64,000 nt of DNA from an uncultured Alphaproteobacteria bacterium (GTDB taxonomy: Bacteria > Pseudomonadota > Alphaproteobacteria > RF32 > CAG-239), in the NCBI GenBank assembly GCA_944393725.1, contig CALYBC010000025.1, positions 1,232 through 65,231 of the forward strand, written 5' to 3'. Made by a program: the position numbers and the translations under genes. Below are positions 1-64,000 of this stretch, piece after piece. Within the stretch, counting starts at the first letter, position 1. Every line of letters begins with the position of its first letter. Below the pieces are notes generated by a model that made no database searches, was not told the origin of the DNA, and was given only the letters and a program-made list of their open reading frames with translations.

Positions 1-924
1 ATATTTTTCCACATAATCCACCCAAGCCGGACAGCAAGAAGTAAACATCGGCAAGTTATCTTTCTCACTAAATCTTCTGACAAACTCGGTTGCCTCTTCA
101 ATAATCGTCAAATCAGCACCAAAGTTGGTATCAAAAATTTTATTAAAGCCGATTCTCCGCAATGCCGCATAGATTTTACCGGTTAAATTTTCACCGAAAT
201 CATAGCCGAATTCTTCACCCAAGGCCACTCTTACCGCCGGAGCAATTTGCACCACGGTAAACAAATCTTTATCTTTGAGCATATCCCAAACTTTTTGGGT
301 ATCGTCATATTCAACAATTGCACCGGTCGGACAGTGAGCCGCACACTGACCGCATTTAATACAAGGTGTATTGGCCAAATCAGTATCGTTAGCGCCGGTA
401 ATTTTGGTTGCCAGCCCCCTATTTTGATAGCTCAAAGCCCACACATTTTGTTGATTTTGGCAAATATCAACACAGCGACCGCAAACAATACATTTTGCCG
501 GTTCCAAGACTATTGCCTGAGTCGATTCGTCTTTTTCCGATGGAGCCAAAATTTTCCTAATCTCATCACGATCAACCCCCATTTGCATAGCCATTTCTTG
601 CAATTCGCACTGTCCGCTTCTGGCACATTTCAAGCAATCATTGGGGTGATTACTCAAGATCAATTCCAACACGGTCTTTCTGGTTTCTTGCAACTCGGCA
701 TCATTGGTCACAACCTCCATTCCTTCTGCCACCGGAGTACTGCAAGAGCGTAAGATTCTGCCGCCGACTTTTACAATACACATCCCACATCCGGCAGAAG
801 GATCCACATCGGGGTGCTTACACAAAGTCGGAATATCGATTTGCACTTTTCTGGCCGCATCCAAGATACTGGTGCCGCTTTCAACTTCTACATCAAAACT
901 ATCAATTTTAAGCTTTACCATCAT
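1..924 (-). CDS. hydA: [FeFe]-hydrogenase catalytic subunit HydA (group A, trimeric type), runs off the window edge
   Basis: Not in ORF track. Manual minus-strand translation from ATG 924: MMVKLKIDSFDVEVESGTSILDAARKVQIDIPTLC..GCGMC..SC (2Fe-2S), HPNDCLKC..C, CIVCGRC, CIKCGQCAAHCP, H-cluster motif FTSCCPAW. ATG overlaps the hydB stop. Confidence 0.95.
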   Translation of the reverse strand, partial: MMVKLKIDSFDVEVESGTSILDAARKVQIDIPTLCKHPDVDPSAGCGMCIVKVGGRILRSCSTPVAEGMEVVTNDAELQETRKTVLELILSNHPNDCLKCARSGQCELQEMAMQMGVDRDEIRKILAPSEKDESTQAIVLEPAKCIVCGRCVDICQNQQNVWALSYQNRGLATKITGANDTDLANTPCIKCGQCAAHCPTGAIVEYDDTQKVWDMLKDKDLFTVVQIAPAVRVALGEEFGYDFGENLTGKIYAALRRIGFNKIFDTNFGADLTIIEEATEFVRRFSEKDNLPMFTSCCPAWVDYVEKY

Positions 925-2609
925 TAGTTCTCCCCTGCAGCCTTTTTGTTATCCACCAACTTGTTTTGATACTCATCCTCATAAAATTTGAGCGTTGACA
1001 ATACCGGATTCGGAGCGGTCTGGCCCAAGCCGCATAATGAGGCTTTTTGCATGGCCGCCGCAATTTTTCTTAATTGAGCCAAATCTTTTTTGGTTCCTTT
1101 TCCTTTATTAATTTTATCAAGCAAGCTCAACATTTGCTTACCGCCGATTCTGCACGGAGCACATTTTCCGCAAGACTCATCAACCGTAAAATCAAGATAG
1201 AACTTAGCAATCGAGACCATATCAGAAGTATCATCCATTACGATCATACCGCCAGAACCCATGATAGAACCGACTTTTTTAAGTTCTTCATAGCACACCG
1301 GCATGTTCATATATTCTTTAGGAATAACACCGCCTGACGGTCCACCGGTCTGCACGGCCTTAAGCTTTTTACCGTTTGGAACACCGCCGCCGATTTCATT
1401 AACAATTTCGTTTATAGTAGTTCCCATCGGTACTTCAATCAAGCCTGAATGCTCAACCTGACCGGTTAAAGCAAATACTTTTGTACCCTTAGAAGTTTCG
1501 GTACCAAACGAGGCAAACCAATCGGCCCCTTTAAGCAAAATCTTTGCCACATTAGCCAAAGTCTCAACATTATTAACGCAAGATGGCTTACCCCACAAAC
1601 CTTTATTGGTAGGATAAGGAGGACGCGGACGCGGTGTACCTCTGGCTCCTTCGATTGAATGGATCAAAGCGGTTTCTTCACCACAAACGAAAGCACCTGC
1701 ACCAAGCCTGATATCGACATTAAAGCAGAAATCAGTTCCCATAATATTGTTACCGAGCAGGCGATTCTTTTTGCACGCCTTAATAGCTTTTTCCAATCTT
1801 TCCACCGCTAAAGGATATTCTGCTCTGACATAGAACCAACCTTCTGTTGCTCCGATTGCATAGGCTGCAATCATCATACCTTCGATTACGGCATGAGGAT
1901 CTCCCTCCAATATTGATCTATCCATATAAGCTCCGGGATCACCTTCATCACCGTTGCAAATAATAAATTTTTCATCAACCGTCGGCACTTTGGCGGCCAA
2001 TTCCCACTTCATACCGGTAGAAAATCCACCACCGCCGCGGCCGCGCAATCCCGACTTTTTAATTTCGGCCACCACCTGTTCAGGTGTCATGGTTTTCAAG
2101 GCTTTTTCCAAAGCTAAATAACCGCCTCTGGCAATATATTCTTGAATATCTTCAGGATCCATATGTCCGGTATTTTGCAACACCACCTTCTCTTGTCTGG
2201 TAAAGAACGGTAAATCAAGAGACAAAATATGCTCTTGCAACTTTTCCGGCACGGCAAAATCACCCTGAGTATTTATTGCCGGCCATACATACTCATTCAT
2301 AATAGCGACCACGGCTTCACTGTCCAATCGTTTGAACAATACATCTTTTTTACCCTTAATCTCCACTCTGATTAACGGCCCTTGAGCACACAGTCCCATA
2401 CAGCCTGTCGCCACGATTCTAATTTTGTCTTCTGCCTCTTTTTCGGCAATAAAATTTTTCATCAAATCGATTAAGTCATCGCTTCCGGAAGACTTACAAC
2501 CGGTAGAATGGCAGCAATAAATCGAGCACACAAATCTTTCAATTTCGGCTAACTTGTTTTTAGCCATTTCGTGAATATCAAATCTTTTATCCAAATCTAT
2601 ATCGGCCAT
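924..2609 (-). CDS. hydB: NuoF-like FMN/NADH-binding hydrogenase subunit HydB, lacking the C-terminal ferredoxin domain
   Basis: GLRGRGGGGF, CNGDEGDPGAYMDR, GAGAFVCGEETAL, ESCGKCAPCR..CGLG; N-terminal thioredoxin-like 2Fe-2S Cys. Start at 2609 (MADID) has an AAGGAG RBS. Confidence 0.93.
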   Translation of the reverse strand: MADIDLDKRFDIHEMAKNKLAEIERFVCSIYCCHSTGCKSSGSDDLIDLMKNFIAEKEAEDKIRIVATGCMGLCAQGPLIRVEIKGKKDVLFKRLDSEAVVAIMNEYVWPAINTQGDFAVPEKLQEHILSLDLPFFTRQEKVVLQNTGHMDPEDIQEYIARGGYLALEKALKTMTPEQVVAEIKKSGLRGRGGGGFSTGMKWELAAKVPTVDEKFIICNGDEGDPGAYMDRSILEGDPHAVIEGMMIAAYAIGATEGWFYVRAEYPLAVERLEKAIKACKKNRLLGNNIMGTDFCFNVDIRLGAGAFVCGEETALIHSIEGARGTPRPRPPYPTNKGLWGKPSCVNNVETLANVAKILLKGADWFASFGTETSKGTKVFALTGQVEHSGLIEVPMGTTINEIVNEIGGGVPNGKKLKAVQTGGPSGGVIPKEYMNMPVCYEELKKVGSIMGSGGMIVMDDTSDMVSIAKFYLDFTVDESCGKCAPCRIGGKQMLSLLDKINKGKGTKKDLAQLRKIAAAMQKASLCGLGQTAPNPVLSTLKFYEDEYQNKLVDNKKAAGEN

Positions 2610-2610
2610 T

Positions 2611-3084
2611 TTAGTTCTCCTTAAAAGCTTGACGCCATTCATCCAAAATTTGCGGCACCACTTCCGGCGTCATTCTTCCATAAGTCTTCCCGTTTACCAC
2701 GCACACCGGAGCCAAACCGCAACATCCGACGCATCGCACGCTCTGCAAGTGGAACATTTTATCGGGAGTACTTTCACCCTCGTTAATACCCAACTCGGCC
2801 TTAAACTTCTCCAAGACCTTATCATTTCCCTTCAAATAACAAGCTGTTCCCGTGCAAACCGAAATGACAGCCTTTCCCGGAGCCTCCAATTTAAAAAAGT
2901 TATAAAAAGTCAAAACCTCGTATATTCTTGCTAAAGGAATTCCCATACCCAAAGATACATCCACGGCATCTTGCCAGTCTACATACCCCTTAACATCTTG
3001 AATTTCATGCAAAGCCATAATCAAAGAGCCGCGCTTTTTTCGCCACTTATTGGCGATTTGTGCGGCTTGCGAAGTTTCAACCAT
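2611..3084 (-). CDS. hydC: NuoE-like 2Fe-2S hydrogenase subunit HydC
   Basis: CTGTAC...CVGCCGLAP motif; first gene of the hydCBA operon; GGAG RBS. Confidence 0.93.
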   Translation of the reverse strand: MVETSQAAQIANKWRKKRGSLIMALHEIQDVKGYVDWQDAVDVSLGMGIPLARIYEVLTFYNFFKLEAPGKAVISVCTGTACYLKGNDKVLEKFKAELGINEGESTPDKMFHLQSVRCVGCCGLAPVCVVNGKTYGRMTPEVVPQILDEWRQAFKEN

Positions 3085-3250
3085 CTGCGTCTCCTGAAAA
3101 GATTAATCAACTGTCGAGAATCATAGCGGTAAAAAAAATCAACTTCAAGTACAAATTTAGTTACTAAAAACATTTTGACAATTCACAAAAAATCGACCAT
3201 CTTGCATAAAGCAGTTTAAATATAAAATATAATGGTTATAATCGGCAGTT

Positions 3251-4387
3251 ATGAAAAGACTAAACATATACATCACCAAACAAATTATTATCGGCTTTTT
3301 GCTGATAAGTTTTTCATTAATGTCGATTATCTGGCTGTCGCAATCCCTAAGATTTTTGGATATGATTGCCTCTAAAGGCATTACCATCGGTATATTTGTT
3401 GAACTCACCACTTTATTAATGCCTCGTATTTTTACCATCCTTGCTCCAATTTCGCTGTTTGCGGCAGTTTTATTTGTATATAATAGAATGTTGTCAGATC
3501 AAGAACTTATCGTCATGAAATCATCTGGCATAAGTCCCTGGCAACTATCCAAACCGGCAATTTTTTGCGGCTTTATATTGGTCATCCTAAACATTTATGT
3601 TATGAACATTGGAATACCGAAAGCTGAGAACGCCTTTAACGATTTGGAATGGAAAATAAAGAACAATGTTTCGCACTTAATGTTTCGCGAAGGTGAATTT
3701 ACGACCATCCAGCCGGAGCTTACGGTATTTGTCACCAGTCATGACAAAGACGGCAGTGTTGGTGGAATTTTGATAAACGACGAACGCAATCCCCGCTTAA
3801 AATCGACCACCACTGCCGAAAAAGGCGTTATTATACAAACTTCCAAAGGTCCTCGCATAGTTTTGGTAAATGGCAACCGTCAAGAAATTAACAAAAAAAG
3901 CGGCAGTTTCTATTCGGTTAATTTTGAAAAATATTCGGTTGATTTTGGCCTAAAAGAAACCAAGGCTCGTCGCAAAAACAGTGTTCGTGTTCAATCATTC
4001 AAAGAGCTCATTACCTCAGTAAAAAATAATCAAATACCCGTCGAAGAACGACGCAAAATGTTTGTCGAAGGCAACAAAAGAATAACCACACCGCTGTTAG
4101 CAATAGTCTACGCTCTTATAGCCTGCACCGGACTTTTGGTAAGCAACTTTAACCGCCGCGGTCAGAGTAAAGTTGTTTGTCTGTCTTTAACTGCGGTAAT
4201 TTTAATCCAAGCCATTGATTTAACTTCGGGTAATTTAGCCGCCAAAAATTTGTGGTGGCTGATTCTGATGTATACTAACATTTTGTTACCCTTGTTTGCT
4301 TGTCTGGTTCTTTTGGTTTTTCCACAAATTTTGCACCGCCGGCGTCGGCAAAAAAATCCCTATACAAAAGGAGCCGCCGATGTCTAA
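3251..4387 (+). CDS. lptF: LPS export ABC permease, LptF/LptG family (LptF-like)
   Basis: YITKQII N-terminus, DQELIVMKSSGIS motif, 6 TM; upstream of lptD. Confidence 0.85.
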   Translation: MKRLNIYITKQIIIGFLLISFSLMSIIWLSQSLRFLDMIASKGITIGIFVELTTLLMPRIFTILAPISLFAAVLFVYNRMLSDQELIVMKSSGISPWQLSKPAIFCGFILVILNIYVMNIGIPKAENAFNDLEWKIKNNVSHLMFREGEFTTIQPELTVFVTSHDKDGSVGGILINDERNPRLKSTTTAEKGVIIQTSKGPRIVLVNGNRQEINKKSGSFYSVNFEKYSVDFGLKETKARRKNSVRVQSFKELITSVKNNQIPVEERRKMFVEGNKRITTPLLAIVYALIACTGLLVSNFNRRGQSKVVCLSLTAVILIQAIDLTSGNLAAKNLWWLILMYTNILLPLFACLVLLVFPQILHRRRRQKNPYTKGAADV

Positions 4388-6635
4388 ACACACCTTACTG
4401 CTACTGTCCGGAATATGTTTACTGCCGCTGGTATCTTTAGCCTCTGATGACAGTCTGGTGCTGTTAAACACCAAAAAGACCATTGAAGCAACGCGTCCTA
4501 AACCTAACAGTCATGTTGACCCCAAGCATAACATGACCGACATAATAAACACCCGGACAAAAGAGCCGACCGACATATATTTTAGTGCCGACGAGATGGA
4601 GAACGATGCCGAAAACGGTATTATCACCGCCAAAGGTGCTGTTGAAATAATAAGAGAAAACATCACGCTTAGAGCCGATAAAGTAGTTTATGACCAAAAA
4701 AGCGACAAAATCAACGCCGAAGGTAATGTTGTACTTCTTGATGACACCGGCAATGTAATGTTCGCCGACAAAATAGATTTGAGCGAACGCATGCAAAATG
4801 CCGATGTTGCAAACATTAAGGTGGTATTGTCTGACAAGACCCGCATGGCCGCCAACTCATTTCATAAAAAGATCAATGATAAAAAGGTGTTAAGGCAAGC
4901 CATCTACACCCCCTGCGATAATTGCAAAGGCGAATCCCCGCTTTGGCAACTCAAGGCCGATAAAGTCATACACAATCCCCAAGATCAAAACATTGAGTAC
5001 CAAAATGCCTTTTTGGAAGTCAAAGGAGTACCGGTTCTGTACTCACCCTATTTTTCGCATCCCGACCCGACGGTAAAACATCGTTCTGGTTTTCTTTTTC
5101 CGCGGATTCTTAGCAGCAGTTATCTTGGTGCAGCCATCCAGCCACAATATTTTTGGGATATATCACCGCAAGAAAACTTCACCTTTAATCCGATTCTGTC
5201 ATCTGATAAAGGCTTAGTCTATTCTGGTATTTTCAACAAATATTTCTATCGCGGCGAACTAAACGCTTCCGGCACTTTTCTCCGCGATGAAGACAGCGAC
5301 AAAAATCGCGGTAACTTATTCTTATACGGTCGTTACGAAATCAATGATTATTGGGTAGCAGACACCGATATTAATTATGCCTCCGATCACAATTATCTAA
5401 AGGATTTGTCCTTACCTAAGCAAGATGATTCTTGGCTCACCTCAAGGATACGATTACAAGCCTTTGACAATCGTAATTATGCAGCCATTGAGGGCTATTA
5501 TTATGATATGCTGAGCTATAATCTACAAAACCGTGATACTCCGTATGTTATTCCGTTAATGACCTACGAAAACATATCATCTCCTGACCAATACGGAGCC
5601 TATTTTAAAAATACATTCAACACCGCTTCGGTTTACCACGATGACGAAGACACCTCTTCGCAAAGGGCAACCATGATAAACTCTTGGAATTTACCCTACA
5701 CCAGTCCCTACGGAGAAAAATATCGCTTAGTCGCTTCGGTAAAATCTGACCTCTACTACATTAATAAATACCTAAATGACGAAGGAGAAGAATTTAGCGG
5801 AGCAACAGGACGAATTTTTCCGCAATTAGGATTAGAATGGCGTTTACCCTTCGTAAAAAACACTCCGGCCACATCACAAATACTTGAGCCGATAATTGTA
5901 GCCGCCATATCGCCAAACCAAGACAATGATCCGGAAAAAATTCCCAATACCGATAGCCGAGATATAGAAATAACTGATGTCAATATATTTGACCTTGATC
6001 GCTACTCCGGATACGACCGCAACGACACCGGCAGTAGAGTAAGTTATGGATTAAATTGGAGTTTTTATGGTAAAAAATGGGGGCGTTCATCATTATTGCT
6101 GGCTCAAACCTACGAATTTGACAAAGATAATGATCTCTTCAACACCTCAGACGAAAACAGCCATTTTTCTGACTATGTAGGCCGTCTATATGCCGCTCCC
6201 AACGAATATTTTGATATCAACTATCGTTTTAAGTTAGATAAAGATAATTTTGACATTAATTACAGCGAATTAAGTTCTTCACTCGGTACCGACATTTTAA
6301 GATTATATGTTTCCTACATTTTATTTCCGGAACAAGACTATTATGAGGAACTAAAAGAACTCTACCCCGATTATTTTGACAGCCGCCGTGAAGAGATATA
6401 CTTATCTCTCAGTTCAAAAATAACCCGCAACTGGTCTGTAGATATCTTCAGCAGACAAGATCTGGTCAATAATGAAACTATTTCCAACGGCGGCGGTTTT
6501 GCATATGAGGATGAATGCTCAAGATTTGCATTTCACATAGAAAAAGAATATTCCGACGACCCCGATAACGAAAATGATTTCAACCTATATGTATCATTTT
6601 ACCTCAAGACCCTCGGTGGAGTTGGCACCAATTAG
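4380..6635 (+). CDS. lptD: LPS assembly outer-membrane protein LptD
   Basis: OstA-like N-domain (FSADEM, LRADKVVYD), YTPCDNC..PLWQLKA, HPDPTVKHRSGFLFP, C-terminal YEDEC; start re-assigned to ATG 4380 (AAGGAG RBS, signal peptide). Confidence 0.93.
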   Translation: MSKHTLLLLSGICLLPLVSLASDDSLVLLNTKKTIEATRPKPNSHVDPKHNMTDIINTRTKEPTDIYFSADEMENDAENGIITAKGAVEIIRENITLRADKVVYDQKSDKINAEGNVVLLDDTGNVMFADKIDLSERMQNADVANIKVVLSDKTRMAANSFHKKINDKKVLRQAIYTPCDNCKGESPLWQLKADKVIHNPQDQNIEYQNAFLEVKGVPVLYSPYFSHPDPTVKHRSGFLFPRILSSSYLGAAIQPQYFWDISPQENFTFNPILSSDKGLVYSGIFNKYFYRGELNASGTFLRDEDSDKNRGNLFLYGRYEINDYWVADTDINYASDHNYLKDLSLPKQDDSWLTSRIRLQAFDNRNYAAIEGYYYDMLSYNLQNRDTPYVIPLMTYENISSPDQYGAYFKNTFNTASVYHDDEDTSSQRATMINSWNLPYTSPYGEKYRLVASVKSDLYYINKYLNDEGEEFSGATGRIFPQLGLEWRLPFVKNTPATSQILEPIIVAAISPNQDNDPEKIPNTDSRDIEITDVNIFDLDRYSGYDRNDTGSRVSYGLNWSFYGKKWGRSSLLLAQTYEFDKDNDLFNTSDENSHFSDYVGRLYAAPNEYFDINYRFKLDKDNFDINYSELSSSLGTDILRLYVSYILFPEQDYYEELKELYPDYFDSRREEIYLSLSSKITRNWSVDIFSRQDLVNNETISNGGGFAYEDECSRFAFHIEKEYSDDPDNENDFNLYVSFYLKTLGGVGTN

Positions 6636-6653
6636 CACATAAGGAGTAACAAT

Positions 6654-7553
6654 ATGTTAAAAAAGCTTTTAGTGATTTTATTGATTTTAGCTGGTATTTC
6701 AACAGCAAATGCTGCCGCCTTCAAGATCGCGGCACTTGTCAACGGAGATATAATCTCAAACGAAGATTTGTCTGACCAAAGGGCAATATTTATGCTCAAT
6801 TCTCCAATTCCGTACAATGAACAGACCAAAAATATGATTAATGAACGAGTTCTTGCACAAACCATTGAACAAAAAATCAAATCACAAGCCATTGCCAAAG
6901 CCGGCATTTCCGTAAGTGACGAAGAAGTAAACAATCAGCTAAAAATATGGGCACAAAAAAACAAACTCAATATTTCATCCTTAGAGAAAAAGATCAATAA
7001 AACAGCTTTGGCAGAGAACATCCGCACCGAAATTGGCTGGATAAAATTGATTCGCCGCCAATTTTATCAAACCTCCGGGCTGACACAAAAAGAAATTGAC
7101 GAAACCATCAAAGAAGTAACCCAAGATATGAGTATAAAAAAATATTTGGTTTCGGAAATATTTATCAAAAAAGAAAATGCCAAGGACATTGACGGATTGG
7201 TAGCCAAATTGCGTGAGGATCCGCGTTTTGAATTATATGCGGCGCACTTTTCGGAAGCACCATCGGCAGCCAACGGAGGTAATTTAGGTTGGATAAACTC
7301 CGGTAAGATGCTTTCATCTCTTGAAATGCGTTTATCAAAGATGAAACCAGGAGAAGTAAGTGACGCTATTTTAATTGGCAACGGCTACTACATTGTCAAG
7401 TTGCAACAAGTTTTTGATCCTAAGCAAAACCCCAATTTCACACCTGACCAAAAAGAAATCAAGACCTTGCTTGAGAACCAAAAGATGGAAGCAATATCCA
7501 AGAAGCAATTGCAAGATATCAAGCAAACTGCCATTATAGAAATAAAAAAATAA
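6654..7553 (+). CDS. surA: SurA-like periplasmic PPIase chaperone
   Basis: Signal peptide, IAALVNGDII, rotamase motif FSEAPSAANGGNLGW; position after lptD. Confidence 0.85.
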   Translation: MLKKLLVILLILAGISTANAAAFKIAALVNGDIISNEDLSDQRAIFMLNSPIPYNEQTKNMINERVLAQTIEQKIKSQAIAKAGISVSDEEVNNQLKIWAQKNKLNISSLEKKINKTALAENIRTEIGWIKLIRRQFYQTSGLTQKEIDETIKEVTQDMSIKKYLVSEIFIKKENAKDIDGLVAKLREDPRFELYAAHFSEAPSAANGGNLGWINSGKMLSSLEMRLSKMKPGEVSDAILIGNGYYIVKLQQVFDPKQNPNFTPDQKEIKTLLENQKMEAISKKQLQDIKQTAIIEIKK

Positions 7554-7568
7554 TTTAAGGCTTGGGCT

Positions 7569-8423
7569 ATGGATATAAAAACGGCACTTTCGGCATTACC
7601 GTCACTGCGCACCACAGTTGAAAGTTATGGGCTTTTAGCCAAGAAATCTCTGGGGCAAAACTTTTTGCTTAACCCCAACATTACCGATAAAATAATATCT
7701 TTATCCCTAAAACAGCAAGGCCTAAAAGATTTTTTCCAAGCACATGCTTTTGAAGTCGGTCCCGGCCCCGGAGGTCTGACGCGTTCAATTTTAAGTGCCT
7801 GTCCGCAAAAAATGACGGTTATAGAGCTTGATGAACGTTGCATAAAAATAATGCAAGACATTCAAAACAAACTCGGTGATATGTTTGAAATTGTCAACGC
7901 TGATGCTCTGCAGTATGATTTCACATTTGAAGAAGACATAAAAAAGCACATAATTTCAAACCTTCCATACAACATATCAGTTCCTTTGCTAACCAAATGG
8001 CTTTATGATATTAACAAATACCAATCTTTGACGCTAATGTTCCAAAAAGAGGTAGCCGAAAGAATTATTGCCCCCATAAAGACCAAAGACTATGGCAGAT
8101 TATCCATTCTTGCGCAGTTGCAAAGCAAAATAACCCGACTTTACGACCTCAATCCGGAGTGTTTTACTCCGGCTCCGAAAGTATGGTCTACGGTGCTGCT
8201 TTTTGAACCTCAAGAAAGCACTTTGAGCCGAGAAGAAATATCGGCACTTGAAAAAATCACATCGCAAGCTTTTTCCATGAGACGCAAGATGATTCGTCAA
8301 AGCCTAAAAGGATATGGCAATTTAGATGACATCTGCAACAAAATCGGCATCTCGACACAAATGCGTCCCGAAGAAATAACCCCGACACAATTTCTTGCTC
8401 TAAGTAAAGAGCTCTGCCGTTAA
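7569..8423 (+). CDS. rsmA: 16S rRNA m6(2)A dimethyltransferase
   Basis: KKSLGQNFL, EVGPGPGGLT, SNLPYNIS, MFQKEVAERI. Confidence 0.96.
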   Translation: MDIKTALSALPSLRTTVESYGLLAKKSLGQNFLLNPNITDKIISLSLKQQGLKDFFQAHAFEVGPGPGGLTRSILSACPQKMTVIELDERCIKIMQDIQNKLGDMFEIVNADALQYDFTFEEDIKKHIISNLPYNISVPLLTKWLYDINKYQSLTLMFQKEVAERIIAPIKTKDYGRLSILAQLQSKITRLYDLNPECFTPAPKVWSTVLLFEPQESTLSREEISALEKITSQAFSMRRKMIRQSLKGYGNLDDICNKIGISTQMRPEEITPTQFLALSKELCR

Positions 8424-8455
8424 AATCAAAATACAAGTATGATAAATATACCCAA

Positions 8456-8590
8456 GCCTTAAGCTTAATAAGTTAGCTTTAAGGCAAGATTATTCGCCGC
8501 CGCCAAGGCGTTACAAATCAAGTGACATTAGCGAGTTGGCGAAATATTGAGCCCTACTAGCCGGACAGGGATGCAATCCCTTCACCCGCA
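8456..8590. repeat. Structured intergenic element ending in an inverted copy of the tRNA-Gly 3' end
   Basis: Hairpins 8456-8485 and ~8491-8547; AATCCCTTCACCCGC (8575-8589) is the exact reverse complement of 8629-8643 inside tRNA-Gly. Confidence 0.75.
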
Positions 8591-8591
8591 T

Positions 8592-8617
8592 AAAAAAACC
8601 TCCCATCGTCTGGGAGG
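8592..8617 (-). terminator. Intrinsic terminator after tRNA-Gly
   Basis: CCTCCC/GGGAGG stem followed by a T7 tract on the minus strand. Confidence 0.75.
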
Positions 8618-8624
8618 CAAGAAC

Positions 8625-8699
8625 TGGAGCGGGTGAAGGGATTCGAACCCTCGACATCAACCTTGGCAAGGTTGCGCTCTACCCCTGAGCTACGCCCGC
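8625..8699 (-). tRNA. tRNA-Gly(GCC)
   Basis: GCGGGCGTAGCTCAGGGGTAGAGCGCAACCTTGCCAAGGTTGATGTCGAGGGTTCGAATCCCTTCACCCGCTCCA; cloverleaf, CCA encoded, C6-A67 mismatch. Confidence 0.96.
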
Positions 8700-8757
8700 G
8701 TTGTGAAAATAGTTAATATCACACTTTTTTTAATTTGCAAGCACTTTTTTCAATATT

Positions 8758-9213
8758 TTAAATTTCTGTCAGCAAATTCCAATCTTCATCCTGAAAAATC
8801 ATAGTATTTGAAGAAAAAGCCCATACCAAAATCAAAACTGACAAACCTCGCAATAACCATATTATTCTGCGGTTACCACCAAAAAATATTCCATCAGCAC
8901 TTTTATTAACAAACAACAATTCCAGCATCGCCCAGATTGAAGTAAAAATAAGCGGAATATATAACATATAAAAAGACAACACGCTCAAAAACATCTGTAT
9001 ACACGCTCTCTTCCAATATTTGGCATAAAAATTATGAATACCTATTGCCCCGAAGAAAAAAGCCAAGATAATATAGATAATACCATTTCTTGTTGCTTTG
9101 CCATCACCTTTTTGCAACAATTTGCCGGCCAACCTGCGTTTCTGCATTTCAAATTCAGCCTCGGAAATGATTTTTTTATCTTTTAACTGTTGCAACTCAT
9201 CAGCACTAACCAT
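8758..9213 (-). CDS. TM2-domain membrane protein with N-terminal SHOCT-like segment
   Basis: LQQLKDKKIISEAEFEMQKRRL (SHOCT-like); YIILAFFFGAIGIHNFY (TM2); TAATG-coupled to upstream tolC-like gene. Confidence 0.75.
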   Translation of the reverse strand: MVSADELQQLKDKKIISEAEFEMQKRRLAGKLLQKGDGKATRNGIIYIILAFFFGAIGIHNFYAKYWKRACIQMFLSVLSFYMLYIPLIFTSIWAMLELLFVNKSADGIFFGGNRRIIWLLRGLSVLILVWAFSSNTMIFQDEDWNLLTEI

Positions 9214-10577
9214 TAATACTTTCCTGCCATTGCTTTATAAATATAGTTCTCATATTTTATAATTTGATATTTTTGCTCAATCAAACTTTTTTTCAAAGAG
9301 TTTTCGCTGTTAACTGCTTCCAAAAAGTTTTTAAATTCGGTTTTACCGTTATTATAACGACTATCATAATACTTTGTAATTTTGGTTGCATTATTATAAT
9401 TTTCCTCAGTATTTTTGTAGAGTTCTCCGTATTTTTCATAAGCAAAATAATAATATGCCACTTCGTTTACGGCCTGAGTTAGAGTATCCTTAAAATCAAG
9501 TACGGCAATCTGATAATCGGTTTCAGAAATTTTCACATTATTCTTTACCCGATTCCAATCCAAGAATGGCAAATCAACAGACACATTCCCTAAAATATAA
9601 GGAAAGTCAAAGGTTGTTCTGGCTTTATTTGACGACGATCCGATCAATCCGCCTAAAGACACATTTGGATACCAATTTTTCTCTTCGGAACTAAGATTTT
9701 TAAACGCTTTTTCCAACCGATATTGCACAGCTAACAAATCCGGACGATTTGCCAATACGGCAATCGGGACATCAGTATTAATATTTAAATTATCCTGCTG
9801 TAAAATATCACCATAACTTACTACCAACTCATCTGAGGATTTAAGATTTAGGACATTCCGCAGACTCGTTTCCATCTCCTTAAACAAAGTTTCCAACTCC
9901 AGCAAGCGACTTTCTTCGGAAAGCAGGCTCTGCTTTGATTCCAGATATTCCAAATCATCGGTTCTGCCGCTTAGATATTTATTCTTCATAATATCTTGAA
10001 TATCGGTATAAGCTTTAATATTTGCTTTGGTTACATCAATTGAATTTTGCAAATATTCCAAATTAAAATACAAATCAACCACGCTGTTAACCAATGTCAG
10101 CCGAGCCGCCTCTTTATCCATGGTAGTAGCTTTATATTCAGCCTCTTGAGCCGAAGTCAAATCACGAATTTTTCCGTACAAATCCACCTCATAATTTAGC
10201 CCTGCTTCACTGGAAAAATTGCTGGCAAATTTATCGGATGTATTTATTTGTCTTTGTGATGATGCCGCCGCACCTGCCGACAAAGTAGGAAACAAATCCG
10301 ACTTACTTAGACTCAATTTATAAAGCTCTTTATTAATATTAAGAGCAGCTTTCAAATAGTCGGTATTATTCTGCAGGGCCATATCCACCAACCGATTGAG
10401 TTCCGGATTGTTATACTGTTTCCACCATTCTTTATCGACCGAATACTTAGCGGCGATTTCCTTAGAATAGTTTAATTCCTCTGCCAAATTAAGCGGTTTA
10501 TAATTCGTGGTCGCACAGCCGGTAACTAAAACCAGCTCGGCAATCATCAATAGCTTTATTACACCGTGTTTAGTCAT
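9213..10577 (-). CDS. TolC/OprM-family outer-membrane efflux lipoprotein
   Basis: Lipobox LVTGC, WWKQYNNPELNRLV, YEVDLYGKIR, RPDL; start 10577. Confidence 0.9.
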   Translation of the reverse strand: MTKHGVIKLLMIAELVLVTGCATTNYKPLNLAEELNYSKEIAAKYSVDKEWWKQYNNPELNRLVDMALQNNTDYLKAALNINKELYKLSLSKSDLFPTLSAGAAASSQRQINTSDKFASNFSSEAGLNYEVDLYGKIRDLTSAQEAEYKATTMDKEAARLTLVNSVVDLYFNLEYLQNSIDVTKANIKAYTDIQDIMKNKYLSGRTDDLEYLESKQSLLSEESRLLELETLFKEMETSLRNVLNLKSSDELVVSYGDILQQDNLNINTDVPIAVLANRPDLLAVQYRLEKAFKNLSSEEKNWYPNVSLGGLIGSSSNKARTTFDFPYILGNVSVDLPFLDWNRVKNNVKISETDYQIAVLDFKDTLTQAVNEVAYYYFAYEKYGELYKNTEENYNNATKITKYYDSRYNNGKTEFKNFLEAVNSENSLKKSLIEQKYQIIKYENYIYKAMAGKY

Positions 10578-10578
10578 T

Positions 10579-12519
10579 TTATTCACTCGCCAAAGCATCA
10601 ATAGGATTAAGATTGGAAGCGTTTTTTGCCGGCATATAACCAAAAATAATGCCGATAGCTGTTGAGCACACCAAAGCCAAAACTATTGATGCGGTTGAAA
10701 AAATCATCCCGAAATCCTCGGAAAAAGTATTAAAGCAAAATCCGATAATCATTGAGAGAGTAACCCCCAAAAATCCGCCGACCAAGCAAATCAAGATAGC
10801 CTCAATCAAGAACTGCTGCAAAATATCGGTCTGCTGAGCCCCAATGGCCATTCTTATTCCTATTTCCTTAGTCCTTTCGGTAACCGAAACCAACATAATA
10901 TTCATTACCCCGATTCCGCCGACAATCAAAGATATCACCGCAATACTGGCAATAAGCAATTTCATTGTATTGGTGGCACTCTCCACTGTTTGCTTAATAC
11001 TGTCGGAATTAATCATAAAGAAATCTTTTTTCCCGTGCAGAGCAGTCAGAATATTTTCAATGCTTTCCTCTGCGACCTGAGAATTTACGGTATCAGAAAC
11101 TTTCACGGTAATTGAGTTAATATCGGTACTCCCGTTTATTTTATACATAGCCGTCGTGTACGGAACCCAAATGTTCATAGAATCAGACATCGGCCCCGGA
11201 TTATTGTCTTCCTCGGTAACACCTATAACCTCCAGCGGCTTTTTGTTAAAGATAATAATTTCGCCGATGGGATTAGGATTATCGGCAAAAACTTCTTCCA
11301 AAGTGTTATTATCTATTACCACCACAGAAGCGGCCTCATTAACTTCCTGCTGAGTAAAGATTCTGCCCTGAGCAATTTTTCGCCCTTTAACCTCAAAGAA
11401 CTGTGATCCGACACCTTGCAGCTGTGCGGTCAGAGAGTAATTTGCATAGACCAAAGTCCCGCTGCCCGACACTGACGGCGTTGCATTATCAATAAATCCT
11501 TGCTTCGCCAAATAATCGGAATCACTGACTTTTAAAGTCTTTACCTTTCCGGACCGCATATCACCAAAACCCGTACCCGGCATAATATCTATGGTGTTGG
11601 TTCCCATTGAATTAATCTGTTCCATGATTTTAGCTTGCGAGGCATTACCCAAAGCCACCACCGACACCACCGACGCAATACCGATAATAATTCCCAACAT
11701 CGTCAACAGTGAACGCATTTTATTGGCCAAAATTGCATGCACCGACATGCTTAAAGATTCAAGAAAGCTATATTTAATAGTATCAAGACGGCTTCTTTTA
11801 ATCGGCTTTATTTTATCGGTCACCTCGTAAAAATCGTTTCTTTTTCTGGTATCGGAAACAATTTCGCCATCTTTGATTTCAATAATTCGACTGGCTTGTG
11901 CGGCAATTTTACTATCATGAGTAACCAAAATAATAGTATGCCCCTGGTGATGCAATTTTTTTATAATTTCCATCACCATCTCGCCACTTTTTGAATCCAA
12001 AGCACCGGTTGGTTCATCCGCCAAAATTATTTCACCGCCGTTCATTAAAGCTCTTGCTATACTGACTCGTTGCTGTTGTCCACCGGACAATTCGTTGGGC
12101 TTGTTAGCCAATTTATTACCCAAGTCCAGTTGTTTCAGTAATTCTACCGCTCGCGAATTTCTGTCTTCGGCACTCAGCCCCAAATACACGGCAGGCAGAG
12201 CCGCGTTTTCAGATGCTTTCAAACTGGTCAACAAATTATATCTTTGAAAAATAAAACCAAAAGTCTTACATCTAAGTTCTGCCAGCTGATCTTTGTCCAT
12301 TTTGCCGACTTCAACACCGTTTATTTTGTATGACCCGGAAGTAGGCACATCCAAACACCCAATAATATTCATCATCGTTGATTTACCGGAGCCCGACTGA
12401 CCGATTATGGCAACGAAATCACCTTTTTCAATTTCTAAATCAATATTTTTAAGCACATGGACTTTATTTGCCCCTTGCCCAAAATATTTATTTATTTTTT
12501 TGAGTTCGATGATATTCAT
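10579..12519 (-). CDS. macB: MacB-type ABC exporter (ATPase-permease fusion)
   Basis: GQSGSGKST, LSGGQQQRVSIARAL, ILADEPTG, RSLLTMLGIIIGIASVV, VTERTKEIGIRMAIGA. Confidence 0.94.
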   Translation of the reverse strand: MNIIELKKINKYFGQGANKVHVLKNIDLEIEKGDFVAIIGQSGSGKSTMMNIIGCLDVPTSGSYKINGVEVGKMDKDQLAELRCKTFGFIFQRYNLLTSLKASENAALPAVYLGLSAEDRNSRAVELLKQLDLGNKLANKPNELSGGQQQRVSIARALMNGGEIILADEPTGALDSKSGEMVMEIIKKLHHQGHTIILVTHDSKIAAQASRIIEIKDGEIVSDTRKRNDFYEVTDKIKPIKRSRLDTIKYSFLESLSMSVHAILANKMRSLLTMLGIIIGIASVVSVVALGNASQAKIMEQINSMGTNTIDIMPGTGFGDMRSGKVKTLKVSDSDYLAKQGFIDNATPSVSGSGTLVYANYSLTAQLQGVGSQFFEVKGRKIAQGRIFTQQEVNEAASVVVIDNNTLEEVFADNPNPIGEIIIFNKKPLEVIGVTEEDNNPGPMSDSMNIWVPYTTAMYKINGSTDINSITVKVSDTVNSQVAEESIENILTALHGKKDFFMINSDSIKQTVESATNTMKLLIASIAVISLIVGGIGVMNIMLVSVTERTKEIGIRMAIGAQQTDILQQFLIEAILICLVGGFLGVTLSMIIGFCFNTFSEDFGMIFSTASIVLALVCSTAIGIIFGYMPAKNASNLNPIDALASE

Positions 12520-12520
12520 C

Positions 12521-13711
12521 TTAAAATCTCCTCGGTCCTTTCATACTGGAAGCTTTATCGGAAATTTCCGCCGACGACATTTTGGCAATGATTACCTCAT
12601 CGCCCTCATTCACACCACTTACCACCTCGATATTAAGACCATCGGAAACACCGGTTTCAATATCTTTTCGAACTACTCCGGCTTTGGTCAGTACCTCAAC
12701 ATATTTTGCTTTAGTTCCACCTTTAACCGCCGTCACCGGCACCGTTAAAACATCTTCGGCACTTTCAACATAAATAACATTTTGGGTAGTCATACCAATT
12801 CTTAACTTACCGTCTTTATTAGGAACAACCAATCTTCCGTAATAATAAATTGCCTCACTGGAATCAACCACCTCGGTATACTCCCCGTTGGTAAGCAGAG
12901 TCAATCCGGGGTCAATAGACTTCAATGTTGTTTCGTATATTTCGCCTAAATTTGCCAAAGTCGAATATGTAACTTTAACTCCGGGACGAATATTAGCGAT
13001 ATCTCCTTCCGATATTTCAATCAAAATCTCCATGTTATCCAAATTAGCCACCTGTACGATTGTCGGGGTATCCATAGCGGCGTTAATGGTCTGCCCCTCT
13101 TTTACAGGTACCGAAACAACCGTTCCGTCCAGTGGTGCGGTAATTTTGGTATATCCCAAATTTGTTTCGGCAGTACTTAAAGAGATTTCGGTTTCTTTAA
13201 CAGACGATTCTAATTCCGTTACTTTTGATTTTGCCGTTTCAAACGCATCTAAAGCATTTTCCACATCTTCTTGTGACGCGGCATTACTTTTTTTCAAATT
13301 TTGGGTTCTTTTATATTGTTTCTGAGCCACATCCAAAGAAACTTTAGCGGCATCCAACTGAGCCTGATAGCTTTTAAGTTTGGCTTTATTAATATCAACT
13401 TCATTCTGCTGAGTGGTTGAATCAATTTCGGCAATTAAATCACCTCTTCTAACTTCTTGTCCGACATTAACATTAAGTTTTTCTATTTTTCCGGAAACCT
13501 GAGCGCCGACGGTTACCAGATTAATTGCCCGCACTTCACCGGTTGCATTCACCACTTTCTGCACATTTTGTTTATGTACCGTTTCGGTGATGTAAGAAAT
13601 TTCATCACCGGAATCAAAATATAGATTAAAAAGCAATACTAAGCAAAGAATAATCAATATATAGACGATAATTCTTACTTTTGTACTCATAAAACCCAAA
13701 AACTTTTTCAT
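12521..13711 (-). CDS. macA: MacA periplasmic adaptor
   Basis: VGAQVSGKI, YTKITAPLDGTVV, LRIGMTTQ; ATG 13711 with GGAG RBS. Confidence 0.9.
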   Translation of the reverse strand: MKKFLGFMSTKVRIIVYILIILCLVLLFNLYFDSGDEISYITETVHKQNVQKVVNATGEVRAINLVTVGAQVSGKIEKLNVNVGQEVRRGDLIAEIDSTTQQNEVDINKAKLKSYQAQLDAAKVSLDVAQKQYKRTQNLKKSNAASQEDVENALDAFETAKSKVTELESSVKETEISLSTAETNLGYTKITAPLDGTVVSVPVKEGQTINAAMDTPTIVQVANLDNMEILIEISEGDIANIRPGVKVTYSTLANLGEIYETTLKSIDPGLTLLTNGEYTEVVDSSEAIYYYGRLVVPNKDGKLRIGMTTQNVIYVESAEDVLTVPVTAVKGGTKAKYVEVLTKAGVVRKDIETGVSDGLNIEVVSGVNEGDEVIIAKMSSAEISDKASSMKGPRRF

Positions 13712-13789
13712 TGTCCGCTCCGACAAAAATCAATGCACATATTTACAAACGACATTAAAACAAAAAAAGTTCAAAATTTTACTAAAAAA

Positions 13790-14497
13790 TTATTTATCAC
13801 CCTTGCGAGCTGCCAACAGCCCAGCTTCGAACAATAAATATGTTGGAACGGTAAGCATTAGCTGGCTTACAATATCCGGAGGAGTTAAAATCCCGGCAAT
13901 TATCAAAATAACCACAAAAATGTACGGTCTTTTTTGCCTTACTGCCTCGTATGAAATTATCCCCGTGCGTATCAAATAATATGTCACCAACGGAAATTGG
14001 AACATAGCTCCAAACACCACCGCCAACATCAGCGATAAGTTTACAATATTTGCGATTCCAAACATGGCGTTAATATTATTTGTAGTAAAGCTCAAACCGA
14101 AATTAATGATAAGCGGTAAGATAAAACAAACGCAAAAAGCCGCCCCGAGAATAAAAAGCAGAGATGAAATAATGACTAATGATTTTAGCAAGTAGCGCTC
14201 GTTTTCATAAAGCGCCGGCTTTATAAAAATCCATATTTGTTTGATTATATACGGAAAGCAAATAATTACATCTAAGACCGAAGCCATTTTAATCTGAATT
14301 AAAAAGACCTCCATCGGCGAAAAGAAGTTAAAAGATATTTCATTTTCTGCCAAGATGACCTTAATCAAAACATCAATAGCATACGGAGCCGCAAAGAACA
14401 TAGGAATAAAACCTATAGCCAAAGCAACCAAAGATTTTATTAGGCAAGAACGCAAAGCCTCCAAATGCCCGATTAGATTTTCGTCTTGTTCCCCCAT
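13790..14497 (-). CDS. tatC: Twin-arginine translocase TatC
   Basis: LIGHLEALR, FIKPALYENE, FQFP, ILTPPDIVSQLMLTVP..LFE. Confidence 0.95.
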   Translation of the reverse strand: MGEQDENLIGHLEALRSCLIKSLVALAIGFIPMFFAAPYAIDVLIKVILAENEISFNFFSPMEVFLIQIKMASVLDVIICFPYIIKQIWIFIKPALYENERYLLKSLVIISSLLFILGAAFCVCFILPLIINFGLSFTTNNINAMFGIANIVNLSLMLAVVFGAMFQFPLVTYYLIRTGIISYEAVRQKRPYIFVVILIIAGILTPPDIVSQLMLTVPTYLLFEAGLLAARKGDK

Positions 14498-14501
14498 AAA
14501 T

Positions 14502-14711
14502 TTATTCTTTAGATTTCTTTTCTTCGTTTTCCGCAGCTTTTTCTACGGTGTTTTTCAAGTCCTGAGCTTCATTTTGCAACATTTCCTTGGCCTTTTTATA
14601 TTCATATTGAGCTTTACCCAGAGCTTTTGCCAATTCAGGGATTCTTTTTCCGCCAAACAAAATTAAAACCACAACCAATATCAGAGCAATTTCCGTTATA
14701 CCCAAAGACAT
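14502..14711 (-). CDS. tatA: Twin-arginine translocase TatA/E
   Basis: [30 protein letters not shown]; AGGAGG RBS. Confidence 0.94.
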
Positions 14712-14730
14712 ATTTCCTCCTTTTTAAATT

Positions 14731-16023
14731 TTATAAAAGTTTTTGTTCTTCTACCGGCTCAATGGCAATTGCCTTTACCGGACAAGCCTGTTTACAAACC
14801 CCGCAACCGATACATTCATCGAAATTCACTTTCGGAAAATCACCATCGGCTTTTGTTATGGCTTGCTTAGGACACTTCATTACACACAATCCGCACTTAA
14901 CACACACTTCATCATAAATAACGGCTTGTGCAATTTTTGTATTTTGTTTTTCAGAAAGAGAAATCTTTTTTATTGCTCCCGAAGGACAAACTTGCGAACA
15001 TTTATGACACTCATAATCGCAAAAGCCGTTTTTATAATCAATATGGACGGCAGAATATATATCATCTGCTTTTTTAATTATTTTCATCGGACAATTCTGC
15101 ACACAAAGATTACAGTTGAGGCAGCGATTGGTAAAATCTTGCGGATTTCCGGCTCCGGCAGGTAAGATAACCTTTTTTACCCGTTCAGCAAAATTTTTGG
15201 CCAAGATTCCGCCGCTTTTTACTGCCGCGGCAAACACCGCCACCATAGCCGAAGCCGTAATAAAATTGCGCCGTGAAAGACTAAACGGCACTTGTTTTTT
15301 TGCTTTTGAACCAAGATATATGCTGTTTTGCTTACATATCGTCAAGCATTTTAGGCATTTAACACAAGTTTCGTTATCAACCTTTTTATTTTTAATATCT
15401 ATGGAGCCGCTCGGACAATTTGCAGCACACAAACCGCAAGCGACACAGGTATCGTCGTTTATATTGATTTGTTTTAACGAATGTTTTGACAAACACCCCA
15501 ACGCCGTTCCGACCGGACATATATTGGCACAAAAATATCTACCCTTAAACCAAACCAAAACCATTATTAAAGCGACAACAATCAAGCCAAAAATACTTCC
15601 GCTTAAAGCCGACCCGAAAATTGTATATGGCTCAAAAAGTCGTAACAACACAACCGTTCCACCAACGAGTAGCCCCCAAAGCACTATAGCCAACCAATAT
15701 TTGCATGGTCGATTTTTCATGGTTGCCTTTTTCCGACGAAAAATCGACATCAAGAATTCTTGCAATATACCCAAAGGACAAACAACCGAGCAATAAAATC
15801 GTCCGGCCAATAAGGTAACGACAACTACACTGCTTAACAAAGCGATCGCCACCCACGACCAATCAACCAACAATCGTTGTACCAATGCGGCAAACTGCCC
15901 ATCAAATATTTTAAGCTCATAAAAATACCCACCGAACGCCAAAACGGCCAAAACGGCTACAAATACCGAAAGAGTAACCCGCAACCAGTAAAAATATCTA
16001 TTTTTATTACTTTTTGTTTTCAT
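14731..16023 (-). CDS. Membrane polyferredoxin (NapH/MauN-like plus NapG/MauM-like Fe-S domains) with internal twin-arginine motif
   Basis: 4 N-terminal TMs with GRFYCSVVCPLG and GRYFCANICPVG, multiple CxxCxxCxxxCP, SRRNFI before a fifth hydrophobic helix. Confidence 0.85.
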   Translation of the reverse strand: MKTKSNKNRYFYWLRVTLSVFVAVLAVLAFGGYFYELKIFDGQFAALVQRLLVDWSWVAIALLSSVVVVTLLAGRFYCSVVCPLGILQEFLMSIFRRKKATMKNRPCKYWLAIVLWGLLVGGTVVLLRLFEPYTIFGSALSGSIFGLIVVALIMVLVWFKGRYFCANICPVGTALGCLSKHSLKQININDDTCVACGLCAANCPSGSIDIKNKKVDNETCVKCLKCLTICKQNSIYLGSKAKKQVPFSLSRRNFITASAMVAVFAAAVKSGGILAKNFAERVKKVILPAGAGNPQDFTNRCLNCNLCVQNCPMKIIKKADDIYSAVHIDYKNGFCDYECHKCSQVCPSGAIKKISLSEKQNTKIAQAVIYDEVCVKCGLCVMKCPKQAITKADGDFPKVNFDECIGCGVCKQACPVKAIAIEPVEEQKLL

Positions 16024-16024
16024 T

Positions 16025-16594
16025 TTAATCAATACTCAAAGTTTTAATCCATTCACCAATTCCCTGCACGGTATCCCCGTAACCGCTCCACGCTTTTGTT
16101 TCTTCAAAAACACAGCCCACACACTGAGCTTTCATGTCAGCCACGGTATTTTGCTTACCTCCGCCGCCGTGAGTTATAAACGGAAAAACCTTTTTACCAT
16201 TCAAATCATAAGTTTGCAAAAAACTGCTTACTTGCGGAGTTATGGTTCCCCACCAATTAGGCGAGCCCAAAAAAACAATATCATATTTTGCCATATCATT
16301 AACCAAGGTTGTCAATTTCGGCCGATAATTTTCCCTGATTTCCTTTTGTGCCTGTAAAGTCATTTGCCGATATTCGCCCGGATACTCCCCTTCGGTTTTT
16401 ATCTCAAACAAGTCTCCTCCGACTTCTTTTTGAATTGCCTCAGCAACGGTTTTCGTATTTCCGCTGTACGAGTAATATGCAATTAAAATATTTTTATTGT
16501 TATTCATAGCAACCTCCGCATTTTGTGCATAAGTATCAACTCCGGCGACCATGACCAAAGAACATACCAAGATTTTCCAAACAAAATTTTTCAT
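16025..16594 (-). CDS. Flavodoxin with N-terminal signal peptide
   Basis: IAYYSYSGNT, GSPNWWG, FITHGGGG; leader MKNFVWKILVCSLVMVAGVDTYA. Confidence 0.85.
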   Translation of the reverse strand: MKNFVWKILVCSLVMVAGVDTYAQNAEVAMNNNKNILIAYYSYSGNTKTVAEAIQKEVGGDLFEIKTEGEYPGEYRQMTLQAQKEIRENYRPKLTTLVNDMAKYDIVFLGSPNWWGTITPQVSSFLQTYDLNGKKVFPFITHGGGGKQNTVADMKAQCVGCVFEETKAWSGYGDTVQGIGEWIKTLSID

Positions 16595-16598
16595 ATTT

Positions 16599-17837
16599 TT
16601 ACCCTTCAAAAGTTTTAGCAACTTCTTTCATCCATTTGCTGATTTCAATATGTTGCGGACAATTCTTTTCACATAACCTGCAACCGATACAAGCCGAAGC
16701 CTTACCATGAGTTTTAGTCAAATTTGCATAATACATTGCCTGAGCATTAAAAGGTTTCTCCTTGCGTTCCTGCATTTCGGCATTATACAAAGCAAAATAA
16801 TCCGGAATGGCAATTTTCATCGGACAGGCTTCCACACAATACTGGCAAGCCGTGCAAGGTATGGTGATTTCATTATGCAAGGCTTTCACCGCGGTTTCCA
16901 CCACTTTCAGCTCTTGCTTATTGAGAGGTTTAAAGTTTTGCATATAAGAGGTATTGTTTTCAAGCTGTTCTAAATTACTCATTCCGCTTAACACCATCAT
17001 CACCCCGTCCAATGATGCCGCATATCTGATAGCCCAAGACGCCACCGACATATCCGGATTGGCATTTTTAAATATTTTTTCAACATTTGGCGGCACTACG
17101 GCCAAGCTTCCGCCTTTTACCGGTTCCATTACAATAATCGGCTTATTATATTTCTGCGCGATTTCGTAACAACGTCTTGATTGAATTGATGGATTATCCC
17201 AGTCAATGTAGTTTATTTGCAGCTGTACAAAATCAACATTCGGATTTTCCTTTAATACCTCTTCCAAGAGCTCGGGTTTATCGTGAAAAGAAAATCCGAT
17301 ATTTTTTACTTTTCCTTGTTTTTTCTTCTCCGCCACAAAATCAAAACTCTTATATTTGCGCGCATTTCCGATGGTATTTGCATTAACATTATGAACCAGA
17401 TAATAATCAAAATAATCCAATCCGGTTTTTTCAAGTTGTTTATTAAAAATTTCTTCCTGATGTTCGGCGCTTTTCAAGCTCCCGATTGGCAATTTACTGG
17501 CCACAACAAATTTATCTCTCGGATATCGTTTAACTAATGATTCTCGCAAAGCAATCTCGCTTTGATGCCCCATATACATCCACGCCGTATCAAAATAATT
17601 GAAGCCTCTTTGCAAGAATAAATCTACCATTTTATTTAATGTATCATAGTCAATATCGGTCTGATTTTGAGGATTCCTAAGCGGCAATCGCATAAATCCG
17701 AAGCCTAGTTTATTGTTGGGATTTATTTTACTTTTTACAATATTATCTACCGGAAGATCTTCGGCCAAAGTAAGTTTAGGCAAGGGAGCTAAAGCAAAAG
17801 CTGCCAAAGTGCCGAGTAAAAATTCTCGTCTGTTCAT
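16599..17837 (-). CDS. Aldo/keto reductase with C-terminal 4Fe-4S dicluster and Tat signal
   Basis: MNRREFLLG Tat leader after GGAGG; LGFGFMRLP, DTAWMY, KLP, YYLVH; CTACQYCVEACP and CIGCRLCEKNCP. Confidence 0.9.
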   Translation of the reverse strand: MNRREFLLGTLAAFALAPLPKLTLAEDLPVDNIVKSKINPNNKLGFGFMRLPLRNPQNQTDIDYDTLNKMVDLFLQRGFNYFDTAWMYMGHQSEIALRESLVKRYPRDKFVVASKLPIGSLKSAEHQEEIFNKQLEKTGLDYFDYYLVHNVNANTIGNARKYKSFDFVAEKKKQGKVKNIGFSFHDKPELLEEVLKENPNVDFVQLQINYIDWDNPSIQSRRCYEIAQKYNKPIIVMEPVKGGSLAVVPPNVEKIFKNANPDMSVASWAIRYAASLDGVMMVLSGMSNLEQLENNTSYMQNFKPLNKQELKVVETAVKALHNEITIPCTACQYCVEACPMKIAIPDYFALYNAEMQERKEKPFNAQAMYYANLTKTHGKASACIGCRLCEKNCPQHIEISKWMKEVAKTFEG

Positions 17838-17955
17838 CAACATACCTCCGCATAAAAAGTTTTTTAGAAGTATAGCATTTTTGGGGAACAAAAAGTCAAG
17901 TGTTTTTAGCAAAATAGCCCCCGTCTGCCTTTGCCTTGTAGTCGAACCCGCTTCC

Positions 17956-18054
17956 CCGTGAGTTCAAACCCCAATATCCACATCAATAACAAAAAAAGCA
18001 CCACAAGGGTGCTTTTTTTGTTATTGGCGGATAGAGTGGGATTCGAACCCACGG
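17956..18054. repeat. Long imperfect palindrome: tRNA-Ser 3' end, terminator, degenerate inverted copy of the tRNA 3' end
   Basis: CCGTGAGTTCAAACCCCAATATCC..CAATAACAAAAAAAGCACC mirrors the tRNA-side CCGTGGGTTCGAATCCCACTCTATCCGCCAATAACAAAAAAAGCACC. Confidence 0.75.
17984..18026. terminator. Bidirectional intrinsic terminator after tRNA-Ser
   Basis: CAATAACAAAAAAAGCACC-acaag-GGTGCTTTTTTTGTTATTG perfect stem. Confidence 0.85.
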
Positions 18055-18115
18055 TACCCTTTGGAGGTACACACGATTTCCAATCGTGCGCCTTCGACCA
18101 CTCGGCCATCTATCC
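18025..18115 (-). tRNA. tRNA-Ser(GGA)
   Basis: GGATAGATGGCCGAGTGGTCGAAGGCGCACGATTGGAAATCGTG...GGTTCGAATCCCACTCTATCCGCCA; long variable arm. Confidence 0.96.
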
Positions 18116-18313
18116 AACGATTGAGGCTGACTTTAATAAAATATGAATAATTTTGCAACACAAAAATTATATTTTACGGCAAAATTTCAAAACCCTCCGT
18201 TTTTTGTTGCAATTAATAAATAATTAATCTACATATATTACACTATTTGCATAGGCTATAGAGCACTTGCTTTCTTTATTATTGTATGTTTAACGGCACC
18301 AAAATAAGACGGA

Positions 18314-18685
18314 TTGTTAAAAAACATGATAATTGACAGCAATAACAAAAAACAAAAAAGCATTTTAACCAACAAATGCTTCTACCAGACGACAGCTCGT
18401 ATTATGCGCGATTTTGAAGAGAAAGGCTATGCCAACTCTGCCGACGAAACCGCGAAAGTTATTTCTGCCTATCATGCGATTGTCAAAAAGAAAGCCAAAA
18501 ACAATTTTGGTCCTGACTATAATGAGGCCTTTCGCAAAATAGACAGTGCTATTCAAACATTGGCTAACCAAGTATTTTATGACTGTGATAAAAAAAGCTT
18601 TGATTATGCCTATCATTCTTTTGAACAATTTGACCATATTTCCGCCATTGTTACCCGCCAAAGAGCTAAAAAAGGTCTTTTTTAA
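18314..18685 (+). CDS. Hypothetical protein
   Basis: 123-aa ORF filling the gap between tRNA-Ser and gpsA; no recognisable motif; start may be ATG 18326. Confidence 0.6.
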   Translation: MLKNMIIDSNNKKQKSILTNKCFYQTTARIMRDFEEKGYANSADETAKVISAYHAIVKKKAKNNFGPDYNEAFRKIDSAIQTLANQVFYDCDKKSFDYAYHSFEQFDHISAIVTRQRAKKGLF

Positions 18686-18801
18686 GTTTTTTCATATTAT
18701 CCGCAGCTTTTTTCATTATTAAATATCCATATTGCCAAAGCGAGTTTTATGGGTTAGAAATACTAACATACAAATCAACATATTTTTTAGAGGATTAAGT
18801 C

Positions 18802-19773
18802 ATGAACAAAATATCTTTAATCGGTTGTGGCCGTTGGGGAACATTTTTGGGCTGGTATGCAGCCAATTACGGCAAAGCCGAAGAAGTATACATGTATGAT
18901 ATACCCACCTCGCCGAACTTCATCGAACTCAAGACCACCCGCAAAAACTCCTATCTATCATTAAGCGACAATATGTTTTTGTATGACAACTTAAGCAAGA
19001 TACTTGAAAACGACTTTATTATAATTTCCGTCGGATGCCAGCATTTTCGCGGCTTATGCAAAGAGCTAAATTCCTACAACCTCAACGGAAAGACTTTTCT
19101 TTTAGCCATGAAAGGCCTTGAAGAACCCTCCGGTGACCGTATGCTTGAAATTATGAGAGAAGAAATCAAGCAAGATATTCACATTGCTACTCTTGGTGGT
19201 CCGGGTCATGTCCAAGATTATCTCAAAGGGGTTCCTTCGGCGGCCGTTGTTGACAGTGATGAAGAAGCAACCAAAGAATATGTTATCAACCGCATGCAAA
19301 GCCCTTTGATTCGCTTATACTACGGCAATGATTTAATCGGCAACCAGATTGGTGCCGCTCTAAAAAATGTAATTGGGCTTGCAGCCGGCATTTTAGATGG
19401 TTTAGGCTGGTATGGACTTAAAGGAGCCCTAATGGCCAGAGCACCGGTTGAAGTTGGTCGCATGATCAAACACTTTGGCGGCAATCCGATGACCGCCTAC
19501 GGTCTGTCACATCTCGGCGACTACGAAGCGACATTGTTTTCCCAAAACAGCCACAACCGTATGTTTGGCGAAAAATTTGCCAAAGGTGAAGATTTCGGCA
19601 AATTAGCTGAGGGTGTTCCCACCCTGAAAGCTGTTAAGCATTTGTCCGATCAATATAACATTGATATGCCGATTTCGCAGGCTCTATATCAAGCCATTTA
19701 CGAAAAAGGCGATATTAAGACTATAATCAATCAGCTGTTTGAACGTTCACTTAAGCGCGAATTTGAGGACTAG
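18802..19773 (+). CDS. gpsA: NAD(P)H-dependent glycerol-3-phosphate dehydrogenase
   Basis: IGCGRWGT, KGLE, GGPGH, GAALKNVIGLAAG, GLSHLGD, SHNR, AEGVPT. Confidence 0.9.
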   Translation: MNKISLIGCGRWGTFLGWYAANYGKAEEVYMYDIPTSPNFIELKTTRKNSYLSLSDNMFLYDNLSKILENDFIIISVGCQHFRGLCKELNSYNLNGKTFLLAMKGLEEPSGDRMLEIMREEIKQDIHIATLGGPGHVQDYLKGVPSAAVVDSDEEATKEYVINRMQSPLIRLYYGNDLIGNQIGAALKNVIGLAAGILDGLGWYGLKGALMARAPVEVGRMIKHFGGNPMTAYGLSHLGDYEATLFSQNSHNRMFGEKFAKGEDFGKLAEGVPTLKAVKHLSDQYNIDMPISQALYQAIYEKGDIKTIINQLFERSLKREFED

Positions 19774-19787
19774 TTTCCACACCTCAC

Positions 19788-19815
19788 AAGCCCCTGTTAT
19801 TAAGACAGGGGCTTT
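19788..19815. terminator. Terminator between convergent gpsA and autotransporter
   Basis: AAGCCCCTGT-tattaag-ACAGGGGCTTT. Confidence 0.8.
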
Positions 19816-19836
19816 ATTTTGTAGCTTTGTTCCATA

Positions 19837-22800
19837 TTAGAAAGCATAGGTCAAACCGGCCGTAATTGATGCATTTTCATAATCCGAGCCAAAGGTATAA
19901 GAGGTGCTGACATATCCGCTCCACTTATCGCTAAGCTCCATACTTCCTCCCAACTCTACCTTTCCTAATGTCGAGTTCTCAAGCCCTTCTACCTCTTGCA
20001 ATGAGGTTACCTCGACATCTCCGCTGCCAAAGTTCTGGATTACGCTCGGCTTTACATATATCTTCGCATAACCTTCCGGCAACTCAAACTTCTTCTCTAC
20101 CTTTACCCCTACCTCGGTCTCAAGGTTTCTGACATCTTCATACTTGGCTTCTTTGCCGTAATCATCTTTTATCTTATCATAATCTATCTCTGTATATGCT
20201 AACCTTACCATCGGTTCTACCGTCAACCCTTTCTGCGGCATAAAGACATAGCCTGCCTCTATACTGCCTCCATACTCAATCCCATCGGTCTTGGCTCCGA
20301 TTCCATCATCACTGCTGATTTCTACTTCCTGCATTCCCGCATATATACCGCTCATCACATTTATCCGACCTTTGTCATAGCGATGATACAATCCCATTAT
20401 ATAGCTGTCTATCTCCGTCTCACTGCCTACTCTTGAGTAATAGTCTTCTCCTCTTCCGTCAAAATCATACTTACCTTGTCTGTATGATGCAAATACTCCC
20501 AAGCGGTTATATACATCTGACTGGATATCAAAGCCTCCCTCAAAGCCGCTTATCTCCGCTTCATATGCATACGGTGCTTCTACATCACTGTAACTATATA
20601 CCGTCCCCGCCCAGGCTCTCGGCTCTGCTTTCCCGTCATACGCACAGTCATAATATCCTCCGCAAGCTCCGTTATAATACTTGCTCGCCGCTACCTGTGC
20701 TCCTATTCCTCTTAACATATCTCTCGTTTGCTCTATTCCCGCACTAGGCAATCCCATATAGCTTATCGCCTCTCCTACTACACTCGGACGACCGCTGTTA
20801 GACGGGGTAAATACTATTTCCGGTACATCGGGGAAGCTATCCGGCAAATCTACCTCCGGATTGTCAAACTCCTCATTTGCCTCCATGCTGCCAAGGTTCC
20901 CGTTTCCATATCCCGACTGCGAACCGTTTGCTATAATATCATCCGTTGCCGTATACCATGCCCCGTTACTATATAAGCTATTCCAGGTATACGCACTGCC
21001 GTCCATCCTCAATATGTTAAAATATGCTCCGGTTCCCAAATCATCATTCGGCGCTTCTACAAACTTTATCATCTCGCTCGGTCTGACATCTAACCCTACT
21101 AACTTTAATACAACCCCTGTCGTCCCTTCTACATCTCCTTCTATCCTTAACAAGTCTGCAGTATTGTTACTCGGGTTTACATCTATATTCATTTGTGCAT
21201 TATTATATGCTTTATAGTTACCGTATATCGTCGTAATATCGTCCGCATCATCTCCGTCGTGATTAAAATCTAGCGTGCCGTCATTTATTACCGAACCGAC
21301 TATCTGATAATCCGTGGGCGAGTTTCCCGCCAAATTCAATCTCGAACCGTTCTCTATATATAGCTTTTTGTTCGCTCCGCTTAACGCTATATCCCCGTCT
21401 ATCTTTACTTCTGCACTATCTTTTATAAACAACTGATCCCATCCGATTACCGCTTGCGCATTCAACCCTAGCTCATAATATCCTCCGGACAAATTTAACT
21501 TCTTGTCTGCTACATTATTCACCAACGAACTCTCTTCCAACGCATCATTCAATCCGCCGACCAAGGTTAATGAGCCGCTTTCCGTTACTTCGTCCTTAAA
21601 GATATTGCCGTAATCATAACTGCCCCCGAGCTTAGCATCCGCTTCTATTATGATATCTCCGGTTAATACCGCTCCGTTGTCTATATCAAGTATTGCTCCG
21701 CCTTTGGCTAACAGGTTATTTAATTTGGCTTGCATTGCCGCTTGCAGGCTTCCGCCGGAATTTACCGTCGTATCTTCCGCCAAACCTCCCGCCGCTACGC
21801 TCAATACGCCTCCGTCATTAACCTCGGTACGGGATATCTCGCCTCCTTTATTAACCTGTATCTTACCTTCTTTTTCTATTATATTATCTGCTACTCTAAC
21901 TCCGGAGTTTACATTCATCACACCGCCGCTGTGGGTCTTGGTATAATATATTTCTTTCACTCCTTCGTTAAAATGTACATTCGTGCCCGATATATCTATA
22001 CTGCCTATATTGGTGAGAGCATTGTCAAATACTACCTTACCGCTGCTATCCCCGGTTATTGTTAATCCACCACCAACACCGGACATTCCCTCATATGTAA
22101 TCATCATATAATTTCCGTCAGGTTGCTCAATAAAATCTAACCTAACATATCCAAAACCTTGCATTAAACCATAAAGCGAATAATTGTTGCCATCCGTATC
22201 AAGCGTCAAACCGTATTCTTGATATAAAGGTACTAAAGTCATAACGTCATTTTTATCAACAATACTCTGGCCGTTTGGCACATAAAAAATTCCGTTTTTA
22301 TTTTCCAAATGTAGCTTTTCTCCATCAGGAGATGTTAATATATATCCTCCGTTACCATCATCTTCAATTTGCACCCCCATACCTTCCATCTCTGATAACA
22401 TTTCATCAAATTCTGAAAAAGACGATATTTTATCATCAAACTTTATTACTCCATTATTTATAGCTTTTAACGCCAAATCTTTTTCAAAAAATATAGCTGA
22501 AGAATCCTCTACTCCATCCTTTATAATCTTATTGCCGGAAAATATCGATTCTCCATTATCAGCTTCTAATGCAATACTGCTAGTGCTATAAATTGCTCCA
22601 CCTAAAGCCTTTGCATCATTATTGTTTGTCATAACGTAATTATTATAAAAACTGCTATTAACTAATTTTAAGTACGCTCTATCATTATAGATTGCACCTC
22701 CGTAAGCAGAACCATTTTCGCTTATGGCATAATTATCTCTAAAGACACCACTAAAACTATCAATATTTCTATAAAGTTCTTCATCATGATGATTATAAAC

Positions 22801-24324
22801 CGCACCACCTGATGCTGCACCATCTTGGGAAATAACTCCATTATTTATAAAATCTGCATTAATCCCTTTTATATAGTTATTATTGATAATTGCACCTCCA
22901 TAAGCAGATCTTCCTTGAGCCAAATTACCCTCAAAAGAACCTTCTATAACACCAATTTCTCCACCATTGGAAATAGCACCGCCATAAGCACCACTGTTTT
23001 CGGCCAAAGCTTTATTGTTTTCAAAATCGGCATCTATATTGCCAATAGATGCATGTATCAAATCGTTATCGACAATATTTATATTATTGTAGATAGCACC
23101 TCCATAAGCACCACCTGATTCAGATAGAGCATAGTTATTCCGAAACTCTCCTTTTATATCTCCTACCGAAGCACTAGACAGATAAAAAAGTTCCTGATTA
23201 TTGTTATAATTAAATATTGCTCCTCCATAAGCACTACCGCTGGTAGCCTCTGCAAAATTACCATCAAAAACACCTTCGATTCCATCTATCTTTGCCACAT
23301 CTGTTCCCATGTTTTCATTGGCTATTGCACCACCATATGCATTGGTACCTTTAGCATAATTTTCTACAAATTCTCCGGTTATTTTTCCCATAAAAGATGA
23401 CAAATACTCACCAATAACATCAACACCGTTATAAATAGCCCCTCCTTTAGATTCGTAAGCTCCTTTTACCGCATTATTCGTAAAGCTTGCATTTATAGGA
23501 CCAACAGAAGAATAAGTGCCGGTATTACTATTGTTGTAGTGACCGTTATAAATAGCACCTCCATAAGCAACATTTACAGCTTGTGCATAATTATTTGCAA
23601 AATCTCCAGCAATAGCACCTATTTCTGAATAATTATTATAAATGACCCCACCGATAGACACATTATCAGATTGAACATAATTACCATCAAAGCTTCCATT
23701 AATATTTCCTATTGATGCCTCGTCATAGTTATAAATAACTCCACCATATGAATTTGCAGAAGAGTAACTTATCGAATAATTATTATTGAAATTGCCACTA
23801 ATATCACCTATCTTGCCCCTACTTGCATTGTGAATTACAGCACCTTTTGCATCATTATACCCCATATCCCAATTATCACCAAGGATACCATTATTTGAAA
23901 AATCTCCTGAAATATTACCTATACTATTACCACCCCAATTATAAAATATACCTGCACCCTCAAACACATTATCATGAGAAAACCCATCTAACTTCACATT
24001 CCTTATTATCAGATCGGTCTTTCCAGAATTGTAAATAAATTGTCCTTCCATTGTACCATTTTGACCAGTAATGGTATATCCACCGCCATCTATTACCATG
24101 CCGGTGTTTGCCACTTTGGTTATTGGATTATCCACGTCTGCTGTTATATCTTTGGTTAGGACAATAATCGTATCCGCGGCTCCGGTTTCAACCGCGTTCT
24201 TAAGCTCACTCCACGAACTTACTTCCACTCTTGTTTTGTTTGTTTCATCATCACCGGCCCATACCGGACTGCTCATCACCAAAAAAGCCGAAATTATCGC
24301 CAAATAACTTATATTCTTAGTCAT
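19837..24324 (-). CDS. Large autotransporter adhesin with Pmp-like GGAI/FxxN repeats and AIDA-like repeats
   Basis: Signal peptide from ATG 24324 (GAGGGG RBS); ~12 repeats of F..N.A...YGGAIYN; TEVNDGG/TTVNSGG repeats; C-terminal beta-barrel ending LTYAF. Confidence 0.9.
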   Translation of the reverse strand: MTKNISYLAIISAFLVMSSPVWAGDDETNKTRVEVSSWSELKNAVETGAADTIIVLTKDITADVDNPITKVANTGMVIDGGGYTITGQNGTMEGQFIYNSGKTDLIIRNVKLDGFSHDNVFEGAGIFYNWGGNSIGNISGDFSNNGILGDNWDMGYNDAKGAVIHNASRGKIGDISGNFNNNYSISYSSANSYGGVIYNYDEASIGNINGSFDGNYVQSDNVSIGGVIYNNYSEIGAIAGDFANNYAQAVNVAYGGAIYNGHYNNSNTGTYSSVGPINASFTNNAVKGAYESKGGAIYNGVDVIGEYLSSFMGKITGEFVENYAKGTNAYGGAIANENMGTDVAKIDGIEGVFDGNFAEATSGSAYGGAIFNYNNNQELFYLSSASVGDIKGEFRNNYALSESGGAYGGAIYNNINIVDNDLIHASIGNIDADFENNKALAENSGAYGGAISNGGEIGVIEGSFEGNLAQGRSAYGGAIINNNYIKGINADFINNGVISQDGAASGGAVYNHHDEELYRNIDSFSGVFRDNYAISENGSAYGGAIYNDRAYLKLVNSSFYNNYVMTNNNDAKALGGAIYSTSSIALEADNGESIFSGNKIIKDGVEDSSAIFFEKDLALKAINNGVIKFDDKISSFSEFDEMLSEMEGMGVQIEDDGNGGYILTSPDGEKLHLENKNGIFYVPNGQSIVDKNDVMTLVPLYQEYGLTLDTDGNNYSLYGLMQGFGYVRLDFIEQPDGNYMMITYEGMSGVGGGLTITGDSSGKVVFDNALTNIGSIDISGTNVHFNEGVKEIYYTKTHSGGVMNVNSGVRVADNIIEKEGKIQVNKGGEISRTEVNDGGVLSVAAGGLAEDTTVNSGGSLQAAMQAKLNNLLAKGGAILDIDNGAVLTGDIIIEADAKLGGSYDYGNIFKDEVTESGSLTLVGGLNDALEESSLVNNVADKKLNLSGGYYELGLNAQAVIGWDQLFIKDSAEVKIDGDIALSGANKKLYIENGSRLNLAGNSPTDYQIVGSVINDGTLDFNHDGDDADDITTIYGNYKAYNNAQMNIDVNPSNNTADLLRIEGDVEGTTGVVLKLVGLDVRPSEMIKFVEAPNDDLGTGAYFNILRMDGSAYTWNSLYSNGAWYTATDDIIANGSQSGYGNGNLGSMEANEEFDNPEVDLPDSFPDVPEIVFTPSNSGRPSVVGEAISYMGLPSAGIEQTRDMLRGIGAQVAASKYYNGACGGYYDCAYDGKAEPRAWAGTVYSYSDVEAPYAYEAEISGFEGGFDIQSDVYNRLGVFASYRQGKYDFDGRGEDYYSRVGSETEIDSYIMGLYHRYDKGRINVMSGIYAGMQEVEISSDDGIGAKTDGIEYGGSIEAGYVFMPQKGLTVEPMVRLAYTEIDYDKIKDDYGKEAKYEDVRNLETEVGVKVEKKFELPEGYAKIYVKPSVIQNFGSGDVEVTSLQEVEGLENSTLGKVELGGSMELSDKWSGYVSTSYTFGSDYENASITAGLTYAF

Positions 24325-24464
24325 AGTCCGCCCCCTCATCCTGAGAAACCCTTCATTGTCCATGATACCACTTTTTCTGCACCAAAACAACATCATCTTT
24401 CTCGAAAACAAACTTTTTATTTATAAATCAATCTCTTATAAATATACCACAAAACCCCAAAGCA

Positions 24465-24516
24465 GAATCGCTTCTTATCTGCCTCGTTTTCTCGATTCTA
24501 TTTAACAAAAGGTTAA
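24465..24516. promoter_or_regulatory. GANTC pair plus CtrA-type box upstream of autotransporter 1
   Basis: GAATC 24465, GATTC 24494 (AGAATCG...CGATTCT inverted), TTAA-caaaagg-TTAA 24502-24516. Confidence 0.55.
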
Positions 24517-24562
24517 TTTTTTCTTAGCTTAGATAAATTTTTTTGCAAACTCTAAACAACAA

Positions 24563-24751
24563 TCAATCTTGTTCTTTGCCGTCAGTTTTTAGTTTTTCAA
24601 GCTCGGCCCAATCTTCTTCATCAATTTCCGTTGCTTCAAACTTATATTTTTCGTTAAACCAATTTCCCAAATCAATATCGGCACATCTTTTTGAGCAAAA
24701 AGGACGATATTTCATATCTTCCACTTCTTTTTTACAAATCGGACACTTCAT
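24563..24751 (-). CDS. yacG: DNA gyrase inhibitor YacG
   Basis: [26 protein letters not shown]. Confidence 0.93.
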
Positions 24752-25902
24752 TTTTCCACTCTCCCCGTTCCTCTGCAAGATGCACATTCTTCGGTAAACA
24801 AATCTGCCAAAGTCGGCCTTCTTCTTGACCTTATTATTTCAACATTTCCGGCTCTGGTTAAGCCCAAAACGGTTGCTTTCATCGGATCATCAGCCAAGCC
24901 GTTATTCAAAGTATCAATAATGTTTCGCAAATACTTAAAATCGGTAATTCCGGCAAAGTCTATAACTATTTTACCCGACAAATTTCTCAAAACAATCTGC
25001 CTGGCAATTTCTTCTGCCGCTTCTTTGTTCAAGAGTCCGACATTTCCTTGCAAACAACCGTCACCACTGTCAACATCTATGGCAACAAATGCCTTAGTTT
25101 CTTCTATAATAACTCTGCCGCCGCATTTAAGCTTTACAACTTTTGCCAAAGCTTCCCCGATCATTTCATCAATTCCGGCATTTGCAAAGGCTTTTGCGTC
25201 ATACTCAACATTAACTTTTTCTTTGAGCTCATCCTCAAGCAAATGAGAATTAACTACCACTGTTTGCAAAAAGCTTATATTACGATTAATCATCTCAGTC
25301 AAAGCATTATCACGGCAAAACAATTTTTCGGGAGCTTTTGCACTCTTTGCTTTATTTATAACATCTGCAAAAGCACTTTCTAACACTTTGCTTTCGCCAA
25401 GAATTTTATCAAAATCGACATCTGCCGCCTCAGTTCTTACAATCCAACCACCTTCTGCCAAATTATCCGAAGCCCAATCAAACAGTTTTTCTCTTTTTTC
25501 TTCATCGGTAATTTTGCTCGAGATTTGAATCTCGCAACCATACGGACAAAAAACCACATACTGCCCTACCAACTGCAAAAATCTCGATAATTTAGCCCCT
25601 TTTTCGGCTCTTTTTTCTTGTACTACCTGCACGATAATATCTTGACCTTCATTGGCATGCAAATCTTCCAGCTCTCTTTCTGAGGCATTGATAAACGCTT
25701 CTTTTTCGTCACCTATATTAACAAAATAACCTTCGTGATTATTGGCTGTTTTTATTTTTTTTACTATCTTACCGACAAAAATATCCCCCTCACCGGCGTT
25801 GTTTTTATCACTAACCACAAGCTCTGCCAATTTTCCGTTACATAATCCGGCAATTTTCTTAACCGAACCTTTTTCTTCGACTACAATCTTATCAATCATC
25901 AT
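24748..25902 (-). CDS. rng: Ribonuclease E/G family protein (RNase G-like)
   Basis: S1 region, [32 protein letters not shown]-terminal CASCRGTG; maf-rng-yacG synteny. Confidence 0.85.
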
Positions 25903-26468
25903 TAATTTACTCCGGCTCCATTTAGCAAAGCTTTAGCCTCATACAGCGGTAATCCAACAACTCCGCTGTAAGACCCGTTCATATTCAACACCAAAGCGGC
26001 CAAGCAACCTTCAATTTTGTATCCGGCACAACCGACCCACTCTTTTGACGCAACATAATCATTAATCTCTTTTTCTGACATATGTTTCATTTTTATTTTG
26101 GTGGTATTTAATCTGATAGCTGCCTTTTTATTTTTATCAACCACGCAAACGGCTGTCAAAACTCTGTGGCTTTTACCGGAAAGCATGCGCATAACGGCTA
26201 TCTGCTCTGCATCATTTTTGGACTTTTGAATAATTTTATTGTTGCACACCACTACCGTATCAGAGGCTAAGACTGTTTCACCGCTGTTTTTTTCTGCCAC
26301 TGCCACGGCTTTTTCTTTAGCCATTCTTTTAACATATTGACTTGCTTTTTCACCCCTTTTTGGTGTTTCATCAATATCGGCTGGCTCAATTTTTTTAGGT
26401 TCAAAACCTATTTGCTTGAGCAAAGCTATCCTTTGTGGCGATTGTGATGCCAAAATAAAATCTTTCAT
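25902..26468 (-). CDS. maf: Maf family nucleotide pyrophosphatase
   Basis: ILASQSPQR, IDETP, LASDTVV, GSYSGVVGLP. Confidence 0.93.
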   Translation of the reverse strand: MKDFILASQSPQRIALLKQIGFEPKKIEPADIDETPKRGEKASQYVKRMAKEKAVAVAEKNSGETVLASDTVVVCNNKIIQKSKNDAEQIAVMRMLSGKSHRVLTAVCVVDKNKKAAIRLNTTKIKMKHMSEKEINDYVASKEWVGCAGYKIEGCLAALVLNMNGSYSGVVGLPLYEAKALLNGAGVN

Positions 26469-26498
26469 AAATTAAATCCCATTTATTTAAAAACAAAA

Positions 26499-26526
26499 AG
26501 GGTTTTTAGCAAAAACTAAAAACCCT
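26499..26526 (-). terminator. Terminator after dksA
   Basis: AGGGTTTTTAG-caaaaa-CTAAAAACCCT with T tract on minus strand. Confidence 0.7.
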
Positions 26527-26541
26527 CAACTCTAACCAAAA

Positions 26542-26967
26542 CTATACTTCGTCGTCGTAAGTTTTTTCCATTCTTTCGTGACGTTCTTGAGCTTCGATAG
26601 ACAATGTTGCAACAGGTCTTACCTCAAGCCTGTCAAGACCTATCGGATCACCGGTTTCTTCGCAATAACCGTAAGTTCCATCTTCAATTCTTTTTAAAGC
26701 CTCATCAATTTTAGCAATCAACTTTCTGGCTCTGTCACGTGTTCTCAATTCCAAAGCCTTATCGGATTCTAAAGAGGCTCTGTCAATCTGATCTGGCTGA
26801 TTGAGACCTCCTTGTTTCAAATCATCTAATGTATCCATAGATTGACCAATTAAAGATTTTTTCCAATCCAACAACTTCTGTCTGAAATACTCCAGTTGCA
26901 TTTCATTCATATATTCTTCATTTTCCGAAGGTTTGTAATCCGGCGGCAAAGAAACAGCACTGTCCAT
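26542..26967 (-). CDS. dksA: RNA polymerase-binding factor DksA (one-Cys alphaproteobacterial type)
   Basis: YMNEMQLEYFRQKL, DQIDRAS coiled-coil tip, GTYGYCEETG..RPVATLSIEAQERHE. Confidence 0.95.
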   Translation of the reverse strand: MDSAVSLPPDYKPSENEEYMNEMQLEYFRQKLLDWKKSLIGQSMDTLDDLKQGGLNQPDQIDRASLESDKALELRTRDRARKLIAKIDEALKRIEDGTYGYCEETGDPIGLDRLEVRPVATLSIEAQERHERMEKTYDDEV

Positions 26968-27066
26968 TATTCCAACTCCTTAAAAAACAATTATAAAAAT
27001 TTTTACTCAAGATATAATAAACAAATAAAAATTCAAGTAAAATTATCGCTTTTTCCTTTGTAAATT

Positions 27067-27489
27067 CTACCTTGTAAGTTTTGCTAATTCAACCTCAACT
27101 CTTAATTCAATTTCTTGAATTATCTCTTGTAACTTAGGATCATTGGTTTCAATATCTTTTTGCTTAACCATCCGCGATATGTTAATCAATTTATCTTTAT
27201 CTATTTCACCGACTAATAAAGATTGTCTTATATCTTCCAGACTATCCAACAACTCGTTACCTTTTTTAAACAACTTATTTCTTTTTTGTCTTTCTTCCTC
27301 ATCATTTACCATTTGTGCTGCAAAAATAGCATCAGCCGAGGTCATTGCAGCAGTATGTTGCAAATTATCGGTTTGCGAAGTGCTTCCGGTTTTAAGATAA
27401 TCGGCAAAACTTTCACCTGAGTAAGATTTTTTTATACTGCTGCTTTTCGACAGTTCGGTTGTTTTTCCGAGATCATCTATTTTTATCAA
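27067..27489 (-). CDS. fliX: FliX-like flagellar assembly regulator
   Basis: GNELLDSLEDIRQSLLVG, DPKLQEIIQEIELRVEVELAKL; upstream of dksA; TTG start with AGGAG. Confidence 0.8.
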   Translation of the reverse strand: MIKIDDLGKTTELSKSSSIKKSYSGESFADYLKTGSTSQTDNLQHTAAMTSADAIFAAQMVNDEEERQKRNKLFKKGNELLDSLEDIRQSLLVGEIDKDKLINISRMVKQKDIETNDPKLQEIIQEIELRVEVELAKLTR

Positions 27490-27501
27490 AATACATTACT
27501 C

Positions 27502-28107
27502 CTAATAAAAAACATATTGTATGGTATTGTCATATTCTTTACTACACAACTCCATTGCCACACTGGTAGAAACAGGAAAAGTATATTTTTCATTTGTTGC
27601 ATTTTTTAATTGCCATACCGTTTTGCTGTTATCACTATTTACAACCATTGCATAAACAACCGATCTTTGTCCTTTATCCCAATTAATCTGTACGGCATTA
27701 ACACAAGTTTTTCTGCTTAAACCGGTAAAAACAATTTCATATTTATCATCTTGATCGCTAACATCATCATTATATACTTTTACCGAAACCTCACCACCGC
27801 TCCTGCTTTTTAACTTACCTCGGACACACATCTGAAAAGGTGCAATTTTATTATTGCATAAATAGGATGCAGCACTATTTTCATCACTACCCAATGCGCT
27901 ATAATTACCGTCAAACCTATAAATATCCGAGATAGCTTTTTGCAAATCTCTCACCTCACCTGCCACCATATTTTGCGTAAACACCGCATATATGCTGTTT
28001 ATTAATGAAATCACTGATACACCAAGCATAATAGCAATAGCAATAACGGCAATAGCCTCAATCATTGTTGCACCGGACTGATTTATTTTATTTATGCCCG
28101 ACATCAT
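27502..28107 (-). CDS. Type IV pilin-like protein (PilS/type IVb-like)
   Basis: Prepilin cleavage motif NQSG|ATMIEAIAVIAI; FTGLSRKTC; C-terminal Cys; start 28107 with AGAGGA. Confidence 0.8.
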   Translation of the reverse strand: MMSGINKINQSGATMIEAIAVIAIAIMLGVSVISLINSIYAVFTQNMVAGEVRDLQKAISDIYRFDGNYSALGSDENSAASYLCNNKIAPFQMCVRGKLKSRSGGEVSVKVYNDDVSDQDDKYEIVFTGLSRKTCVNAVQINWDKGQRSVVYAMVVNSDNSKTVWQLKNATNEKYTFPVSTSVAMELCSKEYDNTIQYVFY

Positions 28108-28231
28108 AACTCCTCTGCCACACTCTTTTAATAAAAACAACAAATACATTGTTTTTTATTTTACTTTTTCCAATATATTATATATATAATATTGCCAAAG
28201 GCAAACATATCTTTTTTACCTGGAGATTAAA

Positions 28232-28765
28232 ATGAAGAAATTTTTTACATTTTTTAGTTTATTTACAATCGCTACCCTTTCTCAAGAAGTTTCTGCACTG
28301 GAATACAGACCGTATTTTGGTATTGGTTATGCTGCTGACCATATTAATTACAAAGCAACACCTACCAATATCAACATGAATTCTTACACTGCTTTTATCG
28401 GAAGTGAATACAACAAATATTTCGGCACCGAAGTATTTTATCAACAAAGCACAACCTGGAATAAAGTTATTAAAGGCAACAAGATAAGCAGTGATTTCTA
28501 CGCCTATGGACTTGACACTTATACATATCTCCCTCTTGGTTGTGAGCAAAGAATAGCTCCTTTTGCCACATTAGGTGTTTCTGGATATGAATTTGGCAAA
28601 GATAACAAAGATTGGGGATTGGGATACCGCATGGGCGGCGGTTTACAATATAAGATTACTGACAATATTGCCATCAGAGCTCTAGGCCGTTATATTCTGA
28701 CAGACAAGCTAGATAATATTGATCATATATCAGAATTTTCGATTAATTTAAAATATGTTTTTTAA
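28232..28765 (+). CDS. Small outer-membrane beta-barrel (OmpA/Opa-like)
   Basis: Signal peptide, RPYFGIGY, NKYFGTEVFY, GGGLQYKITDNIAIRA, terminal KYVF. Confidence 0.8.
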   Translation: MKKFFTFFSLFTIATLSQEVSALEYRPYFGIGYAADHINYKATPTNINMNSYTAFIGSEYNKYFGTEVFYQQSTTWNKVIKGNKISSDFYAYGLDTYTYLPLGCEQRIAPFATLGVSGYEFGKDNKDWGLGYRMGGGLQYKITDNIAIRALGRYILTDKLDNIDHISEFSINLKYVF

Positions 28766-28775
28766 GGAATAAAAA

Positions 28776-29243
28776 ATGAAAAAATTTCTTCTCGCCTTTT
28801 TACTGATAACACTGGTTGCTTGCTCAAAAGAAGACACCACCGCCGAAAAGACAGCTCAAGCCAATCAGACATTAGATAAAGAAACGGTTTTTTCTTTTTC
28901 TTCAGACGATTTAACCGCAGGCTGCAATAATTCTTCAGAAATTATATGCACCATAAATTTAGCTGTTAAGTGCACTATTAATCCCAACCTGGATGAGTGT
29001 AGCGAAAACAAAGAAATATTACCGTCATTCATATTTATGCAAGATGAATCTTTACAAAGACCAACATTCCAATCATATCAGATTACAAAATTAAAACCAC
29101 GCGAAGACGGTGCCGTAGAAGTATATACTCAAAGTTCATGTAATGGCAATTGGTTTGGCCTATGTAACGGTAATATAATCTATGTTATGAAAAACTACGA
29201 TTCCAAATGGCAAATAGTTGATATGTACGCCGTAGAATTTTAA
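28776..29243 (+). CDS. Cys-rich hypothetical lipoprotein
   Basis: Lipobox LVAC; six further Cys. Confidence 0.7.
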   Translation: MKKFLLAFLLITLVACSKEDTTAEKTAQANQTLDKETVFSFSSDDLTAGCNNSSEIICTINLAVKCTINPNLDECSENKEILPSFIFMQDESLQRPTFQSYQITKLKPREDGAVEVYTQSSCNGNWFGLCNGNIIYVMKNYDSKWQIVDMYAVEF

Positions 29244-29641
29244 TTTTCAGACAACTTATCAAGCAAAAGATAAAAATCTCTCTTTTCTTGTGTATCATTT
29301 GTTTCCAAAGGTTCAGATTCCACAACAAAAATATCCCCTGTTGTCATTTTAGCAATATCAACAGCTATATTATCATCTAGTATCAACTCACCGTCGTCTG
29401 CAAATTTTTTTAGATTTGCCAGATAAACATCATATTTTTTCTTATAATCAGGTTTATTTATTTCTCTGTCGTATTCAATATACTTTTTACTATCCGGCAA
29501 CTTCTCCACTTTGTGCATTTTATCTGTTTCCGGAATAAAAAAATCAGGTTCTTTTAACTGGCGTACATACCTTGCCTCAGCTGATTGATAAAACAACAAT
29601 AAAAGCAATAACAACAAAATTTTTCGCATTTTTATAACCAT
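29240..29641 (-). CDS. Secreted hypothetical protein
   Basis: Signal peptide MRKILLLLLLLLFYQSAEA (start probably 29629). Confidence 0.65.
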   Translation of the reverse strand: MVIKMRKILLLLLLLLFYQSAEARYVRQLKEPDFFIPETDKMHKVEKLPDSKKYIEYDREINKPDYKKKYDVYLANLKKFADDGELILDDNIAVDIAKMTTGDIFVVESEPLETNDTQEKRDFYLLLDKLSEN

Positions 29642-29674
29642 AAATTAACAATTAACCTATAACAATATTTTATT

Positions 29675-30340
29675 ATGAAAAAGATTTTTTTTATATTAAC
29701 AAATTTATTTTTTTTAAGCCGCACAGTTTTTGCGGCAGATTGCTCATCATTGCAAATAAACCCCGAAATAGAATTAACCTCTTCTTTTGGTAAATTAACC
29801 GGAATATACGATAAAGATAAAGAAGAAATATCTGCATTGGCAGAACAATTAAACAGTATTGAACACGGACTTTTTGCATCTGGTTTATCAACCGTGAATA
29901 TAGATTTTGATATCTCACTTGAAGCCGAAGCGCTTCAAATCGACAAAACAACATATTGCATAATACCGGCAAAAATAAAATTATTTTTAGGTTTAACCAA
30001 CCCGACAATTTATCTTTCGCAAGAACTACAAGCCGAAAGTTGTGCATACAATATTGTTTTATATCATGAACAAGTCCATCACCAAATAAATGTTGCAACA
30101 CTTGAATATTATCTTCCTTTATTTAAAGACGCAGCCGAGAAACTATCAAAAAAAATAACCCCTATAAAGACAGATACTTTAAACAACAATAAAGAAAACA
30201 TTTCGCAAATGACTATAGAATTTAATCAAAATCTTATTCCGCTTGTAAACTACATAAAAAAAGAGATTATCAATCAACAAAAGCGACTGGATAATCCCAA
30301 AAACTACAAATTTGAAAGCAAACTTTGCCAAGACAACTAA
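29675..30340 (+). CDS. Secreted putative Zn-peptidase (DUF922-like)
   Basis: Signal peptide, CAYNIVLYHEQVH (HExxH), QQKRLD..Y near C-terminus. Confidence 0.65.
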   Translation: MKKIFFILTNLFFLSRTVFAADCSSLQINPEIELTSSFGKLTGIYDKDKEEISALAEQLNSIEHGLFASGLSTVNIDFDISLEAEALQIDKTTYCIIPAKIKLFLGLTNPTIYLSQELQAESCAYNIVLYHEQVHHQINVATLEYYLPLFKDAAEKLSKKITPIKTDTLNNNKENISQMTIEFNQNLIPLVNYIKKEIINQQKRLDNPKNYKFESKLCQDN

Positions 30341-31008
30341 GAAGCTTTTCCTTTTAAAACATCTTCCAAAAAGCTTTCTATCCCCTTGTAAGCATAATCA
30401 ATAAAAGTTTTATCTTTTGTAGAATTATTATGATAATAAATTCTAACTGTTGTCATACCGGCTTCTTTGGCAAACTCAAGATTAGAATAGCTGTCATCGA
30501 CGAACACGCAATCTTCTGGTTTCGCATTTATTTTTTTGCAAAATTCTTTATAAACATTTGCATTTTCATTTTTTTTATAAACACCAAAATCCTCCACCGA
30601 ATAATAGCGATTTTTAAAAAATTCATACAAACCGAGGTGCTTAAGAATTTTTTCCGAAGCATAACGATCGCTTGCTGTAAATACATATTGCTCTGCCGGA
30701 ACTTTTTCTATTTTTTCCAGCAAATTATCATAAGGAACAATCTTTTCCACCGGTTTTCTTTTATGATAAGCAATAAACAAGTCTTTTGGTTTTATATTGT
30801 AATTTTGATAAAAAATCTCTCCGCCGTCTCTATATATTTTATATGATTCCGTAACTAATTTTTTAGCTTTTTCAACATCCATATCAAGACCTAAATCATA
30901 AACCAAAGCCTCAGCCATAACGGTATCAAGAATATCGGCAAAATACTCTGTTTTATTATACAAAGTATCATCCAAATCATAAATAACAATATTTTTACCT
31001 AAAACCAC
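30337..31008 (-). CDS. HAD hydrolase, pyrimidine 5'-nucleotidase-like
   Basis: YDLDDTLY, FVDDSYSNLEFAKEAGMTTV. Confidence 0.85.
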   Translation of the reverse strand: MVLGKNIVIYDLDDTLYNKTEYFADILDTVMAEALVYDLGLDMDVEKAKKLVTESYKIYRDGGEIFYQNYNIKPKDLFIAYHKRKPVEKIVPYDNLLEKIEKVPAEQYVFTASDRYASEKILKHLGLYEFFKNRYYSVEDFGVYKKNENANVYKEFCKKINAKPEDCVFVDDSYSNLEFAKEAGMTTVRIYYHNNSTKDKTFIDYAYKGIESFLEDVLKGKAS

Positions 31009-31075
31009 ATCAGTACCCTTCTGTTAACACAAACAGCGGGATTTTAATTAAAAAATAGCTAAAAATCAAGAAGAA

Positions 31076-31765
31076 TCAAAGATTCCAAATTGGATTTTTT
31101 ACATTTTTTTCTAAAAATTGCTGATGCTGTTCTTCAAAATTTTCGTCAATACTAAAAACTCTCGGTTTTCTTAAATTATTACCTTTAACATCTTCTCTGA
31201 TAACATTAATTTTATTTTGTTGTTTTTTAGCATCCAATAACAAACTAGGCTCTTTTCCGCCAAGCAACTCTAGATAAACTTCTGACAAAAGCTGAGCATC
31301 AAGCAAAGCTCCGTGAAAAGTACGAGCACTATTATCAATCTCAAATCTTTTACACAATGCATCAAGACTGCATCTTGCACCCGGAAACATAGCTCTGGCA
31401 ATTTCCAAGGTATCAATACAATTATCCCAAGACATCTGTCTTTTATTAATTTGCTTTAGCTCATAATTAACAAAATTCATATCAAAAGAAGCATTGTGCG
31501 CCACCAACTTATCATCACCGATAAACTCCAACCATTTATCGGCCACTTTGTCAAAAGTTGGATAATCTTTTAAAATTTCATAAGTAAGACCATGCACCTT
31601 AACGGCATCTTCCGGAACTTCTCTTTCCGGATTTATATATTGGTGAAAAGTTTTACCGGTTGGTAGATGGTTAATAAGTTCAACCGCACCTATTTCTATA
31701 AGTCTATGCCCTTTTGCATATTCAAAGCCTGTAGTCTCAGTATCAAAAACAATTTCCCTAACCAT
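31076..31765 (-). CDS. dnaQ: DNA polymerase III epsilon subunit
   Basis: EIVFDTETTG, VAHNASFD, HGALLDAQLL. Confidence 0.96.
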   Translation of the reverse strand: MVREIVFDTETTGFEYAKGHRLIEIGAVELINHLPTGKTFHQYINPEREVPEDAVKVHGLTYEILKDYPTFDKVADKWLEFIGDDKLVAHNASFDMNFVNYELKQINKRQMSWDNCIDTLEIARAMFPGARCSLDALCKRFEIDNSARTFHGALLDAQLLSEVYLELLGGKEPSLLLDAKKQQNKINVIREDVKGNNLRKPRVFSIDENFEEQHQQFLEKNVKNPIWNL

Positions 31766-32349
31766 TAATTTTCTTCCAACGAATTTATAACATTGATTAA
31801 TTGCACCCTAAGAATATTAAAAGGCTTATTCGTGTTAATTACAATATCAGACAAATATTTTTTATAGCTATTGTTCATTTGTACATTATTTATTTTTTCA
31901 AAATCTTCTGCCGAAATATTATCTCTTTTCATAACGCGTTGTTTTTGGGTATTATAATCAACATCTGCCAATATTATTACATCGCAATATTTATCCCAAT
32001 TTTTTTCAAAAAGCAACGCAATATCCAAAAACGCCACATAATTATCTTTAGCTTTTTTATTTATAATTTTTTTTATTTTTGCATTAAGAATAGGGTATAT
32101 AATATCTTCTAACTTTTTTAATTTTTCTTTATCGGAAAATACTATATTTCTGAGATATTTCTTATCCGCAACACCGTTTTTAACACTTTTTGGAAACAAA
32201 TTTTCAAGCTTTATTAAAAAATCCTTATTATTATATATTTTTCTTACCCAAGCATCAACATCATACACGGCATACCCCAAACCTCTGACAATATTAGCCA
32301 AGGTAGTTTTTCCGCATCCTATTGAACCGGTAATAGCAACAAGCTTCAT
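31765..32349 (-). CDS. coaE: Dephospho-CoA kinase
   Basis: AITGSIGCGKTT, DIALLFE, RVMKRD; coupled to dnaQ. Confidence 0.92.
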   Translation of the reverse strand: MKLVAITGSIGCGKTTLANIVRGLGYAVYDVDAWVRKIYNNKDFLIKLENLFPKSVKNGVADKKYLRNIVFSDKEKLKKLEDIIYPILNAKIKKIINKKAKDNYVAFLDIALLFEKNWDKYCDVIILADVDYNTQKQRVMKRDNISAEDFEKINNVQMNNSYKKYLSDIVINTNKPFNILRVQLINVINSLEEN

Positions 32350-32547
32350 TTTTTACCACCAATCAATAAGTTAAGTAATTTTTGCACAATTAGCGGTTTT
32401 TCTGTGTATAAATCAAGCAAACCACGCTAAGCAGTTTAACTTATTCTCATAATATTAAATTTAATTTTACCACTTATAAACAAGAGATTTATTTATAAAA
32501 ACCATGTTGATATTTTTAATTATCAACAGCAGTTAAAAAAACAATTA

Positions 32548-32593
32548 TTAACGAAATATTAACGATGATTCAAAATATTAAAAAAAGGTTAAC
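32548..32593 (+). promoter_or_regulatory. Two tandem perfect CtrA boxes (TTAA-N7-TTAAC)
   Basis: TTAAcgaaataTTAAC 32548-32563 and TTAAaaaaaggTTAAC 32578-32593, with GATTC between them. Confidence 0.7.
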
Positions 32594-32743
32594 ATTTGGA
32601 TTCTATCAAATTATCAACAATTAAAAAATCTGTGTATATTTCTGTAAACAAAAATTTAATCCACAAGACTCACAATGATATACAAATAACAACAATATTT
32701 TTTAAATATATTGATAGGGAAGGCAGGGTGTTGATAAAATAAA

Positions 32744-32773
32744 TTGACAAACAAACAAAAAACAATATATAAA
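32744..32773 (+). promoter_or_regulatory. sigma70-type promoter of rho
   Basis: TTGACA 32744-32749, TATAAA 32768-32773. Confidence 0.6.
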
Positions 32774-32829
32774 AGCAGAGTAATCAGATATTCACTTTTC
32801 TTACTAAATTTCCCAAAACAAAGGTAAAC

Positions 32830-34083
32830 ATGAATTTAAAAGATTTAAAACAGAAATCTCCTGCTGAGCTATTAGCTCAAGCCGAAGAACTAGGCATTGA
32901 TGATGCTTCTTCAATGCGTAAACAAGACTTAATGTTTGGTATATTAAAAAAAATAGTTGGTGAAGATGAAGCTATAACCGGTGAAGGAACCATTGAGGTA
33001 ATGCCTGACGGTTTTGGATTTTTAAGATCATCTGAATCAAATTATTTAGCCGGACCTGATGATATATATGTATCCCCTTCTCAAGTAAAAAGATTTGGTT
33101 TAAGAACCGGAGATACGGTTGAAGGTGAAATCAGAGCTCCCAAAGAAAATGAAAAATATTTTGCCTTGGTAAAAGTAGATAGAATAAACTTTGATGATCC
33201 GGAAAAATCAAAATTAAGGGTTAATTTTGATAACTTGACTCCATTATATCCGACAGAAAAATTAAATTTTGACATTATATGCGGTGACAAAGATTATACT
33301 ACCAGAGTAATAGATTTAATCGCACCGCAAGGCAAAGGTCAAAGAGGTCTGATTGTAGCACCTCCGAGAACTGGTAAGACCGTAATGTTGCAAAATATAG
33401 CACATGCAATCGCAACCAATCATCCTGAATGTTACTTAATGGTATTATTGATAGATGAACGCCCCGAAGAAGTTACCGATATGACGCGTTCGGTTAAAGG
33501 CGAGGTTATATCATCAACCTTTGATGAACCTGCTTCAAGACATGTTCAAGTAGCCGAGATGGTTATAGAAAAAGCTAAAAGATTGGTCGAAAACAAAAAA
33601 GATGTTGTTATTTTACTGGATTCCATTACTCGTTTAGGCCGTGCTTATAATACGGTAATTCCATCATCTGGTAAAGTTTTAACCGGTGGTGTTGATGCCA
33701 ATGCTTTACAAAGACCAAAAAGACTTTTAGGTGCAGCCAGAAATGTAGAAGAAGGCGGATCTCTGACTATTATAGCCACTGCTTTGATTGATACCGGATC
33801 AAGAATGGATGAAGTAATTTTCGAAGAATTTAAAGGTACCGGTAACTCAGAAATAATTTTGGATAGAAAATTAACCGATAAGAGATTATTCCCGACCATT
33901 GATATAACTCGTTCCGGAACTCGTAAAGAGGAACTTTTGGTTGATAGAGATACATTAACCAAGATGTGGGTACTGCGTCGTGTATTAATGCAAATGGGCA
34001 TGACAGATGGTATGGAATTCTTGCTTGATAAATTAAGAGTAAGCAAAGATAACAAAGATTTCTTTGCTAATATGAATTCTTAA
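32830..34083 (+). CDS. rho: Transcription termination factor Rho
   Basis: [46 protein letters not shown]. Confidence 0.98.
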
Positions 34084-34088
34084 AAATA

Positions 34089-34126
34089 AAAAATAAGTTT
34101 CTTTCTTGCGAAAGAAACTTATTTTT
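34089..34126. terminator. Bidirectional terminator after rho
   Basis: AAAAATAAGTTTCTTTC-ttgc-GAAAGAAACTTATTTTT. Confidence 0.85.
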
Positions 34127-34590
34127 TAGTAACATACAAAGTAGAAAAAATAGAACAATAAAAGAAAAACAACAGGTGAGATAATCCTATTCTTATAAAA
34201 TTTCTTATATTCTCCTACAACTTCCCCTTCATCGGTTATTGTTCCGTCCCAGTCAGTCACCGATTCAAAATCATTAAACCCTAAAAAACTACCTATCCTT
34301 GGGGCATACATAAAAATTTCAATAACCAAGAATGTGGTTATAAATGATAAAAAAATGTTTATACCGCAAAGATATAAATACAAATCGGCAGACAACAAAG
34401 ACCACATTAGTCTGATATTTACAGGTTTTAATTTTATTAAAGTGTACCTTTGACCAATAAAAATGGTTGCAAATACAATAGCACTGAATATTTTTACATC
34501 CAGTCTCTCTATAAAAAACAAACCTGCTAACCAAGCGGCAACAAAAATCACTATTAAAGTGATTAACAAAATAAAATTTTTCTTTTTCAT
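34126..34590 (-). CDS. Hypothetical membrane protein
   Basis: Several hydrophobic helices, very AT-rich ORF. Confidence 0.6.
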   Translation of the reverse strand: MKKKNFILLITLIVIFVAAWLAGLFFIERLDVKIFSAIVFATIFIGQRYTLIKLKPVNIRLMWSLLSADLYLYLCGINIFLSFITTFLVIEIFMYAPRIGSFLGFNDFESVTDWDGTITDEGEVVGEYKKFYKNRIISPVVFLLLFYFFYFVCY

Positions 34591-34674
34591 AAGTAAAAAA
34601 TTTAAAATTAGACAATTAATAATATTTAATTATAAGTGTATTATTAGAAAAATTTTTATTTTTTTCAAGAAATT

Positions 34675-35331
34675 TTATATTTTTGATAAAATAAAGTTTT
34701 TAACATCAATCATATTATCAAAAATATTTTGAATATTAAGTTTTCTGATTTCATTTATGTATTGCGGCGTACTATATTTTACAAAAGCAACAACATTCAT
34801 TTTAGCCTTTTGAGCGGCAATAATTCCGGGGATTGAATCTTCGACAACTACACAATCTGATGAATTAAAACCAAGAGTATCGGCAGCCAACAAAAAGATA
34901 TCAGGTTCAGGTTTTCCGTACTTAACCAAATCAACCGTAAAAACCTTTTCCGGCGGAAAATATTTTTCAATACCGACTTGTTTAATTTTCAATTCGGTTT
35001 TAGCAAAAGTGCCTCCGGTGGCAATGCATTGTTCAAAATCGTTTATTTTAAAAATTTCTTCAATACCGTCGGTTAAAGCAACACCTTGTTTTAATTTTTG
35101 CATATCAAGCCTAAGAGCTTCATTCCAAAAATCATCAGATATGTTAATTCCCATTTTTAGCAATACGGCTTTTTTATCTTTATCGCTAAGACCGCCGATA
35201 TTTTTATTTGCGGTTTCAAAATTCCAATTGAGGTTAAAATATTTATTGAGCAGGTCCATTCTTGATAAGACCCATAACTTTTCTGTATCGGCAATTACAC
35301 CGTCAAAATCCCAAATTATTAATTTTTTCAT
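34675..35331 (-). CDS. HAD-IA family phosphatase
   Basis: WDFDGVIADTE, GKPEPDIFL, VVEDSIPGI. Confidence 0.9.
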   Translation of the reverse strand: MKKLIIWDFDGVIADTEKLWVLSRMDLLNKYFNLNWNFETANKNIGGLSDKDKKAVLLKMGINISDDFWNEALRLDMQKLKQGVALTDGIEEIFKINDFEQCIATGGTFAKTELKIKQVGIEKYFPPEKVFTVDLVKYGKPEPDIFLLAADTLGFNSSDCVVVEDSIPGIIAAQKAKMNVVAFVKYSTPQYINEIRKLNIQNIFDNMIDVKNFILSKI

Positions 35332-35521
35332 TTTTACCCCAAAAAAATCGATTAATTCTAAAGGCCGTACGGAGGTTTTTCGATTAGTCTACGATACTTT
35401 TATTAAAAAAACATAAATCATCTCTCAGAAGTCAAAAAAACGGCTTTTTTTTGGAGTCGTTTTTAAAACTTGCTTTAATAAAACAATCTCGTTATAAAAA
35501 AGCAATAAAAGGAGAGAAAAA

Positions 35522-36865
35522 GTGACAAACCAAACTATTTATGCCTTATCGACGGTTTACGGAAAATCTGGTGTTGCCGTAATCAGAATTTCCGGAGCCG
35601 AAGCACTAAAAGCAGTTGAACTGATGACCGATATTGATATAAAAAACATCAAACCGCGTTATGCTTATTTTTCAAAATTGCATAATTTGGATAGAACCGA
35701 AAATTTGGATGAGAGTTTGGTTTTGTATTTTAAGGCTCCTAATTCTTTTACCGGAGAAGACATTGTTGAATTTCAAACTCATGGTTCCAAGGCTGTAATA
35801 AGTTCGGTTATGAATTGTTTGTCGCAAATTGAAGGTTTTCGTATGGCCGAACCGGGAGAATATTCCAAACGCGCTTTTTATAATGGTAAAATGGATTTAA
35901 CCGAAGCAGAGGGTTTGGCTGATTTAATAGATTCCGAAACTTCAGAACAACAAAAATATGCTATGCGGCAGATGGAAGGCGGATTAAAGAATTTATACGA
36001 AAATTGGCGTTCCGAACTGGTAAAGATATTATCTCATTTGGAGGCATATATAGATTTTCCCGATGAAGACATTCCTTCTTCGGTAATAGATAATATGAAT
36101 AACACTGTATTTAAACTAGAAAATAGCATAAAAGAACATTTGAACAGTGATTCTATAGGAGAAAGATTACGCGAAGGTTTCAGAGTGGTAATTGTCGGAG
36201 CCCCCAATGCCGGCAAATCAAGTTTATTAAATGCCATAGTAAAAAGAGACGCGGTTATAGTTTCTGATATTGCCGGTACTACGCGCGATGCCATAGATGT
36301 CCATTTAGATTTGAACGGTTATCCGGTAATGTTTACCGATACGGCAGGTTTAAGAGAAACCGAAGAGGAAATAGAAAAGAAAGGTATAGACATAGCTTAT
36401 GGCAAAATCCATGATGCAGACTTAGTAATATGTTTATTTGATGCTTCATCAGACACGGTTCAAGTGTTTGATAAAATAAGAGATTCGTTAAAAGGTAAGG
36501 CTATTTTTGTTGCTAATAAGAGTGATAAAATATCTTCGGAACAATGTTCAGAATTGGAAAAAGCGGGCTATTTGGTAATCTCTGCCAAACAAAAACAAGG
36601 AGTTGATAAGGTTTTACAGTCGATAACGCAAAATATCAAAGATCGTTTTACTTCAAACTCCAATCTTTTGATTACCAGAAACCGCTATCGCGAAGCCTTA
36701 AAAGATGTTTTGGAAAATCTGCAGAACTTCGGTTTTGACAAAGAGATTGAGTTGACGGCGGAAGATGTCCGTCTTGCCGCTCGAGCCTTAGGAAAAATCA
36801 CCGGTAGGATAGAAGTTGACGAGATTTTAGATAAAATATTCGGTGATTTTTGTATTGGAAAATAA
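35522..36865 (+). CDS. mnmE: tRNA modification GTPase MnmE
   Basis: GVAVIRISG, SFTGED, GAPNAGKSS, GTTRD, DTAG, terminal FCIGK. Confidence 0.97.
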   Translation: MTNQTIYALSTVYGKSGVAVIRISGAEALKAVELMTDIDIKNIKPRYAYFSKLHNLDRTENLDESLVLYFKAPNSFTGEDIVEFQTHGSKAVISSVMNCLSQIEGFRMAEPGEYSKRAFYNGKMDLTEAEGLADLIDSETSEQQKYAMRQMEGGLKNLYENWRSELVKILSHLEAYIDFPDEDIPSSVIDNMNNTVFKLENSIKEHLNSDSIGERLREGFRVVIVGAPNAGKSSLLNAIVKRDAVIVSDIAGTTRDAIDVHLDLNGYPVMFTDTAGLRETEEEIEKKGIDIAYGKIHDADLVICLFDASSDTVQVFDKIRDSLKGKAIFVANKSDKISSEQCSELEKAGYLVISAKQKQGVDKVLQSITQNIKDRFTSNSNLLITRNRYREALKDVLENLQNFGFDKEIELTAEDVRLAARALGKITGRIEVDEILDKIFGDFCIGK

Positions 36866-36883
36866 AAGTTTGTTAAATTTTGT

Positions 36884-36914
36884 AAAAAGGGTGTTCTGGT
36901 GACGCTCTTTTTTT
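36884..36914 (+). terminator. Terminator-like hairpin between mnmE and mnmG
   Basis: AAAAAGGGTGTT-ctggt-GACGCTCTTTTTTT. Confidence 0.6.
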
Positions 36915-36992
36915 ATGCCTTTTATTGATTTATAAATTTTTTTGATTATAATGCCGGCAAGATTTAGGTAAAATTTTTTAAGGCCTTATAAA

Positions 36993-38837
36993 ATGAAAGA
37001 TTTTTACGATGTAATAGTTATCGGCGGCGGACACGCCGGATGCGAAGCTGCGGCGGCATCAGCTCGCATGGGAGCAGAGACGGCACTTGTAACCCATAAA
37101 TTTGAAACAATAGGTGAAATGTCATGCAATCCGGCAATCGGCGGATTAGGCAAAGGACATTTGGTCAGAGAAATAGATGCTCTTGACGGTTTGATGGGCA
37201 GAGTAATTGATAGGGCCGGTATACAGTTTCGCATGCTCAATGCATCTAAAGGACCGGCGGTAAGAGGTCCCAGAGCTCAGGCTGATCGCGAATTGTATAA
37301 AAAATATATGCAAGAAGCTTTATCAGAACAAAAAAATCTTGATATAATTGAGGCAGCGGCAGAAGGTTTAATTTTTGCCGAAGACAAAGTTTGCGGAATT
37401 ATTTTGGCCGATAATAGCGAGATAAAAGCCAAAGCAGTAGTTCTCACCACCGGAACATTCCTCAACGGCGTAATGTTTACCGGACACGAAGCAACCGTTG
37501 GCGGCAGAGTTGGAGAAGTTTCTTGCGGAGGCATAACACCGTATTTAAAGCAAAAAGGGCTAAAAGTCGGTCGTCTCAAAACCGGCACCCCTGCCAGACT
37601 TGACGGCAAAACCATAAATTGGGATATATTAGAAAGACAAGACGGAGATGAAGTACCCTGCCCTTTTTCTTTTTTAACCACCGAGATTACAACACCGCAA
37701 ATAAGTTGTTATATAACTCATACCAATGAGAAAACACACAAAATAATCCGCGATAATTTTTCAAAATGTGCGCTGTTTTCCGGCTTGATAACCGGTATTG
37801 GGCCGAGGTATTGTCCCAGTATTGAAGATAAATTAGTAAAATTTGCCGACCGTACCAGCCACCAAATTTTCTTGGAGCCTGAAGGATTAAATACCGATGT
37901 TGTCTATCCTAACGGAATATCAACCTCTTTGCCGGCAGATGTACAAGATGCTTTTATACACACCATAAGAGGTTTGGAAAATGTCAAGATTTTACGTCCG
38001 GCCTATGCTATTGAATACGACTATGTCGATCCCAAAGAATTAAATCATTGTTTGGAAACCAAAAAGATTTCCGGATTATTTTTAGCCGGTCAGATTAACG
38101 GTACTACCGGCTACGAAGAAGCCGCAGCTCAAGGTTTATTAGCCGGTATCAATGCAGCTCTCAAAGCCAAAGACGGCGGAGAATTTGTTATTGACCGAAG
38201 TGAAGCCTACATTGGAGTAATGGTAGATGATTTAATCACCAAGGGTGTCGATGAACCATATCGTATGTTTACTTCGCGTTCGGAGTATCGATTATTTTTG
38301 CGTTCGGACAATGCCGACATGCGGCTAACCGAAAAAGGTTATGAAATAGGTTGTGTTTCAAAATCAAGATACAGTGTATTTAAAGCTAAAAAACAAGCCG
38401 TTTCCGTTTTCAAAAAGTTTAGTGAAGAAACTTTGGTAAGCTACGATGTTCTGGAAGATAACAATATAAATGTTAAGAGGGATGGCAGTAAACGCACCTT
38501 ATTTAATATTCTTTCATATAACGATGTTTCACATGAAACAATATGTAAAATGTTTCCTGAAGTTGCCAAAATTCCTCTGGATGTATATGAACAAGTTGAA
38601 ATAGAAGCCAGATATTCCGGCTACATAAAAAGACAACTTGCGGATATTGAAGTCTTCAAAAAAGACGAGAATTTGAGAATAAGAGAAGATATAGATTATA
38701 CCAAAATCGGCGGACTTTCACGCGAGATGACAAGCAAGCTGTCAGCTGTCCGTCCGGCAACCATAGGTGAAGCCTCTCGCATTCCGGGAGTAACTCCGGC
38801 AGCTATCACCGCACTTTTAGGATACATCAAAAAATGA
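36993..38837 (+). CDS. mnmG: tRNA uridine modification enzyme MnmG (GidA)
   Basis: [47 protein letters not shown]. Confidence 0.98.
38525..38540. promoter_or_regulatory. parS: parS site within mnmG
   Basis: TGTTTCACATGAAACA, one mismatch to TGTTTCACGTGAAACA. Confidence 0.8.
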
Positions 38838-39439
38838 GTTACCCAGACATAACAACAGCCATCTCACTGTGGCAAGAAAGCATAAGCGGAAACTGTTCAT
38901 GGAACAAAGAAAAAAGCAGAGAATATATATATCACACAAACGGAGTTGGAGATGCCGCCTTTAAAATAGCGGAGCACTGTGGCATGAATAGCGAAAAAGC
39001 CTATGCTTTAGGATTGTTACATGATTATGGTAAAATTCAAAACGAAAAAGAGAGTGGTATTGCACATTTTATATATGGCTATAACGAAATGTTAAAAAAA
39101 GGATGGGATGAAGTAGCTAAAATTTGTATTACTCACTCTTTTCCCAACCAACATATCGATTTTGCCAGATATCCCAAGTATAACCAAAAAGATTTACAAT
39201 CTGCTCAAGATATAATATCAACCGTGCAATATGATGATTATGACCGTCTTGTTCAGCTTTGCGATATGTTTTTTGAGGGCACAAAAAAGATGTCTATTAC
39301 ACAGCGCATAGCAGGAATTCAACTGAGATACAATCTTCGAAAAACGCAAACAGATGAACTTGAAAAATATGCTCTCGCCAACAAAAAATATTTTGATGAA
39401 AAATGCGGCTGCGATATTTATAAAATTTTAGACATGTAA
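38834..39439 (+). CDS. HD-domain phosphohydrolase
   Basis: [24 protein letters not shown]; ATGA overlap with mnmG stop. Confidence 0.85.
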
Positions 39440-39498
39440 AGAAAATATTAAACAAAAGCTCATAATATCTCCCATTGTTAAATAATGAGAGAATATAC

Positions 39499-40326
39499 AT
39501 GCAAAAGTTTAGCTACCACAGTCATACCAACTTTGCCGGAATATTTGACGGCCGCAACACTGCCGACGAAATGATTTCCGCGGCCGAAACTTTTGGTTTT
39601 GAAGAATTTGGTATCAGCAATCACTTTATTTACCACCCTACCATTGCTAAAATTCCGTTTATTCATACGCAAATGTTTGGGGATATAAATAAACTAATTG
39701 ATGTATACAAGCAAAATTATGAGGATATCGACAAGGCTGCCGAGCAGCATAATATAAAAGTTCTCAAAGGAATGGAGGTTGACTTCTTTCCGTCAGCAAA
39801 GTGGCGCAATAGTTTTGAAAAGGCGATAAAAGAACTCAAGCCGGATTATATAATCGGAGCCACGCATTTTATCAGAAATTCCGATGAAAGTTTCATGTGT
39901 AACATATATCACTTAAACAATCTTCCGGAAAGTATTACTGCGGAAGAAAAAGAAGATTTGTTGCGAAACTATTGGCTAAACACCGAATCAAGCGTAAAAA
40001 GCGGGTATTTTGATTTTATTGCTCATTTTGACTACTGCTGCCAATTTGATTTATGCGTAACGGACGATTGGAATGAATATAAATACAAAGTAGTAGAAGC
40101 CTTATCTGCAACCGGCACTGCCTGTGAAGTAAACACAAATGGCTTAAGGCGTATCGGTCGCCCCTACCCTGATTGGTGGCTGGTCAAAGAAATGATAAAG
40201 CAAGATATTCCTTTGTTGATTAGCGATGATTCTCATTTTGCGAATCATGTTGGTTCGTATTTTGCCGAAGTTGAGAAAAAATTATCCGAATTAGGTTGTG
40301 AGAATCGTTTTTCTTTTCATAAATAG
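39499..40326 (+). CDS. PHP-domain phosphoesterase (histidinol-phosphatase HisJ/HisK-like)
   Basis: SYHSHT, GISNH, GMEVDF, GATHF, IAHFD, EVNT, SDDSH. Confidence 0.85.
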   Translation: MQKFSYHSHTNFAGIFDGRNTADEMISAAETFGFEEFGISNHFIYHPTIAKIPFIHTQMFGDINKLIDVYKQNYEDIDKAAEQHNIKVLKGMEVDFFPSAKWRNSFEKAIKELKPDYIIGATHFIRNSDESFMCNIYHLNNLPESITAEEKEDLLRNYWLNTESSVKSGYFDFIAHFDYCCQFDLCVTDDWNEYKYKVVEALSATGTACEVNTNGLRRIGRPYPDWWLVKEMIKQDIPLLISDDSHFANHVGSYFAEVEKKLSELGCENRFSFHK

Positions 40327-40445
40327 ATTCAAATATCACTGTTTAAGTAATTGAAAATGTAGCTGTTTTTGTTTTTATTAAAAATGGTGTTTATAAGTCG
40401 GTTTTTTATGTTTTAAATTTTTCATAATTTTTATAAAAATAAGTT

Positions 40446-41087
40446 ATGAAAAATTTAGCAGAAAAATACAATGTTTCATGTGAAACAATCGACCAATTAA
40501 AAATCTACCAGTCGTTACTTAATGAGTGGCAGCAGAAGTTTAATTTGGTTAGTAGTTCAAGCTTGAACGATGCTTGGAATAGGCATTTTCTTGACTCTTT
40601 ACAGCTTGTGCAGTACTTGCCTCAACAAGCGGAAACTCTGGTTGATTTTGGCTCTGGCGCTGGGTTTCCTGGAATGGTTGTTGCTATCGCCTCAAAAAAA
40701 AGAACGCCGTATTTAAAAGTTACGCTGGTTGAAAGTATAAAAAAGAAAACGCTGTATTTAAATGAGGTGGCATTGCAAACATCTACCGATGTCGAAATAA
40801 TCAACGACAGAATCGAAAATATAAAGAACCGTAAATTTGATGTCATCACATCAAGAGCAATGACCAAACTTTCAGATTTGCTCAAATATGCCCTGCCCTT
40901 CTGCCATCAAAAAACCGTTTGTATTTTTCCCAAAGGCCAAAACTACGCTCAAGAGCTAAATGAGGCACACAAGCAATGGAAATTTAAATGTCAAATAGAG
41001 CCAAACGATTTTTCTGCCGAAGGCAAAATTTTGATAATAACCGATATATCAAAGAAAAAAGGAGGAAATAAATGCCAAGAATTTTAG
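40446..41087 (+). CDS. rsmG: 16S rRNA m7G527 methyltransferase
   Basis: RHFLDS, DFGSGAGFPG, ITSRA, FPKG. Confidence 0.95.
   Translation: MKNLAEKYNVSCETIDQLKIYQSLLNEWQQKFNLVSSSSLNDAWNRHFLDSLQLVQYLPQQAETLVDFGSGAGFPGMVVAIASKKRTPYLKVTLVESIKKKTLYLNEVALQTSTDVEIINDRIENIKNRKFDVITSRAMTKLSDLLKYALPFCHQKTVCIFPKGQNYAQELNEAHKQWKFKCQIEPNDFSAEGKILIITDISKKKGGNKCQEF
40472..40487. promoter_or_regulatory. parS: parS site within rsmG 5' end
   Basis: TGTTTCATGTGAAACA, encoding VSCET. Confidence 0.82.
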
Positions 41088-41851
41088 TAGTTGCCAACCG
41101 CAAAGGCGGTGTCGGTAAAACCACAACCACGGTTAATGTAGCCACGGCAATGGCTGCGGCCGGAAAAAAGGTTTTGGTAATCGACCTCGATCCACAAGGC
41201 AACGCCTCAACTTCAATGGGAGTTGATAAAAAAGGCAGTATGCCGTCTTCATATGATGTTCTGTTGGGTACTCGCCGCCTTACCGACGCGGTTGTTTGGA
41301 CCGAAATACCAAATTTTTCAATCGTGCCGTCATTTCCGGATTTGGCTGCCGCCGAAATAGAATTGGTTGATGTTGAAAAACGCGAATTTGCACTCAAAAA
41401 AGCTTTATGTAAAGAAGCAGTTAATTATGATTATATTCTCATAGACTGTCCGCCGTCATTAAGCCTTATAACCGTTAATGCATTGGTTGCTGCAGACGCC
41501 GTTATTGTTCCGTTGCAATGTGAATTTTTAGCTCTTGAAGGTGTATCTGACCTAATTCGCAACATAAATGTCATTAAGAAAAACTTCAACCCTTCATTGG
41601 TTTTGCAAGGTGTTGTTCTAACCATGTATGACAAACGCAACAACTTAACTCAAATGGTTGAAGATGATGTCAGAAACTTTTTTGGCAAAAAAGTATATGA
41701 TACCGTCATTCCGCGTAATGTTCGGATATCAGAAGCTCCATCACATGGTAAACCTGTTTTGATTTATGATTTTAAATGTCCGGGGTCACAAGCTTACATT
41801 GGTCTTACCAAAGAAGTATTAAAAAGAGAAAGAGAGTTAATCGCATGCTAG
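41072..41851 (+). CDS. parA: Chromosome partitioning ATPase ParA
   Basis: NRKGGVGKTTT, DLDPQGNAS, IDCPPSL, IPRNVRISEAPSHG. Confidence 0.97.
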   Translation: MPRILVVANRKGGVGKTTTTVNVATAMAAAGKKVLVIDLDPQGNASTSMGVDKKGSMPSSYDVLLGTRRLTDAVVWTEIPNFSIVPSFPDLAAAEIELVDVEKREFALKKALCKEAVNYDYILIDCPPSLSLITVNALVAADAVIVPLQCEFLALEGVSDLIRNINVIKKNFNPSLVLQGVVLTMYDKRNNLTQMVEDDVRNFFGKKVYDTVIPRNVRISEAPSHGKPVLIYDFKCPGSQAYIGLTKEVLKRERELIAC

Positions 41852-42804
41852 AAGAAAACAAAAAAAAGAGCTTAGGTCGTGGACTTGAAGCCCTGCTTGG
41901 CGAAATGAGCGAGGATATTGCAGGTAGCGAAACCACGCACCAAAAGGCAGATAATAACATAAATATTAATGACATTCGCATTAGTAATTATCAACCGCGT
42001 AAAGATTTTGATGAAGATGCAATAAATGCTTTGGCCGATTCCATCAAGGAAAAAGGGGTATTGCAACCGCTTATTGTTCGCAAAACCGCAGATGGATATG
42101 AACTTATTGCCGGTGAAAGAAGATTAAGGGCTTCCAAAATTGCCGGTTTGACCGAAGTACCGGTAATTATAAAAGAGCTTTCTGACAACGAAGTTTTGGA
42201 GATAGCACTTATTGAAAACCTCTTGCGTGAAAATTTATCGGCCATAGAAGAAGCTAATGCTTATCAAAAATTGATAGACAATTTTTCACACACCCAAGAA
42301 AAAATTGCCTCTACCGTTGGTAAATCTCGCAGTTATATTGCCAACACTCTAAGACTTTTGAGTCTGCCGGAAAAAGTTCAAGAAATGGTAAGCCAAGGCA
42401 AATTGTCAGCCGGACATGCTCGTTGTTTGGTAGGGTTGGACAATGCCGAAGCTTTGGCCGAAAAAATAATTAAAGAGGATTTAAATGTTCGCGACACCGA
42501 AGCTCTTGTTGCAAAACAAAAAGAAGCCCCGGATGCAAACAATAAAAAACCTCGTCCGCAAAAAAGCGGAGATATTTTGGATATTGAGCAAAACTTGAAC
42601 AAAAATTTAGGCTTGCGCATAAAAATAACCCCCAACAAACAAGGTGGCGGTAAAGTTGTTTTACAATATGCCTCTGTTGCCGAACTTGATATGATTATAA
42701 ATATTCTAGAGCAAAAAAAACCGGCAGAAATTAATTTGCAGAACACTGTATTTAAAGCTCCGGAAGCTTCCAATGAAAAATTTTCAATCAAATTTGTAGA
42801 TTAA
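41845..42804 (+). CDS. parB: Chromosome partitioning protein ParB
   Basis: LGRGLEALL, QPRKDF, IAGERRLRA, GKSRSYIAN.LRLL; start 41845. Confidence 0.97.
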   Translation: MLEENKKKSLGRGLEALLGEMSEDIAGSETTHQKADNNININDIRISNYQPRKDFDEDAINALADSIKEKGVLQPLIVRKTADGYELIAGERRLRASKIAGLTEVPVIIKELSDNEVLEIALIENLLRENLSAIEEANAYQKLIDNFSHTQEKIASTVGKSRSYIANTLRLLSLPEKVQEMVSQGKLSAGHARCLVGLDNAEALAEKIIKEDLNVRDTEALVAKQKEAPDANNKKPRPQKSGDILDIEQNLNKNLGLRIKITPNKQGGGKVVLQYASVAELDMIINILEQKKPAEINLQNTVFKAPEASNEKFSIKFVD

Positions 42805-42819
42805 ATGAAAGGATAAAAA

Positions 42820-43047
42820 ATGACTATTCTGGAAAAAATGTTGGATACCTGTGCCAAAGCAGGCTATTCAACCACAAAAAATGTTGAAAAAATTGCACGC
42901 GCCAAGCAAATGATGTTTGGTGAGGAAGAATGGCAAAGATGTCCTTGCGACGGACAAAATCCCAAAAGATTTTGTATTTCCGAAACATGCAAAGCAGATA
43001 TCGAACGCGACGGTGAATGTCATTGCCATTGCTACTGCAAAAAATAA
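42820..43047 (+). CDS. Ferredoxin-thioredoxin reductase catalytic-subunit-like protein
   Basis: CPC..FC....C..DIERDGECHC..Y pattern; AAGGA RBS. Confidence 0.7.
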   Translation: MTILEKMLDTCAKAGYSTTKNVEKIARAKQMMFGEEEWQRCPCDGQNPKRFCISETCKADIERDGECHCHCYCKK

Positions 43048-43055
43048 CAAAAAAT

Positions 43056-43081
43056 AGGGCTTCGCAAAAGAAGCCTTTTTT
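43056..43081 (+). terminator. Terminator ending the rsmG-parAB-FTR unit
   Basis: AGGGCTTC-gcaaaa-GAAGCCTTTTTT. Confidence 0.75.
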
Positions 43082-43161
43082 ATTGCCGTTTACATTATTT
43101 TTACTTAATATGACATAGAATCAGACTAGCCGATAAAATAACCGTAAAAGAGGGTAAGATA

Positions 43162-44133
43162 ATGATTAAAAAAATACTTTTCGGAGCCGCCGCGCTGTTT
43201 TTTATTTTTGCTGGCGGAGTCGGGACACAAAGTGACAGTACATTACTGCAAGGCGGCGGTTTTTTAGGAATTATCATAGGTCTTGTTGTTCTTTACATAT
43301 TTGCTAAAATGGCTTGGCGAGCCATAGGATGCCTACCGTCACTGATAATTTTACTTGCTGTTATATTTTTTATTCTCTATGCCATAGGAGCATTAAAAGA
43401 CGGAATTGGCGGCATAGGCGATAATATAAGAACATTTTTGGGGCAGGGCGTTAAAACTTCATCAGAGGTTATAGCTAATGCAGATGTTGCAAGCGATGAA
43501 AACAGCAAATCCGAAGAAAACGGGGTGGTCAATCTGGTAGGAGAAGATATGCACCCGATAATTACCGAAAATATGGGAGATATTTTGCCTTCAAAAGCCA
43601 CAAAAAAGAAGCAAAAAAGCAACGAATTTAATCCACTAAACTATCCTTACACAATTGGTATAACCAGAGTAATTAACGGAGATACATTAGCACTCGGCGG
43701 CAGAGCAATAAAGCTTTACGGAGTTGCCGCACCATATAAGTCACAAACTTGTGCTGATTCTTCAGGCAAAGGCTACAAATGCGGACAACAATCAATATCT
43801 TGGCTGAGTAACTGGCTTGCGGATAATGATGTAAAATGCCATATTTTATCAGAAGACGACCGCGGTAATGCTTATGGTGTATGTATGTTAGGACCTTATG
43901 ATATTGGAGCAGCTTTGGTAAATGCCGGCTGGGCTGTAGCAGATACCAGACAGACCAAAATATATGTACCGTATCAAGAACAAGCCGTAGCCAATCGTCG
44001 CGGCTTATGGCAAGGAGAATTTTATATGCCTTGGGATTGGGAAAAGATTCAAGCCCGCAAAGCCAATGTAAAAATAATTAACAAGAAAAGTAACAGCGGC
44101 CGTCGCAAAGTTTGGTTTAATCCTTTTGAGTAA
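43162..44133 (+). CDS. Membrane-anchored SNase/thermonuclease-fold protein
   Basis: 3 N-terminal TMs; RVINGDTL, LYGVAAP..QTC..YKCG, LVNAGWAVA, RRGLWQGEF..PWDW. Confidence 0.82.
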   Translation: MIKKILFGAAALFFIFAGGVGTQSDSTLLQGGGFLGIIIGLVVLYIFAKMAWRAIGCLPSLIILLAVIFFILYAIGALKDGIGGIGDNIRTFLGQGVKTSSEVIANADVASDENSKSEENGVVNLVGEDMHPIITENMGDILPSKATKKKQKSNEFNPLNYPYTIGITRVINGDTLALGGRAIKLYGVAAPYKSQTCADSSGKGYKCGQQSISWLSNWLADNDVKCHILSEDDRGNAYGVCMLGPYDIGAALVNAGWAVADTRQTKIYVPYQEQAVANRRGLWQGEFYMPWDWEKIQARKANVKIINKKSNSGRRKVWFNPFE

Positions 44134-44137
44134 TAAC

Positions 44138-44590
44138 ATGAAAAAAACATTTACCACCAAAACCGAAGCAGAAACGATATCTCTTGCCTCTCAGATTGCA
44201 AAAATTGCCAAAAGGGGAGATGTTTTTGCTCTGTACGGAACACTAGGCATGGGAAAAAGTGTTTTTGCCAGGGGTTTTATACAAACTCTTTGTCAAGCCG
44301 AAGAAGTTCCAAGTCCGACTTTTACCTTAGTCCAAGAATATGATGCTCCTGAATATTCAATATATCACTTTGATTTATATCGGCTAAAATCACCCGATGA
44401 AGTTTTTGAGCTTGGTTTTGAAGAAGCTGTTTATGGAGGGGTTAGTCTGATAGAATGGCCGGATAAAGCCGGTTCTTGGTTGCCGCGAGATATCTTTAAG
44501 GTCGAATTTGTACCAAACGGCAAAAATCGTTTAATAACAATCAGTTGCGATTCTCAAGAGAAGAGTAATCGTTTGGAAAAAATAAAATGA
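44138..44590 (+). CDS. tsaE: t6A biosynthesis ATPase TsaE
   Basis: GTLGMGKS, VPSPTFTLVQEY, HFDLYRL, IEWP. Confidence 0.95.
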   Translation: MKKTFTTKTEAETISLASQIAKIAKRGDVFALYGTLGMGKSVFARGFIQTLCQAEEVPSPTFTLVQEYDAPEYSIYHFDLYRLKSPDEVFELGFEEAVYGGVSLIEWPDKAGSWLPRDIFKVEFVPNGKNRLITISCDSQEKSNRLEKIK

Positions 44591-44994
44591 ATATTCATGC
44601 GTCCTGCATAAATTTTAAGAAAAAAGGCATCTTGCTTTTGGGCGATTCCGGCGCCGGAAAATCAGAAATGTGTTTACGCCTAATCTTTGAGCACGGGGCT
44701 GTTTTGGTTGCCGATGACCGTGTAGATATAGTCATTAAACAGCAAAAAATTTATGCTTCCGCACCGCAAATTCTAGAAGGATTACTTGAAGTCAGGGGGA
44801 TAGGTATTATCAAGCTTAAATACTGTCGCAGAAGCAAAATAGATATGGTTGTAAAACTTACTAATCAAAAAATAGAACGACTGCCGGAAAAAGAGTTTTA
44901 TGTTTTTGAAGGTATAAAAATACCGCAAATAAGTATAAATCCGCAAGAAGTAGCCGCTCCGATTAAAATTTTAGCCGGATTAAGTTTGCTGTGA
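44587..44994 (+). CDS. hprK: Short alphaproteobacterial HPr kinase/phosphorylase
   Basis: IHASC, GDSGAGKS, LVADD, GLLEVRGIGI. Confidence 0.88.
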   Translation: MNIHASCINFKKKGILLLGDSGAGKSEMCLRLIFEHGAVLVADDRVDIVIKQQKIYASAPQILEGLLEVRGIGIIKLKYCRRSKIDMVVKLTNQKIERLPEKEFYVFEGIKIPQISINPQEVAAPIKILAGLSLL

Positions 44995-45078
44995 GGATTT
45001 GGCAAATCGCGGTTGATTAATTACAAGGCGAGTATTAATATACATGCAAATTTTTAATTTCAATATCAGGAAATTAGC

Positions 45079-45873
45079 ATGATCATATTAAGAAAAATCG
45101 AGAATTTTTTGCGTCGCCAAGGAAAGCCTTTGGTTAATTTTATCTTTAAGGTTGGTGAGCTTTTCATTTTTATTAGCCAAACGGTTTATAATTGCTTCAC
45201 GCCGCCGTTTTATTGGCGTAATTTTACCAGACAAGTCATCGACATGGGGTTTTATTCGTTACCGGTTGTTGGATTGACAACTATTTTTGCCGGTATGGTT
45301 ATAGCCTTGCAAAGTTACTCTGGTTTTGCCTCAGTCGGAGCCGAGAGTATGGTCGCCAGTGTTGTATTAATATCTGTAACCCGTGAATTGGCTCCGGTTT
45401 TATCGGCATTAATGGTTGCCGGTCGTATCGGAGCGGCTATGGCTGCCGAAATTGGTACCATGCGTGTAACCGAACAGATAGATGCTCTCACCACTCTTTC
45501 AACCAACCCGTTCAAATATCTGGTTTCGCCGAGAGTTTGGGCCGGTTTGGTTGTAATGCCTATTCTGGTGTTAATTGGTGATGTAATCGGAATTTTTGGC
45601 GGTTATGTAGTAGGAGTATACAAATTAGGTTTCAATCCCGCCAATTATATTAACGCCACTTTAGACGAGTTGCAAGCTCTTGATATTACAACCGGTGTAG
45701 TAAAAGCGGCTGTTTTTGGCTTTATAATTTCATTAATGGGATGTTATAACGGCTACAAATCAAAGGGCGGAGCTCAAGGGGTAGGTGAGGCCACAACCAA
45801 CGCGGTTGTATCATCTTCTATTTTAATTTTGATATTCAACTATATCGTAACCGAACTATTCTTTTCCAGATAA
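45079..45873 (+). CDS. mlaE: MlaE-family ABC permease
   Basis: RELAPV..GRIGAAMAAEIGTMRVTEQIDAL, GGAQGVGEATT. Confidence 0.94.
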   Translation: MIILRKIENFLRRQGKPLVNFIFKVGELFIFISQTVYNCFTPPFYWRNFTRQVIDMGFYSLPVVGLTTIFAGMVIALQSYSGFASVGAESMVASVVLISVTRELAPVLSALMVAGRIGAAMAAEIGTMRVTEQIDALTTLSTNPFKYLVSPRVWAGLVVMPILVLIGDVIGIFGGYVVGVYKLGFNPANYINATLDELQALDITTGVVKAAVFGFIISLMGCYNGYKSKGGAQGVGEATTNAVVSSSILILIFNYIVTELFFSR

Positions 45874-45885
45874 AAGGTGAGCCAA

Positions 45886-46650
45886 ATGTCCGAAGTAAAA
45901 ATTAAATTAAGAAATGTAAGTAAATCGTTTGGTAAGAAGGTTGTTTTACGCAACCTCAACCTAGATGTTTACAAAGGAGAATCTTTAGTTGTTATTGGGG
46001 GTTCTGGTACCGGAAAATCTGTTTTGATAAAATGCATTCAGGGTCTTTTAACACCTGAGGATGGTTCCATATTGGTTGACGATCAAGAAGTTGTAGGCAT
46101 TGATGAAAAAGACAAAGAAGCTTTGCATTCTAAAATGGGAATGCTTTTTCAGGGCGGAGCCCTGTTTGACAGTTTAAGCGTGTGGGAAAATGTTGCTTTT
46201 GATTTGATAGAGAACAAGGGGTATAACAAAAAAGACGCTCGTAACGAGGCTATAAGAGTATTGCGTTCGGTCGGTCTAGACCCCGATGTTGCTGACTTAT
46301 CGCCGGCAGAACTATCCGGCGGTATGCAAAAGCGCGTAGGTTTGGCCAGAGCCATAATATCGCGTCCGGAAATCATCTTTTTTGACGAGCCGACAACCGG
46401 TCTTGACCCGATAATGGCCGATGTAATCAACGATTTGATAGTTGAATCGGTAAAAGGTTTGGGTGCAACCGCTCTTACCATTACGCATGACATGGCTTCG
46501 GCTCGAAAAATAGCTGATCGCGTAGCCATGCTATATAAAGGCGAAATCATATGGCAAGGAACGGTTAAAGATTTGGATAAAACCGATAATCCCTATGTTG
46601 TGCAATTTATTAACGGTCGCTCGCAAGGACCGATAAAAACGGGAGTTTAA
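45886..46650 (+). CDS. mlaF: MlaF-family ABC ATPase
   Basis: GGSGTGKS, LFQGGALFDSL, LSGGMQKRVGLARA, FDEPTTGLDP. Confidence 0.93.
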   Translation: MSEVKIKLRNVSKSFGKKVVLRNLNLDVYKGESLVVIGGSGTGKSVLIKCIQGLLTPEDGSILVDDQEVVGIDEKDKEALHSKMGMLFQGGALFDSLSVWENVAFDLIENKGYNKKDARNEAIRVLRSVGLDPDVADLSPAELSGGMQKRVGLARAIISRPEIIFFDEPTTGLDPIMADVINDLIVESVKGLGATALTITHDMASARKIADRVAMLYKGEIIWQGTVKDLDKTDNPYVVQFINGRSQGPIKTGV

Positions 46651-46652
46651 CT

Positions 46653-48026
46653 TTGGTAAAAAAAGAGCTAAAGCAATACATCTGTCAAAACTGTGGTGCT
46701 GTTTATCCCAAATGGCAAGGAAAATGCGATACCTGCGGTGAATGGAACACCATTATTGAAGAAATAGTCGGCGGCGGTGGTTTTTCTAATTTTAATCCTC
46801 GCAAAAGCAAGGGCCGCGAGATAGAGTTTTTTGCATTAAGCGGAGCACAAGAGCAACTTGATAGGCTTTCTACCGGTATCAAAGAATTAGACAGAGTTTG
46901 CGGCGGCGGCTTGGTATCAGGCTCGGTAATATTGGTTGGCGGCGATCCCGGAATAGGTAAGTCAACACTACTTTTGCAAGCCTGTGCCAAAGTTGCCGAC
47001 TTACCGTCGCACCCCGAAGTTTATTATATTTCAGGAGAAGAGGCTGTAGATCAGGTCAGATTAAGAGCCAAAAGACTGGGACTGGAAAAATCTCCGGTAA
47101 AATTAGCTTCCAGTACCGAAATAAAAGATATCGTCACCACGCTTGAAAAATCAAATGCCCAAGTAGTTATAATCGATTCTATTCAAACCATGTTCTTAGA
47201 TGAAGTTGAATCAACTCCCGGCAGTGTAACCCAAGTCAGAGCCTGTAGTTACGAATTGATAAAACTGGCCAAACGCAAAGGTTTTACATTGTTTTTGGTC
47301 GGACATGTTACCAAACAAGGCGAGATTGCGGGTCCTAGGGTGTTGGAGCATATGGTCGACACGGTATTATATTTTGAAGGCGAGAGGGGACATCATTTCC
47401 GCATCTTGCGTGCGGTTAAAAACCGCTATGGAGCTACCGATGAAATCGGTGTTTTCGAAATGCAAGACAAAGGTTTGGTAGAGGTTGCCAATCCTTCGGC
47501 ATTATTTTTAGCTGAAAGACAAGGTAATGTTTATGGCTCTTGCGTTTTTGCCGGTATCGAAGGATCAAGACCGGTTTTGGTAGAAATACAAGCGCTTGTC
47601 AGCCCTACCAGCTATGCCAGTCCCAAGCGGGCGGTTGTAGGCTGGGATTCCAACCGTTTAGCTATGGTTTTGGCTGTTTTGGATGCTCGTTGCGGTATGA
47701 ACTTAAGCTCCCAAGATGTTTATCTAAATATTGCCGGCGGTCTAAGAATCTCTGAACCTGCAGCCGATTTGGCGGTTGCTTTGGCCGTAATTTCTTCATT
47801 AAACAAAAAGACCTTACCTGCCGATATGGTTGTTTTCGGCGAAATCGGTTTGTCAGGGGAGATTAGGGCGGTTTCACAACCTTCATTGCGGTTGAAAGAA
47901 GCTAAAAAACTCGGTTTTCACAGTGCCATAATTCCGCAAGGCCGCTCAACCGACAAAAAATACTCGGTTGAGATGGATTTGCATGAAATGGGTAATGTTC
48001 AAAGATTAATAAACTTACTTAACTAG
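46653..48026 (+). CDS. radA: DNA repair protein RadA/Sms
   Basis: CQNCG..CDTC Zn finger, GDPGIGKST, KNRYG, GEIGLSGE. Confidence 0.97.
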   Translation: MVKKELKQYICQNCGAVYPKWQGKCDTCGEWNTIIEEIVGGGGFSNFNPRKSKGREIEFFALSGAQEQLDRLSTGIKELDRVCGGGLVSGSVILVGGDPGIGKSTLLLQACAKVADLPSHPEVYYISGEEAVDQVRLRAKRLGLEKSPVKLASSTEIKDIVTTLEKSNAQVVIIDSIQTMFLDEVESTPGSVTQVRACSYELIKLAKRKGFTLFLVGHVTKQGEIAGPRVLEHMVDTVLYFEGERGHHFRILRAVKNRYGATDEIGVFEMQDKGLVEVANPSALFLAERQGNVYGSCVFAGIEGSRPVLVEIQALVSPTSYASPKRAVVGWDSNRLAMVLAVLDARCGMNLSSQDVYLNIAGGLRISEPAADLAVALAVISSLNKKTLPADMVVFGEIGLSGEIRAVSQPSLRLKEAKKLGFHSAIIPQGRSTDKKYSVEMDLHEMGNVQRLINLLN

Positions 48027-48035
48027 GAAACAACG

Positions 48036-48734
48036 ATGTATCAGCTAAACAATCTGGATGTAATTATTTTGATAGTAGTTGCCATATCGGCACTGATAGC
48101 TCTAAACCGCGGTTTAATTAAAGAAGTTTTATCAATAGTAGGCTGGGTTTTAGCCACGGCATCAATAATTTACCTGCTGCCGGTATTCTTGCCCATAACC
48201 AAAAATTTTGTATCCAGCGGTCTTTTAGCCGGTATTTTAACCACATTAATCATCTTTGTGGTATTTTTCATTATTTGGATTTACTCAACCAGCAGTATTG
48301 TAGGCAAAATTCGCACCAGTAAGCTCAATGGACTGGATAGATTTCTAGGCTTGTTTTTTGGTATTATGCGCGCTTTTTTGCTGGTTATATTATTTAATAT
48401 AATGGTTAGTTGGATTATCCCCGAAGATAAGCAATCCGATGTTTTAAGAGAGTCTAAATACTACCAACTTGCGGGTTCTTTTGCCAAACCTTTAGAAGAG
48501 ATGATACCGCAAGAAACTCTTGATTTAATAAAAGAGAAGACTCAAGCCTTGAGCGCCGAAGAGCCGTCTAAAGCAGATGAAGAAAAAAACAGCTCGTCGG
48601 AACTCTTTGAAAAACTAGCCCGCCCGCAAATCAAAAAAAGTGTAAAGAAGCAGGTATCAAAAATCAGCGAAGACATAGGCTACCACCAGTCTGAACGCGA
48701 AGATTTAGATCGCTTGATAGACAGTGTAGAATAG
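48036..48734 (+). CDS. cvpA: CvpA family membrane protein
   Basis: RGLIKEVLSIVGW, LDRFLGLFFG; follows radA. Confidence 0.9.
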   Translation: MYQLNNLDVIILIVVAISALIALNRGLIKEVLSIVGWVLATASIIYLLPVFLPITKNFVSSGLLAGILTTLIIFVVFFIIWIYSTSSIVGKIRTSKLNGLDRFLGLFFGIMRAFLLVILFNIMVSWIIPEDKQSDVLRESKYYQLAGSFAKPLEEMIPQETLDLIKEKTQALSAEEPSKADEEKNSSSELFEKLARPQIKKSVKKQVSKISEDIGYHQSEREDLDRLIDSVE

Positions 48735-48741
48735 TCTAAAC

Positions 48742-51249
48742 TCAGAAGTTATATGTCAAATCGAAAGATGCCGACCATTCGTTATACTCATCACCGAAGG
48801 TATAGTCAGCATTGGCGCCGATAGCCCAATGATCTGTTAGCTGATAATTCGCCCCTACCTCCATATTTCCTAATGTGCGGTCTTTTGTACCCTCTAAGGT
48901 TAAGCCGTCGCTAAAACGCACATCTTGCTCGGAATTAAAGGTCTGTATGATTGATGGTTTAACATAAATCTGAGCTAATGCACCATCACCATAGGTAACA
49001 TTTTTAGCAAATTTTACACCCAATTCAATCTCGGCATAGTTCACATCATCATAATCAACTGACTTACCGGCATTATCGCCAAATCCGTCAAGATTCAGCA
49101 TTTCATATGTAACTCTCAAGTTAGGCTCAATAGATATACCTTTAATCTCATTAAAGATATAAGAAACATCTACACTGGCACCCAAAATACTACCGTCGGT
49201 ATCGGCAGTAACGCCATCATCCGAAGAAAAGTCGGCTTTTAAAACCTCACCATATATAGCAGCCACTGTCGATAAGTGATTTTTATCCATTCTGTAGAAA
49301 ACACCGGCTAAATAGCTATCAATTGAGGTTTCGGCAGAGCCGTTAAAATTATATTTATCGGAGTTTCCGCTAAAATCATAAGAACCGTTTCTTACTGAAG
49401 CGATAATACCCACCTTATGAGTTCCGTCAGAGATTAAATCTAATCCTGCATCAACACCGGTAATTTCCGCATCATAATTTAGAGGATAATCAATATTAGC
49501 TTTGGCAAATACAGGAGAAACAAAAGCCGACAGCTGAGCTGTTTCCGGTTTGCAAAAAGCAGTATTTGAAAGAGGGGTTTCTTGTAGACATTTTCTTACT
49601 TTGAGGCGGTTTGGAGCAATATTTTTTCTCAAATCGGCAACCAAAGAACGATTTTGCATTAAAGCATTTTCCAACAAACCGGCATAAGCGGCTACCTCGC
49701 TCATAATATTAGTTGAATAAGCATACCATTTATTATCTCTGTTTACCGTATCCCATGCATAAGAACTTCCGTCTACACGCCAAATATTGAAATCAGCCGC
49801 CGTACTCGTATCATCGTTTTGTGCATCAACAAACAAAATCTCGCCATTGCTCATGCTGTCGGATGAAGCAAATAGATGGACATTTGTATTTCCTTGAACA
49901 TCACCATTTATGGTTAAAATATCAGCCGATCCGGCATTAGGGTTCACTTTCAACTTAAGCATACCATTATTTGAAGTGTAATTACCGTCAATGGTAAGGT
50001 TATTGTTTGCATCTGCTGACGCGATATTCAACAAGCCGCCGTTAATAAGGTTTCCTGTTATGGTAAGGTTTTGATTTGCAGTAGAAAGAGTTACATTTTC
50101 ACCAAGATTTATATTGCTGTCTGCATTAAGAGCAAGATTGCCATATAAAGAGATTGTTGTTGGATATAGCTCCGGATTTTCCGCAAGCAATGCAAGGTTG
50201 TCAAATCCTGTTATCTCCGTAGCTCCCGTTCCGATTTCAAAATTGCCGTTTTTGAGAGTTATGGAAGTATCACTAGCCGTAGTTGCAAAACTATTTCCCA
50301 AAGCGGAATTTACACCACCATCCAAAGTAATATCACCGCCAACATTTTGTGCAAAATTTTGATAATCAAACCCGCCGGTTAGTTGTGCTTGGTTTGATAA
50401 GACGGTATTTCCTTGCAAAACCACACCGGCTTCAAGATCAATAATAGCACCGTTAAGAGCGTTAAAATTATTAAAAACGGCGCCGGTTTTACCACTCAGA
50501 GTTCCGCCGTTTTCAACGGAAACATTTTTTGCAGTACCAAAAATTTCAGCGGTAGCAGTTTGAGAGATTGATGCGTTTTCAAGGTTAGAAGAATTATGCA
50601 TTGTGAGAGATCCGCCGGTCATACTAAGATTTGTTAATAAGGAATTATTAGCAGCTGAAATCAACCCATCAGAAATTTCAAGATTGTTGATGGTTCCTCC
50701 GGTTTCTAAATAAGTCTCACCATTGGATATCGTTAATCCGTTAACCGTTCCGCCGTTTTGGACATTAATCCAACCGGAATTTTGCACCACCTCATCGGCT
50801 ACACCACTCACAAAAAGATTGCCGTTTTCATTTACGGTCACACCTTTTGCATTTCCGAATGCTTGCACGGTAATTTTTCCGGTATTTGTAATTTCGGAGC
50901 CGCTTACGATTAAGTTACTTGCGTTTCCGGAGGCTTGAATTTCGACATATCCACCACCGTTTACAACCGTTCCGTCAGAAAATCCGTTGTTTGCCACATA
51001 AAAATTACCACCTTGGTTCACAGTAGTATTGGTTACATGTCCGTTATTGAAAACCGAAAAGTTGCCGCCCGAATTAACAATTGTCCCATCAGCGGTGGCT
51101 TCTTGTTCTATTCCAAGTTGCGGATATCCGGCATGTAGTTCATAGTTATCATATGTTCCGGAAGCGTAGTTTTCTGCCAAAACATTCGCTGAATGCAAGC
51201 TCAAAAAGGTTGTGGTTAATAAGAATAACGAACTTTTTTTAGACAACAT
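48742..51249 (-). CDS. AIDA-like autotransporter, paralogue of 19837-24324
   Basis: Signal peptide, TTVNQGG/GTVVNGGG repeats, autochaperone-like ADILTINGDVQG, barrel ending LTYNF. Confidence 0.9.
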   Translation of the reverse strand: MLSKKSSLFLLTTTFLSLHSANVLAENYASGTYDNYELHAGYPQLGIEQEATADGTIVNSGGNFSVFNNGHVTNTTVNQGGNFYVANNGFSDGTVVNGGGYVEIQASGNASNLIVSGSEITNTGKITVQAFGNAKGVTVNENGNLFVSGVADEVVQNSGWINVQNGGTVNGLTISNGETYLETGGTINNLEISDGLISAANNSLLTNLSMTGGSLTMHNSSNLENASISQTATAEIFGTAKNVSVENGGTLSGKTGAVFNNFNALNGAIIDLEAGVVLQGNTVLSNQAQLTGGFDYQNFAQNVGGDITLDGGVNSALGNSFATTASDTSITLKNGNFEIGTGATEITGFDNLALLAENPELYPTTISLYGNLALNADSNINLGENVTLSTANQNLTITGNLINGGLLNIASADANNNLTIDGNYTSNNGMLKLKVNPNAGSADILTINGDVQGNTNVHLFASSDSMSNGEILFVDAQNDDTSTAADFNIWRVDGSSYAWDTVNRDNKWYAYSTNIMSEVAAYAGLLENALMQNRSLVADLRKNIAPNRLKVRKCLQETPLSNTAFCKPETAQLSAFVSPVFAKANIDYPLNYDAEITGVDAGLDLISDGTHKVGIIASVRNGSYDFSGNSDKYNFNGSAETSIDSYLAGVFYRMDKNHLSTVAAIYGEVLKADFSSDDGVTADTDGSILGASVDVSYIFNEIKGISIEPNLRVTYEMLNLDGFGDNAGKSVDYDDVNYAEIELGVKFAKNVTYGDGALAQIYVKPSIIQTFNSEQDVRFSDGLTLEGTKDRTLGNMEVGANYQLTDHWAIGANADYTFGDEYNEWSASFDLTYNF

Positions 51250-51254
51250 TAGAA

Positions 51255-51355
51255 GAATCCTCCGAATCGCTTATAAGTCGATTCTAGGAAAAAAATATTA
51301 ACAAAATATTTATGATTCATCTTTATGATTCGCGGAGTCCGCAAAAAGTCGATTC
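51255..51355. promoter_or_regulatory. Cluster of seven GANTC sites plus a near-CtrA box upstream of autotransporter 2
   Basis: GANTC at 51255, 51264, 51280, 51314, 51327, 51335, 51351; TTAA-caaaata-TTTA 51298-51312. Confidence 0.7.
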
Positions 51356-51377
51356 TTTTTAAGCTTTTAGCGTTTAA

Positions 51378-51971
51378 TTACAAGACTTTTCTGGAATTAA
51401 GAGCCAGCTGAAGAGTACCCTCGTCCATATAATCAAGCTCAGCGCCCATAGGAATACCTTGTGCCAGAGTAGTAATTTTAAGATTGTAATCCTTAAATTT
51501 AGAAAACAGGTAGTGAGATGTAATTTGTCCGTCTATGGTGGCAGGCAAAGCCAAAAGCAACTCTTTTACCTCTCCCAAGGCCACTCTTTTTTCCAAGTTG
51601 TCTATATTTAAGTCTTCTGGTACAATGCCTTCCATGGCCGATAAAACGCCGCCCAAGACATGATATTTTCCCTTAAAGAGTGAAACCCTTTCCATAGCCC
51701 ACAAATCGGCAACATCGCGTACTACGCAAATAATCGAATTATCGCGGTTTGGCGACGAACAAATCGGGCAGGGGCTTACGGTATCAAAATTTCCGCAGAT
51801 TTCGCAGGTTTTAATATTCTGTGCCACATTGTTTAATGCGGCAATCAAAGGTTCAAAAGCGGTCTCTCGTTTATTTAAGAGGTGCAAAACAATTCTTCGT
51901 GCCGAACGCGAGCCGAGAGAAGGTAGCTTAGCAATTTGCTTTATCAGAACTTCAATATCTTTTCCTGCCAT
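51378..51971 (-). CDS. recR: Recombination protein RecR
   Basis: LPSLGSRSARR, CEICGN..CPIC, YHVLGGVLS, GIPMGAELDY. Confidence 0.96.
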   Translation of the reverse strand: MAGKDIEVLIKQIAKLPSLGSRSARRIVLHLLNKRETAFEPLIAALNNVAQNIKTCEICGNFDTVSPCPICSSPNRDNSIICVVRDVADLWAMERVSLFKGKYHVLGGVLSAMEGIVPEDLNIDNLEKRVALGEVKELLLALPATIDGQITSHYLFSKFKDYNLKITTLAQGIPMGAELDYMDEGTLQLALNSRKVL

Positions 51972-51980
51972 ATTAACCCC

Positions 51981-52301
51981 TTAGAACGGTAACTTCATAC
52001 CACCTAAATTTAGCCCTCCGGTCAAAGCCGAAACGCTTTCGTTCATTTTTGCATCAACCTTGTTTTTAGCATCATTATAAGCGGCTAAAATCAAATCTTC
52101 TAAAATATCATTTTCGTCAGGATTAAGCAAAGATTTATCAATATTGAGCCTGATCATATCAAATTTGCCGTTAAGAGTTATTTTTACCAAGCCGCCGCCG
52201 GAAATTCCTTCAACTTCTTCTTCAGCCAATTTAGCTTGTTCTTCCTGCATTTTTTTCTGCATCATTTGAGCTTGTTTCATCAAATTTTGAATATTCATCA
52301 T
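51981..52301 (-). CDS. ybaB: YbaB/EbfC nucleoid-associated protein
   Basis: MKQAQMMQ, SGGGLV, LEDLILAAYNDA. Confidence 0.95.
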   Translation of the reverse strand: MMNIQNLMKQAQMMQKKMQEEQAKLAEEEVEGISGGGLVKITLNGKFDMIRLNIDKSLLNPDENDILEDLILAAYNDAKNKVDAKMNESVSALTGGLNLGGMKLPF

Positions 52302-52303
52302 GA

Positions 52304-53989
52304 TTAATTATCCTCATCAAAATAAGTGTTTTCTTCATAGAAGAAGGATGGTTCTTCTTCAGTATCTTCCTGACTTGCTATTTTTCTGGTCAATGTATCG
52401 ATTTTAGCTCCTCGGAATTCGGCCATTATGGCTTTAACCAGGGGTAAATCCATCACATCTCTTTTCAATTCGCGGTCTTTTGCCGCTTCTTTGTCGGCCA
52501 GCGTTTCTCCCAAAGGGCCTTTTTGTATATTTATCTTCCACTTAATACCTGTTGCTTCGGTTAGGGTGTTTTGCAAATTGAGCAAGAAATCATTATTGAT
52601 TTTCTCGCTGGTATTAACCGACATTTCACCGTTAGCAAATTGGTTAAAAGAGAAATCATTTTTGATGGAGTAAGCCATCATAATTTTTTTGTTTTCTACC
52701 AAAAAATCAACCATTTCCTCCGGTGATGAAAAAACGACCATTGCCTCGCCGTCATTGTCAACGTTCTTAGTCGCAAAAGAAACATTTTCGGTTTGTTTTA
52801 GGGCACTGTTGTCTAAGAAATTAGAGTTTTTTTTTAAGCCATCCAGAATCTCAGCCGGAGAGGGAAGATTAGCCGAAAAGGCAATTCTGATTAATATCAT
52901 TTCCAGTGCATCGGCTTGTACCGGAGCAATATTAACCTCACTCAAGCCTTTAATCAGCATTTGCCAAATTTTAGAAAGAATGGCAATAGGAATATTTGGA
53001 GCCAAACGGTTGCAAAAATCTTTTTCGTTTTCTGACAACGCCGGACTTTTAAGTACTTCAGGCACAATTTTAACCTTAGCCAGCATATGAGTAAGATTAA
53101 TTAAATCTTGCAGCAAGGTCAGAGGATTAGCTCCGTTTTGATGTTGATTGGCAAGGTTTTCCATAACCTTTTCCATATTTCCGCCGACCAAGGCTTCAAA
53201 CAATTCAAAAGTCAAAGTTCTGTCAGCCAAGCCAATCATATTTTTTACAATATCGGTTCTAACTTCCCCGGCACCGAGCGAAATTGCTTGATCAAGCATT
53301 GACAATCCGTCGCGGCAAGAACCGTCGGCCGCTTTCGCAATCAGGTGCAAAGCCTCATCATCGGCTTTAAGGTTTTCTTTTTGAATAATGTTTTTGAAGT
53401 GATTAACCAATGTCTCTATAGAAAGTCTTTGCAAATCAAATCTTTGGCAACGCGATAAAATGGTAACCGGAACTTTTCTGATTTCGGTAGTGGCAAAGAT
53501 AAAAACAACATGAGAAGGAGGTTCTTCCAAGGTTTTAAGCAAGGCGTTGAACGCCTGTTTAGAAAGCATATGAATTTCATCGATGATATATACTTTATAG
53601 CGAGCATTTGTAGGCTTATATCTTACCCCGTCCAAAATTTCTCTGATATCGTCAACGCCGGTTCTGGAAGCCGCATCAAGTTCCAACACATCAATATGAC
53701 GAGATTCTGCAATGGCACGGCAGTTTTCACATATTCCGCAAGGGTTTACGGTAGCGCCGCCGGAAGCATCTTTTCCGGTGCAATTAAGTGCTTTAGCAAT
53801 AATTCTGGCGGTGGTTGTTTTTCCGACACCTCTTATTCCTGTAAGAATATATGCGTGGTGCAGTCGATTATTTTTTATGGCGTTGGTAATAGTTTTAACC
53901 AATGCATCTTGTCCCAACAGCTCATTAAAATTCTGCGGACGGTACTTGCGTGCTAAAACTACATAATTTTCTTGTTTATCTTCAGCCAT
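52304..53989 (-). CDS. dnaX: DNA polymerase III tau/gamma subunit
   Basis: LARKYRP, GIRGVGKTT, IIDEIHML, SRCQRF. Confidence 0.97.
   Translation of the reverse strand: MAEDKQENYVVLARKYRPQNFNELLGQDALVKTITNAIKNNRLHHAYILTGIRGVGKTTTARIIAKALNCTGKDASGGATVNPCGICENCRAIAESRHIDVLELDAASRTGVDDIREILDGVRYKPTNARYKVYIIDEIHMLSKQAFNALLKTLEEPPSHVVFIFATTEIRKVPVTILSRCQRFDLQRLSIETLVNHFKNIIQKENLKADDEALHLIAKAADGSCRDGLSMLDQAISLGAGEVRTDIVKNMIGLADRTLTFELFEALVGGNMEKVMENLANQHQNGANPLTLLQDLINLTHMLAKVKIVPEVLKSPALSENEKDFCNRLAPNIPIAILSKIWQMLIKGLSEVNIAPVQADALEMILIRIAFSANLPSPAEILDGLKKNSNFLDNSALKQTENVSFATKNVDNDGEAMVVFSSPEEMVDFLVENKKIMMAYSIKNDFSFNQFANGEMSVNTSEKINNDFLLNLQNTLTEATGIKWKINIQKGPLGETLADKEAAKDRELKRDVMDLPLVKAIMAEFRGAKIDTLTRKIASQEDTEEEPSFFYEENTYFDEDN
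52821..52837 (-). other. A9 slippery site in dnaX with immediate -1-frame stop
   Basis: Minus strand TTA AAA AAA AAC TCT AA; shifted frame reads AAA CTC TAA. Confidence 0.65.
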
Positions 53990-54009
53990 AAATCAACCTT
54001 ATAAAAAAT

Positions 54010-54102
54010 GGTGGAGGAAAAACGACCTTAGACTAAATCGTTACGGCTGCTTTCTTCCGAACCTGACCGGATTGGCGACCAGCTAACCCGCTCTCCTCCG
54101 CT
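54010..54102 (-). ncRNA. ffs: Signal recognition particle (4.5S) RNA
   Basis: GGTCAGGTTCGGAAGAAAGCAGCC domain IV core; terminal GGAGGA/TCCTCC pairing; upstream of dnaX. Confidence 0.9.
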
Positions 54103-54152
54103 AACATCATTAGCAAAAAACAGCACTCATTTCAAGACAAAATATATCCTAC

Positions 54153-55622
54153 TCACTGATTTATTGCAACACCCATACTTTTGAGTTGTTGCCTGATAAT
54201 TTCAGCTTCATTATTTTCCAAGTTTTCATTTTCCGTATATACCGGTTGGGAAATCATTTGCCCGTAAATTATGATTTGAGCCAATGCGGCATCTTTGCCG
54301 AAAATCTGTGGAGCTTTGTAATTTTCATCAAAGACGAACTCAGGTAAAGGTTCGGCAATGCTTTCAAAATAAGTATATCCGCTGTCGACCGGCACATTGC
54401 CTAAACGACTAACTTCAACAACACTGAGAGAGTGTTGATTCGAGCCATCTTTAAAAAATCTGATTTTACCGTTTATTCCGTTAAATCCGGCGGTATCGGT
54501 AATGTTCTCGTTAATATTTTCGGCTGTGGAAGAAGCTAACTGCGAAGCAATTGCAACCGCGTCGTAAGCTAAAGTATAAAGACTGCTGGGTCTTTCGTTA
54601 AAAATCATGTAATATTGCGTAGCAAAGTCAGAAGACTGATTTTTATCCAAAGCAGGGTACAAGCTTTTACTGAAAATAGCTTCATTATTTAGTCTAGAAC
54701 CTTCCCACATTGAAGTGCCCAAAAACTGTACTTGCGGATAAGCCACATCATAATATGAGAACATTGCCACTGCCGCGGTCAGTTTGGCCCCGTTTTCGGC
54801 TATCAGCAAAGCATCAAACCCCACATCACCTAAGCCTTCGCGAGTTGAAAGTTTTTTTAGGTCATTAACGGCCCGCGTATCACCGGTATCTGCTTTTGAC
54901 TGTAAAACGGCTTTGATTCTGGCAACATTGGCATGCCTTTTGTCATAGTTTGACATTTGCTTTGCCAGAGTTGAAAAATCTGATGTACCGGGTTTAAAAA
55001 AGCCTATTTTGGTAATTTCAACATTGTTTTTCTGTGCTGCTTTAACGGCTGCTTTAGCCACGGCAGCACCCGTTCCGTTATCAGGCAGCAAAAGGGCAAA
55101 TCTCACGTGCCCTTGTTTTGCCGCATAAGAAATGATTCTATCGACCTGTTCTTCAACCAAAAGCCCCATTGAATATACGGTTGGTTGCAAAACTTCTTGA
55201 GCCGTAGAAAAAGCAATAACCGGAATTCCACGATAGATTGTTTCATTAGAAATAGCCTGAACTTCCTGACTTTTTAGCGGCCCGACAATAAGGTCGGCTC
55301 CTTGATTAGCCGCATTTTCAACGGCAATTCTGGCACCGGAAGGAGTACTTTGAGTATCATAATACTGCAAGACCAGATTAGGGTTGTTTATTTGATTGAG
55401 GGCAATCATAGAAGCCTTCTTCAACCCTTGACCGTATTTTGCGTCACTTCCGGTCAAAGGCAAAAGCATGGCTGTTCTAAAGCTTTTGCCGTCAGAAATA
55501 CCGATTTCTTCAATATCTGTAGAATAACTTTTGGCTCCGCCCTCATCTTTGATGGTGTCCGAAGCACAAGAAGCAATGAAAAGGCATAAGCAAATAAGAG
55601 AAAATTTTTTAAACACTTGCAA
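54153..55622 (-). CDS. LpoA/LppC-like penicillin-binding-protein activator lipoprotein
   Basis: Lipobox IASC, AMLLPLTG, LIVGPL, LAYDAV, GFNGING..RF; divergent from rsmI. Confidence 0.82.
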   Translation of the reverse strand: MQVFKKFSLICLCLFIASCASDTIKDEGGAKSYSTDIEEIGISDGKSFRTAMLLPLTGSDAKYGQGLKKASMIALNQINNPNLVLQYYDTQSTPSGARIAVENAANQGADLIVGPLKSQEVQAISNETIYRGIPVIAFSTAQEVLQPTVYSMGLLVEEQVDRIISYAAKQGHVRFALLLPDNGTGAAVAKAAVKAAQKNNVEITKIGFFKPGTSDFSTLAKQMSNYDKRHANVARIKAVLQSKADTGDTRAVNDLKKLSTREGLGDVGFDALLIAENGAKLTAAVAMFSYYDVAYPQVQFLGTSMWEGSRLNNEAIFSKSLYPALDKNQSSDFATQYYMIFNERPSSLYTLAYDAVAIASQLASSTAENINENITDTAGFNGINGKIRFFKDGSNQHSLSVVEVSRLGNVPVDSGYTYFESIAEPLPEFVFDENYKAPQIFGKDAALAQIIIYGQMISQPVYTENENLENNEAEIIRQQLKSMGVAINQ

Positions 55623-55696
55623 TTTATCCCAAAATATAAAACAATCTTACCGATAAGTTTTAGCTTAAAAAACTTTTGTTGTAAAGAGAGGTCTTA

Positions 55697-56533
55697 ATGA
55701 AAAGCGGTATTTATCTTGTCGCCACCCCCATTGGCAACATCGGAGATATTACCATCAGAGCTTTAGATGTATTGAAGTCTGCTGATATTATAGCCTGTGA
55801 AGACACCAGAGTAACCAAAAAATTATTTACTTTGTTGGGGCTAAACAAGAGTGACAAAGAATTTTTTGTGATGCACGACCACAACGAGGAAGAAACCTCT
55901 CAAAAACTGATAGATTTTGCTGTTTCCGGCAAAATAGTTGCTTATGTGTCTGATGCCGGCTCTCCGTTGATTTCAGACCCCGGCTATAAACTGGTTAAAC
56001 ATTGCCGTAGTCAAAATGTTTATTTTACGACGATTCCCGGCGCCTGTGCTGCAATTTGCAGCTTGCAATTATCAGGATTGCCCAGTAACAAATTTATGTT
56101 TGCCGGCTTCATTCCCAACAAAGAAAAAGCCCGCAAAGAAGCTTTAAGTCAGTACAAAAATTTAGATGCTACGCTCATATTTTACGAAACCGCCAATCGC
56201 TTACTCAAAACTTTGTCGGTCGTTTCCGAGATTTTTGGCGACCGAGAAATTGCCGTTGCCAGAGAAATAAGCAAACTCTACGAAGAATGCAAAAGCGGCA
56301 CGGCTTTAGAGCTTATATCATACTACACCGACAATCAGCCCAAGGGTGAAATTGTTTTACTTATATCTCCGGTTGTAGCGAAAGATATAGTTGTCGAAGA
56401 TTATATTTCCGAGCTTAAAAAAGAACTTGAAAACAATAAGTTGCGTACAGCCGTCGACAATATTGTCTCAAAATACGGCCTAAACAAAAAAGAAGTTTAT
56501 CAAAAAGCCTTGGAGCTAAAAGATGCTAAGTAA
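55697..56533 (+). CDS. rsmI: 16S rRNA C1402 2'-O-methyltransferase
   Basis: LVATPIGNIGDIT, ACEDTR, SDAGSPLISDPG, AREISKLYEE, KGEIV. Confidence 0.96.
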   Translation: MKSGIYLVATPIGNIGDITIRALDVLKSADIIACEDTRVTKKLFTLLGLNKSDKEFFVMHDHNEEETSQKLIDFAVSGKIVAYVSDAGSPLISDPGYKLVKHCRSQNVYFTTIPGACAAICSLQLSGLPSNKFMFAGFIPNKEKARKEALSQYKNLDATLIFYETANRLLKTLSVVSEIFGDREIAVAREISKLYEECKSGTALELISYYTDNQPKGEIVLLISPVVAKDIVVEDYISELKKELENNKLRTAVDNIVSKYGLNKKEVYQKALELKDAK

Positions 56534-56873
56534 TTTTAGCGGAAAATTTGCCGAGTATATGGCAATTTTTTATTTGTATATCAAAGGATACCGTCTGGTA
56601 AAACACAACTATATAACCGGCCGCGGAACCGGAGCCGGTGAAATAGACATCATCGTCAAAAAAAGGCATTTACTGGTTTTTGTTGAGGTTAAAAAACGCG
56701 GAGATTTAGCTAACGCCGCCTATGCAATTAAACCCAAGCAACAACAACGGATTCGCCGTGCTGCCGAAAACTTTGTTGCTAAGCACCAAAACTTTGCAAA
56801 CTTTGACATCAGGTTCGACGCGATTTTGGTAAAACCGCCTTTTTGCCTGCAGCATATAATCGACGCTTTCTAA
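56523..56873 (+). CDS. yraN: YraN family nuclease-like protein
   Basis: GEIDII, FVEVK, IRFD, HIIDAF. Confidence 0.9.
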   Translation: MLSNFSGKFAEYMAIFYLYIKGYRLVKHNYITGRGTGAGEIDIIVKKRHLLVFVEVKKRGDLANAAYAIKPKQQQRIRRAAENFVAKHQNFANFDIRFDAILVKPPFCLQHIIDAF

Positions 56874-56875
56874 GT

Positions 56876-57946
56876 CTAAACATTTTGTTTCTTTGATTTT
56901 AGCTGTCCGCAAGCGGCCAAAATATCTTGTCCTCTTGCCACTCTTATAGGAGCCTCATAGCCGGCTGCTTCCAATATCTTGGCAAAAGCATGAACTTTAT
57001 TATTTGAGCTTGGTTGAAAATCGCACCCCGGCCAAGGATTAAAAGGAATAAGATTAAATTTGGCGCCTAGATTATACTTTTTCATCAAAGCAATCAGTTC
57101 CTTGGCATCATCCGGAGTGTCATTAAAATCTTTCAGCATCAAATACTCAAAGGTAATCATTCTGCTCATACCCATGATTGCTTGGTATTTTTGACAAGCC
57201 GATAAAACATCTTCAATTTTATAGCGATTATTAATCGGCATAATTTGCGAGCGCTTTTCATTATTCGGAGCATGCAAGCTGATAGCCAATTTTACACCTA
57301 ATTCTGCTGCCACTGCTTCGATATTTGGTGCGATTCCGGAGGTCGAAAGAGTAATTCTGCGCTTTGAGATGGCGATGCCGTCACCGTCAGACAAAATTTT
57401 TAAGGCCTTAAAGGTTTCTTCTTTATTATGCAGCGGCTCGCCCATGCCCATTACCACAATATTTGAAAGATATCTGGTTTCATTGGTGGGTGAGGGCCAT
57501 TCACCATAGGCATCACGAGCGACCATAAACTGTGCCACAATTTCTCCTGCCGTCAGGTTTCTGGTAATTTTCTGGCTTCCGGTATGGCAGAATTTACACC
57601 CCACCGCACAACCGACCTGAGTGGAAATACATACAGCACCGCGGTCTTCTTCGGGGATATATACTGTCTCGATTCTTTGTCCGTCATCAAATTCCAAAAG
57701 CCATTTGTGGGTTTTGTCTTTAGAAATTTGTTCGGCAACAATTTTAGGTCTTTTAATCGTATAATTTTCTTTTAGTTTAGCACGCAAATCCTTTGACAAA
57801 TTGCTCATATTATCAAAATCGGATTCCCCGCGAAAATAAATCCATTGCCATAGCTGCTTTGCTCGAAAAGGCTTTTCGCCCAAATTGGCAAGTTCGTTAG
57901 CTAACTCTTCTTTAGATAAACCGATAAGATTTTTCATTTTTTGCAC
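56876..57946 (-). CDS. rlmN: Radical SAM RNA methyltransferase RlmN
   Basis: CISTQVGCAVGCKFC, MGMGEP, ISLHA, DILAACGQL. Confidence 0.97.
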   Translation of the reverse strand: MQKMKNLIGLSKEELANELANLGEKPFRAKQLWQWIYFRGESDFDNMSNLSKDLRAKLKENYTIKRPKIVAEQISKDKTHKWLLEFDDGQRIETVYIPEEDRGAVCISTQVGCAVGCKFCHTGSQKITRNLTAGEIVAQFMVARDAYGEWPSPTNETRYLSNIVVMGMGEPLHNKEETFKALKILSDGDGIAISKRRITLSTSGIAPNIEAVAAELGVKLAISLHAPNNEKRSQIMPINNRYKIEDVLSACQKYQAIMGMSRMITFEYLMLKDFNDTPDDAKELIALMKKYNLGAKFNLIPFNPWPGCDFQPSSNNKVHAFAKILEAAGYEAPIRVARGQDILAACGQLKSKKQNV

Positions 57947-58443
57947 TTATTTGAAATAGCTTTATAAGCGGCGGTAAAGCCATTTAAGGAATATGTATCT
58001 TTAGTTTTTGTACCTCTGGAAGACTCCCCGTCAACAATCATTCTCAAGCCTCTTTTCATTGCCGCAACAATTTCTTGATCGGTTTTTTCATTAATCGCCC
58101 AAGCTTTATCGCCGCTGGTAAAGGTATCGGTAAAAGTCTTAGTACCGATTTTTATCTCAACCGGAGCTCCGGATTTATAGGTATATCCGGCGTTAATGTT
58201 GACAACATCAAAACTTTTTTCGTTTGGGCGGTGGGTGACCACAAAATAAATATCCCCGCGTTTAGAATATTTACCCTCATCTTTTTTAGGTGTTGAAGCC
58301 ATATAGCATACCGGACCTGATTTATCACGATAGTAATAAGCCGCCCAGTCCCCATACTCGCCGATAAGCTGCGGAGCCGCGGCCAAAGAAGTCTGAGCCG
58401 TAAATAACAAACTTGCAAAAGCAACAAATAAAGTTTTTTTCAT
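57934..58443 (-). CDS. Invasion-associated locus B (IalB) family protein
   Basis: Signal peptide, GEYGDW, CYMAS.P, G.S.RGT.T.DTYSL.GFTAA...C; upstream of rlmN. Confidence 0.85.
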   Translation of the reverse strand: MKKTLFVAFASLLFTAQTSLAAAPQLIGEYGDWAAYYYRDKSGPVCYMASTPKKDEGKYSKRGDIYFVVTHRPNEKSFDVVNINAGYTYKSGAPVEIKIGTKTFTDTFTSGDKAWAINEKTDQEIVAAMKRGLRMIVDGESSRGTKTKDTYSLNGFTAAYKAISNKCKK

Positions 58444-58541
58444 TCTCAAATACTCACATTTAAAGTTACAGATGTGATAATAATAATTGCAAAATATATA
58501 AAAAATGTTAACTTCAAGAAAATTTTTATCAAAGGCGTGTT

Positions 58542-59777
58542 ATGATAAGAGACAATTACATAGATACATCTAAGTTAATCAGAAACGATAAGGTTAAGGA
58601 TTTATTTGCCCTTATTGCAAGGCATGGCGGAGTTCTGCGCTTTGTTGGAGGAGCAGTACGAGATGCCTTGATGGGTATTAAAGGAGCGGATTTAGACTTA
58701 GCTACCGATTTAAGTCCCGAAGAATTGGCCGAAGCTTGTGCTGACGAGAACATAGAAACCATACCTTTAGGCATAAAACAAAGCAATATTGGCGTGATAA
58801 TAGACGGCACGGAATTCAAAGTCGGTTCGCTCTATAAATATATTATAAAAGATGACGGTAGCCGCGATATTGAGTTTACTGACAACTGGGAAGAAGACGC
58901 CGCCCGCCGCGATTTAACCATCAATGCGGTTTATGCCGATGAAAACGGCAATGTTTTTGATTATTACAACGGAATTGAAGATTTGGAAAAAGGCAATGTG
59001 CATTTTATCGGCTCGGCCACCCAACGCATTGAAGAAGATCCGGTCAGAATTTTGCGTTTTTTCCGTTTTTATTCACTTTTTGGCAAGGGAGATCCAAACA
59101 CCAAAGCTCTGGAAGCGTGTCGCGAAAATAGTCAATTATTAAAAAAACTACCACTGGAAAAGATACGCGACGAATTATTTAAAATTATCAAAACACCCAA
59201 AGCTCCCGAAGTTTATAAGTTAATGCAAGACAACGGAATACTAAGTTATGTGATGCCCGATGCCGAGCATATAGACGATTTGGCTCACCTAAACGAAATA
59301 TCTCAAGGCACAGAACTTGAATACGAAGCTTTGGTAAAACTGTTCGTTCTTTATCGTCCGGATACAGCCTTGGCCGAAAATCTGGCCGTTCGCTTAAAAT
59401 TAAGCCGCGTTGAAAAACATCTTTTTACTTTTTTGGCCGATTCCGGTATTAGGTTTGATGATTTTCTTGACCATAAAAAAGTATTAAAACTCTGTTATGA
59501 ATATACCAATGATTTTTGTCAGGCTAAATTTTTAACCATGGCGGCACAAGAAGAGGAAGTAACAGCCAATATTAAAGAAGTTTATGCTTTTATTAATGAT
59601 TTGCCGGAGCTTGTATTTCCACTCAAAGGCAAAGACATTATTGACTACGGCCTTACTGATTCAGCAAAAGTAGGAAAAATACTAAAAGAGCTTGAGCAAA
59701 TATGGATTGATTCCGATTTTGATTTAACCAAGGAACAGCTGTTGGTTCAAGCAGCTAACTTGAAAGAAGTTATCTAA
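58542..59777 (+). CDS. cca: CCA-adding tRNA nucleotidyltransferase
   Basis: FVGGAVRD, DLDLAT, DAARRDLTINA, EDPVRILRFFRF. Confidence 0.9.
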   Translation: MIRDNYIDTSKLIRNDKVKDLFALIARHGGVLRFVGGAVRDALMGIKGADLDLATDLSPEELAEACADENIETIPLGIKQSNIGVIIDGTEFKVGSLYKYIIKDDGSRDIEFTDNWEEDAARRDLTINAVYADENGNVFDYYNGIEDLEKGNVHFIGSATQRIEEDPVRILRFFRFYSLFGKGDPNTKALEACRENSQLLKKLPLEKIRDELFKIIKTPKAPEVYKLMQDNGILSYVMPDAEHIDDLAHLNEISQGTELEYEALVKLFVLYRPDTALAENLAVRLKLSRVEKHLFTFLADSGIRFDDFLDHKKVLKLCYEYTNDFCQAKFLTMAAQEEEVTANIKEVYAFINDLPELVFPLKGKDIIDYGLTDSAKVGKILKELEQIWIDSDFDLTKEQLLVQAANLKEVI

Positions 59778-59780
59778 ACT

Positions 59781-59808
59781 AAAGCCCTCCGATTTTTAGG
59801 AGGGCTTT
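59781..59808. terminator. Bidirectional terminator
   Basis: AAAGCCCTCC-gattttta-GGAGGGCTTT. Confidence 0.8.
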
Positions 59809-59819
59809 GACGAATCTGA

Positions 59820-60191
59820 CTATTTTTTCACCTTTTTGATTTGTTTTACGTCAATTTCGGTTGGTTTCATCAGTTCTTTATCAACATCACCGGTAATTTG
59901 AATAATTTCACCTTCGGTAACGGTAACATTGTTAAAATCGTCTTGGTCTATATCAAGAATTATTTCACCGGTTTCATCGGTAAACATATATTTATCATCA
60001 CCCAAAGCTTTAACAATTTGGCCTTGCACAACGACCAAAGTATTGTCATCCTTATCTTTGGCATCTGCAACGGTTTCAATAACCACATCTTTCGGAACAA
60101 AAACAAATCCTTGATTTTTATGCTTATTTTTTGCTTGTACGGTAGTAGCGGCAATCAAAACACAAAAAAGTGCGACTATAACTTTTTTCAT
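59820..60191 (-). CDS. YgiW/YdeI (BOF) periplasmic OB-fold protein
   Basis: Signal peptide, DDNTLVVVQGQIV..LGDDKYMFTDETGEI, GDVDK..IDV. Confidence 0.88.
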   Translation of the reverse strand: MKKVIVALFCVLIAATTVQAKNKHKNQGFVFVPKDVVIETVADAKDKDDNTLVVVQGQIVKALGDDKYMFTDETGEIILDIDQDDFNNVTVTEGEIIQITGDVDKELMKPTEIDVKQIKKVKK

Positions 60192-60211
60192 TTGATATCT
60201 CCTTATAAAAA

Positions 60212-60243
60212 TTAATACCGCTTAAAGAAATAAGCGGTATTAA
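60212..60243 (-). terminator. Hairpin between hydF and the BOF gene
   Basis: TTAATACCGCTTA-aagaaa-TAAGCGGTATTAA. Confidence 0.6.
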
Positions 60244-60266
60244 CCAAAAAACAAGTAGATACTTTT

Positions 60267-61475
60267 TTATTTTTTTATAATCGGAGCCACGGCTCTTTCC
60301 AAAATTCCCAAGGTTTTTGAAATGGTCATACCGTAGTTGGTGATAGGTACATTGCGGCGGAGACATTCTCGCAATCTTCGTTGCATTTCAACTTGATTTA
60401 GCATACAGGCACCGCAATGAATAACCAAGTCGAACTCCTCCAAATTTTCCGGAAAATTACTACCGACACAAAAAGAGAAATTGATATTTTTTTTGGTATA
60501 TTTTTTCATAAGAGCCGGAATTTTTACTTTTGCGATATCATCGTCTTGAGCATGATGAGAGCAAGCTTCGGCAATTAAGACTTTTGCATTATCGGCAAGT
60601 TCATCAATTTTTTTTGCTCCTTGCAACAAAACATCAAAATCACCTTTTAATCTGGCAAACAAAATAGAGAAAGAAGTTAAAGGAACATTTTGCGGTACGA
60701 TTTCAGCAACCTTAGCAAAAGCCTGAGAGTCGGTTATTACCAATTTAGGTTTGATTTTAATATTTTCCAGCGTTTTTGCCAGCTCTTCCGGCTGTGTCAC
60801 AATAGCATAAGCGTGCAAATCCATAAGCTCTCTTAGCATTTGTACCTGAGGCAAAATAAGTCTTCCTTTTGGAGCAGAAGAGTCAATCGGGGTAACCAAA
60901 ACCACGCAATCTCCTTCTTTAACCATTCCGTCAAGCAACAAAGACTGTTTTTGTTTTTCTTCCGGAATAAGCTTAATAAGCTCTGTTTTAATTTCTGAAA
61001 TTCCTATATTTTTCTCAGTCGATACAGATGTGTAAGGTATTTTATTTTTCTTACAAAACAGTGTATCCACAGTTGTAGGCTCGTTTATATCGCATTTATT
61101 AAACACGACGATAAAAGGAATATTCATACCTTGCAGAGAACTTACGATTTCAAAATCATGTTTATCCAAACCTTTTTCATCAACTACGAGCACCGCCGCA
61201 TCGGCACGAAACAGAGCTTTTTTAGTTGCAGCGATTCTTTGCTTTCCCAGCTCAGAATCATCATCTAAGCCGGCTGTATCGTAAAAAGTTACCGGACCTA
61301 ACGGCAAAAGTTCATAAGGCTTGGCTACGGCATCTGTTGTAGTTCCGGCTATTGCCGAAACAATGGCAACATCTTGTCCGCAAATAGCGTTTATTAAAGA
61401 AGATTTTCCGGCATTTCTTTTTCCGACGATAGCGATATTATAACGCAAGGCACGAGGTGTTTTTTCAGCAGACAT
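60267..61475 (-). CDS. hydF: [FeFe]-hydrogenase maturation GTPase HydF
   Basis: GKRNAGKSS, GTTTD, DTAG, APKGRLILPQVQ, EACSHH, HCGACM, TNYG. Confidence 0.95.
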   Translation of the reverse strand: MSAEKTPRALRYNIAIVGKRNAGKSSLINAICGQDVAIVSAIAGTTTDAVAKPYELLPLGPVTFYDTAGLDDDSELGKQRIAATKKALFRADAAVLVVDEKGLDKHDFEIVSSLQGMNIPFIVVFNKCDINEPTTVDTLFCKKNKIPYTSVSTEKNIGISEIKTELIKLIPEEKQKQSLLLDGMVKEGDCVVLVTPIDSSAPKGRLILPQVQMLRELMDLHAYAIVTQPEELAKTLENIKIKPKLVITDSQAFAKVAEIVPQNVPLTSFSILFARLKGDFDVLLQGAKKIDELADNAKVLIAEACSHHAQDDDIAKVKIPALMKKYTKKNINFSFCVGSNFPENLEEFDLVIHCGACMLNQVEMQRRLRECLRRNVPITNYGMTISKTLGILERAVAPIIKK

Positions 61476-61535
61476 AAATTTTCTCCATAATTTAAACTAA
61501 GGACATCATCTACCATAAGGTATAACAAAAAGTTA

Positions 61536-61563
61536 AAGCCCGCCTCAAATAAAGCGAGCTTTT
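61536..61563 (-). terminator. Terminator after tRNA-Ala(CGC)
   Basis: AAAGCCCGC..GCGAGCTTTT imperfect stem. Confidence 0.6.
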
Positions 61564-61566
61564 AAT

Positions 61567-61642
61567 TGGTGGAGGTAAGCGGGATCGAACCGCTGACCTA
61601 ATGATTGCGAACCATTCGCTCTCCCAACTGAGCTATACCCCC
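61567..61642 (-). tRNA. tRNA-Ala(CGC)
   Basis: GGGGGTATAGCTCAGTTGGGAGAGCGAATGGTTCGCAATCATTAGGTCAGCGGTTCGATCCCGCTTACCTCCACCA; G3-U70. Confidence 0.94.
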
Positions 61643-61811
61643 AAAAAAATGACTTGTTATCAGGTCGAGCGACGCCTTGGGTACCTAAATTTCGCAAGCA
61701 ATCGCTGTCGCTGATTTTGCTCAATTAAGGTAGCCAAGATGTTACAGACAAAATCAACAAACTTTTGTTGATTTTACTTAGCCATCCCAACTGAGCTATA
61801 CCCCCAAAAAA
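61622..61811. repeat. 27-bp direct repeat of the tRNA-Ala(CGC) 5' end flanking a 136-bp hairpin-rich element
   Basis: TCCCAACTGAGCTATACCCCCAAAAAA at 61622-61648 and 61785-61811; hairpins 61669-61745 and 61750-61775. Confidence 0.85.
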
Positions 61812-61812
61812 C

Positions 61813-61840
61813 AAAAGGCTCGCTTTGGAAACGAGCCTTT
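61813..61840. terminator. Terminator-like hairpin after tRNA-Ala(GGC)
   Basis: AAAAGGCTCG-ctttggaaa-CGAGCCTTTT. Confidence 0.75.
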
Positions 61841-61848
61841 TAAAAGAT

Positions 61849-61924
<76 letters not shown>

Positions 61925-62047
61925 AAAGTTGTGAGCAAGTTAATAAATTTTTGCATAAAAGTCAAGCGTAAAAAATGCTGTACAAAACAATATTTAGCCT
62001 ATATAAAAACACTCAAAGAAAAAATTATTAACTCAAATATATATTGT

Positions 62048-62662
62048 ATGAAAAAACTTATTATTTTATTCGGAGCTCCCGGCTCTGGCAAAGGATTACT
62101 CGGGGATGTATTGACAGAAAAAACCGGTATTACCAAAATTTCTACCGGCGATATTTTGCGTGAAGAGGTAAAAAAGGATACCCCCATAGGTAAAAAGGTA
62201 GCCAGTTTTATCTCATCAGGGTCATTGGTAGAAGATTCCGTTATCAATCCGATTTTAGATATCTTTATGCAAACCGAAGGGGATATTTTGCTTGATGGTT
62301 ATCCACGCAATTTTTCACAGTTAAAATACCTGAAAAACAAAGTAAAAAAAGACTATCAGGTAATATGTGTTCATGTTAATCCGTCGGAAAAACTTATATT
62401 ATCGCGTATCGGGCAGCGAAGAGTTTGTTCAAAATGCGGTACGACCCAATTTGCCGGCAACGGCAAGTGTACCAGATGTAGCGGAGACTTGGTTGTTCGC
62501 GATGATGACAAATGGATAAAAAACCGTATCACCTATTACAATCGGGTGATAAAACCGATTTTACCGGATTTGATGGCTTGGAGCGAGATTTCCATAATTT
62601 TTAAGGGAACCGAAAGTGAAAAAAATGCCGAAATAATCAAACAGATTATGGCACAATGCTAA
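62048..62662 (+). CDS. Adenylate kinase family NMP kinase with Zn-LID
   Basis: GAPGSGKG, ISTGDILR, LLDGYPRN, RRVCSKC..CTRC..RDDD; start ATG 62048. Confidence 0.85.
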   Translation: MKKLIILFGAPGSGKGLLGDVLTEKTGITKISTGDILREEVKKDTPIGKKVASFISSGSLVEDSVINPILDIFMQTEGDILLDGYPRNFSQLKYLKNKVKKDYQVICVHVNPSEKLILSRIGQRRVCSKCGTTQFAGNGKCTRCSGDLVVRDDDKWIKNRITYYNRVIKPILPDLMAWSEISIIFKGTESEKNAEIIKQIMAQC

Positions 62663-62663
62663 C

Positions 62664-62704
62664 AAAAAGCATATTCTCTCTTGTTAGAGAGAATATGCTT
62701 TTTT
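62664..62704. terminator. Bidirectional terminator
   Basis: AAAAAGCATATTCTCTCT-tgtt-AGAGAGAATATGCTTTTT. Confidence 0.85.
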
Positions 62705-62706
62705 CT

Positions 62707-63174
62707 TTAAGAATCACCGGGTTTTCGCTGATTTCCTGTTTTAGATTCCAAAGACCAACTCATCAACAGTTCAATTTCTTTGGTGTCATCATCAGTTTGT
62801 TCTGCAATGATTTTGAAATTATTTCTTTGATAAAATCGCAAGGCATCAATATTTTTGATAAAGACCTTAAGTGTTAATTCCGGATATTTTCTTTTGGCAT
62901 AATTAATCAGTTTGGTTCCGATTCGTTGGTTTTGGAACTCCGGAGCCACAAATAAAGCTCCGAGATGTTTATCATCAATAATACTCATAAATCCTTTGAT
63001 TTTATGCTTATCTTCAAACACAAAACTATCGGTATTTGGCAGATAATATTTCTTTATTACCGGTACCATGTTTTGCCAATATTCTTCACTGACAAATTTA
63101 TGCGACTGCACACTGGCCTTAAGCCAAATATTCAAAACCTTTTCGACATCTGTCGCCTGATATTTTCTAATCAT
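62707..63174 (-). CDS. GNAT acetyltransferase (YiaC/YjaB-like)
   Basis: LGALFVAPEFQNQRIGTKL, N..ALRFYQRNNF. Confidence 0.88.
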   Translation of the reverse strand: MIRKYQATDVEKVLNIWLKASVQSHKFVSEEYWQNMVPVIKKYYLPNTDSFVFEDKHKIKGFMSIIDDKHLGALFVAPEFQNQRIGTKLINYAKRKYPELTLKVFIKNIDALRFYQRNNFKIIAEQTDDDTKEIELLMSWSLESKTGNQRKPGDS

Positions 63175-64000
63175 CTGTGCTTCTTTCTTAAGGATATTCT
63201 CTTTAATCTTCTTTCCATTAAAATTCTGTGAGCATTTCGGTAAACCTCAACAGAGTTTACACGAGCCTTCAAAATAATATTAAATTCTTTCATCGTCAAC
63301 AAAACACCAAATGTCACCAACAAGGCACCGAGTAATATTTGCCAGTTCAGAGGATCATTAAACACAATTACGCCGGCCGCGATACCAAAAACGATTCGCA
63401 AGGTACAAAACGGAGCAATTTTACTTACCCCGTTTGCGGCAATAAGCTTTTGCCACAACACCATTGCCAGTGACAATGCCACAACTTCATAAGCCAAGGC
63501 CCATCCGGCAATATTCCAATTAACCAATTCCAAGTTATGATAATCATAATTTTCAATCCAAAGCGAACCGGCCGCAGTAAAAGGAACGGCAAAAAGGTAG
63601 GAGTAAGCCAGAAAGGTCGTCGTTGCCATATGCTTGGTTCCCTTAAATATGATTTGGCACCCGCCCCAAAAGAACCGCGATGCAATAATTGCCAATACGC
63701 CAAATAAATTCATGTTTGGTACGCCCAAGATAACGATGACCCCGACAAAAGAAAGTAAAATCGCTAAAACCTGCTTTAAATTAATCTTTTCTTTTGCCCA
63801 AATACAAGCCATTAAGACCGATATAGGGCCTTCGGTTTGTAATAGCAATGAGCTTGCGGATGGTGATAGCACACTATAAGCGGCATAACTCAAAACATTG
63901 TTGATAACATTAGAAGTAAGAGCCACAACCAGCAACTGCCAAAATTCCTTTTTTGATGGTTTATCCGCAAACGGCAATACCAGCAAAGATATAATCAGGT
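63171..64000 (-). CDS. EamA/DMT family transporter, 5' end beyond window
   Basis: Multiple TMs, KEKINLKQ..SFVGV, F.DPL..LLGA; frame open to window edge. Confidence 0.85.
   Translation of the reverse strand, partial: LIISLLVLPFADKPSKKEFWQLLVVALTSNVINNVLSYAAYSVLSPSASSLLLQTEGPISVLMACIWAKEKINLKQVLAILLSFVGVIVILGVPNMNLFGVLAIIASRFFWGGCQIIFKGTKHMATTTFLAYSYLFAVPFTAAGSLWIENYDYHNLELVNWNIAGWALAYEVVALSLAMVLWQKLIAANGVSKIAPFCTLRIVFGIAAGVIVFNDPLNWQILLGALLVTFGVLLTMKEFNIILKARVNSVEVYRNAHRILMERRLKRISLRKKHR

Follow-up and report, generated by a model that had tools for sequence, protein, structure and literature searches.

The 128-bp intergenic gap between recR and an autotransporter gene, at 51250-51377 of the 64,000-nucleotide stretch analysed here (the window), is the densest GANTC cluster in a 1.435-Mb genome and, going by its alignment and spacing, is a shortened, divergent copy of a cassette that recurs across the genus. 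The region is real and conserved, and very probably regulatory. Since it combines the densest cluster of the genome with a promoter module that the genus reuses, expression of the adhesin encoded downstream is probably tied to DNA methylation. The best reading of how the autotransporter is controlled, to which we assign a probability of roughly 55%, would be a promoter coupled to methylation and the cell cycle through CcrM, GcrA and CtrA.

On the minus strand the genes run dnaX, ybaB, recR, the gap (51377 down to 51250) and then an 835-aa ORF, the gap being bounded by the recR stop at 51378 and the autotransporter ATG at 51249. The initial annotation had listed seven GANTC sites here, together with a near-palindrome (51264-51284), two direct repeats and a TTAA-N7-TTTA word (51298-51312) regarded as a near-CtrA box, and all of these are present in the sequence (Table 1).

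Table 1. Features of the recR-autotransporter gap and its flanking genes, in window coordinates; GANTC positions are site centres relative to the predicted transcription start.
Feature	Position	Strand	Remarks
Whole gap, predicted promoter and short 5' leader	51250..51377	-	divergent copy of the GANTC-box cassette
GANTC, ~-79	51351..51355		7-mer CGATTCT, YGAKTCK match
GANTC (GAGTC/GACTC), ~-63	51335..51339		geometry as cassette Box2 (-64); YGAKTCK mismatch
GANTC, ~-55	51327..51331		7-mer TGATTCG, top GcrA consensus
GANTC, ~-42	51314..51318		counterpart of cassette Box3; followed by conserved A/T stretch and TTGTTAA
CtrA-like box TAAA-N7-TTAA (gene strand)	51298..51312	-	5' base ~-38 from predicted start
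Predicted -10 hexamer TAGAAT	51281..51286	-	overlapped by GANTC 51280-51284
GANTC over predicted -10, ~-8	51280..51284		7-mer CGATTCT, YGAKTCK match
GANTC, ~+9	51264..51268		CGAATCG/CGATTCG, YGAKTCK match; inside Caulobacter GcrA window +2..+30
GANTC, ~+18	51255..51259		2-nt overlap with ribosome-binding site; YGAKTCK mismatch
Shine-Dalgarno GGAGGA, 8 nt 5' of ATG	51258..51263	-	from sequence; overlaps last GANTC
Autotransporter, 835 aa, type Va	48742..51249	-	Pfam and NCBIfam
recR, last gene of upstream dnaX-ybaB-recR run	51378..51971	-	

GANTC is scarce in this genome. We counted 2538 sites against 5153 expected from base composition (1.435 Mb, 39.9% G+C), an approximately twofold depletion, and within the 64-kb window 125 sites against 185.9 +/- 12.8 in shuffles; depletion of GANTC in CcrM-bearing Alphaproteobacteria is described by Gonzalez et al. 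(PMC3973325). Besides the seven sites of the gap there is no further GANTC between 49092 and 52846. When 101-bp windows were anchored on every one of the 2538 sites, counts of six or seven arose in this cluster alone, and the second-densest window, with five, lies 5' of a paralogous autotransporter. The gap also heads the list of 1054 intergenic regions, as delimited by crude ORF calling, the runner-up having six sites in 452 bp. At the intergenic rate, the Poisson probability of at least seven sites in 128 bp is 1.3e-8 per region, and 200,000 mononucleotide shuffles of the region yielded no instance of seven. Exact GANTC sites outnumber one-mismatch near-sites by 7:2 in the gap, compared with 2538:58254 (1:23) genome-wide, and the enrichment is thus of GANTC itself rather than of similar words. 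Counting instead by gene, 2 of the 1283 called genes have at least five GANTC between -300 and +60, and both encode autotransporters, namely the 835-aa protein (seven sites) and the paralogous 1241-aa autotransporter at G000:C25:75086-78808 (six sites); of the genome's two other classical autotransporters, one has two sites and the other none. Autotransporter promoters are therefore outliers in a genome-wide comparison of the kind that the initial annotation had proposed, and similar clusters are uncommon.

The ORF downstream of the gap encodes, by its domain content, a classical (type Va) autotransporter, in line with what the initial annotation had called it, with a passenger that carries AIDA/Ag43-like repeats and a beta-barrel at the C-terminus. 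The barrel is matched by Pfam PF03797 (residues 591-815, E 1.1e-24) and by NCBIfam TIGR01414 (E 2.9e-27), and an AIDA repeat by PF16168 (residues 51-100, E 1.8e-7). The match to the Ag43/Cah family is weak (41 bits, far under the 1200-bit cut-off). Judged by eye, the N-terminus, MLSKKSSLFLLTTTFLSLHSANVLA, resembles a signal peptide.

Within the gap we take TAGAAT as the putative -10 hexamer and place the transcription start near 51274, 7 nt 3' of it; all promoter positions given here are counted from this predicted start. The upstream GANTC sites stand 16, 8 and 13 bp apart, without helical phasing. Four of the seven sites match YGAKTCK, compared with 28% of sites genome-wide, a proportion not clearly above the genome rate. 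The CtrA-like box departs from the full consensus, TTAA-N7-TTAA, in that its first half-site is degenerate and reads TAAA, the same half-site being GTAA in most cassette copies, and A/T-rich words of this type come cheaply in a genome of 40% G+C. A consensus scan of 51000-51700 detected neither a sigma-70-like promoter nor a terminator on the gene strand, and transcription may occur by read-through from recR. A structured RNA was considered and rejected, the predicted fold of the gap being no better than that of shuffles (z -1.14, with 26 of 200 shuffles folding at least as well).

Among the 55 other genus genomes searched, only one (G068) has a full-length orthologue of the autotransporter, 75% identical. 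All seven GANTC sites are kept in its gap, and an eighth has been made by a single T-to-C change. The 100 bp 5' of the ATG are 95% identical between the two genomes, the top value among the 55 windows along this 5.5-kb locus, compared with 73% for the autotransporter gene, 89% for recR and 56% for the 27 nt past the recR stop. The locus was also found in contigs from sequencing runs labelled as chicken gut, gut or plain metagenomes (11 listed entries from four studies, none of them RNA). One diverged contig (run X6), shallow and therefore of weak support, carries five listed base changes in 51246-51275, by which no site is lost and the eighth site of G068 is created; among the short, shallow run contigs we saw no indel or joint in the gap. 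A GANTC cluster 3' of recR was absent from 29 relatives, in which the maximum was four sites per 600 bp, and these include G019 although its RecR is 98% identical. This does not speak against conservation, because the autotransporter is absent from that position. The cluster is hence kept in the sole orthologous locus, and similar arrays stand before autotransporters across the genus, which bears out the conservation in relatives that the initial annotation had looked to.

These arrays are for the most part one homologous module. We aligned 13 copies (alignment A2) and built from them a sequence-only covariance model of 110 positions (R1), which, with E limited to 0.01, matched 44 of the 56 genomes of the genus; the 12 genomes without a match include several that are 99-100% complete. 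From 5' to 3' the cassette consists of two or three GCGATTC copies, GACTC-AAAAC-GAATC, GCGAATCG, GGGAATCGGTAA, an A/T stretch and TTGTTAA, with a TAnnnT hexamer 12 nt further on. Columns without variation cluster in the GANTC boxes, in TAA-N7-TTAA and in the TA of this -10 hexamer. The near-CtrA box is accordingly a stronger feature than the initial annotation had claimed, with TAA-N7-TTAA invariant in 13 of 13 aligned copies, most of which read GTAA-N7-TTAA. The cassette GANTC boxes lie at about -87, -64 and -42 from the predicted start, in steps of 23 and 22 bp, or about two helical turns, which would place them on one face of the helix, and TAA-N7-TTAA would cover the -35 position.

At our locus R1 gave a weak match (G000:C25:52508-52594, window 51277-51363; E 7.2e-5, model positions 13-107), in the correct orientation and directly 5' of the autotransporter gene; nhmmer gave E 0.069 here, and at the G068 orthologue R1 gave E 6.6e-4. 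The internal distances agree, with 21 bp here and 22 bp in the cassette from Box2 to Box3, 34 bp in both from Box3 to the site overlapping the -10, and 16 and 18 bp, respectively, from that site to the leader site. The -10-like TAGAAT occurs in our locus and in three of the 13 aligned copies, and where it occurs, GcrA-consensus GANTC (one or two per copy) come next, between about +9 and +19. The paralog, L044, L083 and the type-B loci described below all share with our locus a TAGAATC at 34 bp from Box3. Six cassette loci had no match in Rfam at E up to 0.1. A scan for a triple-site pattern in five genomes returned 22, 23, 17, 53 and 23 hits against 10, 25, 8, 7 and 78 for a reversed control and, because there was no consistent excess over the control, was too loose to use.

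We sorted the context of the 54 R1 matches with E below 1e-7 by coordinates and direct inspection. Autotransporter genes follow 25 of them (one of them a pseudogene; two were identified through Pmp repeats and four from coordinates alone), and a further two copies precede large signal-peptide ORFs with no Pfam match within the available part. Sixteen precede a conserved non-coding stretch of about 250 nt ('type B') that is divergent from gyrB and convergent with polA. Four copies follow recF at places that have a convergent gene and lack an autotransporter; dnaN, rpsA and a convergent gene only account for one copy each, and four lie at contig ends, where the context is not evaluable. Where a classified strong copy has a gene or conserved element downstream (46 copies), that gene or element is on the strand of the cassette. 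With about half of the strong copies (25 of 54) at autotransporters, the cassette appears to be a portable promoter that is enriched at autotransporters yet not exclusive to them, and the copies that precede dnaN and rpsA or lie divergent from gyrB suggest a self-standing promoter under a global rather than an autotransporter-specific regulator. Some genomes have several copies, G002 and G003 six each. The type-B element was not found in our own genome, where an nhmmer match at C25:100720-100785 corresponds to the polA 3' end included in the model.

Viewed from the autotransporters, homologues are present in 31 of the 56 genomes, and most have 5-10 GANTC in the approximately 200 bp upstream. 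At least five GANTC were found in 19 of 34 5' regions that were evaluable (at least 250 bp of upstream sequence), many of these 19 loci being mutually orthologous and hence non-independent. Among loci with shorter upstream sequence, L037, L041 and L044 have six or seven GANTC and L036 has three. Two autotransporter promoters (L055 and L079) carry five or six GANTC, with no cassette alignment by eye and no R1 match reported, and some cassette lineages have gained extra GANTC, up to ten. These arrays and gained sites point to selection on the density of sites as such.

CcrM methylates GANTC in most Alphaproteobacteria. The genome encodes a CcrM of 368 aa (L001:1402-2505), residues 15-365 of which align with Caulobacter CcrM (6PBD) at E 2.6e-154; it is full length, C-terminal domain included, and scores 597 bits with the NCBIfam CcrM model, under a Caulobacter-tuned cut-off of 830 bits. 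GcrA is encoded at G000:C18 by an ORF of 200 aa that passes the PF07750 cut-off (127.6 bits) and scores 117 bits with the NCBIfam GcrA model, under its 280-bit cut-off. CtrA lies at G000:C5:13741-14460, with 403 bits for the NCBIfam equivalog NF045991 against a cut-off of 350 bits. A search for MucR/Ros with PF05443 gave no match in our own genome, which is 97.26% complete, and the control search matched Caulobacter. Of the regulators that the initial annotation had named, CcrM, GcrA and CtrA are thus encoded and MucR was not found. We note that the genome encodes two more beta-class N6/N4 methylases.

With these parts, the methylation- and cell-cycle-coupled promoter might work as follows. 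CcrM would methylate the GANTC sites of the gap once per cell cycle, and the methylation state, full or hemimethylated after passage of the fork, would be sensed at the promoter by GcrA in association with sigma-70. At the phased boxes further upstream the reader would be GcrA in atypical positions or another factor, CtrA would activate at the poor -35, and production of the adhesin would be confined to a defined interval of the cell cycle or growth state. The initial annotation had left the choice between strict cell-cycle gating and a switch of the agn43/pap type. The CtrA-like box at about -38, the GcrA-consensus site at about +9 and the reuse of the cassette at dnaN, rpsA and a non-coding element lead us to favour gating by the cell cycle or methylation state; of blocking factors for a switch, MucR was looked for and not found.

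Methylation by CcrM times a handful of cell-cycle promoters, each with one or two GANTC, and PccrM combines a CtrA box with GANTC sites, a combination that the CtrA-like box and GANTC of our gap recall. The locus resembles the Caulobacter CcrM/GcrA promoters (PmipZ, PftsZ, PcckA and ctrA P1) in its promoter GANTC, its YGAKTCK sites and a genome that encodes both CcrM and GcrA. Unlike those promoters, with their one or two sites, it has seven, and relatives have up to ten; unlike the Caulobacter targets, which are division and polarity genes, the target here is a surface adhesin. According to Haakonsen et al. (PMC4647560), GcrA rides on sigma-70, prefers TGATTCG/YGAKTCK and acts near -20 and at +2 to +30, and almost no GcrA sites fall over the -10 in Caulobacter. 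Our promoter has no site near -20, and its site at about +9, relative to the predicted start, would fall in the +2 to +30 range. Most cassette boxes, in contrast to the Caulobacter sites, are at -42 to -87, outside the GcrA window, and phased, and one site of our locus lies over the predicted -10. Zhou et al. (PMC4287350) show that GANTC-bearing promoters are timed with the cell cycle; more than one site is present at 11 of 96 such starts, and ctrA P2 has a full CtrA motif at -39 upstream. Counted from the predicted start, the putative box of our gap would begin at about -38, near the -39 of ctrA P2, and CtrA is encoded.

One alternative, which we regard as unlikely, is a phase-variation switch in which a protein on the phased GANTC boxes would block CcrM, so that two heritable states arise, bound and unmethylated or free and methylated, and the adhesin would be ON in a subpopulation. 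In E. coli the autotransporter gene agn43 is phase-varied through clustered Dam sites for which OxyR competes, and pap through Dam and Lrp. Our locus is similar to these in that several methylase targets are clustered in what would be the promoter and leader upstream of a gene for an adhesin-type autotransporter, whose passenger is weakly Ag43/AIDA-type. It differs in its enzyme, a beta-class cell-cycle CcrM acting on GANTC instead of Dam, and in having 7-10 sites, here and in relatives, compared with two or three. The 22-23 bp spacing of the boxes suggests cooperative binding on one DNA face, and the drift of site number, up to ten in some lineages, is as expected if density matters. MucR is, to our knowledge, the only known GANTC occluder, and Caulobacter CcrM is present only briefly in each cell cycle, making for a competition regime unlike that of the constitutive Dam. 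There are precedents for protein-shielded, hypomethylated GANTC: four are occluded by MucR at Caulobacter P169 in the account of PMC5172544, and a MucR-protected hypomethylated site adjoins the Brucella abortus autotransporter BAB2_1107 in that of bioRxiv 10.1101/2024.03.01.583015. Like these promoters, that of the gap carries several GANTC and serves an envelope or adhesin gene, but unlike them it lies in a genome, 97% complete, in which no MucR/Ros homologue was found. Moreover, the genes and the non-coding element that the cassette precedes elsewhere would be odd targets for ON/OFF control. That a non-MucR protein shields the phased cassette, giving a heritable, CcrM-written ON/OFF switch for whole autotransporter families, strikes us as quite doubtful; if true, Alphaproteobacteria would have their first case of epigenetic phase variation in the style of Dam and agn43, and one carried by a portable promoter module.

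Another explanation to which we attach low probability is that the boxes form an operator array for a dedicated transcription factor that recognises a word containing GAATC (about GCGAATCG), with methylation irrelevant or incidental. Conservation of the box flanks extends past the pentamer (AAAACGAATC, GCGAATCG and GGGAATCGGTAA), the central base is nearly always A/T, GATTC copies lie upstream and GAATC copies downstream, and the cassette marks a small, regulon-like set of genes. A factor of this type would not readily account for the 7:2 ratio of exact to one-mismatch sites, nor for the GACTC/GAGTC sites that occur too, nor for newly gained sites with different flanks; and the five or six GANTC of L055 and L079 are present despite the lack of a cassette alignment. 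Because CcrM would methylate the sites unless they are shielded, any binder must in any case deal with m6A. It is very improbable that the gap has no function and is a chance cluster, a recR terminator, an RNA structure or a selfish (MITE-like) repeat: internal direct repeats do inflate the GANTC count, and the cassette is multi-copy in some genomes, with two copies at contig ends, but the density statistics, conservation above that of the flanking genes, the lack of a terminator-like site, an RNA fold not above shuffles and the consistent strand of the downstream genes and elements in the 46 classified strong copies all argue otherwise.

Promoter control by CcrM, GcrA and CtrA is already established. 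What is new is the phased array of 7-10 sites, its packaging as a reusable cassette, which carries 6-10 sites in a fixed layout, and its attachment to families of adhesins in uncultured gut alphaproteobacteria. No GANTC array cassette before autotransporters came up in the literature searched; supplementary tables of the cited papers may list more multi-GANTC promoters. If methylation controls the cassette, the production of colonisation factors would be coupled either to chromosome replication or to an epigenetic switch. It would then offer a compact natural test-bed for which reader acts on GANTC arrays with many sites, whether GcrA alone, GcrA together with CtrA or another factor, a question that the Caulobacter work leaves open.

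Finally, the frequent position of the cassette beside recF, gyrB, dnaN and recR raised the idea of an origin of replication, which we rejected, as inspection by eye showed no conserved DnaA box and the cassette is missing in 12 of the 56 genomes. GC skew along contig C25 mostly tracks gene orientation.

After the cassette, the genus-wide promoter module that combines GANTC boxes (targets of the methylase CcrM) with a CtrA-like TAA-N7-TTAA and a TAGAATC −10-like element, we find a conserved non-coding stretch of ~250 nt in 16 genus genomes, with polA convergent. gyrB is divergent and upstream of it in most loci, a different gene occupying this position in L089, L098, L100 and L105; this comparison covers L089-L101 and L103-L105. 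The element starts with TAGAATC and the CGATTCTGCAGATCG hairpin and also holds a hairpin with a CAAGAAYTG loop, and Alifold returned three small hairpins with compensatory changes. No Rfam match was obtained at the three loci scanned, and a search of G000, the genome that the window comes from, did not detect the element. It is a candidate for a new small RNA that may be under cassette control.

In another genus genome, G003, one cassette copy lies immediately 5' of dnaN and another 5' of rpsA (both genes confirmed by Pfam), and the module is therefore not confined to surface proteins. In G000, a strong copy of the cassette (E 3.4e-22) makes up the second-densest GANTC cluster; it is flanked by recF, in a dnaA-dnaN-recF run, and by a gene for a 1241-aa autotransporter. 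Each of the two dense clusters thus comes after a gene of DNA replication or repair, recF here and recR at the main seven-site cluster of the window. For the window's second autotransporter, codon 30 is the likely true start, and two GANTC sites lie ~130-160 bp upstream of that codon. A low-G+C stretch (31-32%) next to this gene shows an abrupt shift in GC skew.

G000 also encodes two additional DNA methyltransferases, neither with an obvious restriction partner among the ORFs listed. One of them (260 aa) is CcrM-like and is without the CcrM C-terminal domain.

Locations of the features described (C, contig; C25 bears the window; L, extracted locus)
Feature	Location	Strand
Cassette with ~250-nt element	L089-L101, L103-L105, L118; example L090:1772-2011	minus (example)
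G003 cassette loci	L113 = G003:C24:57500-60000; L115 = G003:C24:25000-27500	
GANTC cluster, 6 sites, density rank 2	G000:C25:78749-78904 (outside window)	
Second autotransporter, 1525 aa	window 19837-24411	minus
Low-G+C stretch	window 28000-36000	
Beta-class N6/N4 DNA methyltransferases	L002:1459-2241 (G000:C11); L003:1420-2343 (G000:C25:71.6 kb)	
~45-bp GACTC/GAGTC element	G056:C6:25045-25093 and 26859-26907; G057:C4:61885-61927; G004:C1:396847-396889	
Intergenic, 6 GANTC in 452 bp	G000:C5:9741-10192 (outside window)	
Intergenic, 4 GANTC	G000:C25:82828-83332 (outside window)	
Four GANTC in ~100 bp	window 40228-40330, within coding region G000:C25:40706-41557	plus (coding region)

Another conserved element, distinct from the cassette and carrying three or four GACTC/GAGTC sites, recurs in several genomes of the genus; G056 has two copies. 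Two GANTC-rich intergenic regions of G000 precede ORFs assigned by eye, a putative NrdD (anaerobic ribonucleotide reductase) on C5 and a putative dnaA on C25. The Caulobacter dnaA promoter is methylation-sensitive, a property that the GANTC-rich region before dnaA echoes. A further group of GANTC sites in the window is located within a coding region.
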